In this document: piece after piece, positions 1 to 64,000 of the stretch
How the letters are laid out: each line of letters starts with the position of its first letter
How positions within the stretch are numbered: the first letter of the stretch is position 1
Source: Cladosporium halotolerans
Lineage: Eukaryota
Direction of reading: 5' to 3'
Assembly (NCBI RefSeq): GCF_011745625.1
Contig: NW_027191458.1
Coordinates: forward strand, 248,001-312,000
Length of the DNA stretch: 64,000 nt
Program-made: the position numbers and the translations under genes
The notes under the pieces: generated by a model
What the model was told of the DNA's origin: nothing
Database searches by the model: none
What the model saw: the letters and a program-made list of their open reading frames with translations, nothing else

Positions 1-3000
1 CTTCGCCATCAAGCTTGGGTTCGCCCATAGCGTCGACGCCGTTCGTATGCGGTACCTCGTCCTCAATGGCAGTCGTATCAAAGGCTTCTTTATCTTGATC
101 AACCTCGTTCAGATGCTCTTGCTCAACATCACTGCCACCATCAGGCACTTCGCCGTTCTGCACATTGGCTTGACGTTCGTTAAGCCCGTTCGTCGCATTT
201 TCTGGCTCAGGAGAATCACCGTTTGGACCAGGCGCCTCTTCCTCATCATCAACCTCACTCACATGTCTGTCGACATCCATCTCTTCCGGCTGTTCAAAAT
301 CCTCATCACTCCACACCTGCTCTCCAAAATCATCGTTCGGGACAGAGTCCGCGTTTGATTCGTCGTCAACACGGACTACGTCTTCGTCCGCCTGCTCAGT
401 ATCGCCACCCTGAGCCGGCCCGTCCATGTGCTGCACATCGACCTGCGGCAAGGTCGCTCCGCCACGAGAGACCTTTCGTTGCCTGTGCAGTCGACGCTCG
501 GCAGCCTTGAGCCGGGCGACCTCGTTCCAATCGCCGCGAGACATGGCACGGACAGAGAAGGTCTTGATCTTCAGCTCTTCGAAGTATTCTTGGCGATCAC
601 GTCCGAGACTTGCTGCGTTCGCGGTCTTCTCCCAAATTTCAGCATCGGTGGGAGTCGGCTCTCTGTGGTTGCGAGCGCTAGATAAATCGGCAGAGCTCGG
701 CGGAGCGATCTCAGGCGCCTGAACTGAATCGTTGAGTGCAGGCGCAGTCGCTGACGGAGCCCTTTGCAGGTCCCTGATTCTTGATGCGTACGACGGCCCT
801 CTGGAAGGAAGCCTTCCGGAAGCAGGAGTGGGCGCATGCGAGCTATCGGGCTCAAGAGTTCCGATTTGAGGTGATGGCTGTAGCGAGGTAGGTTGGCTAT
901 GAGGCATACCACCTTCTGGCGAGGCGCTTATTCGCTGGCTGGATGGTCGCAGTCCCCGTTGATTCTTGCTGCTGGGGGAGGCATTACTGGTCTCCTCGTC
1001 CTGTTCAGCGTGTATATGAGGCACATCGTTGCTTCTGACGGACACAGCAGCTCTCTGAGACCTTGTCGTGGAAGGATCTAGTGTCTGAAATGCTTGGCTT
1101 TCCTGAGTTGCTCGGTCCTCGCTCGACAAGGATCTCTGCAATTCTTGCGAGAGCTGCACGGCGGCGCGAGTGTCAATGCCAGATTCCATCCTTGAACGGC
1201 GGCGCTGATCGGACGAGATCGGCGTACTGCCTTCTCCCGTCTTCATTGGTGACAGGAGTTTCCGAGTTCCCTCGTTTTGTCTTCGCAGAGCTGACAATGG
1301 TGTTGGCTGCGCTGCCGGCGATGGGGCATTTACGTCTGATTGCTTTCTCACGGTGACAGAACTCCGCTTGGGCGTAGATTCAGCTAACGAAGATTGTTGT
1401 TGCTCTTGCGTCGAAGTGTCAGGCGGGACATTACCATCGTCTTCCACATCTTGGCCCTCACTAGCCAGTTGCGCCTCCAGCATATCCAAGTCGTCTGCTG
1501 GGGTCTGCTCTTGATCTTCATCTCTAACGAAGCCATCGCTCTTGCTAGTGTCCTTGACGGGAGGTTCTTGTGGTACATGCTCCGTAGTATTTTCAATGCT
1601 AGTCGTCCGACGATTACGGTCGTACTGCGCATCGAGCTCCTCGTCGGTCGGTCTCGGAGCACCAGCACGCTGCTTGCCCTTGTCGCGAGTGAATTTGAGA
1701 GTCGTCTGCGTTCCACTAGAAGGCCATATGAGACTCCCACGAGCAGTCTCCTGCTCGGCGGAGCTTACCTCGACCCTAGGGCTCGACGAGCGCTTCGCCT
1801 TCGTCGACGGCCGCTTTTTGCCCAGTTCAGTGTCGCGGTTCCTTTGAACCTGGGGTGGCGAACTTGGGACTTCCACGAGCCGAGACTGTCTATTAGTCGT
1901 GGCAGACGGTCGACGGGCCGCACGAGCCTGCATTGAGCGCTCGACTGGAGAGCTGTTGGCCAGTAGTTGAGAGCTCTCGATCTCTGGCTCATCAGCTATC
2001 CTCGAAGCGCGTATCGAACGCCCCTGATCGGCTTCTAAAGCCTTGATCTGCGCTTTGTAGCCATCAAGCTGCTTCTGCACCTCGGACATCTCCCACCGAC
2101 GGAAAAACCGGCCCTTCGCTTCTCCTGCTGGCAGGCCCTCGCGGAAAGCGCGACGGAGCTTGCAGCTATCCTTCAAAGTCCAGCCCTCGAGTTGAGCATG
2201 GTTTTGTGGAAACAAAGGATTCTTTTCCGCATTTTTCCACGCTTGGTCTTGCAAGGCTAACACTTTACGGTAGACTGAATCCTCGGAACGTTTCGGAAAG
2301 TGAGTGTCCTTGATCTCGAGAGCATCGTAACCATCGGCTATGGCACGATTCATGACCTGAATGTCGCCGAGCGGCCAAGGTTTCCGCCCTTGACCAGATC
2401 CTGGGCCAGGACTGCTGTAGTCACTGGGCGCTTCACTGACACCTTTCAAGAGCTTGATGTCGGGGTTCTGCTTCAGTAACAAAGCTTGCCGGCTGCGCAC
2501 AGCACTCGTCGTGCGGTGCTGGATCTCGAATGTTCTGACTATCTCTGCCGCACTGAGGCCTTGGCGAAAGCCTTTGAGAATATATGTATCTTCCTCAGTC
2601 GACCAAAAGCTCTTCGGTCCTTGATGAGACCGTGGGTTCTTGCTAGATGATCCCTGAGTACCAGGTAAATTTTCCGATCCTTTTGGCTTTGGTGTCAAAG
2701 TAATCATCTTTTGAACCTTTTTAAGTTTGCCTTGGTCTTTCTTCGCGGTAGATGGAGCAGTACTGAGGGGTTGTTCCTCTGGAGGAGGTGGGTCGAACGA
2801 GAGGTCGTCGAAATCATTTTCGCCTGCGATTCCCTGAAGAAGATCATCGTCCTCGATGGGATCAAATTCGTCGTCCTCCAAATTTTCTCGCTGCAAATTC
2901 AGTTGACTCTGCGTACTTGCGGCTGCTAAAGATACTCCAGATGGCGTAGGCTTTGGGCGCTGAGCAGACTCGGGTGGCTGTTGGGTGAAAGTATGAGATT

Positions 3001-4030
3001 TGCCAGAAACAGGTGTAGGAGATCGCGGCTGAGCTCGGTCGTTTTGATCATCAGCGCTCGCCAATTCAGAAGTAGCTTGCAGCTTTGAGAGCGTCTGCTT
3101 CTGTAGCCGCGGTCGACTGACGACAGGCGACACGTCCCTGCGAATTTCCGGACCAGCAGTCGATGCTCGAAATCGTTCTGCACCGGCGTTGGAAGTACCC
3201 GCAGCAGCATCTACGGGTACAGACTGTAGATCGCGAGAGCGCGTTTGATGCGTGTTTTCCGGAAAGCTGTTTGGGACGCTCTCCTCTTCGCCTTGCGGTG
3301 CCTGCGAGCCGGAGACAAGAATGTCCTCTTCGTTCTCGCCCTCCATACTCGATTGAATGACGTCGTCACGTTTCCGCTGAGGTCGTTTCCTTTTCCGACT
3401 AGAAACGCCAGGAAGCGCAGGAACAGCGAAGCCATCAGCATCCACCTTGCGGCTGCCTTCATCTGCTTCGTTTCGCTCGGGACTGCCAGGTCCCATGCTC
3501 CTCTCATGCGACTCTATAGGCGTGTCTTCGTCCACTTCGTCCAATGAGGCACCATAGCGTTCCTGCTGTATTTTGCGGCGCTTGACTTGCTCTTGTTGCT
3601 CCGAGGTCAACTCTGGCCTTGAAAAGCCCGGCGGTCGCAGGCCAGAAGTGTCTGGGACAGAGCCGTCGCGGTCGATGGCGTTCTGCAGCATGACGAGCAC
3701 CAGATCCTCCTTTGGAGATTTCGAGGAGTATCCGAGTTCTCCAACCCCGTCGTGCGAGTCGATGTCGGCGCCGAAACGGTCTTGGAGCTTGTGAAACCAT
3801 CCTTTTGCAACTTCCTCTTTCCCATAATTGCGCTCGTATCGCTCCCGAATATGTTTCCAGACGTCGGCAAAAGTCTCACTAGCTCGAGTGGGCACTGCTA
3901 TAACCTGCAGAGGTTCTTCAACCTTCGGTTGCTGGAATCGCCTAAAGAGTGAATTTGTCGGCCGGCGGGGCGGCATAATCTTGACGATGAAGCGGAATTG
4001 ATCCTCATCGTTGCGTTTTTGAGGAGCCAT
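1..4030 (-). CDS. Large protein (>1340 aa, 3' end outside window) with a putative Net1/Dnt1-like (Cdc14-binding) N-terminal domain, three Myb/SANT-like repeats and long low-complexity acidic regions
   Basis: ATG at 4030 (MAPQKRNDEDQFRFIVKIMPP...FADVWKHIRERYERNY...WFHKLQDRFGADID...RDGSVPDTSGLRP). The frame appears open to the window edge (...DAMGEPKLDGE): segments read by hand have no stop, and the ORF track lists no ORF ending in this frame. Myb-like repeats at ~2040-2620 (WSTEEDTYILKG; WPLGDIQVMNRA; WTLKDSCKLRRA). Domain names come from recalled family patterns. Confidence 0.75.
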   Translation of the reverse strand, partial: MAPQKRNDEDQFRFIVKIMPPRRPTNSLFRRFQQPKVEEPLQVIAVPTRASETFADVWKHIRERYERNYGKEEVAKGWFHKLQDRFGADIDSHDGVGELGYSSKSPKEDLVLVMLQNAIDRDGSVPDTSGLRPPGFSRPELTSEQQEQVKRRKIQQERYGASLDEVDEDTPIESHERSMGPGSPERNEADEGSRKVDADGFAVPALPGVSSRKRKRPQRKRDDVIQSSMEGENEEDILVSGSQAPQGEEESVPNSFPENTHQTRSRDLQSVPVDAAAGTSNAGAERFRASTAGPEIRRDVSPVVSRPRLQKQTLSKLQATSELASADDQNDRAQPRSPTPVSGKSHTFTQQPPESAQRPKPTPSGVSLAAASTQSQLNLQRENLEDDEFDPIEDDDLLQGIAGENDFDDLSFDPPPPEEQPLSTAPSTAKKDQGKLKKVQKMITLTPKPKGSENLPGTQGSSSKNPRSHQGPKSFWSTEEDTYILKGFRQGLSAAEIVRTFEIQHRTTSAVRSRQALLLKQNPDIKLLKGVSEAPSDYSSPGPGSGQGRKPWPLGDIQVMNRAIADGYDALEIKDTHFPKRSEDSVYRKVLALQDQAWKNAEKNPLFPQNHAQLEGWTLKDSCKLRRAFREGLPAGEAKGRFFRRWEMSEVQKQLDGYKAQIKALEADQGRSIRASRIADEPEIESSQLLANSSPVERSMQARAARRPSATTNRQSRLVEVPSSPPQVQRNRDTELGKKRPSTKAKRSSSPRVEVSSAEQETARGSLIWPSSGTQTTLKFTRDKGKQRAGAPRPTDEELDAQYDRNRRTTSIENTTEHVPQEPPVKDTSKSDGFVRDEDQEQTPADDLDMLEAQLASEGQDVEDDGNVPPDTSTQEQQQSSLAESTPKRSSVTVRKQSDVNAPSPAAQPTPLSALRRQNEGTRKLLSPMKTGEGSTPISSDQRRRSRMESGIDTRAAVQLSQELQRSLSSEDRATQESQAFQTLDPSTTRSQRAAVSVRSNDVPHIHAEQDEETSNASPSSKNQRGLRPSSQRISASPEGGMPHSQPTSLQPSPQIGTLEPDSSHAPTPASGRLPSRGPSYASRIRDLQRAPSATAPALNDSVQAPEIAPPSSADLSSARNHREPTPTDAEIWEKTANAASLGRDRQEYFEELKIKTFSVRAMSRGDWNEVARLKAAERRLHRQRKVSRGGATLPQVDVQHMDGPAQGGDTEQADEDVVRVDDESNADSVPNDDFGEQVWSDEDFEQPEEMDVDRHVSEVDDEEEAPGPNGDSPEPENATNGLNERQANVQNGEVPDGGSDVEQEHLNEVDQDKEAFDTTAIEDEVPHTNGVDAMGEPKLDGE

Positions 4031-4465
4031 TGCGGCTTCTGTGCTGGCAACGTCGTTGGCGACAGCAGCGTTGCCGTCAGTTGGTTGTCAAGGCGGTTTC
4101 ATGCCACGGCAAAGAGGATATTCGAATCCGCTGTGAAGTGAGCTCGGCGTCGGCCTGCGACCTGAAACCTTGAAGCTCTGCGCGCCGATCGCGACTTTTT
4201 CGCGACAGCCCCACTTTTAGAACGCTAAGCGCGCTGAGGGAACGCACGGGAGTAGCCGCACGCTCGTGCGCGCGCGTGCTACTGAAAGCTTAATTTGGGA
4301 ACAAAGACAATTGATTGACACGCAAGAACGCAAACGGTTGGCAGCAAACGGCAAGAAATGCACGACCTGTGCTGTATGAATTGGCTCATTGGCCACCTGT
4401 TAGATCTCCACATCACTATGATTACGAAAACGGAACACTTATCCTCCGATTCGCCCAACCGCGCC

Positions 4466-5294
4466 ATGAGTGACAGAATATACATTGGGAGCCTGCTGTA
4501 TCAGGTGCAACCCGAAGAAATCCTTCAGATATTTGAGGAAAAGAGGATCGCCATGTACGCTTCTAATAGTTCAATTGTAGCGTTAAGCTAATCCAATCAG
4601 TGACAAACTCGACATGGCGATCGATCCGTTCTCTGGCAGAAACCCCTCATATTGTTTCGTTGACCTCGCCGATCGTGAAGATCTAGACGATGTGCTGCAG
4701 CGTCTTCAAGGCGTTCTCGTTCGCGGAAGACCTATCAGAGTGAATCGCAATACATGCAAACGTCAGCAACGCATTGGTGGAATGAAAACAGAAGATCAGT
4801 CCGGCAGGTGGCGCACAATCGAGCTCCCCAATAAATCATCGAAAGTTCCGACGTTCGCATTCGATCGATGGACCCGCACAGACGCCCGCGATCACTGGAC
4901 GAAGCCTGTCGACGAAGGACGTCGACTATTCGTCGGCGGCTTGTCCGACATCTCCAATCAATCCTTCGTCAATCGTGAAATGCAACAGCTATTTGAAGGG
5001 CACGACATCCAAGCCGTCAGCAAGCGTATCCTCCCAGCCCATCGCGACGAGCGCATCCCAGCAACAGGGCAATGCTACTGCTTCGTTGATTTGCCGAGTG
5101 TGGAAGAGGCGGGGCGCGCTGCCGTGCTGTTGAATGGTAAACCCACGCCATATGGAGGCGTCTACAAAGTGAAACGAGCGCACCCCCAAGCGGATCGCAA
5201 AGTCTGTCGCGAACAGGACAAGCTTCTGGGGATTCACAGAGTCACTGGGCAGCCGCGGCGAGACTTGAGTGGCGATTGGAGATCAAAGACTTGA
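4466..5294 (+). CDS. Two-RRM RNA-binding protein; exons 4466-4554, 4601-5294
   Basis: RNP2 RIYIGSL and RNP1 PSYCFVD; second RRM RLFVGGL...CYCFVD. The 46-nt intron GTACGC...GCTAAT...CAG joins the frames. Confidence 0.85.
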
Positions 5295-5502
5295 GGCTAT
5301 GAGGCCGCTGGTCTCCGCAATGGACAAGGGAGAGGCAATGGTGCCCCTTGAGCTAGAAACAATGGTCTATAGGGTATACGCTCGATAATGATAATCCAAA
5401 GCCGAGTCGACTCCAAACCACTCGCGTTGAATGCCTGCTCTTTCGACAGAACACACCAAGGGATGATCTCATCAAAAGTTACATCTGCTCACAAGATGTA
5501 AA

Positions 5503-7047
5503 TCAACAGAACGCCGTGCCTACAGATGTGACTTGGGCGCAAGCCCAACTGCAGGCCGTCCGCTTGAAAGGGAGGATGGCATCTTGGGTCAGATTGTAAT
5601 AGTCGTGGCCATGGAACCAATACTCAAGCCACTCCGCCCTCGGCATCACAAAGGGCTTTCTGCATGTTGAGCATTGGTCATTCCCGTACTCGACACCTCT
5701 GGCGGCTTGCTCAAGTGCTCGAGAGACGGTGGAAGGTGTGTCAAGCGGCAGCAAAGCTGTTACGTCGCGAAGATCGTAGCTCTCTTGCGCCGAGCGGAGC
5801 ACAAGCTCGAACAAGGATGGCGCGGTGGTGCTGGCCTGAGTAACCGGTGGTGATTGGGGTTCGAGGACTGGTGCCTCCCAATCGATCTCCCCACTCGGAT
5901 GTGCAGTCATTGAGGGGCGGACGACTGAGCCTTCGCTGTCCAGAAATCGAATTCGAGATGGTGCTAGGAAAATGAGCTGCTCTCGACTGTTGCGCTTCTT
6001 TTTGGGAGTGGCATCTTCATCGCCGCCGTTGAGTGTTTGGCGGCCTCTCAGAAATCTAGCTTCTAATGATTTGGAAATTGCTGAAGCAGCAGGGTGTTGG
6101 TCATCACCCAGCTGCTCATCTAGTTGCATGAGCTTGGATGAGTCCTTGTCGATAGTGACCTTAGGTACCCGGAAGGGATTTGGCCTCAGGCTGACCTTGC
6201 AAACGTCCTCTGTTGAACGCAGCAAATCCAGTACACTCCAAGGTAGGTGATTTAGTCTGTTCCCGGCAACGTTAAGCTCCGTCAGTCTGTTAAGCTGGGT
6301 AATAGCCGCGGGAAGCTCTTCGAGGCTGTTGTTACGCAGACTCAAGACTGTTATGTTTCGCAACTTGAAAAGCTCAGCTGGCAAAGACGAGAGCAAGTTG
6401 CCATAGAGGAAGAGTTGTATCGAGGGCGTAAAACAAGAGTATTGATCCTCACTCGGTGGTTGTGTGAGGTCGTCGTGAGCATGCCGAATCATTTGATGTA
6501 GGGGCAGAAGAGCAGCGCTTGAAATTGAGGTCAACCCGATACCGGATAAATCGATCATTTCCTTGCCGTTGTCCACACAGCCCTGTACGACCCTTGCTGC
6601 GAAACCTTCTGGGTCATCTTCTGTCGCGTCAATCCTTGAGCGCTGCTTGACAACCTCTTCGCGAGCCAGGTGCTCATGTCTGCTCCTTTCGGAACCAAAG
6701 CTTTCCAGACTGTCGTCACTTCCCATCCAAACACCACTGTCGACATTCCTAAATCCATCCTTTTTGATCATGCTCCTGCGTAAGTCATGCCTCGATCTCC
6801 GTGCCATGTTCCACCAAGGACCTTTAACCATCCGTTTGCGCTTTGGTTGCTCCTCATCTTCGTGGAACGCGAACTCGGACGTATCCTCGGAGAATAGAGG
6901 ATCGCTACTCAAGCTGCCGTAATCCGAATGCAGGCGTTTGCGCCCCGCATTCGCTGTGAATGAGATATCGCTGAGCGTAGGTAACAATGGAGGTGACGAA
7001 GGAGGATCTTCGAATGGAAGTGGAGGCGACGAAGGCAGAGCCATCAT
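5503..7047 (-). CDS. Leucine-rich repeat protein with a BC-box-like motif and a C-terminal Cys-rich (CxxC...CxxxC) domain
   Basis: LRRs LFLYGNLLSSLPAEL, LSLRNNSLEELPAAI, LNVAGNRLNHLP. C-terminus has PSLFELVLRSA, CSTC and CSWAC. The start is uncertain (ATGs at 7119, 7047, 7044). Confidence 0.85.
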   Translation of the reverse strand: MMALPSSPPLPFEDPPSSPPLLPTLSDISFTANAGRKRLHSDYGSLSSDPLFSEDTSEFAFHEDEEQPKRKRMVKGPWWNMARRSRHDLRRSMIKKDGFRNVDSGVWMGSDDSLESFGSERSRHEHLAREEVVKQRSRIDATEDDPEGFAARVVQGCVDNGKEMIDLSGIGLTSISSAALLPLHQMIRHAHDDLTQPPSEDQYSCFTPSIQLFLYGNLLSSLPAELFKLRNITVLSLRNNSLEELPAAITQLNRLTELNVAGNRLNHLPWSVLDLLRSTEDVCKVSLRPNPFRVPKVTIDKDSSKLMQLDEQLGDDQHPAASAISKSLEARFLRGRQTLNGGDEDATPKKKRNSREQLIFLAPSRIRFLDSEGSVVRPSMTAHPSGEIDWEAPVLEPQSPPVTQASTTAPSLFELVLRSAQESYDLRDVTALLPLDTPSTVSRALEQAARGVEYGNDQCSTCRKPFVMPRAEWLEYWFHGHDYYNLTQDAILPFKRTACSWACAQVTSVGTAFC

Positions 7048-7422
7048 GAGTGTTTGGTGCTCAGATGCTCGCCGTGGGAGAGAAGAGGGGAGAGAGAGAA
7101 TGGAAGGAGCCCACTCCATCGCGTGAGATAGCAAGACGCGCAGCGCGATTTACCTAGGTACGGCGGACTACAGCCCCGAGTGTGCCGCTTTCCCGGTGAC
7201 GTTAGAGCCCCGTGCCATCATGCACGCACGGATGGTTAGAGGCCTAGATGCGGACTCTTCAGGGCCTACCGTTTTCCCTCAAGCGTTTCAAGCAAAAGCA
7301 GCACTGTCACCGAGCCGAGCGATGGATGCCTCAGCATAGTCGCCAGCGCATCTTCGCAGCGCACAAGTGAAGTCTTCCTCCCACGCGCGCCAGAAGCGCC
7401 GCTTTGGTCCCCATACCTCAAA

Positions 7423-9981
7423 ATGGACCTGCACATGCTGGACGATCACGCCCCAGGATACCGAGACCTTCTTGGGGCGTCCACCACGCGCGAAACCTCC
7501 ATCCAAATCGCCCTTTCGCTGGCACTTGGAATCGGAGCATTCTTCGCCTTCTGCATCCTCAGAACACGATGGCCGGGTCTCTACGCGGCGCGCAAAAAGC
7601 ATCTGGACGCTGGTGCTTTACCAGAGCTTCCGGATACGATGTTTGGATGGATAGGACCATTATGGAGGATCACCGACCAGCAGGTCCTTGCGTCTGCGGG
7701 CTTGGATGCATATGCGTTTCTTGCGTTCTTCAAGATGGCCATGAAGTTTTGCTTCATCACTCTGTTCTTTTCTCTCATCGTCATCAAGCCAGTCCACGAT
7801 GCATACGAAGACGACGACGACCTGCCCGGGAATGACACCGATCATAACAGCACGGAAAAGCATCACAACGACATGCGTCGCTCTGTCAATCTTTTCGACG
7901 TCCATTCGCACAACTACACCGTACCGGGCTTTCCAGACGACTTCGAGACCGACTATCTCTGGATGTATGTCGCTTTTGCGTATTTGTTCACGGGCATTGC
8001 GGTCTACATGGTTTTTGCGTACACCCGCAAGATCATCGAAGTTCGTCAAGACTACCTCGGGTCTCAGACCACTGTCACCGACCGGACAATACGGCTATCT
8101 GGAATTCCTGCCCATCTTCAGGAAGAGGAAAAGATCAAGGAGTTTATTGAAAGTCTGGACATTGGTAAGGTGGATAGCGTAACAATATGTCGGGATTGGA
8201 AAGAGCTGGACACGGCTATGACGAATCGGACAAACACCATGAGGCGACTCGAAGAGGCTTACGCAGTCCATATGGGATTTCGGACGGTAGAGCGGAATCT
8301 GGAGTCTTTGCCGATTGCGCAGCCTCCACCTCCAGCCCCGACGGCGGATGGTGTGCCGGAACTCGAGCAGGAAAACACAGATGAGCACGAGCGGCTGGTC
8401 CTTGTTGACGGACAGCCGCATGTTCGTCCGTATGCGAAATTGCGTCCTAAAACGAGGATCTGGTACGGCCGGTTCGGCCTGCAAAGTCGGAAGGTCGACG
8501 CGATCGATTATTACCAGGAAAAGTTGCGAGAGGCTGATGCCGAGATTAAGCGTCTCCGTGAGAAAGAGTATCCCGCAACACCGATCGCCTTCGTCACTAT
8601 GGATTCTGTGGCAGCTTGCCAGATGGCTATTCAGGCAGTACTTGATCCGTCGCCACTTCAGCTTATTGCCAACCCTAGTCCTGCGCCGTCAGAGGTCATG
8701 TGGCGGAATACTTACCTTCCGCGCCGCAGCCGCATGATTCGATCGTGGTCGGTCACACTAGGTATTCTGTTCTTGTCCATCTTCTGGTCGATCATCCTTG
8801 TCCCAGTCGCCGGATTGCTAAACACAGATACCATTGGCAAGGTTTTTCCGCAGCTGGCCGAATTCTTGGACGCTCATAAGAATATCAAATCGCTCGTGGC
8901 TGCTCAGCTGCCTACGCTCATTGCCTCGCTGCTTATGGTTCTTGTGCCCTACATGTACTATTACCTTTCGTGGTACCAAGGATGGATCTCGCTGGGTGAC
9001 ATGGAGCTGTCGGCCATCTCGAAGAACTTCCTGTTCGTCTTCATCAATTTTTTCGTCGTCTTCACTGCTTTGGGCACCTTCTCTCAATTCTACCAATTCT
9101 TCGAGCGGTTCGGAGACGCCCTTCGAGACTTTAGAAGAGTCGCCATCACCCTTGCAGTTTCTCTGCAAAAGCTACTCGGCTTCTACGTCAACTTCATCAT
9201 CCTGCAGGGCCTGGGCCTGCTACCTTTCAGGCTATTGGAGTTTGGTAGCGTCGTGCTCTACCCTATTTATCTAATGGGCGCAAAGACTCCGCGCGACTAT
9301 GCAGAGCTCGTGCAACCGCCGACTTTCAGCTATGGGTTCTACCTGCCGACTTCTCTCCTCGTGTACATTATCTGCATGGTGTACAGCGTTTTGCACTCAT
9401 CCTGGCGCATTCTACTCGCCGGGTCCGCATACTTCGCGCTCGGTCACTTTGTGTACAAGTACCAACTTCTCTACGCCATGGATCACCAGCAGCACTCGAC
9501 CGGCCGTGGCTGGGGCATGATCTGCGACCGCATCTTCGTCGGCCTCGTCTTCTTCCAGATCACGACTGCCGGCCAACTCATTCTTCGCGGCGCCATCCCT
9601 CGCAGCCTGCTTCTGGTGCCGCTTATTATCGGCACGATCTGGATGTCGATCGCTTATGGCAACACTTACAAGCCGCTTCTCCGCTTCATCGCTTTGCGAA
9701 GTGTGCGTAGGGCAGAGCAGACTGCGTACGAGGACGAGCCGGACAACCCCGTGCCCTCGGGTTATCTCAGCCCCGATCGCAATCCGTGGGCAGATGCTGA
9801 GAGTGTCCGCAATAGGTGGGGCAGAGACGGCAGAGCTCGAGGCAAAGACGCCAGCAGCGACACCAGCATGCGGTTTGTGAACCCAAGCTTGGTGGCGCCG
9901 CTGGATCCTGTGTGGATCACGGAGGCGGAAACTGCGGCGGTAGAGGATGCCAATCTTCTGGATGGGGATGTGGACGTTTGA
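7423..9981 (+). CDS. CSC1: CSC1/OSCA/TMEM63-family calcium-permeable stress-gated cation channel (DUF221)
   Basis: 852-aa multi-TM ORF with family motifs AGLDAYAFLAFF, AFVTM, APSEVMWRN and YKYQLLY. Confidence 0.93.
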   Translation: MDLHMLDDHAPGYRDLLGASTTRETSIQIALSLALGIGAFFAFCILRTRWPGLYAARKKHLDAGALPELPDTMFGWIGPLWRITDQQVLASAGLDAYAFLAFFKMAMKFCFITLFFSLIVIKPVHDAYEDDDDLPGNDTDHNSTEKHHNDMRRSVNLFDVHSHNYTVPGFPDDFETDYLWMYVAFAYLFTGIAVYMVFAYTRKIIEVRQDYLGSQTTVTDRTIRLSGIPAHLQEEEKIKEFIESLDIGKVDSVTICRDWKELDTAMTNRTNTMRRLEEAYAVHMGFRTVERNLESLPIAQPPPPAPTADGVPELEQENTDEHERLVLVDGQPHVRPYAKLRPKTRIWYGRFGLQSRKVDAIDYYQEKLREADAEIKRLREKEYPATPIAFVTMDSVAACQMAIQAVLDPSPLQLIANPSPAPSEVMWRNTYLPRRSRMIRSWSVTLGILFLSIFWSIILVPVAGLLNTDTIGKVFPQLAEFLDAHKNIKSLVAAQLPTLIASLLMVLVPYMYYYLSWYQGWISLGDMELSAISKNFLFVFINFFVVFTALGTFSQFYQFFERFGDALRDFRRVAITLAVSLQKLLGFYVNFIILQGLGLLPFRLLEFGSVVLYPIYLMGAKTPRDYAELVQPPTFSYGFYLPTSLLVYIICMVYSVLHSSWRILLAGSAYFALGHFVYKYQLLYAMDHQQHSTGRGWGMICDRIFVGLVFFQITTAGQLILRGAIPRSLLLVPLIIGTIWMSIAYGNTYKPLLRFIALRSVRRAEQTAYEDEPDNPVPSGYLSPDRNPWADAESVRNRWGRDGRARGKDASSDTSMRFVNPSLVAPLDPVWITEAETAAVEDANLLDGDVDV

Positions 9982-10372
9982 GCTTTGTTCTGTACTGATG
10001 ATACCCTACTACTATTGCTTCGCTCGAGCGCTCTAGCGTGACCACTTTGTAATTATTTAATGTCGATAGCTTTAACGATGATATGTCATTTAGCAGAACT
10101 CAGCCTATTCGAAATCTGGGTATTTATCATCGTGTCTAGAAAGCGGTCGTAGATCTTGAGGTTGGTATAAAGAGACGATTTGAGCTCAAGTCTTGGCACA
10201 GACTTCACTCTGATTCGCCGCCGCAAAGTTTCTAAAGAAAGTGACTATACCAAACCCCGATCGATACGTTAGCGACACGCGCAGATTGCATTTTTGACCT
10301 GGAAAGACTGTTGGACCGGCACATACATCAAAAGCATCCTTCCATCGGCACCAAAATACCAGGCCGCCAAAG

Positions 10373-10825
10373 ATGAAGCTCCTCACCCTCAACTTCCTCA
10401 CCTGCGCCCGCAAAACCTGCAAAACCAACCCGGCCGCCTTTCCCCTGCACCCAAGGGAAGCCGAGCTCGAACAAATCGAAGCCGAGATCAACCCTCTGCT
10501 CATCCAAAATCTTCTACCCCGGATCAACTGGGAAGTTCTTAAAACGATCTCGCAAGAAGTAAAGCCCTCTCAGAGCCAAGTCAATCGAAACTTCGGAACA
10601 CTGACACAATCTTAGCTCGGTCTCCCCAGCCTGCCCGAAAGCGCGCCTGACTCTGAGGATTTCATGACGGAAGAGGGCGAGCCGACGCAGACGCTGAAGG
10701 ACCTGCACACGCTGCTGATGGAGATGAACGTGCAGAACGGCAAGCTGGTCTGCGGCAGCTGCGAGCACGAGTATGCGATTAAAGAGGGGATCGCGAACTT
10801 TTTGCTTCCGAGCCACATGGTTTGA
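10373..10825 (+). CDS. TRM112: Methyltransferase activator Trm112; exons 10373-10558, 10616-10825
   Basis: MKLLTLNFLTCARKTC...GKLVCGSCEHEYAIKEGIANFLLPSHMV. Intron GTAAAG...CTGAC...TAG at 10559-10615. Confidence 0.96.
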
Positions 10826-11381
10826 AGGAAGCATTCTATGATTTTTGTTCTCTTTTCACGAAATTTTCGAATGATGCCAGCGAGGCGATGGGCGTTTTGG
10901 GACGAGATGATTGAGAGGGAAGCTAACAGGGAGTGCTCATGCTACGAGATGACTGGGCATATCTAAAGTTGCGCGCATCTGTCATGAGCTCAGATGGTAA
11001 AGACAAAAAGCTCGCTGCCGTCCTTGGGGCTTTGCCTAATAAAAGGCTGCGGACCCTGGCTGAGGGGAAGCCGGATGCATTGAAGCCGGGGGCGTCCAAG
11101 ACTGCAAAATAACAGCTCTCTCAAAATGTCGATGGAAGTGGGAACTTGTGCGGCTTTCAAAGGACACCCTGCAACCCGGCGAGATGCCACCCACAGCCAA
11201 GATCGGAAAGTCATACAATCACGATCACTGGGGAAATCACATTTCTAAACCGTTGACAATGGAGGGCTTTCTTAATTCGTAGATCTATCCTAGCGCCTCA
11301 AACCCCTTCGCCTCAAACCATCTTTCACGTAAATTCATCAAGATCGTCTTTGCATCCAAATCCGGCCCGCATGCCACACTA

Positions 11382-12629
11382 TCAAGCCGCTTTCTCCTTC
11401 AGATACCGCCCCGTGTCGCTCGCCGCGAACGAGAAGGGGCTTTTCGTCATCTCAGGGCTACGCGGGCTCATTGGCAGGGCGAAGAGGTCGTCTTCGTCCT
11501 GTCCGCTGGAGGAGTGCTGTGGCGCAGGAGGTCGCGCGAATCCTGTATCCTCAAAGGATGTAAACCCTCCTGCTCCGGCTCCGCTCGTGCCAAGCGCGTT
11601 GAGTGATCCGAGCCCTGCTTGACGCTGCTGCGCTGCGAAGGAGTCTGGCGGTCGCTGGGCTTGCATGCGGCGCTGTTGGGGCTGGCTGAGCTGGGGTGCT
11701 GGAGAGGGTGCTTGGGCGGGCTTTGCGGCGAGAGTCGAGGGCGCTGGCATGCCTTTTAGAGCGGCAAAGGCGCCGAACGAGCCTACTGCTACGTCTGAGC
11801 TCTCCGGGCTCAGCGGGTTGAAAGAGTCGCTCGGCTCGGGGGCAGGTTTCGAGGACGAGCCTCCGGGACTCAGTGCCTCTGTGGATGTACCAATCTTCAA
11901 GCCTTTTAGCTTGTCCATCAGCCTTCCTCCTCCGGGTGATCTGGGGCTTGCGGGGCCGTTCAGGTCGGCAGCTGCGAAGGGCGGTGTTTGCAATGTCATA
12001 GTCGAAGGCTTGGACAAGACGCCAAAGTTCCCTTCGATCCATTCTTTCTCCGCGATCGCCATCTGGAACCCAACTCCCTCGACATTCTCCTTCGCCTCGG
12101 CATCGATCTCCTTCTGCAGCACCTGCAAACGCTTCTTTGCCCAGATCGTGTGCAGCACGCCCTTCTTGCCCGCCGCGCGCGCCGTAGCACCTAACTCTGG
12201 GCTGAAGATCGCCGGCAAAGGGTTTGTCCGCCAAGTCACAGCGCCCTTCTGCAATCTCACAGCCGTGGGCACTGCGACGCCCGCCCCAAGCAGAAAGTAC
12301 AGCCTGTTGACCGGCACCTCAGCGTTGTCCGCGTCTTTACTGCTTGTGTTTCCTTGCTCACGAGCCGGCAACACAGTCCTCTTGCCCTCCCAGCTGATCT
12401 CCCAGTCTCCAGCGATGTCCCGCGTCGTCTCGTCGTCTTCCCATTCTACCATAAGCACCTTCGTGCCCTCCTTGCTGCGCCCGGGTTCGAACTCGAAGCG
12501 CGCGAGCGCATTGCTAGAGCTCAAGGAGGGGGATTCGACATCGTCGGGCGCGTGGGTCGGCAGCGCCTCGCTGGCGGAGGATGTGTCGACGGGGTTGAAG
12601 GGCGGCCGCGAGCCGGTCGGGGCGCTCAT
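11382..12629 (-). CDS. Uncharacterised fungal protein, 415 aa
   Basis: Long ORF with an ordered-looking core (ARFEFEPG...GTKVLMVEWEDD; GKKGVLHTIWAKKRL) and a Ser/Pro-rich tail. Confidence 0.8.
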   Translation of the reverse strand: MSAPTGSRPPFNPVDTSSASEALPTHAPDDVESPSLSSSNALARFEFEPGRSKEGTKVLMVEWEDDETTRDIAGDWEISWEGKRTVLPAREQGNTSSKDADNAEVPVNRLYFLLGAGVAVPTAVRLQKGAVTWRTNPLPAIFSPELGATARAAGKKGVLHTIWAKKRLQVLQKEIDAEAKENVEGVGFQMAIAEKEWIEGNFGVLSKPSTMTLQTPPFAAADLNGPASPRSPGGGRLMDKLKGLKIGTSTEALSPGGSSSKPAPEPSDSFNPLSPESSDVAVGSFGAFAALKGMPAPSTLAAKPAQAPSPAPQLSQPQQRRMQAQRPPDSFAAQQRQAGLGSLNALGTSGAGAGGFTSFEDTGFARPPAPQHSSSGQDEDDLFALPMSPRSPEMTKSPFSFAASDTGRYLKEKAA

Positions 12630-13422
12630 GCCTGCCTATATATATGTTGCTTTTGCGACGTCTGCCGTGTGAGGAGGGTGGGTTTGTAGGGTCTGGAGGG
12701 CGGTTCGTCCGGGCCCGGCCAGGGCGGTGCGTACAGTAGTCTGAGGCGGTGCGAGGTCTCCGTTTTCGCTGCCCTGTCGCTAGCCGAGCATGGGTGTGGT
12801 GTGGTGTGGTCCCTGGAGCCTCTAGCCTGCGCCGATAACCAACAAGATATGCAGCGCAAGTCGCGACAATACCAGCAACGGCAATCAAGAATTGTAGGTA
12901 TACAGCAGTATGCGAGATCTCACCCTACAGCCGCAGCTACAAGTATCTCACGCACGCCTCTCGCGCCGTGCGTGGGCGCGGGCTCCTTGCTTGCGTGGGC
13001 GCCGCTTACACCGACGGCGTGGCAGTACTAGTTCGAGGCCATGGAGAGCCCCTCCACTAGCTCTGCGATCGCCGCCCGCACCTCCCCGTGAAGGAAGTAG
13101 GCGCTCGGCAGGATGGCGAAACACAAGCTAGCCTGAATCAATTATAGCACGCTTTTGTGGGCCTTGTTGTGCGGCTCGTTCCGGAAAACGGATATGCTTG
13201 CAGTTATGGTTATGGGGTGCAGATATGAAAGCATGCATTGTACAAATTCAGTGTGAATTAGTCGTTACTTTTCTCTGCATCTTAAGTCTTTGTTCAGATC
13301 CAACATCCTCCGCGACAGAAACCGAAAAACAAGGAAAGTCGTGAGTCGTCAGCGTTGAGGAGCATCGCTGCATGAAGCTGACGCACGCAATCGTGGCTGT
13401 AATGTCCACGTGCTGTCCACGT

Positions 13423-14796
13423 TCACAGCGCAAGGCTGAGTCCATGGTCTTCGTATCTCGGCAGGATCTGGAGGAGGTCAGCTAAAAGGTCATTCATTCA
13501 CCAAATCCTTCTTGATATAGAAGCACTCACCTCTTGGGCAAAATTGTCCTCGCATTCGTTGATCTTCGCCGGAGCCATCCCCTCGCCGTCAGTAGGATGA
13601 CTCTCACAAATCTGCAGCGGTACTCGCAATGCCAATTCCGCATGTTGCATGCCATTCACCTTTGCCTTCACGACTACTGTGTAGTCGCGGCTGCATAGTT
13701 GGCTCGAGAACGTCGGCACGGTGCCTTCAGCCACATCGATTGGAATTGGTATCGTTCCCGAATGGCTCCTGGCATCGGTTTCGTCAACATCTAAGCTGAC
13801 ATTGTTTCGATCTGAGGCGCGGATTTCGAACTTGCCCAGTTGTCTTGTCTCCGTCCTTTCATTTGTATCAGCCCTCGCTTCGTTGAGGTCCGTCTCCCTG
13901 ACCGACGTCCGCCACCTCGTCCGGCTCTCCAGAAAATACTCGACCCTCACCCTCCGCTCTCCACTTTCAAACTCATCGTACGCCTTGCTCGCCGTCTCCC
14001 ACCCCAATCTCAACCGTCCCACAGTCCCAAATCCCCCACCACCAGACCTTCCAACCACTGGCGGTGGCTCCTCCATAGCAACCCTCAACTTCGCAAACAG
14101 CCTTGAGAACCTCCCTCTTCTCACATCTGCTTTCGCCGTCACAGACTTCCTTTCCAGCGAGCTCTCCGCGTAACTCGGTGGCTCATCCTGCGGTGCAGTC
14201 GTGACTTGTATCCTCCGAGAGGCGGAGACCGTCTGCACCGCTGTCTCTCCCGGCCGTCGGTATCGAAGCGTAGCCTGCAAGCTGTATTCAATGAGCGGCT
14301 GCATGTAGAGGCGGCCCCAGGGGTCGACGTACGGGGAGCCCGCTTCGCAGGACGGTGGGAGATTGCTTTGGTTGGAGTTATGGGAAGGAGCCAGAGAGGG
14401 CAAGACGAAGCCGACGGATATAGTGGTCGAGTCTCCAGATCTGGTGGTGTTGATTTGGCCGCGCGCGTGAGAGGGGTTGGTGGATTGACTGAGGTGTGTG
14501 TGGATCATTGTTTGGTAGAAGTCGGGGAGGGCTGGTGGTTGCGACCAGACGCGGGTTTGGCCTGGATGGAATGTCAGTATTTTGCATCGACTTGAGTGAA
14601 GTGGTGCGTCAGGCTTACCGACTAGTGAGCAGTGTAACGACAGTGCTTCGAATGGTCGGTGTTTGTGCACTGAGATCGATACTGGAATGACGTTGCCTGG
14701 TCGGTAGATTGGATGCTTCGTCATCGACTGCGATGGGTTTGAGGAGCAGGTGATCGCTAGAGACGTAAATGGTCCGGTAGTGAAGCTTGGGTCCAT
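13423..14796 (-). CDS. Arrestin-like (alpha-arrestin/ART-type) adaptor; exons 14796-14619, 14561-13531, 13467-13423
   Basis: Arrestin-sandwich patterns (PIYRPGNVIPVSI, LPPSC, IEYSLQATL, VPTFSSQLCSRDYTVVV...LRVPLQI) and PY motifs PPSY and LPRY (last exon ILPRYEDHGLSLAL*). Introns 14618-14562 and 13530-13468 have canonical donor, CTGAC and CAG. Confidence 0.75.
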
Positions 14797-15004
14797 GTTG
14801 TTGTCTCGTGAGAGGTGAGCTTTGATCAATTAGGTTGCTGCTGTGATGAAGCTGGGTACTGTAAACGTTGCGCTGACACCGCAGGAGCGTTCCGATGCAT
14901 CAAATGAATTGCTTACACAGCGGGCGTTGTAGAGCGAGTCAGCATTCACCTTGATATATAAAGGTGTGTATTAAGCGTAACAGAGCGCTTAGGTGTGGTA
15001 CAAA

Positions 15005-15174
15005 TTCGGCGAAACCTTTCGGCGAAATCGGCGACACGTATAGTACCGCCGAACAAATCTTGACAAGAGCAGGGCAATGCATCGCAGAGTCAACACTGAT
15101 GAGTAATGCTTTCATTTCGAGCATGATGTGCCTTTCAGAATCGCAGGCATCAATCTTGCCTCAAGTTCGCCGAA
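15005..15174. promoter_or_regulatory. Cluster of TTCG(G/C)CGAA palindromic sites in the divergent arrestin/MFS promoter
   Basis: TTCGGCGAAA at 15005-15014 and 15018-15027, TCGGCGA 15028-15034, CCGCCGAA 15046-15053, TTCGCCGAA 15166-15174. Confidence 0.6.
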
Positions 15175-15303
15175 TTAGCATCCTGACAAGCAGGTATTTA
15201 AGTAGGGAACCATACTAGCTAGACTTGTTTTCGTTGACACTGGCAACATCCGCATTCACTCACTTCTTAACTAGCAATTTTGATATATCTCTCTTCCCTG
15301 GCA

Positions 15304-16750
15304 ATGCCTCACACTGAAGACAACGCAAAATTCTCGGCGCAAAGGGACGCATCCGTGGAAAGGGGAATCGCGGCCGATGCCTCGAGACAGGGCGACTACA
15401 ACAACTCAGGAATACCAGACAACTTGCTCAAGAAAGAGTATCAGGTCCCCGAAGGTGGACGCCGTGGATACACAGTCCTGTTTGGTAGCTTCATGGCTAT
15501 CATGGGCGGTCTTGGCCTTATGAACAGCATAGGCATCTACCAGGCCCGGGTTGCTTCTGCCCAGTTGCCTCAGATCTCGACCGGCTCGATTGGATGGATC
15601 TTTGGTGTCTACAATTTCATGGCCTTCTTCGGTGGGATACAGATCGGCCCTCTCTTTGACCGTTACGGTCCGACATGGCTTCTCTTGGCTGGGCTCGTTC
15701 TGTACATCGCTTTCTTCGTGCTCTTGAGCTTCTGCAAAGCCTATTGGCAGTACTTCGTGGTCATTGGAGTATTTGGCGGCGCGGCTACATCGATCATATT
15801 CGTGGTGCCCGTGGCCTGTCTCGGCCACTACTTTGACAGAAGACGAGGGGCAGCCACTGGCCTGGCAATGTCCGGAGGGAGCCTGGGCGGCATCATGTTC
15901 CCTCTCTTGCTCGATCACCTTTGGAGTCGAATCGGTTTCGCATGGGGGACTAGGGCCGTTGGTCTGATCACGATCGTTCTTGTGGCGCTTGGTTGTATTC
16001 TGATCCGACCGAATCCAGACTTCCCGCTCGGACACGAACAGAGTTCGAAAGGCAAGCGAAGCGTCCTTCCCGACTTTTCGATCCTGCTGATACCTTCAGT
16101 CGCTCTCATGGCTGCCGGAGTCTTCTTCATCGAATGGGGCTTCTTCGTCGGCTTGGAGTACGTCGCCTCATATGCTCTGAGCCATGGCATCGCGAGAGAT
16201 CAAGCGTATCAAATGGTCGTCTATCTCAATGCGGGATCGTTCCCAGGCCGATGGCTGCCGGGATTTCTTGCGGACAAGTTTGGTCGGCTGAACACGATGA
16301 TTGCTACGAACATCCTTTGCGCCATTGCCATGTTGGCCATATGGTTGCCGGCCAATGGTAATTTGGCTGCGACCATTGTCTTTGCAGTAGTCTTTGGCTT
16401 CGCGAGCGGAAGCAACATCAGCCTGGTGCCGGTTTGCGTAGGCGAGCTGTGCGACACGCGGGAGTACGGACGCTACTATACCACTGTTTATACTGTGGTT
16501 AGCATCGGGTGAGTTGATCATTCACATATTGGAGAAGCCTTGAATCTGTTCTAACTTCTTTGGTAGGGCTCTCACTGGCGTTCCCATTGCCGGCGAAATT
16601 GTGCACGGCGACGGCGTAGGGTACACGGGCTTGATTGTGTTCGCAGGGGCTTCTTATGTCGCTGGGCTAGCGTGCTTTGGTGCTTTGAAGCTGTACACTT
16701 TGAGACGTCGCAGTAAGAATGAGAAGCACTGTTCTCAAGATGACATCTGA
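15304..16750 (+). CDS. MFS transporter, monocarboxylate porter (MCT/Mch-like) family; exons 15304-16508, 16567-16750
   Basis: 12-TM pattern with GPLFDRYGP, YFDRRRGAATGLAMSGGSLGGIMFP and GFLADKFGR. Intron GTGAGT...CTAAC...TAG gives the final exon ALTGVPIAGEIV...DDI*. Confidence 0.92.
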
Positions 16751-16988
16751 GGTTGATGCCATTGTTGTTGTCGCATCTCAAGACCGCAAAGCCAGGCCGT
16801 GCCCAACTTCACGTCAGGACAAGGTCAGGCGTTTTGCCATCTCATAGGTAGATTACACTGATGGCCGATGTGGAATTTCTCACACGGGATGTTTTTCACA
16901 TGCAGAAGATCGTTTTCACAGCAAGGTGACGCGGTCGGCTTTGATTGCATGCCACGCCACAGCAAGTCATCGGTTGAGCCAAGAGCAA

Positions 16989-17028
16989 TTTCGCCGAAAG
17001 TTGGCTCATTTCGGCGAGGACGCCGAAC
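16989..17028. promoter_or_regulatory. TTCG(G/C)CGAA-type sites immediately upstream of the Zn2Cys6 gene
   Basis: TTTCGCCGAAA 16989-16999, TTTCGGCGAG 17009-17018, CGCCGAAC 17021-17028. Confidence 0.55.
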
Positions 17029-17070
17029 AAAGAAACTGGACTTCGCCCAACATCAAACCTCATCGACGCA

Positions 17071-19311
17071 ATGCCCCGAGCATCTCCAGCAAGACAATAT
17101 CGTTCTTTGAAACGTAGCAAGCCATGCGACAGGTGTCGTGAAGCGAAAACGCGCTGTCAAGTCCTCGAAGGCCCGTCATGCTCGAAATGTCAGCGAGCAA
17201 GATTGCCCTGTAGCTTCTCCAGCACATCGCAGACAGGGCTCGGTTCTGGAGCTGAGAATGATGTCCAGACAACTCCAGCACCTACTTCTCTAAGCCAGCA
17301 TGAAGGCTCGTCGGTCGAGCCGTGGCCGCAGACTCCCACGGCAAGTGCGGCCACCGCTGCTTCTGCTTCGCAGACCGGTGACCGCATTTGGTCAGCCCAA
17401 CATACGCCGGCCATACAGAATTCCGAGGCAGAACTCAAGATCAATACTCAATTCTCGCAGAGCCTGGAAGGCATTGAAGGCATCTCTGCTCAACTTTTCG
17501 GAGCCTCTTCAGAATCCGATCCATGGTTGTTACGCCACTGTAAGTTCGATGACTTCGGCAGTCGGTCGTTTCAGAACTCGCAATACCGGAATGCTGGCGG
17601 CGTGCCGTTCGCACACAAGATCCCGATTCATTTCTTGATCGAGTCGGATAGACTTCGCGAGAGTGCGAAGCGAGAGACCGAATTTCCCGAGAAGCAGATC
17701 GCCTCCCGCGAAGAATTGGACGCCATCGTGCCACCTGTTTATGGGCAACGGCTTGTTGCGCTGTAAGTTCGTCATGCATCATGCAACCATGTATACCTCA
17801 GTACTGACCAAATTGCAGCTTCATTAAGCATGTTTTCCCGATGCTTCCGGTTATCTCTCGCTCGCAGCTAGGCATAACGCCAACAAACCCTCTCCCGTCC
17901 TGGGCAGCCCTGCAGAGATGCCCTTTACACCTCCTGGGAGCCATATATGCACTTGCATTGAGATTCGTCTCAGAAGACGACTATCTGGCTGTATGGAGCT
18001 CGCAGACCTCACCTTCGAGCGGCGTAATGTGGAGGCTGGTGTACGAACAGTTGCAAGAAGAGGTCCATCGACCTCAGCTTGCAGTTCTCCAAGCGACTTT
18101 GCTCTATCTGCACAAAGAGCCTGGCGATGAAAGAGAATACTCTCTATCTGACACGCCTTTCGTGTGGTCATGGGTCGGCAAGCTTGTTGGTCTTACCATG
18201 TCGCTTGGCGTTCAAACAGAGTGTTCGATGTGGGCCATTCCAGCTTGGGAAAAACGGCTTCGGAAAAGGCTCTGGTGGGCTGTCTATGCCGAAGACAAAT
18301 GGAGATCTCTGTTGATGGGCCGGCCTCCGTACATTCACAGTCAGGAATGGGACATTGAAGACTTGGACGTTAGCCACTTCGCACTCGGATCGTCCAACGC
18401 AACGGGTGAGGGCGGTGCTGGGTTTCGGAGTTTTATAGCACTCACACGAATTGCTGAGTCTATACAACAATCGTTGTACTCACTCAGGGCTTCGCAGCGC
18501 TTGTCGACTGATTTGACTGCCTCTGTCCAGACGGCCAGACCTCTATTGGCACGACTGAACGTCTGGCGGTCAACACTGGCAGACAGCGTACGCCTTGCAG
18601 ATGGTCATCATTTGAGCCATGGCACGGGAACTCAATCGTCCATTCACTTTGCGTACTATATCTTGGTGATATACGTGTACCGCGCACTTTTCAGGCCGAT
18701 GGTGCCTTCCAACATCCCACCGCACATAATCGATCTTGAAGAGCCGATCATGGACGATCCTATAGGTCTCCCGGAGTTTAATTGGGACGCGGCTGCAATG
18801 GCAAACGATGTGCCGTTCCCAGCTCTGGACAGCCCATCGGATTCGCAGATGGAAGTCATTGAAGACATTACACGGGCAGCGAACGAATGTGCTGCCGGTA
18901 TGATGAACCTGGTAGGCCATTTCTCGTTTAGAGATCTCAGCAGGTTCTGGTATTCCTGTAAGTACATTTGCGGCACTGTCTTCATAGACGTCACACGTTG
19001 TGGTCAAAAGACGAACTAACATATCATCGCTGATAGGGTCTCGCATCGGGTTCGCCGTTACCTCAAACTTCATCATTCTTTTACTCGTTCAAGCTCCTAG
19101 CGCCCAGTATGCGATGAAGTCAAAACAGTTACTCGATATCTGGAACAGGTTACTCAGAGATCAATGCCGTATCTGCCCCACAGTAAGACTTGGGCTTATG
19201 CGACTCAACGCACTTCAATCGGCTGGCTTATCAGAAACGTTTGATCTACCTCCACACGTCGAACAGGTACTGGCAATGCGGAGGGATACTAACATGGAAC
19301 ATGTCATATGA
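17071..19311 (+). CDS. Zn2Cys6 transcription factor with fungal TF middle-homology domain (Dal81/TamA-like); exons 17071-17762, 17819-18957, 19037-19311
   Basis: CDRCREAKTRC...CSKC...C binuclear cluster, GASSESDPWLL, and RKRLWWAVYAEDKWRSLLMGRPPYI. Introns 17763-17818 and 18958-19036 (GTAAGT...CTRAC...YAG) join the three ORFs in frame. Confidence 0.92.
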
Positions 19312-19727
19312 TCTCTCCAATCGTCTGAATCACTTAAGGGGCTTGAGCACACCTCGGGTTGGTCGGACCTTGTCACACGACTGATCTCTGGCAATGGCAA
19401 TTTCCCATCACAACGACCACAGGACAATTGTATTGTTACATGGACGTTAACAAAGAGGCATGGGTGGGCTTCAATGCCCAGCAAGTTCACTTCGTTCTTT
19501 GTCAACCTTGTATCTGGTCGAGCCCACGAAATCTTTGTTGGATTTCACACAACATACGCCATGTGTATATTACGCCCACAATGTACATCGCAGTCAGTCT
19601 CCTCCGACCAACAGCGAACAACACCACCGCAAGAGATCCAAAAGCACTCCGGTAGTGCTTCGAAGTTTCTTCCGATACCAGCTGTTCAACCCCAACAATC
19701 ACCATTCAGAGTTCCTTCGCTGCTACG

Positions 19728-20354
19728 ATGAACGTCTCGACGTCCCACAATAGCAGCTTATTCTCGGGCTCCCCGACTTCGGCCAACAAGACGTCGTCTC
19801 CCTCCAATTTCCCTTGTGCCAACATGAGCATGCCTTTTAGGCACCTCATGAACGGCACTATCCACAACGCCCACACCGCGGTCTACCACTCTCCGGCCCT
19901 CCACGCCCGCAACATCGACTCCAAGGAAAACCAGGGCCTCCACGCCGGCGCCATTCTTGGCATCGTGCTCGCAATCATCGTCGGCATCGCCCTCCTCCTC
20001 TTCATGATGGGCTGGGCCGTGCGCTCCCACCGCGCCGCCTACGCCAACTCAGGCAACACCCGCGCTCGCACTCGTAGGCACGTGAGCCCCGGCCATCTCG
20101 AAGCCGGCGGCAACATCCAGTATCCTGCCCGCTCCTACGGCGGTAGCAGGGAGAAGACGCCGAAGTTCCCGGGTCCGAGGAATGGGTATGCTTCCGCTAA
20201 GTCTTCTGTGAGGAGTTCGGCGCCGTCGAAGGCTTATACTCCTTCGCATGCTTCGAGGGGCAGATGCCCGTATGCGGATGACACTCCGTTCTCGGCTGTG
20301 CCAACTATGGAGGCTAGGAGTCAGGCTGGGAGCAGCCGCAGGGGCTCTTCCTGA
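19728..20354 (+). CDS. Hypothetical single-pass membrane protein
   Basis: 208-aa ORF with one TM helix (GAILGIVLAIIVGIALLLFMMGWAV) and a basic Ser-rich tail. The start may be a downstream Met. Confidence 0.7.
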   Translation: MNVSTSHNSSLFSGSPTSANKTSSPSNFPCANMSMPFRHLMNGTIHNAHTAVYHSPALHARNIDSKENQGLHAGAILGIVLAIIVGIALLLFMMGWAVRSHRAAYANSGNTRARTRRHVSPGHLEAGGNIQYPARSYGGSREKTPKFPGPRNGYASAKSSVRSSAPSKAYTPSHASRGRCPYADDTPFSAVPTMEARSQAGSSRRGSS

Positions 20355-20707
20355 AGGGTCGTATAGATGGAGAAATGTGGTCTTCCTCAGAACGCACTGA
20401 TTGCGGTGCATTCGTCGAAAGGACTTCGCTCCTTTGATGGAGTTAGATGCTGAGTTTTTCATGCATTGCAGATTAGGAACAGAAATCGAATTGTGCGTTT
20501 TCCCGCGAAATTACTTTGTCTCATAACGTGCCTCCTTTGGTCCAGCAGGGACGCAGAGCTTCAGCGCCGGTCTGCTGTGCTCATCGCCACTAGTACTGCT
20601 TACGATACCTGACGGTCTTTAGAGACTCTGTGGAACCAAGACTTATCGCAATACTTCCACCTCCAGACTCAGTCTCTCTGTATCAGCTTCCCAAGGTCAT
20701 GCTATCG

Positions 20708-23700
20708 TCATTCCAAAGGCCTGCGATTGTTGGCAACGCATTCCTTCACGTACTTCCGCCAAACAGAATCTACCTTGACTGCCTTCTCAAGAAGCTCTGC
20801 ATGGGAGAACCTCCCCCATTCTTGGGACTTCGGAAACTTCTGTATTAGCTCTGATTGGGGTATCCCAAGGATTTGCAGCACAACATCTTTCGCCTCGACC
20901 CACTCGTGGGTATCCCCGGACCTTGGATATGGCTCGGGACACTCATAGAGACCACTGTGTGTGCTTGCATCAGGACAGACGCAGACGGGTCCATGGCAGA
21001 GTGGTGCGCTGACGCAAATTTCCACTTCGGTGCTTGCACCTGCTTCCAAGAATATGGTCATTGCTTCCAAAATCGCAGACTTCTCCCTAGCGAATGTGAT
21101 TTTTGGGACAGATTGCCGGTCGAGCATATTCATGAACCCGCACACTGTTCGCAGAAAATCGGTCCATACATTATTGCTGCAAGGTAAATAGTACGCCTTC
21201 GGTTGGCTTGACGCAGTGGCAGTGTCTCGAGCAGACAGCTCGTGCTCGGACACAGCACGGCGTGTATACCAGAGGCGAAGATCATGCCCTTCCACATCGT
21301 CAAATGCATTGTCGCTCTCAATCTCTTTCGGATCGACAAACCCTGTTTTTGTTTCGAATACGAGTTTGACGACGTCCTCAATTAGACCATAATGCCGATA
21401 TCGGGCAAGTTGGAGTATGAGATAAGCCCAGCCATCCCAATATTTACGGAGTCGACTTCGTTGAAAGCTATGAGAAACAAGACGTCTGAAAGCTGCTCTG
21501 GCGGAATCTTCGCAGGCTTGAACTGCGGGTTTGTTGAAAGTGCCATCTGCATGCCACAACGTCGCCGCAGAGTAATCCTCCAGACCATTGGCGAGCTGGA
21601 TTGTATGCAAATCGAGACCCCTAAGAGATGAATTCGATGCCCCTTCGAACTTGTCAACCTTTATTTGAAACTCTAACATTTCCAGTTCTAAGAGAAATTC
21701 CGGCGCTTTGAAATGCTTGGGCACATGGGCATCGATCTTTGACCGCATTTTGGTTGACCGAAGGAAATCGTAGATGACCCTATGCTGGTATTCGATCCCA
21801 TGTGGCATCAATGAAGGATTATACGCCGTGGCTGGCGAAAGGGCCATCAAGTCTTTGCAGCGTGTCTCCACAAAGACACGCATTGTGTTATGTACAGCCC
21901 GGCACTCAGCCACATCATCATCGACGGACGCAAGACATGTGGCAAACCCTTGGCTGTGCGCAATACCACGCCCGCTTTGTATGCTTTTTTGCAGCATCCA
22001 CATGAAGAAATATCGGATGTGGGAGTCGTTGGTTTCTGCGGCAAGCTTGAGGGCCATTGCGCACTCAGAATTCCCGTCTGTTCTGTAGGTAGAATGTATT
22101 CGAGAATAGACCAGCTGGTACAAGTATTTCTCGACTTCTTGAGGGAGTTTCTTGATGTATCGACCCATCTCAGTTGCGCTTTCACCGCCGGCCAACCGTT
22201 CACACACGGGGCTTAACGCAAAAGTGACCCAGAGTAAGTTGCCGTCCGCCTTAGCACAAAGTTCACGTATGAGACGCTTTGGAGGATCCAGAGAGTCGAG
22301 CGCTTTCCAGTATTCCGTGTAGGAGCCTTGATGTATCCGCATGCACGTGAGCTCGAACAGACCCATGTCATTGCCAGCATCTTCGAAGAGACCCCTATTG
22401 GCTGACTGAAGGCGATGGCAAACCAGCTGGAAAATATCCCACGCACTGTTCTCCGGCAGCTTGAGACGTGGCCACTCAGAGAATGCACTCTCAAACTCCG
22501 TCCAGGGTCTGCTTGACACGCATACCTTGACATTTGTTTCTTTGAGGAGGTCGACAAGCAGGGCGATAAGTTCTTGCCTTTCTTGCCTCTCTTGCTGTTC
22601 CTTGGCCCCACATTCGTCCAGTCCGTCAATGATGATGTAGGTCTTAAACCCCAGTGTTGATATGATCCTCGTCAAGGCTTGCAGCAGCGATTTTGGATTC
22701 CAGGACAGTCCACGCATGGACATGCCACGCTGCCATTCATCCGGGAAAGCAACCTTCGCCAGGACGTCGTACTGCTCGATGGCTTGGTAGCAGAGGTGTT
22801 GAAGCATAGCCTTCAAAGAGCGTTGCTGGAGATCGCCTCCTGCAATCCAGAAATAGTGATCCAACATGAGCACCTTGTCCCCGCTTGCATGTGTCTGCAG
22901 AGCGGAAGAGGTGCGCCTGTCGAGACGCAAAGACTTCATGAATACTGATTTCCCAGTTCCTGGTTCGCCGGAGATCCAGCAATGTGAGATTGATGAGTTC
23001 AACCACTGGTGCGTTGGCTGCTTGCTGTCCTCGAACGCCCAATCGTAGGACGAGCCGGTTGGATCGGCAATCATTTCTTTCCGCGAGTTCATGCTGTTGT
23101 AGGCGAGGCTAGACAAGAGGTCCTCGACTCTTTGCTTCTCGAGGGCATTAAGCTGGTGCTGCGCCACCCTAGCAACTTGCTGTAGGACGGCCTGCATTGC
23201 ATTTTGCAGCGCATTGAGCTTGTTCACCAGCGCAGTCTGTGCCTCCCGCACGACAGTGACACAGTCCCTGCCCTGACGGTCCACCATCTCTCGCAGCTCT
23301 CCGAAGCCTTCTTGATCGGATCGTTTGATAGCATACAGAAGGAGCGCAGCAAGTTGTCGTTCGAGATCCCCAAGCTTCTTGTGCCTAGCCTGAAGATCGC
23401 CACGCTTCAGCATGACCTTGCACGCTGTTCTTGCTGCTCTCAGCTTCGACTTAGTGCCATCAGAGCGTAGAGGGACCTTCATCGTTTGGAGTAGAGCAGT
23501 GATGGCCGAAGACTCCTCTAGACATCTTCCTGCAAGCTTCGCCACGGCTGCATCAGGCTTGGTCAGAGGACCAGTATCCTTGCTCATGTTCTGAAGATCT
23601 TCTGCCAGCTGTCGACTTTGGCCGGCTACCTCTTCAATCCACTCTTGTTCTGGCAAAGCATCGCCGGCTGATTTGATAAGCTTGCCAGTGGCAATGGTGA

Positions 23701-23767
23701 GCTCTGCTGTGAATTGAGTGACGGTTATGACACTGCTGACAAGGCTTAAGACTGCTACACCCTCCAT
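20708..23767 (-). CDS. NACHT/STAND (NLR-like) NTPase with a fungal STAND N-terminal helical domain
   Basis: N-terminus MEGVAVLSLVSSVITVTQF (typical of the SesA/HeLo-like class), Walker A WISGEPGTGKS, Walker B YIIIDGLDE, KVCVSSRPW, ADGNLLWV, HRVIYDFL. Intronless. Confidence 0.9.
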   Translation of the reverse strand: MEGVAVLSLVSSVITVTQFTAELTIATGKLIKSAGDALPEQEWIEEVAGQSRQLAEDLQNMSKDTGPLTKPDAAVAKLAGRCLEESSAITALLQTMKVPLRSDGTKSKLRAARTACKVMLKRGDLQARHKKLGDLERQLAALLLYAIKRSDQEGFGELREMVDRQGRDCVTVVREAQTALVNKLNALQNAMQAVLQQVARVAQHQLNALEKQRVEDLLSSLAYNSMNSRKEMIADPTGSSYDWAFEDSKQPTHQWLNSSISHCWISGEPGTGKSVFMKSLRLDRRTSSALQTHASGDKVLMLDHYFWIAGGDLQQRSLKAMLQHLCYQAIEQYDVLAKVAFPDEWQRGMSMRGLSWNPKSLLQALTRIISTLGFKTYIIIDGLDECGAKEQQERQERQELIALLVDLLKETNVKVCVSSRPWTEFESAFSEWPRLKLPENSAWDIFQLVCHRLQSANRGLFEDAGNDMGLFELTCMRIHQGSYTEYWKALDSLDPPKRLIRELCAKADGNLLWVTFALSPVCERLAGGESATEMGRYIKKLPQEVEKYLYQLVYSRIHSTYRTDGNSECAMALKLAAETNDSHIRYFFMWMLQKSIQSGRGIAHSQGFATCLASVDDDVAECRAVHNTMRVFVETRCKDLMALSPATAYNPSLMPHGIEYQHRVIYDFLRSTKMRSKIDAHVPKHFKAPEFLLELEMLEFQIKVDKFEGASNSSLRGLDLHTIQLANGLEDYSAATLWHADGTFNKPAVQACEDSARAAFRRLVSHSFQRSRLRKYWDGWAYLILQLARYRHYGLIEDVVKLVFETKTGFVDPKEIESDNAFDDVEGHDLRLWYTRRAVSEHELSARDTATASSQPKAYYLPCSNNVWTDFLRTVCGFMNMLDRQSVPKITFAREKSAILEAMTIFLEAGASTEVEICVSAPLCHGPVCVCPDASTHSGLYECPEPYPRSGDTHEWVEAKDVVLQILGIPQSELIQKFPKSQEWGRFSHAELLEKAVKVDSVWRKYVKECVANNRRPLE

Positions 23768-24928
23768 GTCGATGGCGATGGTGAATGCCGAAGGACGAGA
23801 AGCTGAACCTGCTGAAGTCTTGCTGCAGAAGAGAACGATGAGCGAAGAGCAATCCGCATTCGAGAGAATGAACGAGGCTGTGTTCTGCTCTCCGGGTGGG
23901 GTTGGGCACACATGGCGTTATGCAAATGCAGGCGCGGTGGCGGGCTCAGCTTCACGTAGCGATGGCTGCGAGGCTGCGCAAAGGCGTTGTTTGCACGAAT
24001 CACCGGGCCGCCGAGCCTTCAGCTGATGGCTATCGCAACCTATCAAAACCACAACCTGCTGTGGAACGGTAAGAGCTGAGGCAACTTGCATGTAGCTGCG
24101 CCCACCGGGGCCCTGAAAGTAGCCTGACATCTTGAACGGCATCATTCTCTAGGCTTGAACCTATTGAATGGTTGCTGCCTGTTGCCCATTCGAAGATATT
24201 CGTCGGTTCTTAAAGTAAGCTCTACGAAAAGTTGGCTCCAAAGGCTGGGTGACATGGCGCAGCCATTCAGGCTGACTTTGCATCAGCCATCGTCTTATTG
24301 CCTGTAGCCGCCAAGGCCTTGGTTGCCGTGAAGGTACATACTCAGCCTCTCAAGAATCGAGACCGTCTTCGCCAGGCTTGTGATCACCGCGGCACGAGGT
24401 TTGAAGTGTTGACTCCCTTCGCGGGCTGAGTCTTCGTCGGCGAAACTTCGACCGCGCATACTTATGATAAAATTCAGTGGTAAAATGAGTCTCGTAATCA
24501 TCGTTGCATATGAACTTATCGATCATGCTCACACGTAAACCATGGCCTTTCACTCACATGCAGGCGTCATATGTGCTCGTGTAAGTACTCGATCAGTGCT
24601 TTTTCACGCTCTCTCGCGTAGGTTCCGTCGCGTTGTATGCTCATCTGACCATCTAACGCGTTGCTGTCCGTTCGAACGACCAAACTCTACAGCAACACTG
24701 AGCGTGCTGCTCTTCTTCTTCGTGTTGCTCGCGAGCTGACCTTCCATTGCTGACCGAAATCGCATCCAGATTGCGATGGCGCAGTCGATACATCGGCTTC
24801 TTCCGCTCCGTCGACCGTGAAAGGGCATATGTTCTTGCGGCCCATACTTCTAGCATGGCGCCTGATTGTGTACGAGACACCTCCCATGTTCCTTTCAAGT
24901 GAAATAAGAGGTGTCTAGAACCGCTCCT

Positions 24929-26167
24929 TCAAACCTCCCCCTCCCCAGTCCTCTTCCTCGTATCACAAGGCGACGCCGCCCTCGAGCTCTCCCGCGAATC
25001 ACTATCGCCGAGCGACGAGACATCCTCCACGTGCCTAAACCGCGCCATATTGTAATCTGAATTATGGCTGATGCGGCTCGTCTTGCGCCTCGTGGCGCCG
25101 TCGTGCGTCGGCGAAGCGGAAGGGTGCGTGATGTTGGTGCTCATGCGGTTCAAGTCGACGAAGTCCGAGACGTCGATATCGTTGAAATCGTCCGAGCGGG
25201 CGCGGCTGTGGCCGTGGCCGTGGCCGTGGGCGTAGGCGCCGCCGCCGCGGCTGCCTTTCTTCTCGGCGGTCGGCTCGCCGAGGAAGCCGATGGAGGTGGC
25301 GCGCAAGCCGCCGTCGGAGCCCGGGCGCTGGCCGATGGCAAAGCTGACGAGCTTGCCGAGGATGGCGAACTCGAGCTTGAGCTTGATGGAGTAGACGACG
25401 CCCTTGACGAGGGTTTCGAGGATGTAGAGGGAGGCACACTCGATACCGAGGAGGCCGAGGTCCATGGTGATGATGACGACGTTGATGGTGATGAGCTGGT
25501 ACATGGTGCGCTTGGTGTTGGGTTGGAGGGAGGTGCGAAGGATCTTGCTCGTTTCGATGATGTAGATGCCCGACAGGATGATTTCCTGCACGAAGAAGCC
25601 GGCCATTTGGATTTTTTCCATTACGTTGTAGCCGCGGACGAAAACGTCGGTCCTGGTGTCGCCGTTCGAGCCGAACGTCAGAACGGTGGTGGGAATGTGG
25701 AGGAGGATTGCATTGCAGATAATCATCCATTTCGTCCAGTGGAGGATGCGGTCACCGCGCTCTCCGGAGACGATCAGGTGCAGACGTGACCAAAGAACCA
25801 AGCTCTGGCCCGTGACCATTGGGTACCAGCCGATAGTCAGAAAGAAGACCGACAGCCACCGAAGGTCTCCAGGGGTGTGATTGTCGAATTTGAGGAAGAA
25901 GCCCAGAGAGTAAGGTATTATACCGATACTAGATATGAGTAGTGACCAATAGTAGAGCCCGCGGTGACGCGTGAACGTCAAGCTGATCATAGCGATGAGC
26001 TCTACCGAATTGTACATCGCCAACCCGCTAAGGAAGATAATGACAATACGAAGTGACGTCGACTGTCCATTGTAGCCCGCTGTGATGCCGGCGCCGGGTG
26101 AGAGCCAGCTCGACGAGGACGCAACATCCTGCGCTGTGCTTGTGCTTCCTGTAACGGTGCTTGTCAT
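24929..26167 (-). CDS. Fungal multi-pass integral membrane protein (about 7 TM, uncharacterised family)
   Basis: Motifs GLYYWSLL, MVTGQSLVLWSRLHL, EKIQM..F..QE.I.SG.YI and YSIKLKLEFAIL, followed by a hydrophilic C-tail. Confidence 0.88.
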   Translation of the reverse strand: MTSTVTGSTSTAQDVASSSSWLSPGAGITAGYNGQSTSLRIVIIFLSGLAMYNSVELIAMISLTFTRHRGLYYWSLLISSIGIIPYSLGFFLKFDNHTPGDLRWLSVFFLTIGWYPMVTGQSLVLWSRLHLIVSGERGDRILHWTKWMIICNAILLHIPTTVLTFGSNGDTRTDVFVRGYNVMEKIQMAGFFVQEIILSGIYIIETSKILRTSLQPNTKRTMYQLITINVVIITMDLGLLGIECASLYILETLVKGVVYSIKLKLEFAILGKLVSFAIGQRPGSDGGLRATSIGFLGEPTAEKKGSRGGGAYAHGHGHGHSRARSDDFNDIDVSDFVDLNRMSTNITHPSASPTHDGATRRKTSRISHNSDYNMARFRHVEDVSSLGDSDSRESSRAASPCDTRKRTGEGEV

Positions 26168-27889
26168 GCTGTGGCGGGGGATACGACCAGAAAGGGGCGG
26201 GTCGCTCTCTCAAGTGAAGTCGTGAGGTTGAAATCGCATCCAATCTTCCAGGCTTCTGATCATCGTGAGTCCACCTAGAGTGCGTGGAGTCCTAGTGAGA
26301 GACGAGTGTGATCAAGGGAAAGAGAGCATAGGAGAGAGGTATTCAGCTGTACCAAGAAGGATTCCGGGACCCCGCAGACATCGAGCAGCGTGAAGAGAGC
26401 CGGATCGGCGAAAGTCCGTCGCTGTAACGCTGTAACGAATGGGTGGGAGACAAGAAGGTTAAGCACACTGGCCGATCGAAACTCTACGGCCACGCCGAGC
26501 CCCAGCCTGGAGCCTCCAAATTGCGGGGGACAACGATGACGCTGGGGAGCAGGAGAAGCAGGCCATAACCACGTGGATGAGCCGCGGTAGCCGGGTTGTG
26601 TGGCCAGTGACAGGTCCGTTAGTGCTGTCGAGCGCGGCTAGCGAGAGTTGGTTAAAGGCGGTGACTCCGCGGCTAATAATAACGGGTGTCGTTACACGGC
26701 AAGACATGATCGGATAATCTCGATGTTGTCTCTTCGTCTGCCAGCGTCCACAAGCCTGTGTTTCTCTTGTCGAATCCATCCGGCCTGCTAGACGTCCTCG
26801 ATGTATCATGTATCCAGAGTCGTCGTATTCGCTCGGATCCTTCCTCCACCTTCCCGCGAGAATGAAGGGCATTACGGCGTGGCGCTCGCCTATTGCCGCG
26901 ATGTTGCAGGGATGGACGTCAAGCGCGGCATGTCCGACTCCGCTGCGCCCTCCATCCCGTCACGTGCCCGCATTTCTCCGACCATTCATACGCCGCAGTG
27001 AGAATCCACTGCGGGACTGCACACCGGTCATTTGGCCTGGAGAGTGCACTCATGTGACCGTCTTTGCGCCGCAAAATGCGGCGGCAGTGCAGGATGGTTT
27101 TGTAGAGAAATACAAGCAATCGAGTCAATCTCTTGCTTGCCCGCGCCCAGAGCTGAGCGTTTGTCGATCTGCGAGACAAAAACGCCATGAGCTTGGCACG
27201 CGGCTGGCAAGACGGGTGCTGTCCCGCTGGACGTCTGCGTTCTTGTCGCGGGTCCTTAACGACATCGTTCCAGAGACGTTACTGCACAATAACAATATTT
27301 TAGCGCAAACGAGCGACTTCTGATCATTGCAACGATGGCCGTCAACGTTACCACTTTACATCCGCAGCGATAGCGTTCACCCAATGGGTGTCCAGAGTCC
27401 ACCTCTCGATTCGAGGTCGAGCGGTTGCCAACGTCGTAACATTCTACCAATATGCTCCACACCTCAGAGCACGGCTTGGTCAACCCTTGAAAGATGCTTC
27501 GTTGGAGACCATCCGCATTCAAGGTCCGATAAGTCGTGCCAATCGAGTATCTGCGCTGTTGAATCAAGTACAGTTCGGCTCCCTCGGCAAAAGGCTTGAC
27601 TCCATCAGGTGAAAGATCGTCTATATACCAGAATCATTTACCGGCGGAGATACCACCAACAATGTCATCATACTTTCTAGTAGACTATTGTTCTTCCCGA
27701 GAGGCTATTCTTCGAAGACTCGCTACACACATTGACCCTGAGATTGATACATTGAGACTTTGAACGCGGAAAAAAACATTGATTCAGCTTACCTTTCACT
27801 TACATGTGATCGAACTTTGAGACTTCCAGCATCGCGATGAAGACAGGACCATCCCAACGCTCATTCTCATACTTTCCCAAGAAATCTTC

Positions 27890-28756
27890 TCACAGGCTGA
27901 AAGCGCCTCTGCGCCGGCCATCAGCCAAGAACAAGACCTCGGTCAGATCCTCCCCAACAGCCTCATTCTCAGGACCAGGCGCCAAGTTCCTCGCTACATT
28001 GACGATGTAGGCCAGGAAGATCTGCAGCTCATCAACCACATCCGGGTTCTCGCGCGTTTGCGGGACGCCATGGCGCACAACGTCCGGGAAATCCCTGTTG
28101 AAGCCCGCCTTCAGAACCTCAGCGAGCTGGCGACTTTCCATCCTACGGGCCCCGACGCGCTCGATCGTGCCCCACATGTTCAGCGCGTAGGCGTCGACCC
28201 TGGCGCGGACGGCGGGCTCGTCGTTGCCGGAGTCCGCCGCGAGGGCGCGCAGCATGTTAGCCATGACAATCAAGGCGGAGCCCAGGCGGGCGTCGACCGA
28301 CACGGCGCCGGTGGTGAAGATCCGGTCATTCCAGCCGAGCGCGATCATGGCGGCGCCGGTGGCGCGCTGGATGCCGTCGCGCGTGTACTCGATGCGGCCG
28401 TTGAAAGTGTTCACAGCGGTGAAGGGAGCGGCGTTGGAGAGGGCGCCCGCGGGAACGTTGACTCCGAGCAGCCCGGACGCGCGCAGAGCACGTACGACAC
28501 TGTCGTGGCGGTCTTGGTCGGGCGGGAGGTGCCGCATGATGAGATTCCTCTGGAAGAGCTGCTTGCGGCACATGGCGCAGCTAGCCTTGGAGGGCTGGTT
28601 GAGCCATTGGGTGATGCACTCGCGGCAGAAGACGTGGTCGCAGGGAGTCTTGACCGGGGAGGCCATTGGCTCGGTCAGGCAGATTGAGCACGGCTCCTCT
28701 GAAGTCACTGGAACCAGTCCAGTAGACATGAAGCTGTCACGAGTTGGGAGAGACAT
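27890..28756 (-). CDS. C3HC4 RING-finger protein (putative E3 ligase)
   Basis: CSICLTEPMASPVKTPCDHVFCRECITQWL...CAMCR. The likely start is MSLPTRDSFM at 28756, with an upstream in-frame ATG at 28849. Confidence 0.85.
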   Translation of the reverse strand: MSLPTRDSFMSTGLVPVTSEEPCSICLTEPMASPVKTPCDHVFCRECITQWLNQPSKASCAMCRKQLFQRNLIMRHLPPDQDRHDSVVRALRASGLLGVNVPAGALSNAAPFTAVNTFNGRIEYTRDGIQRATGAAMIALGWNDRIFTTGAVSVDARLGSALIVMANMLRALAADSGNDEPAVRARVDAYALNMWGTIERVGARRMESRQLAEVLKAGFNRDFPDVVRHGVPQTRENPDVVDELQIFLAYIVNVARNLAPGPENEAVGEDLTEVLFLADGRRRGAFSL

Positions 28757-29076
28757 CTTCGCTTTGCAAGATTGATTTGGTAGCCGCAGAGACGATGGCA
28801 GATGCGTCTGGTCCCTGCACCGTTCGGTCGTCGATGGGACATGGCTCATATACTACTTGGTTACTTAATCGTCGGGTCTTTGTCTGAGTTTCACCCTTTG
28901 TCGTCTATTCGTCTATGACAAAGGATTTGTGCCCAAACAATAGCCTTGTGTGGTGGTTCATTGCTTCGGGACTTGGTCTCTTTGTGCACTCACTCGAAGT
29001 TCTGGCTTTCGCGCTCAGCAAGGCGCAAGGAGGTCGGTTCTACGATGGCTTGCGTTGCATTATCATGGGGAAGCCG

Positions 29077-29078
<2 letters not shown>

Positions 29079-29120
<42 letters not shown>
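29079..29120. repeat. (GT)21 microsatellite
   Basis: Perfect GT dinucleotide run downstream of the MetRS stop codon. Confidence 0.98.
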
Positions 29121-29125
<5 letters not shown>

Positions 29126-29231
29126 GCTCGCAGCAGCTTTGGCTGATCCCACCTCTGGTAATACAGATATAGTATACAACTGATATTTCTACAAGGGAAT
29201 GAAAAGGCATGGATGATGACTTACTTTTCAT

Positions 29232-31091
29232 TCACCGATCGCTTGTAAGTGCAGGGAACAGGACACCGTTCGCTCCCTTGCCCAGATCCACCAATGGGTC
29301 TCCAAAAGCATCATCTTTGCCGGCGACACACCATTCCCAGCTCCTCCTCTCTGGCTTGACACCGAGCATGTCTAGCATTCTCGCAGCGCTGCTAGGAATG
29401 AAAGCCTGCAGCATGATCCCAACCAGTCGCAGCGTCTCGGCGTTGATATAGACGACACGGTCGATCTCAGCTTCCATCTCCTCTACGCTCTCTCCTCGCT
29501 TCGCCGCATCATGCAATTCTTGGCCTGTGGTATCGGCCATGGCAGAGCGAAGTTTCGTCGCAGTGACCCACGGCGACGTCTTCTGCAGGTGCCCGTTGGC
29601 AGAATAGACTGCGTTCATGATAGCCTGCAACGCACGGTTGGGGTGCAAGTCGCGCATTTGCTTTTCGACCAGCGAAGGGAGTTCGCGAAGGCGGCCGTAA
29701 GCGCGACGGTTGACATCGCCGCTTTCATCAGATACGGCTGGGTGCTGGCCCTCGGCGAGGTCGGGATGGGCGTAGCGCTGGACGGCGCGTTGGACGTCCC
29801 AGTTCTTTGCGCGCATGATGCGGCCGACGAGGTTGCCGAGACCGCCCTGGAGGCCTTTTTTGTATTTCTCAATGACAAATTCATTGTCGTAGTCGGCATC
29901 TTGGGAAATACCACCCTCTTGCACAAGATACCACCGCAGAGGGTCGATGCCGAAGCGTTCCAGGGCGAAAAACGGATTCACAACATTGCCCGTAGATTTC
30001 GCCATCTTCTGGCGACCAAGAGTCCAATGCGCGTGTGTGAGAATTTGATTGGGAAGCGGCAAGTCAAGAGCCATCAAGAATGCCGGCCAGTAAATGCAGT
30101 GAAAGCGAATTATGTCCTTACCAATGACCTGAACGTCCGGTGGAAAACCAGTCGCGGACTCTTGACCGGGGGTGAAAGGGTAGCCGACCGCAGTAGCATA
30201 GTTGAGCAATGCGTCGAGCCAGACATAGATGGTTTGAGAAGGGTCTGTGGGGACACGAATGCCCCATTGCAGTCGGCTGCTTGGGCGAGAGATAGAAAGA
30301 TCCTCCAGGTTTGTGGACACCTGCCTGATGACATCCTCCATTCTCGTTCGCGGCACAATCCATTCCGGGTTCTCCTCGTACCATTTGAGTAAGCGATCCT
30401 TGAACGCTGAGAGCTTGAAGTGATAGTTCCGCTCGCTGGTCCATTCAACTTCCTTTCCTGTCTCAATGCTCACCATAATCTTCCTCCCAGTCGGCGGGTC
30501 GACAATCAAGTGTACCTGACTCTTAGGGTAGAAGGTCTCGTCCGAAACACTGTACCAACCCTCATGCTTATTCTCATAGATGAATCCCTTCTCCTGTAGT
30601 ATCTGCCAGGCGTACTCGACACCTTCATTGTGCTGTTTGTCCGTCGTCCGGATGAAAATGTCAGTGCCAACATCTATGCTCTCAGCAAGATCCTTGAACA
30701 CCTGAGCTCCCTTGTCGCAAAACGCCTTGGGTTCCGCATCTGCTTTGGCAGCGGCCTGCTGGATCTTCAGGCCATGCTCGTCCGTGCCCGTGCAGAGGAT
30801 GGCTTCTCGACCTTTCACTTCTTGCCAGCGCTTGAGCACGTCCGTGAGGAGCATGGTATACATGTGGCCCACATGAGGGGCGGCATTGACGTAGAAAATC
30901 GGCGTGGTCGCGTAGTATGGCTTCGTCTCATTCGACTTGGTTGCCGTCGCAAGGCTTCTGCGGTAGGAGGGGTTTCGCGGTGATTGCGCAGTGCGGCAAT
31001 TCTGGCAGACCCATTGAGGCCGCCATCTTCGCGCGATCAATGATTGTAAAGGATTAAGGGCGCCCGCAGCCGACGTGGCTGCAGTGCGCAT
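29232..31091 (-). CDS. MSM1: Methionyl-tRNA synthetase, mitochondrial
   Basis: TTPIFYVNAAPHVGH, GTDEHG, YVWLDALLNY, GKDIIRFH and KMAKS motifs, with an Arg-rich presequence. Confidence 0.96.
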   Translation of the reverse strand: MRTAATSAAGALNPLQSLIARRWRPQWVCQNCRTAQSPRNPSYRRSLATATKSNETKPYYATTPIFYVNAAPHVGHMYTMLLTDVLKRWQEVKGREAILCTGTDEHGLKIQQAAAKADAEPKAFCDKGAQVFKDLAESIDVGTDIFIRTTDKQHNEGVEYAWQILQEKGFIYENKHEGWYSVSDETFYPKSQVHLIVDPPTGRKIMVSIETGKEVEWTSERNYHFKLSAFKDRLLKWYEENPEWIVPRTRMEDVIRQVSTNLEDLSISRPSSRLQWGIRVPTDPSQTIYVWLDALLNYATAVGYPFTPGQESATGFPPDVQVIGKDIIRFHCIYWPAFLMALDLPLPNQILTHAHWTLGRQKMAKSTGNVVNPFFALERFGIDPLRWYLVQEGGISQDADYDNEFVIEKYKKGLQGGLGNLVGRIMRAKNWDVQRAVQRYAHPDLAEGQHPAVSDESGDVNRRAYGRLRELPSLVEKQMRDLHPNRALQAIMNAVYSANGHLQKTSPWVTATKLRSAMADTTGQELHDAAKRGESVEEMEAEIDRVVYINAETLRLVGIMLQAFIPSSAARMLDMLGVKPERRSWEWCVAGKDDAFGDPLVDLGKGANGVLFPALTSDR

Positions 31092-31505
31092 GATGGGCGA
31101 TACTCTTTGTCAAGTCGTTCAGGGCTGTTCGCGGATCGCGAAGTTGCGAAAGCTTCAGACCTCGGCTTGTGCTTGGACCTCACCAACGGCTCGCGAAGCA
31201 TTGCAAGGAAGTCTTTCTTCTCTCATCAAGGATACACTGTCTCATTTAGATCAATACATTTCGCACGCACTAGGACCTTAGGCTACATGGCAATGTAAAC
31301 CCATATTACTATGTCGTCTCGGCCTCACGTCCGTGGGCGGATAAGTGGATCGTCAGGTACATGGAGAGGTGACGTCTGGATTGCGATGTGGATGGTGAGA
31401 GCAGACGAGGGCCTCTTGCGCGAGCATCTGTGTGATACATATCTCTTCTGACATTCTTCCAAAGTCTTCATCACTAAGTCCAATCGACCCAAATTACCTG
31501 CTAAC

Positions 31506-32576
31506 ATGTCTTCCGAACAATTCAAGCATCATCTTACCATCCAACCAGGGAGTGACAAACAGCCGACCCGGGAAGTTGTTGTAGACCACACTCATCCCGA
31601 GAGCCTGCCACTTGCTAAAGAGACGAAAGTCAAGCCTACAGGCGCGGGCAACGATGAGAATGCCTCGTTGTACTTCGTTGGCACAGCCACGACAATTCTC
31701 GAGTGGGAAGGCATCAGAATCATGACAGATCCAAACTTCCTCCACGCTGGCGACCACGTCCATCTTGGGCCCGGAGTCACCGGGCAGAGACAAACCAACC
31801 CCGCGGTAGATCTCGAGCAACTCCCTCGCATCGATGCCGTGCTGCTGTCGCATTACCATGCGGATCACTTTGACGAGAAGGTTGAAAGCTCTCTCCGGAG
31901 GGACCTGCCCATAGTGACCACCCCTCATGCCAAACACCATTTGCATGAGAAGAAGACCGACGAGGAGAAATTCACCGATGTTTACGATCTCGACTTCTTC
32001 GAGTCATGCCTGGTATCTATCGCTCAGAACAGTAAGAACGCCGAATCCGCTTCAAACGAATCCAAGACCCCGGCGATCAAAGTCACCGGAATGCCGGGCA
32101 AACACGTACCGCCCGGTCCACTATCAGCAGCCAACGATTTTCTCGCTGCTGTACCTCCGACGAATGGCTGGATGGTCGAGCTCGGCTACAAGCCTAGCCC
32201 ATCGGCTCCGGACTCCACGTTTTCCAACGGCTACCGCATCTACATCTCCGGTGACACGCTCATGGTCGACGAGCTGAAAGAGATTCCCAAACGATACGCT
32301 GGCCAGAAGATCGACCTCATGCTTGTCCACTTGGGTGGAACGACAATCCCTAGTCCGAAGATGCCGCTGTTGATGGTGACCATGGATGCGACTCAGGGCA
32401 TACAGCTTATGCAGCTGATCAAACCGGATCTGACTATACCGATTCATTATGACGACTATGATGTTTTCCTCAGTCCGCTCGAGGATTTCAAGAAGGCGGT
32501 TGAAAGTGCAGGCTGGGGAGAGAAAGTGGTGTATTTGGATAGGGGCGACCAGTATCGTTTTAATGTCTTGAGATGA
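31506..32576 (+). CDS. Metallo-beta-lactamase-fold hydrolase
   Basis: IMTDPNF, LLSHYHADH (HxHxDH), YISGDT and IPIHYDDY motifs. Confidence 0.9.
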   Translation: MSSEQFKHHLTIQPGSDKQPTREVVVDHTHPESLPLAKETKVKPTGAGNDENASLYFVGTATTILEWEGIRIMTDPNFLHAGDHVHLGPGVTGQRQTNPAVDLEQLPRIDAVLLSHYHADHFDEKVESSLRRDLPIVTTPHAKHHLHEKKTDEEKFTDVYDLDFFESCLVSIAQNSKNAESASNESKTPAIKVTGMPGKHVPPGPLSAANDFLAAVPPTNGWMVELGYKPSPSAPDSTFSNGYRIYISGDTLMVDELKEIPKRYAGQKIDLMLVHLGGTTIPSPKMPLLMVTMDATQGIQLMQLIKPDLTIPIHYDDYDVFLSPLEDFKKAVESAGWGEKVVYLDRGDQYRFNVLR

Positions 32577-32761
32577 GATCCTGATTGGTGTGTGGTTTCC
32601 CGGGGTGACAATCGAACAGTCAGTAGCACATAATGGAGGCATCGATTGAGGTTTGGACGATTTTCGTTGTTATCGATGCTACGCTAGCATCACCGCGCCA
32701 CTCAATGATTTCATGCCATAACCGTCCAACGCCCTACACCTCAAATTCGGCCTTGTAACAT

Positions 32762-33264
32762 TTAGTCGGACTTAGCAACGCGCTTGCCCTTGGCGTTCTT
32801 CTTGGGGGTCTCGACAATGGTGAGTCCTGAATATGCTGTCAGTCGCAAATCCCAAAGTCTAAATGTCGAAAAGTGCTGAACGATTCGACGGCATCGAATC
32901 ACAAATCACTGGAAGAGATTTCGTACCGGGAGGAAGAGACTGCTTGAGCTTCTCGGCCTTGTCGTTGTCCTTCAGGACGAGAGTGTAGAGCTCCCGGGTG
33001 CAGCGGACCTTGAACTTGATCTGCTGGGGAGAGTTCTTCTTGATGCGCGCCGCTGTGAAACATCCCAGTCAGCCACTGATGTTTCCCAACAATGCATTCC
33101 TAATCGCTCTGCGCATTTGCTTTCATTCCGCGATCTCGCGATTCCTTCAATTTCCTCGCTCTTTACTCGGTCCAGTGTCTTCGATTCGGGTGAAACGTAC
33201 AGGAAGCATCCTTGCGGCGGCAGATCTCAATGAAGTTCTTGATGTCGGAGACTTCGCGAGGCAT
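32762..33264 (-). CDS. RPL38: 60S ribosomal protein L38 (eL38); exons 33264-33201, 33052-32927, 32826-32762
   Basis: Spliced protein [84 protein letters not shown], with two canonical introns. Confidence 0.97.
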
Positions 33265-33480
33265 TTTGGCGGTATTTGTCTGACTGGTGGGTGTCGAGAT
33301 AGCAATCGGTCGAGAAGCTGCTGCTGGCGCTCTCCAATGCCCACTGCGATTTCGCGGTGCGGCTGCGGAACTTTTTCCGCCCATCTGCGAATCTTGGCGG
33401 AGGGCGGGCGAGACTTCAATCTTTTGGCTGTGCTGTAACGATGTTGATGGAAGGCCACTGCGACAACACAATTGCTCGAG

Positions 33481-33993
33481 ATGGCCACACTCACTGAGAC
33501 GGACTACACACGTGTTTCTACTGACGCTGCTGAGAGCTTCGCCGATGCCTTCTACACAGCGCTGAACGGCTCGCGCAACCAGCTGGCGTCCTTCTACGTG
33601 CCGGCCATCACTCAGCCCAGCGGTCGCGGTCTGCCCCACATCAGCTACAACGGCGATGTGCTTAACGACCCTGTCGCGTTTGCGACACGTTTCGAGAAGG
33701 AGATGCCCTGGACGCACTTCGAGCCGCAGTCGCTGGACGTGCATGTTCTAAACCGCGCGCTGACCCCGGTGGAAGGGAAGAGCAAGAAGGAGTTGGAGCG
33801 CAACATGAGTCTCACCGTGCAGGTCTCGGGCTACGTGCGGCTGTACGAGAGGAAAGACGGGCCAATGAAGGGGTTCAGCGACAGCTTCGTACTGGTGCCG
33901 AACAAGGAGGAAGTTGGGGCCAAAGGAACGGGCAAGTCGGGTCAAGGACGGCAATGGGTGATTCAGACACAGAATCTGAGATTCGTCACTTGA
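33481..33993 (+). CDS. NTF2-like export factor (Nxt1/p15 family)
   Basis: AESFADAFYTAL...LASFY, ISYNG, VQVSGYV, FSDSFVLVPN and WVIQTQNLRFV. Confidence 0.85.
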   Translation: MATLTETDYTRVSTDAAESFADAFYTALNGSRNQLASFYVPAITQPSGRGLPHISYNGDVLNDPVAFATRFEKEMPWTHFEPQSLDVHVLNRALTPVEGKSKKELERNMSLTVQVSGYVRLYERKDGPMKGFSDSFVLVPNKEEVGAKGTGKSGQGRQWVIQTQNLRFVT

Positions 33994-34734
33994 TTCCGGA
34001 TTGGTTCTGCACATGATGCTTTTAGCGTGGCGTTGGAGGTTCAGATTCGCGAGCTTTGCACGGCGGTAGCATGAGGCATGAGTTATCTGTAAGAGATCAT
34101 TTCATTGCTGTGCCCAGCGAGCTCAATCTTTCATACGCTCTCATGCAGACGTCTGGGGCTGCACATCACCAGGGAAGTCAGATCAGCTTGTCGCGATTCC
34201 AAGCACCCCAGTGTTACAAAAGGCATCATCGTGCCTCCGCTGTTTGGGCCATGGACAATCGCTTCAATCGACTAAGACGCGTTCGAGCTGTGATGCGCTA
34301 GGCTCACTTCCACACACATGAAGACAAGCCTCATCCTCACCGCCCAGCAGGTTGAGCAAATGTGAACGTCCGACGACACAGGCAAGCTATGCGACAGCTC
34401 ACATGTTTGTTATTGCAACGCATTAGTCTTTCCGGTGCGATGGCAGACAAGTCATTGCAATGTTCGTCTCAACCTAGCTCTATGTCTGCGGCTAATTGAG
34501 GCACAACATGCATTCACCCATGATGGAATGCTTGAGTTGTTCCTAGCCTCAAGGAGAAGCTTATTCACCTCGTCACATGCCAGGAAAGTTGAGAAACAGC
34601 GCTTACGGCTGATGACTCGACTTTGGCGTCCGCACCCTCTTCTTCTTAAGACCAAACAGCTAGTAACAACTGCTGCCGTCTCCATCCGTTGTAACCTTTG
34701 AGCTGCGACCCGACGAACTCATCACTCAACCACC

Positions 34735-36771
34735 ATGAGAGCTCATAAACCCAACACCGACTGCGAGGTCGAGCTCAGCGTCTTCGCCAACGGCAATAAA
34801 TGCCCCGAATTCATCATCCCGAGCACCGACGACGAGCCGACCGCGGCCATCTGCTTCATCCCTATCCCGGACGATGCCACCATCACGATCCAAGGCACTG
34901 TCTCCGGCTCTCTGCTCTTCGGCCGAGTTGATGTGCTCGCCGATGGTTCCTTCGTCGCCAACCGCGTCATCGAGGGCCCCGAGAGCAAAGAGGGAATCTT
35001 GAAGTGTTTTGATAAGCGGCGGGTCGAGGTCAAGACCTTCCTTAACGTGCCGGACTTGTCTGATCATAAGCCTCGGCTGCGCCCGAAGGTCGTCGAAGGC
35101 AACCTGGTCTCTAAGCGGCTCTCGAGGGCCATGCAGGCTTCGCGACTCGACGGCGGCGAGGATGTTACGGGAGTCGGCGTCGGGTCGCTGACTCTAGTCG
35201 TCTCGCTCAACCAGGAGGCGTTTGATACGTACGGCGAAGAAGGCAAGCCGGCCTATTCAGATGTCACGCTGGGAAGCTGGCGCGATCGCGTTTCAGATGT
35301 CAAGGATAGCGGCATCAGACCGTCGCACGAGATGGCCATGAGTATCTTCTCTGATTCGAACCCCGTCAGAGACAAGCGCGCGACTTTGTTCTGGAGGGAC
35401 AGGAGTGCAGTTAGATATGGAGAAGCGGCCTGGGCGTACTTCATCTTCTACTACAGGACTCAGGAAGCCATTGACGCGGCAGGGTGTGTGCCGCTCACCG
35501 AGAGCAAGGCTTTGCCGCCTGACAGCGGGATGTTCACCAGGGCGAGGGATCAGGTCAAAGCTGGCGATGAGGTATGCATAATGAACTTCAATGCCGTAAT
35601 CAGAGCACGATGCTAATCAAAACAGCAATCACCCTTACCTGCCCTTTCGGCACCACCTTCGACGCCCCAAGCGCCTCCCGAGCGGAAGAAGGTGCTAGGA
35701 CTTGGTCAACCGTTGCTGTTGCCGAAGCTGGGGCATTTCCAACAGCCACCAGGTCTTCCAACTCACGACGACGAATTAGCTCCTTCAGTGCCCATCGTTG
35801 GTACCAAAGAAAACGACAACCGGACTCCCACCCCAACCCTTCCTAGGACGGAAGAGCACCTTGACCACCGCCAGAGCCCTATCACATTCCCCAAAGCAGC
35901 TCAACAGCCAGTCCAGCTTCCAAGGTATGGTCTTGCCTCTCAACCACCGACAGACCTCACGCCCCGTATGTCTCTTGCAGCTCCGCTCTTCTCGGGTCCT
36001 CCAAAGAAGACTAGGGACCCAGACGAGATCCCAAATCCTGCACAGAGGGACCTTCGCTTAGACGACCTAGCAGCGCCAAGCTTACCACCGGTCTCCCTTC
36101 GACCCGCCACGCACAGATTGGCTTCAGCAACCAGCCTGCTGTCCGCAACACGGCCTTCCTGCGTCCCCTCCAAGCGCACCAAATCCCCTACCCAAGAATC
36201 GCCCCGTGGGCGGACCGCTACTCGTGCAGAAGGTTGCGCTTCCACAAATCCAACATTACACCATGAGGACATTCCTACCCCTGCAAAGCGAGCCAAGCTC
36301 AACGATTTAGCAGTGGACAACGCGTGCCTCGAAGTCGAGGCGGAAGTCAAGCCCCAGCGCGAAGCGGCTACACAGAGGAAGACCGATGAGGAGAGGCGCG
36401 CCCGGGCGGAGGCGGAGAGGAGACGTCGCTATGAAGAGAATCGCAGGGCTCTGGCGATAAACGAGGCTAGCAGGGCTGAGGCTGTGGAAGCGGAGAGGGA
36501 GGCGCCGAGGCGCAAGGCAGAGGCCGAACATCAGGATGTGGCGACTTCGGCGACTTCGGCGGAGGCGAAAAGGAGGCGTCACTATGAGGAAAATCGGAGG
36601 GTTCTGGCGATGAACCAGGCTAGCAGGGCTGCGGCTATGGAAGCGGAGAGGGAGGCACTGAGCCGCGAGGCCGGGGCCGAGGACGAGGATATGGGGGCTT
36701 TCGCGGAGGATGAAGGAATGGAGCGTAGAGCTTTCAACAATGATGCCGGAGCGGAGGAAGGGGTTCAGTGA
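34735..36771 (+). CDS. Hypothetical protein with a beta-rich N-domain, a Pro-rich linker and a duplicated charged helical C-terminus; exons 34735-35571, 35626-36771
   Basis: Intron GTATGC...GCTAAT...CAG (35572-35625) joins the 293-aa and 359-aa ORFs in frame. Confidence 0.7.
36406..36705 (+). repeat. Intragenic tandem duplication, period 153 nt (51 aa)
   Basis: AEAERRRRYEENRRALAINEASRAEAVEAERE starting at 36406 versus AEAKRRRHYEENRRVLAMNQASRAAAMEAERE starting at 36559. Confidence 0.9.
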
Positions 36772-36953
36772 GTGAGACTGTTTGAGGATTCGCATCAAAG
36801 GCAGCCGTGAGAGGGCATGGAACGACAAGTGACAAAACTGCGATGCTGTTGCGATTTGGAGCGAGAGAGGAATGATGACTGGCAGATAATAGCCGCAGCA
36901 CGGAGATGGCTGTGGTCTTGAAAACTGTTTTCCAGAATGCCTATTCTCAACAC

Positions 36954-37324
36954 TCACGTTCTTGGAGCCCTCATGTTTGCCTCCACTCTCGCCAACAACT
37001 CCTCGCGGGTTTCTTTGCCCGTGACTTGCAAATTCCTCTGTCATTTGTCGTCAGCAGCTCTTCACACTCGTCCTTTGCTGTCGGTGCATTTACGCTATTA
37101 AGCCATTGTCTCAGCTCGGATTCAGACCACTTCTGAGGGTCACCTTTTGGATCCTCCGGTTGCGGGAACATATCCTGGCCCCAGATTGACCATGCTGCAG
37201 CTGCTGTGACTAGACCGGCGAAACCAAAGAAGAGATTCTTGCTCATGTCAGCGCCAATTCGATGGAGGATGACCAGAATAGAACATACTCGAGAGTTCAT
37301 TGCTCGATCGATGGGAGTAGGCAT
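36954..37324 (-). CDS. Small (87 aa) single-TM protein with an Ish1/SAP-like helical motif; exons 37324-37289, 37237-37094, 37037-36954
   Basis: Spliced MPTPIDRAMNSR-NLFFGFAGLVTAAAAWSIWGQDMFP...WSESELRQWLNS-RNLQVTGKETREELLARVEANMRAPRT. Introns are GTATGT...CTGAC...AAG and GTAAAT...CTGAC...CAG. Confidence 0.8.
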
Positions 37325-37685
37325 GGTGGCGTTTGCTGGCTTTGTAGCACGAGCAAGCCCTTGGATCAAGGTGTTGGATTGACGAGTTCGATGATCACGA
37401 GGAATGAAGGACGAGAATGGCCAATCGAGCTTTTAGAATGCCTGCGCGACCTTTGTACAACTGTTTGTTACCTGACATCCAGATACCTGCTGCCTTCCGC
37501 TACGACTCCACCCACACCCATGGCGCCGGCAGCAAGCCGTCGGCCCGCTCAGCCTTCTGGGGTGCAGATCCACGCCATGCATCCCTGAAGCGGACATCTG
37601 GCATGTGACGGCCGCAGCAGAGGCCGAGCAGGAGCAAAGTGCAGCATTCACTCCCCACGCACTACTTTGGTGCCTGGCACATGGC

Positions 37686-40193
<2,508 letters not shown>

Positions 40194-40667
40194 TAGGTGG
40201 AGCTGTTGCATTTTCTTCGCTAGGCTATTGGGGTTTGCATTTGCATAGGTAATGAAAAGTACATGTTGCCACTTTCATATCCTTCAGTGGGAAGCTGAAA
40301 GGCCTTGCTCCCAGACTGGCATGACTCAATGGAATGAATCGTTTCACCATCATCTCAGCGTATTCGGACTAACGATTCCTTGTAGATGTTGTTGCAGTTG
40401 CGATCAATGAGACGAGCCATCAATACACCACAGCATGAGATCTTGTGATTCCCTCATATTGCGGGCGTAATGTGATACGGCAGGGTCCATGTTTGCTCAA
40501 ATAGCCAGATTGAGTTTCCCGATCGTGCAGATTGAGGGTGTGCAGGTACCTGTACAATCCATGACACCAACAGGTCGCAGCCAGCCAGCCGGGCCAGCTC
40601 CAGCTTTCGCCGGCCACGCCCGAGCGCCTGAGGTTGAGCCGCTGGCCGCCAAGTCGCCCCTTCCCGC

Positions 40668-40677
40668 AGCCAATCAG
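40668..40677 (+). promoter_or_regulatory. CCAAT box upstream of cytochrome c1
   Basis: AGCCAATCAG about 160 nt before the ATG, which fits CCAAT-binding (Hap) complex control of respiratory genes. Confidence 0.45.
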
Positions 40678-40831
40678 CGGAGCGGCATCGCTGACCAGAG
40701 CGAAGCCAGAGAAGCCAGCCCGGCGACATCCTTTCGCTGCTGCAACACGACCACCACCACACCCCTCCCACTCCCATCCCCACCCGCCTCCCGCAACGCA
40801 GTCTCAAGCGCTGAGACTCGCTCCCGACAAC

Positions 40832-42078
40832 ATGTTGGCTAGGTCAGGCCTGCGCACCGCGCGCGCCTTCGGCTCCGCAAGGACCTCCGCGACCAGGAAC
40901 GCTACGGTGCGTAAAATATACCCAGCACCCCGACCGAGCTCTCTCCACACCCGAAACGATGCCAATGGCGAAAGCGGCGGATGCAGAAGCTAGGTGGTAC
41001 ATAGTGGAGCTGACGGCTGATGAATGACAGCGCAATGCCTCCACCCAGAGCGAGGGCGCCGCCTCCTGGAAGAACACCGCGACTCTGTCCGCCTCGACCG
41101 CGCTCGCCATCGGATCTTGCACTTTCTACTACTTCCAGTTTGGCCGCTCGGTGCACGCCATGACTCCGGCTGAGGAGGGGTAAGTCAATCGGATGGGCCG
41201 AGAAAGAGGCACAAGAGGAGGATATCCATATACACAGAACACGGACTAACGGGCATCGCTCGCAGTCTCCACGCCACTGCCTACCCCTGGGAGCACGAGA
41301 AGTTCTTCAAGACTTTCGACCACGCCGCTCTCCGTCGCGGTTTCCAGGTCTACCGCGAGGTCTGCGCCTCTTGCCACTCCCTCCAGCGCATCCCGTGGCG
41401 CGCGCTTGTCGGTACTATGATGACCGTCGACGAGGCCAAGGCCCTTGCCGAGGAGAACGAGTACGACACTGAGCCCAACGACGAGGGTGAGATTGAGAAG
41501 CGCCCCGGCAAGCTTTCCGACTACATTCCCAGCCCTTACAAGAACGACGAGGCCGGTCGTGCCGCCAACAACGGTGCCCTGCCCCCGGATCTTTCGCTCA
41601 TCACCAAGGCCCGCCACGGTGGCTGCAACTACATCTTCTCTCTTCTGACTGGTTACCCTGAGGAGCCTCCTGCGGGCGCCGTTGTTCAGTCCGGCCTCAA
41701 CTTCAACCCCTACTTCCCCGGTACCGGTATCGCCATGGCCCGTGTTCTCTACGACGGCCTTGTCGAGTACGAGGATGGCACCCCCGCCACCACTTCCCAG
41801 ATGGCCAAGGACGTCGTTGAGTTCCTCAACTGGAGCGCCGAGCCTGAGATGGACGAGCGCAAGCGCATGGGCTGGAAGGTCATGGCTATTGGCTCCGTTC
41901 TGTTCGCCATGAGTGTTTGGGTTAAGAGGTATGTTTTTGGGGACACGAGGTATCCTTCTGAAACGGCTTGCTAACGGAGAAATACAGGTACAAGTGGTCC
42001 ACCATCAAGACCAGACACCTCCAGTACAACCCGCCCGTCGCCCCCGGCAAGATGAACCCCCGCCAGAGCCGCCGCTAA
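40832..42078 (+). CDS. CYT1: Cytochrome c1, mitochondrial; exons 40832-40906, 41031-41179, 41266-41928, 41988-42078
   Basis: Presequence, MTPAEEG-LH, RRGFQVYREVCASCH heme motif, ANNGALPPDLS, FNPYFPG and a C-terminal TM, with three canonical introns. Confidence 0.97.
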
Positions 42079-42323
42079 ATCCATTAAAGGGAGAAAGAGG
42101 GGATATAGTTTGTGGCCATAGAAGAGAAAATGTTGATGACGGCGGTGTGGCCAGGGTGGAGAGTGCATGTACAGTCTACCTTAGCGCACTTCCCTTTGTT
42201 TGTATCAAATGTGGTAGTATTTGAATTGTATTTCCCAAGTTGCAAGAAACACGGTCCTCTTTCACTTGTGTGTAGACACGACAAGTCATCAGTCGTCTCT
42301 AATCGCGATTGGATCTATCTTAT

Positions 42324-43237
42324 CTATTTAGGTTTCCTTATAAGGATCTCACCATGCAAAGTCCCGCAGCAGGCGTCTTCCGTCTCCATCCACCTTTGCC
42401 ACTCCTCGCCCATGCGATCCAGCTCAGCTTCCGTCGCAATGCCCAGCTCCAATGCCTTCTTCCGCATTTCACCGCCCACAATCCGGTCTCTGAACGAAGT
42501 TCCTGCACAAGCGGAGTCAAGTCAGCCATCCGCCTAAACCAGTCCCCACCAATTCCCATCCAAAACTTACCCCAAACCCTCCTCTCCTCCTCCGTAGCAT
42601 ACAACCACGTCCCCATACTAGCCTTCACATCCTCCCTCCTCGCCCCCGCCCTCATCGCCCACGCAACCAACGATGGCCCCGCCTCATTGCTCCCGCCCGC
42701 CGCCGCGTGCGTCGCCTTCTGCACCTCCACCCACGCCCGCATCGTCTCGCTAAACGGATGAAACGACCAAACCCGCATATCGATCTCGCGCACCGCCACG
42801 ACGCCCCCCGGCTTGACGACCGCGAGCATCTGCGCCAGCGCCTGCACGGGCGCGTCCAGGTGGCACAGAACCTGGTGCGCGTGCACGACGTCGAAGGCCG
42901 CGGGGCCGAAGGTCTGCGCGAGCTCGTAGACGCTTGCGGGCTGGAAGGTGATGTTGGTTGCGTTGACGGAGGCTGCGTGCGAGGCGGCGCGGGAGAGGAT
43001 GTCGGGACTGAGGTCGATTGCTGTTATGTGGCCTTGTGGGATGTATTTGGCGAGGGAAGTGGTTATTGTTCCAGAGCCGGCGCCGACGTCTAAGAGGGTG
43101 AGGGATGGGTTGGTTTCGGCGAGGCTCTGGAGGGTGGGAAGGAGGTAGGGGGCGCTATTTTCGGCTGTGCGCCATTCGTGATGTCCGACTTCTTTGTAGC
43201 CTGGGAGGTAGGTGTTGTGGGGGTTTGGTTGCGCCAT
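42324..43237 (-). CDS. Class I SAM-dependent methyltransferase (UbiE/COQ5-like); exons 43237-42571, 42502-42324
   Basis: HEWRTAENSA, LLDVGAGSGTIT, FDVVHAHQVL and VVKPGG. Intron 42570-42503 gives the C-terminus ...LHGEILIRKPK*. Confidence 0.9.
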
Positions 43238-44877
43238 TGTGTGGGCGGTTTAGGTGATGGTGTGGTAAAGTGTTGTTATTAGGGTTCGGGTTGGGGTAAG
43301 AGCTTATCAGTACGGTGAGATGGAAACTCGGATACAAGGCGTAGTTTCAGGCAGTTGCTGATAAGTCGCTCAGACAATATTATCATGTACTCATAACAGC
43401 AGTCTGAAAGAGCTGCTTGTGTTAAACAGGTGACGACGATGTGTAATGTGCAGCCGTGACGATCAAAGCGGATGAAGTGGGGTCGGCCAGCTTCAACTTC
43501 ACCTCGTTTAAGCCCTTTCATCAGCACGAGATCACTGACACTGTTTACACTCAAAAGTCTATCGATTGAGAGGTCTCGAATGGAAGAACCGATGGAACAT
43601 CATAATCGAGGCATCCCACAAGTCGGTAGTCCAAAGGTCTCCGATGCATTGACGGCATGCCACACGCCGTAGGAGGATGCATCCAGAATGTAGGGGACGA
43701 TCCTCCACAGGTTGAAACATGGCAAGCGAGCAACAATGTACATTCGTGAACGATTCGCCGCAGCTCACAGAGGTTGCCTGATCTGAAGAGCGCGCTCTCG
43801 TCTCGAGATCCACCGAGGTACGTGATGTTTTCGCTGCCTCTCATCGATTGATTGGCTAAGTGGCTCGGTGAATCGAGTAAAGTGAGAAAGAGATGATGGC
43901 ATGTGATTTTGATCGGGGATCTACAGTCGAACTTTCCACTTCGCTACTGTCTTTTGAGATAATACCTGCCTCTAAAGTGCCACTCTTGCTTGCAGCATTG
44001 CCTCAAAACCCAGCACCAAGCCAAAAGCCACAATGCTGCCGACCGAACTCGATCGACTCATATTGTAGTCAAGGCATCGATTTCTGCTGCTGCTGAGCAG
44101 ATTTTCACTGCTCAACCTTGCTGCCGAAAAACGTCATTCCCTTGGTGCTTCATCGCTCGGATCTCTTAGGTGTCTCTGAGGCAAATGCGCCGTCACCAGA
44201 GCAATACATCATGATCGTTGAGATTACGGCCGTCATGCTGGAGATCAGATAAAATCGCTTGAATCTACGAGTTTGGAAGAATCGACGCTTTCGGCGATTT
44301 TAAGCTTGCGGAAAGGGATACTGCAAAAACCCGAACGAAAGTTGCCCAAGAGCAATCTCGACATGAGCAAAGGATCGGATTGACGGAAGCAGTCGCCAAC
44401 TGCTCAGATACGCAAAGCCTATGAGAAGAATTGAGGCTCGGGCTGGGGACGCGTCCTGCAGTGAGTTCACAAAGCTAGCTCTCGGCGGGTAGCTGAGGCA
44501 AGAGCCCCTGTACTCCACTTTAGACCCCAAAGTGTTTCAGACACCATTGAGATACGACTTCCTATTGTCACGCTTGCTGCATATATCTTGGCAAGCCCTC
44601 GACAATAGTGAATGCGATTACTACCTCCGCGTGCCAAGATTCTAGTTCCTTCGAGGCACATACATATACAACAGCTTCGGCCGGTCACCGCCCACCACAC
44701 AACCATCTCCCTCCATCAACGACTTGCGATCAACATCAGCAACTTTACACAATCCTACTCGATCACCTCAACACTTTGACGAGCAAGCTAACAACTCGCA
44801 CCTTGTGCTTACCTTCCAGCCTACGCAACTCTACATTCACACCCAGCAAAACCAATCACACTCGACATCTAGACAAG

Positions 44878-45846
44878 ATGCCCAGCTTCAACTTCTTAGC
44901 AAAGGCCAGCCACTACTGCTACCCTCCCGGTGTCAACGCTGCGAACCTTACCATGAATGACATCAGAGGCGCCAACGCGAAGATTGCGCATCTTCGTCAA
45001 GGTCGCATCGACAACGGTTTGCTGAAGGCCACTCGTGACGACCCGGGCTACCAGCCACAGATGCCATACACCAAGAAGCCGCTTTGCAACTATTCCACAT
45101 GGGACACAGAGAAGCTCGCAAAGTCTTTGCTTGCCAGAGGCATCAAGTCGAGACAGCAAATGAAGTTCATGTACGTCGATATCATCTCGCTCATCGCGCT
45201 TCCCGTCTTACAAGTTACCAAGCACTGACAATCTGACAGGGACAAAGAGGACATGGTATCTGCTCTCAAGAACGCAGACAAGCAACCGCGATTCGATCGC
45301 TTTACCGAACTACCGGCCGAGTGCCGCAACGAAATCTACCGTCTTGCTCTCGAGGACACCAAGCCGCGTGTACGCCCCGCCCCTCCGGCCATCAGCCAAG
45401 TCAGCCGCCAACTCCGCAGCGAAACTCTGCCGCTCTTCTTCCACATGACCACCTTGACCGTCGTCGTCACCGCAGAGCCAGCGAAGCCCATCGCACTGTC
45501 GCACTATTTCGGCGACCACAAGACCGAAATTGCCCCGAGGACCAGAAAGTACTTCAACTACGCCCGCAAGGCCGGCTGGACCAAGCACATGCGCAACTTC
45601 CAATGGCGCATCATGGGCGCATCGTACAGCGCCAAGGGCAGACTCGAGAAGCCGTGGAACGAGTGCTACCTCGTCCGCTTCTCGACTAACATGAAGAATG
45701 TCGAGACTTCTGCTAGGGATCGGCGCAGTCAAGCCCGACTTGATCTCATCCAGGCTGGGATGAAGAAGATCGCTGACACGGAGAACACCAAGCTCACGGA
45801 TGCCGACTTCAAGAACATGGTGGCATTCTTCCTGGCGACGTTCTGA
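44878..45846 (+). CDS. Hypothetical protein with a SAP-like helix pair and a 2EXR/F-box-like motif; exons 44878-45170, 45240-45846
   Basis: YSTWDTEKLAKSLLARGI...DKEDMVSALKNAD...RFTELPAECRNEIY...PPAISQVSRQLRSETLPLFF. Intron GTACGT...CTGAC...CAG. Confidence 0.75.
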
Positions 45847-45866
45847 GGAACTCGAGTCTCTTGATA

Positions 45867-46075
45867 TGAAAGACTCACACTTATCAAGCAATCGCCTCGA
45901 CTGGCAATCGAACAGCTTCAGTTCCGGAATACGAAATCAATGAAACGACTTACATGACTTATCAAACAACTGCCTCAGCTGGCAACCGAATGACTTCATG
46001 TCTGCAAACACCATTACCAAACTCACTGAAAGGCCTATACGACCCATCAAGCAATTGCCTCAGCTGGCAACGAAA
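45867..46075. repeat. Three degenerate tandem repeats with a palindromic core
   Basis: Core ATCAARCAA.YGCCTC..CTGGCAA at 45883, 45961 and 46046, each preceded by TGAAA (45867, 45941, 46027). Confidence 0.85.
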
Positions 46076-46722
46076 CAAAGGCAACGAGACAACCTCATCT
46101 CTGGTCTCTGAAAACATCAATACCTAATTCATGTACCGTCCAATACCTACTCCACGCACTAGTTGCTGCATGTTGTCTTGAAACGATGACCTGCAGACTC
46201 GATGGAATGGCGATTGGACGAAGATTCAACGAGTGCAAAAAAGATCGAATGGCGAAAGAAGGTCGAGGGCAATGCGACATGCATCACACAAATTTCTTTG
46301 GCGTTTTGAAGGGAAGCAACCAATGGCACGATGTTGATACTTTTTGATTTTTGATACGAAGAGGTCCACCAATTCATGGTAGTTCACAATGCAATTACCG
46401 TTTCCCCACGACATCGCCGAGCAAAGTCCGCTCAACTCTCGTCACCCCGGCCCCCAGAATGTCTCCGCAGCCGAGGTCTGGCGGTATCTCGCCCTGCTCG
46501 GTATAAGCATCATGGCTTGTGATCGCCCCGGCTGCCGCCGGCATTCAAAAGTCAGAGATCCAGGTATACCTTTAGTCCATAACACACGCCGAGTATCTTG
46601 CTTGGCCAGCCGATTTCTGTCTTTGTGTCATTGTCTCTCTACTTGTTGCCAACACCAAGCTTGCCTTCCTCCTTCCCCACCAAAGACCTCCTCTCTTTTC
46701 CACACACACTACATCTAACACA

Positions 46723-48129
46723 ATGGCGCCGCTCGCCCGCACATTGAGGCCACTCGCACGTGCTGCTACCACCACTGCTGTACGACGCGTGCCAGCCGCC
46801 CGCTCGCCCTTCGTTCAATCATCCGCTGCGTAAGTCGAACATGGACAGTATCAAGAGGACAGCTCTGACCCTGCTTGTAGATCACGATGCCTCTCCACCA
46901 CCGCCAGAAGAAGCTACGATACTGATAATGTTACAACCGAGGGCGAGCCTTTCGATCTCTCCTCCATGCTCCCCACGCCCATCACACACTTCAGCGAAGT
47001 CGAGCAGGCCATGGCGGACACGGTCGCGAAGTTTGCCAACGAGGACATTCTGCCTAAGGTCCGCGAGATGGACGAGAACGAAAAGATGGACCCCGCGATT
47101 ATAGAGCAAGCCTTTGAGCAGGGCCTCATGGGCATTGAAATTCCTGAGAAGTATGGCGGTGCGGGCATGAACTTCACAGCGGCTATTGTTGGAATCGAGG
47201 AGCTGGCAAAGGTGGACCCTTCGGTCTCTGTCATGGTGGACGTACACAACACGCTTGTCAACACCGCCATCCTGAAGTACGGCTCTGAGCAATCGCGCAA
47301 GAAGTGGCTGCCCAAGCTCGCGACCAACACCGTCGGCTCCTTCTGCTTGTCCGAGCCTGCATCCGGTTCCGACGCGTTCGCCCTGAAGACCAAAGCCGAG
47401 AAGACCGCCGACGGCTACCGCATCAACGGCAGCAAGATGTGGATCACCAACTCGATGGAAGCCGGCTTCTTCATCGTCTTCGCCAACCTCCACCCGGAGA
47501 AGGGCTACAAGGGCATCACCGCGTTCGTCATGGACAAGGAGACGAAGGGCCTCTCGATCGCGAAGAAGGAGAAAAAGCTCGGCATCAAGGCCTCGTCGAC
47601 CTGCGTGCTCAATTTCGACGACGTCGAGGTGCCCCACGAGAACCTGCTGGGCGAGGAGGGCCAGGGCTACAAGTACGCCATCGGCCTGCTGAACGAGGGC
47701 CGCATCGGCATCGCGGCGCAGATGACTGGCCTCGCGCTCGGCGCTTTCAGCAATGCCGCCAACTACGTCTGGAACGACCGCAAGCAGTTCGGCTCGCTGA
47801 TCGGCGAGTTCCAGGGCATGCAGTTCCAGCTCGCGCAGGCGTTCACAGAGATCAGCGCGGCGCGCGCGCTCGTCTACAACGCTGCTCGCAAGAAGGAGGC
47901 GGGCGAGGACTTCGTCAGGGATGCTGCGATGGCTAAGCTTTACGCCAGCCAGGTTGCCGGTAAGGTTAGCGGGCAGGCGATTGAGTGGATGGGTGGCATG
48001 GGTTTCGTGAGAGAGGGTCTTGCGGAGAAGTACTGGCGTGACTCCAAGATCGGCCAGATCTATGAGGGTACGAGCAACATCCAGCTGTCGACCATTGCGC
48101 GGTTGCTGCAGAAGGAGTACACCAAGTGA
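46723..48129 (+). CDS. Short/branched-chain acyl-CoA dehydrogenase, mitochondrial; exons 46723-46829, 46881-48129
   Basis: FCLSEPASGSDA, INGSKMWITN, KLGIKASST, LNEGRIGIA, RKQFG and IYEGTSNIQ. The presequence exon is joined by GTAAGT...CTGAC...TAG. Confidence 0.95.
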
Positions 48130-48564
48130 TCGGATGAACGGATAGAAGGGGTGTTTATGAAGCGATTACTTTATTTTTCATGTATGCTAAGTGAATTCAA
48201 GACGTGCGCATGCCATGGTGTATTCCCTGCCATTATGTACTTCCTCTCGCAGTAGCCGCCTGTCTCCGAAAGGCTCCTAGTGAGCTGAAACAAGCTCTTC
48301 ACATGCGGCGAACCAACCCCGCAGCCCTGTGGAGTCTCAGCCAGGCCTTGATGCAACGCCTTGTCAGGGCCGGCTGTCAGCCCACTGCTGAACAGTCCAG
48401 TCCCTGCTGGCTTATCTGGAACTCACACCACCCCTCCTTCTGCGACAAACACCGCACGCTCCAAACAACGAACCCTTCGCCCTTTTCTCGCCGACTCCCC
48501 GTTCCCTCCACGCACGACCGCAAACCCAAACGCATCCCCGACTGGAGTCTGAAACGACAAAACC

Positions 48565-49011
48565 ATGGCGCAGCCCCAAGCGCAGGTTCAGCCCTGCCGC
48601 TACAAGACGGGCAAGACCCTGGGAGCTGGCTCATATTCCGTGGTGAAAGAGTGTGTGCACATCGATACCGGTCGCTACTATGCGGCCAAGGTCATCAATA
48701 AGCGCCTCATGGCTGGCCGTGAGCACATGGTGCGGAACGAGATCGCGGTGTTGAAGCGTGTGTCTATGGGCCACCAGAACATTCTCACGCTCGTCGATTA
48801 CTTTGAGACCATGAATAACCGTAAGTGTCAGCCTAGTTGACAGACGAGAATCGCATGTACCGATACCTCTGCCTACAGTATACCTCGTCACCGACCTCGC
48901 CCTGGGCGGCGAGCTATTCGACCGCATCTGCCGCAAAGGCTCCTACTTCGAATCCGACGCCGCAGACCTGATCCGCGCAACCCTCTCCGCCGTCGCATAC
49001 CTCCACGACCA

Positions 49012-49045
<34 letters not shown>

Positions 49046-49777
49046 CTCCTCTTCCGCACGCCCGAAGACAACGCGGACCTCCTCATCGCCGACTTCGGGC
49101 TCAGCCGCATCATGGACGAAGAGCAATTCCACGTCCTGACCACAACCTGCGGCACGCCGGGCTACATGGCGCCCGAAATCTTCAAAAAGAGCGGCCACGG
49201 CAAGCCCGTCGACGTGTGGGCGATCGGCGTGATCACGTACTTCCTGCTGTGCGGCTACACGCCCTTCGACCGCGACAGCAACCTGGAGGAAATGCAGGCG
49301 ATCCTGGTCGCGGACTACAGCTTCACGCCGCTGGAGTACTGGCGCGGCGTCAGCGTGCAGGCGCGGCAGTTCATCAAGCGGTGCCTGACGATCGACCCGA
49401 CGCAGCGCATGACGAGCCACGAGGCGCTGTCGCACGCGTGGATCGCGGGCCCGGAGTCCGACCGCGGCGAGGAGGACCTGCTGCCGACGGTGAAGAAGAA
49501 CTTCAACGCGCGCCGCACGCTGCACAAGGCGATCGACACCGTGCGGGCCATCAACCAGCTGCGCTCCGGGGGCCTGGGGATGATGGACGGGGCGAGCTCG
49601 ACGAACCCGAAGAGGGTGCAGGACGAGGACGGGGACTCGAGCATGCAGGATGTGGCGAGCGCGGGGGACGGCAAGGGCCAGACGGAGGCGCAGATCGAGC
49701 AGCAGCAGAGGCGGATCGACGAGACGAGTCGCGGGCTGTGGGACAACAGGGCGCAGCAGGCCGGCCAGGCGGCGTAA
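48565..49777 (+). CDS. cmkB: Ca2+/calmodulin-dependent protein kinase (CmkB-like); exons 48565-48820, 48879-49777
   Basis: LGAGSYSVV, AAK, HRDLKPEN, DFG, CGTPGYMAPE and the CaM-binding segment FNARRTLHKAIDTVRAINQL. Confidence 0.93.
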
Positions 49778-50148
49778 TTTGGGCCAGAGCGTGTGGAGAG
49801 ACGGGCGTTTTGCGGTGTTCGATCTTCTCCATTGGACATGTCGTTATATAACAGGCGAGACTCACAATCTATGACGCTGGCGTTTTGATTGAGGATTCGG
49901 GCGGACGGCCTGTAGCAGACCAAGGAAATATTATTTGAAGCAGAACATTACCAAGGCCGATTCTCGGCGCAATTGGCAATTCAAGCCTCACAGATCGATG
50001 AGGTATTGCAATTGAAAAGTGGCATTTCAGCAACACCAACCCAATGTTCCAGGCTCGCTGGATTATCATCACTGTCTCCGTCCGTCTCGTACATGAGTTC
50101 CGCCCAATGCTCTATTTCCATTCAAACACCACAACCCTCCAACATCCC

Positions 50149-51384
50149 TTAATCCTCCTCCTCCGCACTCTCCGTCGCATCCAACTCCCTCAATACATTC
50201 TCCACCTCCCTCGGATCACTGATCCCCCAAACCCCACCCCCCTTCACACTCCCCTTCATCCCCACCTCCTTCCCGACCAAATTCCTCCCCACCTTCCCCG
50301 GCCCAATCCCAATCCACCGCCGCACCTTGTCCTCCTTGTGCAAATACACAATGCTATCATGCCACAGCACCGTCTCGACCGCCTGCCGCGCGAGCAGATC
50401 CTTCAACTGCTCTTTGCTCTCGAACGGCCGCGCCGTCACATTGCTTATCGCGGGGATCCTGCCGGGCCACATAACCACATCCTCGCCCTTCGCCGTCGGC
50501 GACTCCTGCGCCAGCGCGCGCCGCATCAGGTCCGCCGCCGGCGCCATCAGCGGCGAGTGGAAGGGGGAATCGCTCTTCAGCCGCACGGCGCGCGGGTCGT
50601 GGCCCGCGAACTGCCGCAGGTGCGTCAGCAGCTCGTTGATCCGGCGAATACTCCCCGAGAGGACAATCTGGTTCTTCGCGTTGACGTTGGCCACCATGAC
50701 CTCTTCGACGGCCGGCGTCGACGCCGCGTCGTCCTGCCCGTGGCCCAGAAACGAGTGGATGGCCGCGACCATAGCGCCCATGTGCTCCGCCTCGCCGACG
50801 AGCGCGACCATGCCGACCTCCTCGCCCAGGCCGCGCGAGCAGCGCTCGAAGACCTCGCCGCGGCGGCGCACGAGCTTGAGCGCGTCCGGCTCGCGCAGGT
50901 AGCCGCCGGCGACGAGCGCGGCGAACTCGCCGAGGGAGTGGCCGAGGACGACGTCGATGCGGTCCGCGGTGCGGAAGCCGAACTCGCGCTCGAGGACGCG
51001 CAGGATGAGGATGCTGGTGGCCATGATGGCGGGCTGGGCGTTTTGGGTCGCGGTCAGGGCGCTGTTGGGGCCGTCGGCGATGATGCGGGTGAGGTTTGTG
51101 TTGAGGGTGGCGTCGATTTCGTCGAGGAGGGGCTGCACGGTGCGTGGGAAGGCGGCGAGCCAGTCGGTGGTCATCCCTACGCGCTGCACGCCTTGGCCGG
51201 GGAAGAAGAGGGCGGTGCGGGGGCGTTTTTTGGGCGGGGGTGTGGTGGAGGCATGGCGGTGGGGTTGGGTGTGTGGTTGTTGGGGTGTGGTTTTGGCGGT
51301 TGTGTATATTGCTGGTCGGAGGGTTGGTGGGAGTGAGAGGAGGGATGTGGAGGGGTGGGTGAGGCGGAGGGCGGAGCGGGACAT
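50149..51384 (-). CDS. MCT1: Malonyl-CoA:ACP transacylase, mitochondrial FAS II
   Basis: FFPGQGVQ, TQNAQPAI, GHSLGE, ANVN..QIVLSG and PFHS motifs, with a presequence. Confidence 0.93.
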   Translation of the reverse strand: MSRSALRLTHPSTSLLSLPPTLRPAIYTTAKTTPQQPHTQPHRHASTTPPPKKRPRTALFFPGQGVQRVGMTTDWLAAFPRTVQPLLDEIDATLNTNLTRIIADGPNSALTATQNAQPAIMATSILILRVLEREFGFRTADRIDVVLGHSLGEFAALVAGGYLREPDALKLVRRRGEVFERCSRGLGEEVGMVALVGEAEHMGAMVAAIHSFLGHGQDDAASTPAVEEVMVANVNAKNQIVLSGSIRRINELLTHLRQFAGHDPRAVRLKSDSPFHSPLMAPAADLMRRALAQESPTAKGEDVVMWPGRIPAISNVTARPFESKEQLKDLLARQAVETVLWHDSIVYLHKEDKVRRWIGIGPGKVGRNLVGKEVGMKGSVKGGGVWGISDPREVENVLRELDATESAEEED

Positions 51385-52440
51385 TGCTCCCGGGGTGGAG
51401 GGTGGAGGGCAGTAGTGTTTGGTTTATAGTATGAATATAGGAGGACTGTTTGTTTGTGTTTCAAATGCTGTGCCACCAGCGGCGAGGAGGAGCGTGAATG
51501 GCGATTGTATGCGTGAGCGCCAAACACCTGGGGTGCAGGCGATGTCATGGAGCTCGCAGCCCAGAAGCCCAGACGACGTGGAGCTCCCCGCGAAACACCT
51601 CGGCTCCTTCGTCGGATGCATCCGGCGGCAACCGGCTGGACGGGACAGGGCAAACATTGCGTGCGGTATGGAGATTTGTACCAGAGCCACGCTATGTTGC
51701 TTGAGCAGTAGGAGTTGTAGAACTGTGGAGTGTGTCCTCTAAGCAGAGCGTATATACGTCGGGCTGATGGCGTTGCATATTTCTAAGGTTCGCCATGATC
51801 GACCGGTTACCGCCCTACCCTAAGGTGTGCCGGCAAATCCTCAGGCCTCACGTTAAGGCGGGGAGTCTGGGACTACTGACTCATCTGGGTTGCTCTCAAG
51901 CAGAGTGGAGTTCAAGGCTACAAGTCAGGCCATCAGTCGGACGTTATAGCGCCGAGCATCTGTATTACATCGATACTCCTTTTAGTCGTTGTCGTGTGTC
52001 CCGCAGAGGTTCACAGACGCAGCGGCAAGTATGGAGCGGCTCGAGTGTGGAAGTCGGCTGGGGCTCCCGTCGCTCATCCGGAAGTTTGACGCCTACGAGA
52101 TTGTGTGGCACAGTGGTCATTCCACATTGTCAGCTCTCCAAATGGGAGAGAAGCCATAACACGCTACCTCTACTCTTAATCAACTACAATCAATTTTTTC
52201 CCCAGAGCATCTAGGCCATGTAGTGCACTCGAATACGTAGCAGACCTCTCAAGCCTACAAACTTTCAGACCACAGGTGGGCAAAGCTTATCCGCTAGTTC
52301 GTGCGCGCCCGTCCAGCTCGTTTGGCCAAGGCCTCTCTCACAAATTGCTACACCAACCCATCGACACCCTCGCGCCTGCCCCCTCTCCCGCCCATACACA
52401 TGCCCTTGCCGGGGAGAGGAGGAGGAAACAACTCGGATCC

Positions 52441-55400
52441 ATGGCCGCCCAGGTCACCACGCCCTCGCCCTTCCAGCGGGCTCTCTTCGCCAGCCCCGAC
52501 CCGAACAGCGCCAACCACAGCCTCTTGCCGCACACCATCTGGGCATCGCGCATCATGTATTCCGCCCAGGCCCTCGCTTTCCCCCTCGCCTTCTGGTTCA
52601 AGCCGGTCTGCGTGGCCTTCGCTCTGGTCTGGCTCATCTACCGCGCCTACCAGGTGCTGAACAAGCCATTGGACGAGCTCGCTTCGCTGCTGGGCTTCGA
52701 CATCCCGTTCACGCCCATCATCGACCTGGCTGGCGTGAAGGCCGACGGCGCGGTCATCCACTGGTCGCTCCCGGAGAAGCAAAAGCACCGCAACACGCTG
52801 AAGTACGAGATACACGTGAACGGAAACATCATAGACACCGTGTCACTGCATGAGTCCGCTGTGGTTATCACCGGCCTCCAGCCGGACTCTTTCCACGTCG
52901 TGCGCGTGGCGCTCGTCAACAGCTTGGAGTTCAGCTCTAAGAGCGCGCCCATCCGCTTCCGCACCAAGCAAGCCGCTTCAGGAGATTTTTACAGGATCGT
53001 GGGCGAAGGACACGATGCCGAGCACGAGACCGCCCAGGAGATCTTGCCGCACGTCAAGCCCTTCCGTGGGCTTAAAGACTTCACGCCTGCGTCGCCGCAA
53101 GCGATCGCGCCTCCGATGGCGAGGGAGAACAGCAGCGGCGGTGTGCACAAGCGGAGCAGCACTGGGCGCAGGCCGTCTCCGGCGACTCTGGGCATCGAGA
53201 GCAAGCATGAAACAGCGGCTGGAGCAGTGGAAGCTGCCGAAGGCGCGGAGACGATTCAGCAACTGACCCAGAAGCTCGACAAGATCAGATTCGAAACAGA
53301 CGAGGCGGAGAAGCTGGCGAAAGAAGACGAAGAGGAGGAGTCTCGCATGAAGGAGGATTTGATTAAAGAGAGAGATGCACTGCGGACGGATGCCCAGAAG
53401 AAGGATCAGGTCAATCGCAACCTGAAGCGCGAGGTCAATGTCCTGGAGAGGCAAAATACTGCTGCGCAGAACGAGCGGACCAAGCATGAGAAGTTATTGT
53501 TGCAGAAGAAACAGGAAAGACAGAAGTTGAAGGATGATATGATCAAATGGGAGCAGGAGACGGAGCAGTTCAAGCTTGAGATGGAGGAGATTAAGAAGCA
53601 GAAGATCGAATATCTTGAGCAGATTGCCTCCGAGAAGGAGAAGCTTCGCCAACAGCAGGTGGACGATATGGCATCTTTGAAAGCTCTCGATGAGGAAGTT
53701 CGTGAGACTACTGCTGAGATTAAGAAGCTGGAGCGTGCCGCGAAGAACAGCTCTCCGAACGGCGCGGAGCCGGAACCGAGCCTCGTTCAACAACTCCAGC
53801 AGGATGCCGACGAAGACCGCGCTCACCAGATCCGGAGGTACGACCTTGGACATCAGTATGCTGTAGTCGCGCAAAATCTCGACAGAGCCAGGAACATGCA
53901 CGCTCAGCACATGAAATATCTTGAGAATGCGCGAGCAGAACGTAGACGCACTGATGAAGCTGCTGTCGCTTCTGCTGCAGCCACTGCTGCGAGAGAATTT
54001 CCAAGCCCACCTCCCGCATCTGACCGTGGCATTAGGAGAGGTGACAGCCAACGCAGTCGCCACACCAGCAACGACAGCCCACGCATGAGCACATTCCCCC
54101 CGGTGGCATCGTCTTCTCCATTCGGCAGTGGCTTGACGTCGACTGCTTTCAACGCGGCACCTTTCCTCAACATCCACAATGGAATGACTATTCCGGGCCC
54201 ATCGGAAAGTTTGAATATCAACGAGGAAGAGAAGGAAAGACTGACCGGCGGTGCGCCAATGAGCCCCGGTGCTGGCGCCGAGCTTCTACCCGCAGATCTG
54301 TTCTCCAACGACGACAACCGCCCTTCAGCGGAGAACGTTCAGCCGTTGCCAGGCTTGGGTGCACTACCTGGACTTGGAGGCATGAGTCTGCCCGGATTAG
54401 GGACTCAGCCAGGCCCGCAAGAGTTTACGGCACCGGGCCCAGCTTCGCCGACTTCACCACCAAGCCGCACACCCAGCCTGTTCGCATCGCCTCGCGTTTC
54501 GCAGAACAACCTGCCAAATTCTCCCGACAATTACATGGATTCCGACCGGCGATCTATTCATTCTACTAGATCGAACCGCGCGAACTCTAGTGCAAACGCC
54601 GGAAGCAGATTCAGTAGTATGTTCGGCATCAAACCGCGTCTTAAGAATTCGTCAATGGACGACAGCAGTGCAGGACCGGCTTTGGGTAAAGTCCAGTCCC
54701 AGTCCATGCCTCGCCAGGATCAAGGCCTTCCTGGGCTCGACTCTGCCGCTAGGAGACGGAACAGCTCGGTTTCTGGAACGATGTTCGGCGCCGTTCTGAA
54801 CAAGGATGAGACTACAGATGCGGATGGCGGCGCGGACAGCACCTCCAATGAGCCGAGCTCCCAGCCTAGAAGGCGCCCGTTCACTCTGAACCCGTTTAGT
54901 AGAGACAAGGGGCCTGACGGCTGGCCGTCTACTTTTATGGGACGCCGTCCTGCTTCCCCTCGTCCGGGATCAACTCATTCTTCGGAACTTCCTCGCCCGA
55001 GCTTTGACAGCAGCCGCTGGGGTGTGGATACATGGCCCTCTAACGATGCTGCCAGCGGCGTCCGAGGTAGTCCGCTCTCATTTGTAGGAGGAGGATGGAA
55101 TGTGCCGCTTGGCGGCCAGCAGTCGCGTATGCTCGGCTCGCGCCACCCGTCTAGGAGACCTTCAGTGCAGCACGGCGCTTCCGGTCCGCCCGAGGACATC
55201 ATGGAGGATGAGGACTCCGACGCCCTGGACTCAGACAGGAAGCCTCATCTGGCTCCCATCGGCACCAAGCCCTCGTCCGCCGGCTCCAAGAAAGCAGACC
55301 AGCAAGAAACCGAAGACCCAACCGACCCCAAACTCAACCCCAACGCCAAAGACTTCAAGTCCTTCCTCTCATCCATCCGCCTCAGCAGCAAAGACAAAGA

Positions 55401-55935
55401 AAAGCTCAAGGAAGCCGAAGCCGCCCAGACGCCCCAAGGCACGCCCAACCTCAGCGCCCACAACAACAACGACGACGACTCGCCCCCGCAGTCCCGCAAA
55501 TCCCGCGACGCCCGCAGCACAACAACCATCGAGTCCTCCGTCGGCGAATCCATGCGCAACTCCACCGACCTCGCGCGCACGCCGTCCTACTCCAACGCCA
55601 GCGAAGCCGCCTCCAACGCCTCGCCCATGCTCGGCTCCGGCTCCTTCGGCAAGGAGTCGTTCATGTCGAAGCTCACGCGCAAGAGCAGCAGCGGCAAGTT
55701 CTCGCTGCCGACGTTCAAGCGCGACAAGTCCCGCTTGGATCCGGCGGCGAACGAGGACGACGAGGAGGCGCTGAGCGCGAGCGGCCGCGAGAGCAAGGAG
55801 GTGCAGAGGGGTGGGCGGAGCTGGAGCAATGCGCTGAAGATTGGGAAGAAGAAGGGGGGCGGCGGTGATGCGCCGAGCGTGAGTGGGTTGAGTGTTGCCA
55901 GTGGGGCGGAGGAGGAGGAGGGGAGGGAGAGGTGA
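52441..55935 (+). CDS. Membrane-anchored fibronectin type III / coiled-coil protein with a long disordered C-terminus
   Basis: Hydrophobic N-segment, FN3-like IHWSLP...YEIHVNG...ITGLQPDSFHVVRV, an E/K-rich coiled coil and a Ser/Pro-rich tail. The start is uncertain (52441 or 52555). Confidence 0.85.
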   Translation: MAAQVTTPSPFQRALFASPDPNSANHSLLPHTIWASRIMYSAQALAFPLAFWFKPVCVAFALVWLIYRAYQVLNKPLDELASLLGFDIPFTPIIDLAGVKADGAVIHWSLPEKQKHRNTLKYEIHVNGNIIDTVSLHESAVVITGLQPDSFHVVRVALVNSLEFSSKSAPIRFRTKQAASGDFYRIVGEGHDAEHETAQEILPHVKPFRGLKDFTPASPQAIAPPMARENSSGGVHKRSSTGRRPSPATLGIESKHETAAGAVEAAEGAETIQQLTQKLDKIRFETDEAEKLAKEDEEEESRMKEDLIKERDALRTDAQKKDQVNRNLKREVNVLERQNTAAQNERTKHEKLLLQKKQERQKLKDDMIKWEQETEQFKLEMEEIKKQKIEYLEQIASEKEKLRQQQVDDMASLKALDEEVRETTAEIKKLERAAKNSSPNGAEPEPSLVQQLQQDADEDRAHQIRRYDLGHQYAVVAQNLDRARNMHAQHMKYLENARAERRRTDEAAVASAAATAAREFPSPPPASDRGIRRGDSQRSRHTSNDSPRMSTFPPVASSSPFGSGLTSTAFNAAPFLNIHNGMTIPGPSESLNINEEEKERLTGGAPMSPGAGAELLPADLFSNDDNRPSAENVQPLPGLGALPGLGGMSLPGLGTQPGPQEFTAPGPASPTSPPSRTPSLFASPRVSQNNLPNSPDNYMDSDRRSIHSTRSNRANSSANAGSRFSSMFGIKPRLKNSSMDDSSAGPALGKVQSQSMPRQDQGLPGLDSAARRRNSSVSGTMFGAVLNKDETTDADGGADSTSNEPSSQPRRRPFTLNPFSRDKGPDGWPSTFMGRRPASPRPGSTHSSELPRPSFDSSRWGVDTWPSNDAASGVRGSPLSFVGGGWNVPLGGQQSRMLGSRHPSRRPSVQHGASGPPEDIMEDEDSDALDSDRKPHLAPIGTKPSSAGSKKADQQETEDPTDPKLNPNAKDFKSFLSSIRLSSKDKEKLKEAEAAQTPQGTPNLSAHNNNDDDSPPQSRKSRDARSTTTIESSVGESMRNSTDLARTPSYSNASEAASNASPMLGSGSFGKESFMSKLTRKSSSGKFSLPTFKRDKSRLDPAANEDDEEALSASGRESKEVQRGGRSWSNALKIGKKKGGGGDAPSVSGLSVASGAEEEEGRER

Positions 55936-56893
55936 GGTGGGGTGAGGTTTGGAGGGGAGGAGGGGGGATATAGAGGGATATATCGAGTATATATAATCAT
56001 CAGCAGCATCTGAAGGTGCTAGTGAAGGATCACATTGGCTTTCTGTGTTCAAAGTTTGATTTCCATAACGTGATGAGCGGACGTCGCACAACGATCTAAT
56101 CAGCGCAGAAATCCACCTCGATGGCGTTTGGAGACGTTTTCCGCCATGTCGAAACGCACGCCCGCCACGCATCTGGGAACCTGCGTGACAACAGATGCCT
56201 CTCCTCGATCCGAATACGATTGAAGAGATTGCCGTCTCCGACGCCAGCGTATCCCGACCTCGTTTCTGTGTTTTGAGGAACCTGTCTAAGATCCAATCCA
56301 TGCCACAAGGAATTCGTGATACGCGGGGTACTGACGACAAGCACAATCTTCATGGATAAGCTGGTCCTACGTGATGACCAACAGACAAAACCCACCTTCC
56401 GCCATCTCCGGACCGTCGCCCACGTTGCCCTCTGGCGACATCGCGTTCGAAGGCCGTACTTCGGGGAGAAAGGGACGGGCGATAGCTGGCTGGCAGCGCG
56501 GGGCCGGCCTATCAGGTTTGTGATGATGTGGCTGTTTGATGTATTTATTTGTATGGCGTTTCTGAGGGAAGTTCAATTGCGTGTTGGGTGAGCTCATGCG
56601 GTTGACGGTACTGCATGATAGGCGCTTCATTATTGACCAGCTCGCTGGAAATGCTGCCGCATACTGCAAGGCTGCCAGGCTGAAATGACGATGACTCTTT
56701 GGTGGTGGCCGACGACGGCGTGCAGCGTCTGGTTGAGCTCGGCGCTGCGGGGATCTCCCCCTCCATTTTAGCTCCCAACGCAGCTGGCGGGGTGTCAGTG
56801 GGAAAAAAATAACAACACCTCGTGTCACTTCCCAGCGTCCTCCTTCCTCCGACAACCACAACACACATACCACAACCACCCGAGAAGCTTCAG

Positions 56894-58552
<1,659 letters not shown>

Positions 58553-59613
58553 GCTGCTGATTAGTAGTGGCTCTGGCTTTCTTCATGAAAGGTTCAATGA
58601 TATGACGAGGATGACGGCTCGGATGCATGGCTAGGGCTGGTCGAATGAATAGCACAAAAATGAAAAGTAAACGAACGGATTTCTCATCAATCATCGCCCT
58701 TGAGGTTCTATTTGATGCCCTTGTCATCCCTCGCTCTCCATGCAGTGAAACGCCGGTATTGCTCGGTCGTCAAAACATACACAAAGTACTTGCCCTGACA
58801 ATGATAATAATGTGGGTCCGACGACGCGATGGATTTTGCCCGCCCGGCTTGCAGATCAGGGACCGGCCGAGCGACATCACTTCCTCAACTCGCAGGGAGC
58901 GTTTGTTGTCATGTACTACTGCGTGGGTGAACGATCTTCACGTCGAAACAAGAGACTGCCGCGCAGAAAAGGGCATCGCAGTCATCAGCCGCGTGGCTCG
59001 CGAATGCGACGCGGTTGCAAGTCCACAGCAGCGATTCCTGGCTCTCGCATTCCGGGCTCGTCGAGAGAGCAACGGACGGAGCGTACGTACGCGCGCGCAG
59101 CCCTGGCCCCTGACCATGCTCGAGCGAAAGCCGTGAAGAAACAAGATGTGACAAGTTTGTTTCCGCCAAAAGCCAGACGATCCTGACACCTGAAGCTGCC
59201 CGACACGGAAAAAAAGCCAAAAACGCCCCCCTGGACAGCGTGACCGGACGGATCAGGGCAAGCGGGCGTTTTTGGGCGTTTGCGCCGGCCAGCTCTAGAC
59301 GCGCGCGCCGCGACCCGACACCAATGGCTGCGCAACGCCATTCCAACCGCGAGCGAGGCACAGGGAATGCGGAGCGCAGGGCTGCCCCGTTGGGCTGGTC
59401 AATAGAGTGTCGTACGGTTTTTAAAAGAAGGGTCCGCCTCGCTGCTGCTGTGGGAGTGTTTGTGGTTTGTTCTGAGACTCTCGACCTCACCTCACTACCT
59501 TGCTACCTACTGACCCACTCCGTTCTGCTCGCCTGCTGTACCTTACCTTACCCTACGCACCTGCAGCAAAACAGCAACATCGTCAAAAGTCTCATCTTGA
59601 TAACTCAGCAACC

Positions 59614-60270
59614 ATGCACACAACCACTCTGACCGCCCTCACCCTCACCCTCCTCACCTCGCTCGCCTCCGCGCAGATCCCCGGCCTCCCGACCTGCGCC
59701 GCCAGCTGCGTAGGCGACAGCTTCGGGTCGTGCAACTCGCTCGACGTCCAGTGCATCTGCAGCAACACCGAGCTGCTCAGCGGCCTCTCGTGCTGCGTTA
59801 GCAAGGCTTGCAGCAAGGAGGACCAGGACAGTAAGTTGTCGCCGCTTTCAAACAGAAACGCAATGACCGGACAATGAACGGCGACTGACATTCCCACAGA
59901 AACCCTCCAATTCGCCAACTCCCTCTGCGCAGGCCAGGGCGTCAGCAACCTGCCCACGGCCGCGACCTGCGCCGGCGACGCCGCTGCCTCTACTACCGCG
60001 GCCTCTTCGCAGGCGCAGAGCAGCGCCGCCAGCACCGAGTCCATCACCTCCTCCGCGTCCGCCGCGAGCGCCAGCGCCAGCGAGGACAGCAGCTCCACGG
60101 CTTCGGCGGAGGAGACGTCGTCGAGCACGGAGGAGGCTTCTTCCTCGGCCAGCGAGACGGGGTCGGAGACGGCGAGCAGCACGCCGGCGGCGTCGACGGG
60201 CGGCGCGGAGGCGCTGGCTGTGGGGTTGGGGGGTGTGGTTTTCGCGGCGGGGTTGGTGGCCGTTTTGTAG
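59614..60270 (+). CDS. GPI-anchored CFEM-domain protein; exons 59614-59830, 59900-60270
   Basis: Signal peptide, CFEM PTCAASC...CNSLDVQCICSN...SCCVSKAC...LC...TC, Ser/Thr stalk and a hydrophobic C-terminal GPI signal. Confidence 0.92.
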
Positions 60271-61256
60271 TGAGGGATGGAGAGGGGAAATTGGGGATGG
60301 AGATGTTGCGGTACGATACCTTGGGTTTCGGGGCGTTGCTAGCAGTTTACTGAGACCTTTGATCTTTTTTTCTCCTTTCCTTACCTGCCTCTTCGCGTGC
60401 GCTGTGCGGACTTTTGCTACGATGTCATGTTCTCGCTTGCTCTCCATGCAAGGGCAGTGCTGCTTGTGCTTGCGCCACGCTGCGTGCAATGCTACATTAA
60501 TAACACACGCTTTTGGCGGGGAACATCACTGTTTGGATACATATATAGTGTTGTTCCACGCCAAATAACACGAGCTCTTATATCTTATCTGACTTTACCA
60601 CTCGGGTATAAATCGCGCAAAAGCGCACCACCCACTGCCGTGCTGGCCCATCACCCCCACTCGGCTCTCGGCTCTGCGGCCCTGCAGTCTGGGGCTGCGA
60701 CATGGTGTTCGTAAAGCTCCAGCTTCAGCTTGCGAGCAGCGGAGTATTTGTCCGTCAAAATCAAGCAATCGATGTAGAGATCGCAGGAATAATCCCTCTC
60801 TCGTACGCAATGTAATTCTGCTCCCCTCTCCCCTCTGCAGCTGTCAACCACCACCTGCATATCTCCGCCGTGAGCAACAAATCTGAGGGGACACAGGGCG
60901 GTGACGCAAAGCCCTGCAGCCGGCGCATGCAGACGTGCATAGGCAGCTTCCCGCTAGGAACTGGTTCCAAGGACGCTTGCAGAGGCGCTCGATTCGTTTG
61001 CGATAAGAGCTTCTTGCTTCGCCGGGGGAGGGACCTGTTCCTTTACCTTCGCGCTCCATGCTCGTACGACTGTTGGAGTTTGTGATCGTGCGTGGTGCGA
61101 CTTGACAGCTGACGGCCATTGAGCGAGCTGTGAGCTGACATTATTCTCGCGACTTCACTTGACTTGCGACTTGCCCCGCTACAAAGCTACAAACACCAAC
61201 GCACGGCATATCAGCAGCCACTTGAAGACGTATTCATTACGCTACGCAGCGCCAAC

Positions 61257-62039
61257 ATGAAGTACACCGGTCTCAAGCAGATGCTGGCAATCGGCTTCCT
61301 CGCCCTCGCGACAGCCTGTAAGTACCAACACCTGCAACCTACCAAACCGCCGCCGCCGCCACCACACCAGCGTCATCTTCGCGAACCAAACGACCAAACA
61401 AGAACCCACCGCTAACTAACACCTCCACCAGCACCCCACCCAAACCCGCAAACCCAAGACCCCATCGACCCAAACCCCTCCCTAACCTTCTCCCTCCGCA
61501 ACCCAACCATCACCAACTTCAGCACGCAAGCCAACAGCACCGCCTTCACCACCCCTCCCCGCACCTCCTCTATCCCAACAACAAGCACCAGCTCCCCAAC
61601 CCTCACCGCCCTCGCCTCCTTCACAGCCCCGAACGGCGGGCAATACGACGCGACCGCGCTGGACGGCACGCTGCGCATCGCGGGCTACACGCTCACGCCC
61701 GGCGGGCCGGACGCGCTGGTCGGCGGCGTGCGAGTCAGCGCGGGGGAGAGCGGGCTGGTGCACGGGGGCACGACGGCGGCGTACCAGACTGTGACTGCGG
61801 AGGCTTCGGCGACTTCGGGTCAGGGGAGGAGCACGGTGGAGAGCACGACGGAGGTGCAGGCTTCTGCTACGACGGCGTCGGGGGGTGAGAGTGCGAGTGA
61901 GAGTGCGACGGGGTCTGGGTCTGAGAGCGAGAGCGCGAGCGCGGCGGCGACGGGCGGTGCGGCGGTGGCGGTGGCGAGGTCGAGGGGTGCTGTTGTTGCG
62001 CTTGGGGGGATTGCGGGGATGTTGTGTGTTTTTGGGTAG
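61257..62039 (+). CDS. Secreted, putatively GPI-anchored Ser/Thr-rich cell-surface protein; exons 61257-61317, 61432-62039
   Basis: Signal peptide MKYTGLKQMLAIGFLALATA, intron GTAAGT...CTAAC...CAG, TLTPGGP segment, S/T/E stalk and a hydrophobic C-terminus. Confidence 0.82.
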
Positions 62040-62471
62040 GGCAGGGTGTAATGGTTAGGGCGTGAGTGGATGAAGTGAAGAAGCGAAGAATTGAGCGGTT
62101 GACGCCGGCAATTCGATTATGGTATTCGATGATGAACAGTTTCTGAGACGATTGACGGGTAGCGAGAAAAGTACAAGAGGGAAAACATTTCCACCTACCC
62201 TGATTTCTTTCACGTCCAGGCCCAGCATTCCACCAGACACAGATTGAGATTTTGGAGAGACAAAAGCGTCGAGGCAGCGATCAATGGTTAAGCGGCCAGC
62301 TCGCGTCATAAACGAGGCCTCCATTTTTGCGATCTTGCTCAAGCGTAAAGGTAAAGCTCCGATAGGCCCGGATATATCCTCATGCTACGGGAAAATAGCC
62401 TCGCTCTTGCGCCGTTGCCGAAACCACATTTGAATTTTGTCATCGAAAACCACAATCCACCTTCCAGCTTT

Positions 62472-63341
62472 TTACCTGACGATGCCCTCGAAGCGGTTCT
62501 TGTACCACTTGATGACCTCGGGGGCGTTGACCTTGTGGGAAGCACCAACGCGGGTCTTCGCGCGCCTGCGGCGGGCGACACGCTCACCGGGACGGGACCT
62601 TCAATCTTGTTAGTTACTGGCTCCAACCTCCACAACTCTTTCATGCACTCACATGACAACGTAGAAATCCATGCCGTAGATACCGATCGCAGGGTCGTAC
62701 TTGATACCCAGGTCGATGTGCTCGGAGATACCGAAACCGAAGTTGCCGGTCTCGGAGAAGTTGCGCTTGCGGAGCTCGTACTCCTTAACCTTGAGGCCAC
62801 GCTCGAGGATCTCCTCGGCCTTGGCGCCACGGACGGTGACGTGGACGGAGATCTTCTCGTTACGGCGGATACCGAAGGTACGGACGGTGTAGCGGGCCTT
62901 GCCTGTCGAGGCGTTAATTTTCCATTTCCCTCATGCCATCTTCGGATATTGCCTCGTTTTTGGGCGGTGATTCGACGTACTGTAGACGGGAGTCTGACCG
63001 CTCAGCTGCTCGAGCACCTTGGCGGCACGGGTGAGCCTGTCACCGGACTCGCCGACGGAGATGTTCAGGACGAGCTTCTGGATGCGCAGCTCGCGCATGG
63101 GGTTGGCGGCCTTGTCAACGGCACCCTGGGTCTTGACATTCTGGCCGTCGGCCTGCTGCTGCGAGGACTGTCCAATGGCCTATACGTCGAGATGTGTTAG
63201 CCCGCAGTTCCTCCTCTGCAGCAATTTTCCGATCGCCAAAGTCCGTCGCATGTCCCAATCTCTTGCGCCGTTCGAGGCCAAATTTCGCTCCAATTCCATA
63301 TGCTCGAATTGTTCTGGGTGTATAGAGGGCAGTCGTACCAT
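62472..63341 (-). CDS. RPL11: 60S ribosomal protein L11 (uL5); exons 63341-63339, 63179-62981, 62902-62653, 62598-62472
   Basis: [34 protein letters not shown]...[24 protein letters not shown]. The first coding exon is ATG only, and there are three introns (the last with an AAG acceptor). Confidence 0.96.
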
Positions 63342-63684
63342 TTTGTTGGATTTGAGTCGTCCCGGTGGTCGTTGTTGTCGGAGTCGCTGGTGTCGAGAAG
63401 TCCGCTGGCCTGGAGAGCAAGATTTCGGGAGGAGAGTGCGCTTTGCCAAGTGCCGCTAGCAGCCCGCATGACTCGGGTGCGCGGCCGACTTGCTGCGACG
63501 AACTTCACTTTCTTCGCCAGCGGCGCGCGAGCCCATTGCATGTGATTGGCGCAGACCCTCTGCGCGCGACTGCACTTCCCGTCATTGCTACCTCGACGTC
63601 CATCAGGTCGCGCGATCAGCACCACGCCTACCTACCAAAACACCCAAGAACCCAAGTCGTGCCCAGGCACGCCCGACACCCAGC

Positions 63685-64000
63685 ATGTCTGCATCAAACA
63701 AGCAGGGAAAGATGGTAAGTTGCGCGCGCGCGACCCGCTCCGGCGATGCTCCATATGTTGACGGACGCAGCTGACGATGCGGACTCATAGACAGGTTTCG
63801 TAAGTGATCTCTTCATGGAGGTGTAGCCCGCCGCATGCGCTTACAATCGCGATAGATCAACCACAAGATGCGCGTCACGATGAAGGATGGAAGACAGCTC
63901 GTTGGTCAGATGCTGGCCTTCGACAAGGTATGTCTGCTCTGCCGTCGCATCTTCTTGCCTACGCTTGGTCACTGACATGATTCAGCACATGAACCTCGTC
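63685..64000 (+). CDS. SMB1: snRNP Sm protein B (5' part); exons 63685-63714, 63791-63799, 63856-63927, 63986->64000
   Basis: Spliced MSASNKQGKM-TGF-INHKMRVTMKDGRQLVGQMLAFDK-HMNLV, which matches the Sm1 motif of SmB. Confidence 0.92.

Follow-up and report, generated by a model that had tools for sequence, protein, structure and literature searches.

The cargo and the signal of most fungal alpha-arrestins are unknown, and their genes normally come without a positional clue to either. The 64-kb stretch of DNA analysed here (hereafter the window) raises the question of whether such a clue can exist, as it contains an alpha-arrestin-type gene (ARR) beside genes for an MFS transporter (MFS) and a Zn2Cys6 transcription factor (TF). 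The fungal MFS and Zn2Cys6 families are very large, and the adjacency of these genes alone is therefore not beyond chance.

Gene Organization of the Locus

ARR encodes a 417-aa protein on the minus strand, with its ATG at 14796 and exons at 14796-14619, 14561-13531, and 13467-13423. It is oriented divergently to MFS, an MCT/MCH-type gene on the plus strand that was delineated from a Pfam MFS_1 match and a gene model (exons 15304-16508 and 16567-16750; 462 aa), and the two start codons are separated by a 507-bp divergent promoter region (14797..15303). A spacer of 320 bp (16751..17070) leads from the MFS stop codon to the ATG of TF, which encodes a 701-aa Zn2Cys6 protein on the plus strand (exons 17071-17762, 17819-18957, and 19037-19311; Pfam and gene model). 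An earlier note on this DNA had described a block made up of an arrestin-like gene with PPSY and LPRY motifs, an MCT-type MFS gene, and a Zn2Cys6 gene, and all three genes and both spacers were recovered. Its observation that the block holds no enzyme also stands: the flanks are occupied by UP417, a conserved 417-aa ORF with no Pfam family (11382-12635, minus strand), and, on the opposite side, by the small ORF DN232 (19656-20354, plus strand) and a NACHT protein (20708-23917). UP417 and DN232 lie outside the module and serve as markers of a collinear block.

Some of the introns are supported by spliced contigs from runs that are 90-99% alike to the window. One such contig of run X3 supports the joint across intron 2 of ARR (13467>13531), and contigs of runs X2 and X3 support that across intron 1 of TF (17762>17819). 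Rough support for ARR intron 1 comes from run X6, which skips 58 letters with one letter between. The ARR introns are also backed by the gene models of homologues, and spliced contigs of both ARR and TF are present among the assembled contigs of close relatives, in favour of their transcription there.

Predicted Fold and PY Motifs of ARR

The AlphaFold2 (AF2) model of ARR, built on a 72-sequence alignment, has a pLDDT of 84.4 and a pTM of 0.82, and replaced an earlier, poor model from a 36-sequence alignment (pLDDT 57.7); structure searches with that poorer model had pointed in the same direction. Every match listed by Foldseek for the final model belongs to the arrestin clan, including Vps26 (E 1.9e-10), TXNIP, ARRD-6, and beta-arrestins. 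VIA-align superposes ARR onto beta-arrestin-1 with a Z score of 17.2 and an rmsd of 4.4 over 281 residues (span 2-404), and onto the alpha-arrestin ARRD-6 with a Z score of 16.6 over 291 residues. The arrestin fold, which the earlier note had named beforehand as one of the points on which its proposal could fail, thus appears as a two-lobed structure in the AF2 model and in both structural comparisons. At the level of sequence profiles, Pfam Arrestin_C scores 27.1 bits, just below its cut-off of 27.7, and Bul1_C scores 16.5; 26 relatives of ARR likewise give only sub-threshold matches to Pfam arrestin profiles, and a profile of the ARR family found no match among PDB sequences at E<=10. The Atlas neighbours of ARR are clusters annotated as 'Arrestin-like N-terminal domain' (score 0.96).

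The PPSY motif (14181-14170, minus strand) lies where the two arrestin lobes are joined, in a linker modelled with a pLDDT of 61-66. Its P-P-x-Y positions are invariant in all 36 aligned family members, and PPxY is also found in 11/11 related loci that reach this part of ARR. The LPRY motif (13464-13453, minus strand) is located in the C-terminal tail, within the 15-codon last exon, and LPxY(E/D)DH is encoded in each of the 10 related loci that contain the ARR 3' end. This retention in relatives agrees with the reading of the earlier note, which had pointed to both motifs.

The family itself is narrow. Searches gave 35 matches, in which both named members are Cladosporium, and 13 representatives make up the orthologue group at E<=1e-30, the matches falling off steeply beyond the first 11 listed; no member was seen in Aspergillus wentii or Hirsutella. 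Nearly all of the more distant relatives of ARR come without an organism name, the single exception being Xylogone sp. The two-lobed fold is common to ARR and the fungal alpha-arrestins, such as yeast Art1-10 and Bul1/2 and Aspergillus nidulans ArtA-G, CreD, ApyA, and PalF. ARR differs from these proteins, however, in being much smaller (417 aa), in carrying one of its PY motifs in the segment that links the lobes, in matching no Pfam arrestin profile at cut-off, and in the narrowness of its orthologue group. The characterised ARTs are larger than 417 aa. Fungal alpha-arrestins are typified by [L/P]PxY motifs, a type of sequence recognised by the WW domains of Rsp5/HulA (PMC9105457, PMC8050425), and ARR carries such motifs. 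Taken with the predicted fold, this makes it likely that ARR is a PY-dependent ligase adaptor.

The Transporter and the Regulator

The MFS protein matches Pfam MFS_1 with an E value of 1.4e-35, and its homologues are annotated as 'MFS monocarboxylate transporter', 'MCT family MFS transporter', or 'Riboflavin transporter MCH5'. Judged by sequence, it is a member of the MCT/MCH family, in agreement with the label it had been given previously, though the annotated names do not imply a substrate. The TF protein matches Zn_clus (E 1.1e-6) and the fungal-specific middle homology domain Fungal_trans (E 7.9e-17) in Pfam. Its zinc cluster (~17122-17229, plus strand), CDRCREAKTRCQVLEGPSCSKCQRARLPC, fits the pattern CX2CX6CX5-12CX2CX6-8C. 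The description of this factor as Dal81-like found no echo, as neither Dal81 nor TamA occurs among the names of the 120 homologues listed or of the Atlas clusters, names being all that was compared.

A Palindrome Common to the Two Spacers

The near-palindrome TTCG-N-CGAA occurs in four exact copies in the 64-kb window, against 0.79 expected, and all four fall inside the 827 bp that make up the two spacers of the module; a promoter motif shared beyond chance is therefore indicated. Three exact TTCGSCGAA copies lie in the ARR-MFS spacer (15005-15013, 15018-15026, and 15166-15174). The copies on the ARR side are ~209-230 nt away from the ATG of that gene, a placement shared with relatives, and one copy precedes the MFS ATG by 130 nt. 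The MFS-TF spacer contains the fourth exact copy (16990-16998) and a one-mismatch copy (17010-17018), 54-81 nt upstream of the TF ATG. This TF-proximal element may sit in the 5'UTR. One-mismatch copies are scattered through the window (34 vs 18 expected) and were not used as evidence.

In 12 non-redundant related loci, 19 copies were counted in 8,948 bp of TF-ARR intergenic or ARR-upstream DNA, compared with none in 87,489 bp elsewhere. The TF-ARR intergenic regions of relatives carry two copies each, at conserved distances of ~65 nt from the start codon of TF and ~210-250 nt from that of ARR. The core of the motif is invariant while the letters that flank it diverge, and alignment of the window spacers to the intergenic DNA of relatives returned short motif matches only. 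The palindrome in the arrestin-transporter-regulator spacers is new here; a literature search for the motif strings returned primers only. Known palindromic Zn2Cys6 sites include the AflR site TCG-N5-CGA and the Ume6 site URS1. TTCG-N-CGAA resembles these in its inverted TCG/CGA half-sites and CGG-containing core, but differs from them in its single-base spacing.

The earlier note had proposed that one factor co-regulates the module, which fits a single conserved palindrome upstream of TF, ARR, and MFS. We consider it somewhat more probable than the opposite that one regulator is common to the three promoters. That this regulator is the adjacent TF, to which the motif is assigned by inference, is a slightly less than even prospect.

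The localization of the motif also bears on an alternative, namely that the genes have no functional link and that the locus reflects inherited synteny and one lineage-specific gene gain, with the palindrome serving another factor or the TF promoter only. In its favour, these fungi possess MFS and Zn2Cys6 genes in such numbers that chance often brings them together. Confinement of the motif to the regions upstream of TF, ARR, and MFS, both in the window (4/4) and in relatives, and an invariant core within divergent flanks argue against it.

Conservation of the Regulator-Arrestin Pair

All nine informative loci from related metagenomes hold TF and ARR directly adjacent in head-to-head orientation, at a distance of 0.7-1.1 kb and without MFS; these loci represent eight lineages, judged from pairwise ARR identities of 55-85%. 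The transporter gene is found in 0/13 related loci, and tblastn at E up to 10 detected no remnant of it in nine TF-ARR intergenic regions. The expectation of the earlier note that ARR, MFS, and TF form a conserved syntenic unit was therefore not borne out; the arrestin gene instead retains both position and motif where no transporter gene is linked to it. TF and ARR are a conserved divergent pair with a common cis element across lineages, albeit within a larger collinear block.

This block, DUF7703-DN232-TF-ARR-UP417, comprises at least five genes. UP417 is 73-79% identical in seven loci, each time just past ARR, and DN232 is 27-34% identical beside TF in four (L001, L002, L010, and L012). As the pair sits within the block, its adjacency alone could be inherited synteny, which favours the absence of a functional link. 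The same explanation gains from a second extra gene in the window, the NACHT gene, which lies between DN232 and DUF7703 and has no counterpart at this position in L001. It does not account well for TF-MFS adjacency, which recurs across three fungal classes, and overall we regard it as unlikely.

By locus tags, TF and MFS homologues are adjacent in A. wentii (two assemblies) and Hirsutella minnesotensis, that is, in two of the eight named species with tags of both families, where paralogues are possible. The nearest homologues in six Penicillium species have distant locus tags and are not adjacent. Two further contigs (8111 and 6756 bp) suggest TF-MFS adjacency, only because the contigs holding the TF and MFS matches are equal in size. 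The orthology of the H. minnesotensis TF is unsure since its match is partial (54% coverage) and long-branched (1.24 in a quick TF tree). In this tree, the MFS-linked TFs of the window and of the 6756-bp contig fall outside two large TF-ARR-only clades, and the base is a polytomy.

These observations are pertinent to a tighter model, close to that of the earlier note, in which TF co-induces the transporter together with a dedicated arrestin that solely removes it, the three genes having formed an ancestral cluster. The palindrome common to all three promoters, the TF-MFS adjacency in the outgroups A. wentii and H. minnesotensis, and the position of the MFS-linked TFs in the tree, which leaves room for an ancestral trio with later loss of MFS, are in its favour, as are precedents for a regulator-induced arrestin that lowers a transporter, namely Csr2/Art8 (PMC8050425) and TXNIP (PMC9105457). 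However, TF, ARR, and the motif stay together in eight lineages without a linked MFS and without its remnants, the tree is unresolved at its base, and the arrestin family is narrow and was not seen in A. wentii or Hirsutella. Such a closed loop is improbable. We judge equally unlikely its fullest version, that the locus is an intact ancestral nutrient circuit in which one palindrome switches on the regulator, an MCT-type importer, and the PY arrestin that removes the importer, and that in relatives the regulator and the arrestin stayed together as a core while the transporter gene, still under that motif, moved to another place.

A Proposed Regulator-Centred Mini-Regulon

The trio is best explained, with a probability of roughly 0.5, as a loose, regulator-centred mini-regulon and not as a fixed three-gene cassette; it is called loose because relatives keep only the arrestin-regulator pair together. 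The Zn2Cys6 factor would probably bind TTCG-N-CGAA as a dimer, and the copies just upstream of its own gene would provide autoregulation. Through the same palindrome upstream of the divergent ARR and, in this genome, of the MCT-type MFS, all three genes would rise and fall together. ARR, a compact alpha-arrestin by its predicted fold and by the conserved PY motifs of its linker and C-terminal tail, may then recruit the Rsp5/HulA ubiquitin ligase to membrane cargo for endocytosis, by analogy with characterised alpha-arrestins. The candidate cargo here is the co-regulated MFS, and relatives hold TF-ARR without a linked MFS. That the adjacent transporter is in fact the cargo is doubtful; a complex prediction with the MFS exon-1 protein and ARR (score 0.00, mark 0.34) speaks neither for nor against binding.

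The conserved unit is an arrestin with a transcription factor and not an arrestin with a transporter, which also suits a signalling arrestin resembling PalF/Rim8 of pH sensing. ARR would in that case act upstream of TF, coupling a membrane sensor, perhaps MFS as a transceptor, to activation of the factor, instead of adapting a nutrient carrier for endocytosis. PalF/Rim8 provides a fungal precedent for an arrestin that signals to a transcription factor (PMC8050425), regulation through the hinge is described for Rim8 (PMC4472021), and one PY motif of ARR is located in the hinge. Against this, the locus showed neither a gene for a 7-TM sensor nor an ESCRT-linked partner, and action of TF on ARR is a simpler explanation of the common promoter motif than action of ARR on TF. 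We consider signalling of this kind very unlikely.

The proposed mini-regulon has counterparts in which a nutrient-responsive factor sets the level of an arrestin that in turn downregulates the matching transporter, as outlined for Mig1/2-Csr2(Art8)-Hxt6/7 in yeast (PMC8050425) and for MondoA/ChREBP-TXNIP-GLUT1 in mammals (PMC9105457). The genes of the Csr2 and TXNIP circuits are unlinked, whereas here the arrestin gene is head to head with a pathway-type regulator and has a palindrome in common with it. The arrestin Rod1/Art4 controls the lactate transporter Jen1, an MFS-superfamily protein that carries monocarboxylates (PMC8050425). This pair differs in that Jen1 is an SHS and not an MCT/MCH family member, in the lack of gene linkage, and in control by phosphorylation after glucose addition. 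Fungal pathway-specific Zn2Cys6-transporter pairs, in which the regulator adjoins its presumed permease, are matched by the arrangement in the window, A. wentii, and H. minnesotensis; the window departs from the usual pairs in having no catabolic enzyme and an arrestin gene in the enzymes' usual place. A limited literature search at the level of abstracts found no description of an arrestin-regulator or arrestin-transporter gene pair.

Implications for Arrestin Biology

Gene position and a palindrome of sharply restricted location connect a small arrestin family that has gone unstudied with one particular regulator gene and, in one lineage, also with a candidate cargo. The locus offers a testable trio of regulator, putative binding site, and adaptor, whether the transporter is included or not. 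Should the link fail, the locus would be ordinary synteny among members of large gene families; should the intact ancestral circuit prove true, ARR would be the first alpha-arrestin hard-wired, genetically and transcriptionally, to its cargo and regulator. If the link is true, it would show that a pathway-specific regulon can include turnover by an arrestin, and a shared motif would provide a genomic route to predicting arrestin cargoes.

Genes of the locus

The stretch from 13423 to 19311 of the window lies in fungal DNA carrying spliced genes, with a G+C content of about 53-57% in this region, and is occupied by three genes. The arrestin-like gene (ARR) is on the reverse strand (exons 14796-14619, 14561-13531, and 13467-13423; ATG at 14796) and encodes 417 aa, including a PPSY motif encoded at 14181-14170 and an LPRY motif read from the sequence of the last exon of 15 codons (13467-13423). 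The MCT-type transporter gene (MFS) is on the forward strand (exons 15304-16508 and 16567-16750; 462 aa; Pfam MFS_1, E 1.4e-35) and is followed, on the same strand, by the Zn2Cys6 regulator gene (TF; exons 17071-17762, 17819-18957, and 19037-19311; 701 aa; Zn_clus, E 1.1e-6; Fungal_trans, E 7.9e-17), whose zinc cluster has the pattern CX2CX6CX7CX2CX6C. The spacers described in the earlier note were correct, at 507 bp between the ATG codons of ARR and MFS and 320 bp between the MFS stop and the TF ATG, while the label of TF as "Dal81-like" finds no support in any name among the listed homologues or clusters.

Three introns of these gene models are backed by spliced contigs from sequencing runs of relatives that are 90-99% alike to the window: ARR intron 2 by run X3 (joint 13467-13531), TF intron 1 by runs X2 and X3 (joint 17762-17819), and ARR intron 1, roughly, by run X6. 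One X2 contig, covering 13368-13963, skips 68 nt within ARR exon 2 (13748-13815, GT..AG on the plus strand) while retaining ARR intron 2 unspliced, and looks like a spliced transcript of a close relative, antisense to the 3' part of ARR.

The trio is flanked by a conserved ORF of 417 aa that matches no Pfam family (UP417; 11382-12635, reverse strand), a small ORF (DN232; 19656-20354, forward strand), and a NACHT protein gene. The other large ORFs of the window belong to varied Pfam families, mostly housekeeping, and Pfam identified among them no core enzyme of secondary metabolism, be it a PKS, an NRPS, or a terpene synthase. Two very long open frames without a Pfam family at E<=1e-4 are present, at 2-4087 on the reverse strand (1362 aa, cut by the window end) and at 52180-55935 on the forward strand (1251 aa).

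ARR as an arrestin

Sequence profiles by themselves are borderline on the identity of ARR as an arrestin. Pfam Arrestin_C scores 27.1 bits, slightly below its 27.7-bit cut-off, Pfam matches fall below cut-offs for the window ARR and 26 relatives, and the family profile has no match among PDB sequences. A language-model look-up places a Cladosporium ARR homologue with clusters labelled "Arrestin-like N-terminal domain" (score 0.96). An AF2 model built from a 36-sequence alignment was poor (pLDDT 57.7); with distant relatives from the exhaustive search added, for 72 sequences in all, pLDDT reached 84.4 and pTM 0.82. The sole stretch of at least three residues below pLDDT 50 in this model, residues 60-77, corresponds to intron 1 read through in frame, as expected if that intron is real. 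Every match listed by Foldseek belongs to the arrestin clan (Vps26, E 1.9e-10; TXNIP; ARRD-6; beta- and visual arrestins), and VIA-align superposes the model on both lobes of beta-arrestin-1 (Z 17.2, rmsd 4.4, 281 residues) and on the alpha-arrestin ARRD-6 (Z 16.6, 291 residues). The predicted structure settles the arrestin identity of ARR, bearing out the arrestin-like call of the earlier note.

The PY motifs reported there are likewise present and kept in relatives. PPSY is positioned in the inter-lobe linker (pLDDT 61-66), and LPRY in the tail, which is flexible. All 36 aligned family members keep P-P-x-Y unchanged, as do 11/11 related loci reaching that part, and LPxY(E/D)DH is encoded in each of the 10 loci that include the ARR 3' end. 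With its arrestin fold and conserved PY motifs, ARR has both structural features of an alpha-arrestin and presumably acts as one biochemically, in which case it would bring Rsp5/HulA to membrane cargo. A PalF-like signalling role, with ARR acting upstream of TF, is an unlikely alternative for ARR.

The ARR orthologue group is narrow: a word-indexed search returned 35 matches, both named ones being from Cladosporium, and 13 representatives at E<=1e-30 came from the exhaustive search, whose scores fall steeply after the first 11 listed. The tail of the exhaustive profile search contains 284 small arrestin-like fungal representatives at E<=0.001, and the ARR superfamily forms a large branch of arrestins with poor annotation. 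These small proteins (P0367-P0505) span 180-580 aa among the 150 listed, and 0/26 scanned reach the Pfam cut-off.

Gene order in related loci

Scanning metagenome contigs with the ARR alignment yielded 13 loci (L001-L013) with ARR identities of 46-54%, representing 12 distinct ARR lineages (pairwise ARR identity 55-85%; L009 and L010 are the same). These were queried by tblastn with the spliced ARR, MFS, and TF of the window and the flanking ORFs. A single arrangement was found, DN232(-) TF(-) ARR(+) UP417(+), with TF directly beside ARR, head to head and 678-1070 bp apart, in 9/9 loci whose upstream DNA is long enough (L001-4 and L009-13); L005-L008 stop too near ARR to inform on TF adjacency. 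No MFS match at E<=1e-5 occurs in any of the 13 loci, and the nine TF-ARR intergenic regions contain no MFS remnant at E<=10 except a 15-residue chance match (E 3.2). The trio is not a conserved module across these loci.

The TF-ARR pair sits within a larger collinear block, and its adjacency by itself could therefore be inherited synteny. Plain synteny of this kind, with no functional tie between the genes, is in our judgment unlikely. Equal contig sizes provide indirect agreement with TF-ARR linkage, since ARR P0031 and TF P0168 are on contigs of 4873 bp and ARR P0005 and TF P0212 on contigs of 25222 bp. UP417 is 73-79% identical in seven loci, far above ARR (about 50%) or TF (about 52-62%), and is an unannotated yet strongly constrained protein. 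On the other side of the trio, a 1069-aa NACHT/NPHP3_N protein gene (20708-23917, reverse strand) separates DN232 from a DUF7703 gene in the window, whereas in L001 the DUF7703 gene (79% identical) directly follows DN232; the locus therefore has a second gene specific to its lineage, the NACHT gene.

A shared palindrome

Comparison of intergenic DNA identified the near-palindrome TTCGSCGAA, or TTCG-N-CGAA. The 64-kb window has four exact copies in all, three of them in the ARR-MFS spacer (15005, 15018, and 15166) and one upstream of TF (16990), against 0.79 expected from shuffles of the window, of which 1/100 reached four; a further copy with one mismatch is found at 17010. Each of the nine TF-ARR intergenic regions of relatives contains exactly two palindromes, one some 65 nt ahead of the TF ATG and the other some 210-250 nt ahead of that of ARR, and the ARR-side copy is also present in L005, L007, and L008. 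Across the 12 non-redundant loci, 19 palindromes occur in 8,948 bp of TF-ARR or ARR upstream DNA vs. none in the remaining 87,489 bp, and the nine core bases never vary, in contrast to the flanks, which differ among lineages. Spacing in the window is as in relatives, both on the ARR side (209-230 nt from the ATG) and on the TF side, with one further palindrome 130 nt before the MFS ATG; the MFS gene is placed between the two ancestral palindrome positions.

This distribution is the strongest evidence for a common regulator of these genes. The candidate for that regulator, which would also act on its own gene, is the adjacent Zn2Cys6 TF, because the site is palindromic, contains CGG, and lies where it does.

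Linkage of transporter and regulator elsewhere

MFS has 871 homologues, with source names of MCT or MCH transporters. Homologues of TF and MFS are neighbours by locus tag in Aspergillus wentii (MW887_005982/005981; AWENTII_012739/012740 in a second assembly) and in Hirsutella minnesotensis (HIM_06621/06622), where TF orthology is unsure because the match is partial and on a long branch. Equal contig sizes suggest the same adjacency in a near-identical relative (both on 8111-bp contigs) and in one with 79% MFS and 63% TF identity (both on 6756-bp contigs). The nearest TF and MFS homologues have distant locus tags in the six Penicillium species compared (P. bovifimosum, P. sp. DV-2018c, P. canescens, P. 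angulare, P. alfredii, and P. atrosanguineum).

A quick TF tree has a Dothideomycete-like clade (44 rows, support 99), with the A. wentii and Hirsutella TFs placed apart from it in another clade. Within the Dothideomycete-like clade, the two MFS-linked TFs (window and 6756-bp contig) fall outside two large clades that contain every TF-ARR-only locus, and at its base the tree is a polytomy. Parsimony favours an ancestral TF-MFS linkage from which MFS was later lost, but the tree does not show this. In a quick MFS tree, the window clade joins Sordariomycete sequences (support 99), apart from Aspergillus and Penicillium, a grouping that is unexpected against the species tree; none of the 120 MFS homologues listed has a Dothideomycete name. 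Gene transfer or old paralogy is a possible origin of the window MFS.

A candidate regulator-centred mini-regulon

The tighter version in the earlier note, a dedicated loop in which this ARR removes this MFS transporter, has precedents among unlinked genes, namely the transcriptionally induced arrestin Csr2/Art8 (as described in PMC8050425, section 2.2) and, for glucose, the feedback loop of TXNIP (as described in PMC9105457, section 5.4). Against it, eight lineages keep ARR, TF, and the palindrome with no linked transporter, and we regard this loop as improbable. We favour, at roughly even odds (about 0.5), a regulator-centred mini-regulon, in which TF would drive its own gene, ARR, and, in the window, an MCT-type carrier through a single palindrome, and ARR would recruit Rsp5/HulA to a cargo in the membrane.

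In the literature searched, judged from titles and abstracts, no report was found of an arrestin-regulator or arrestin-transporter gene pair, nor anything on the palindrome strings. ARR, MFS, and TF are each of a known kind; it is in wiring that the locus differs, with arrestin and regulator genes that stand head to head and have a palindrome to themselves.
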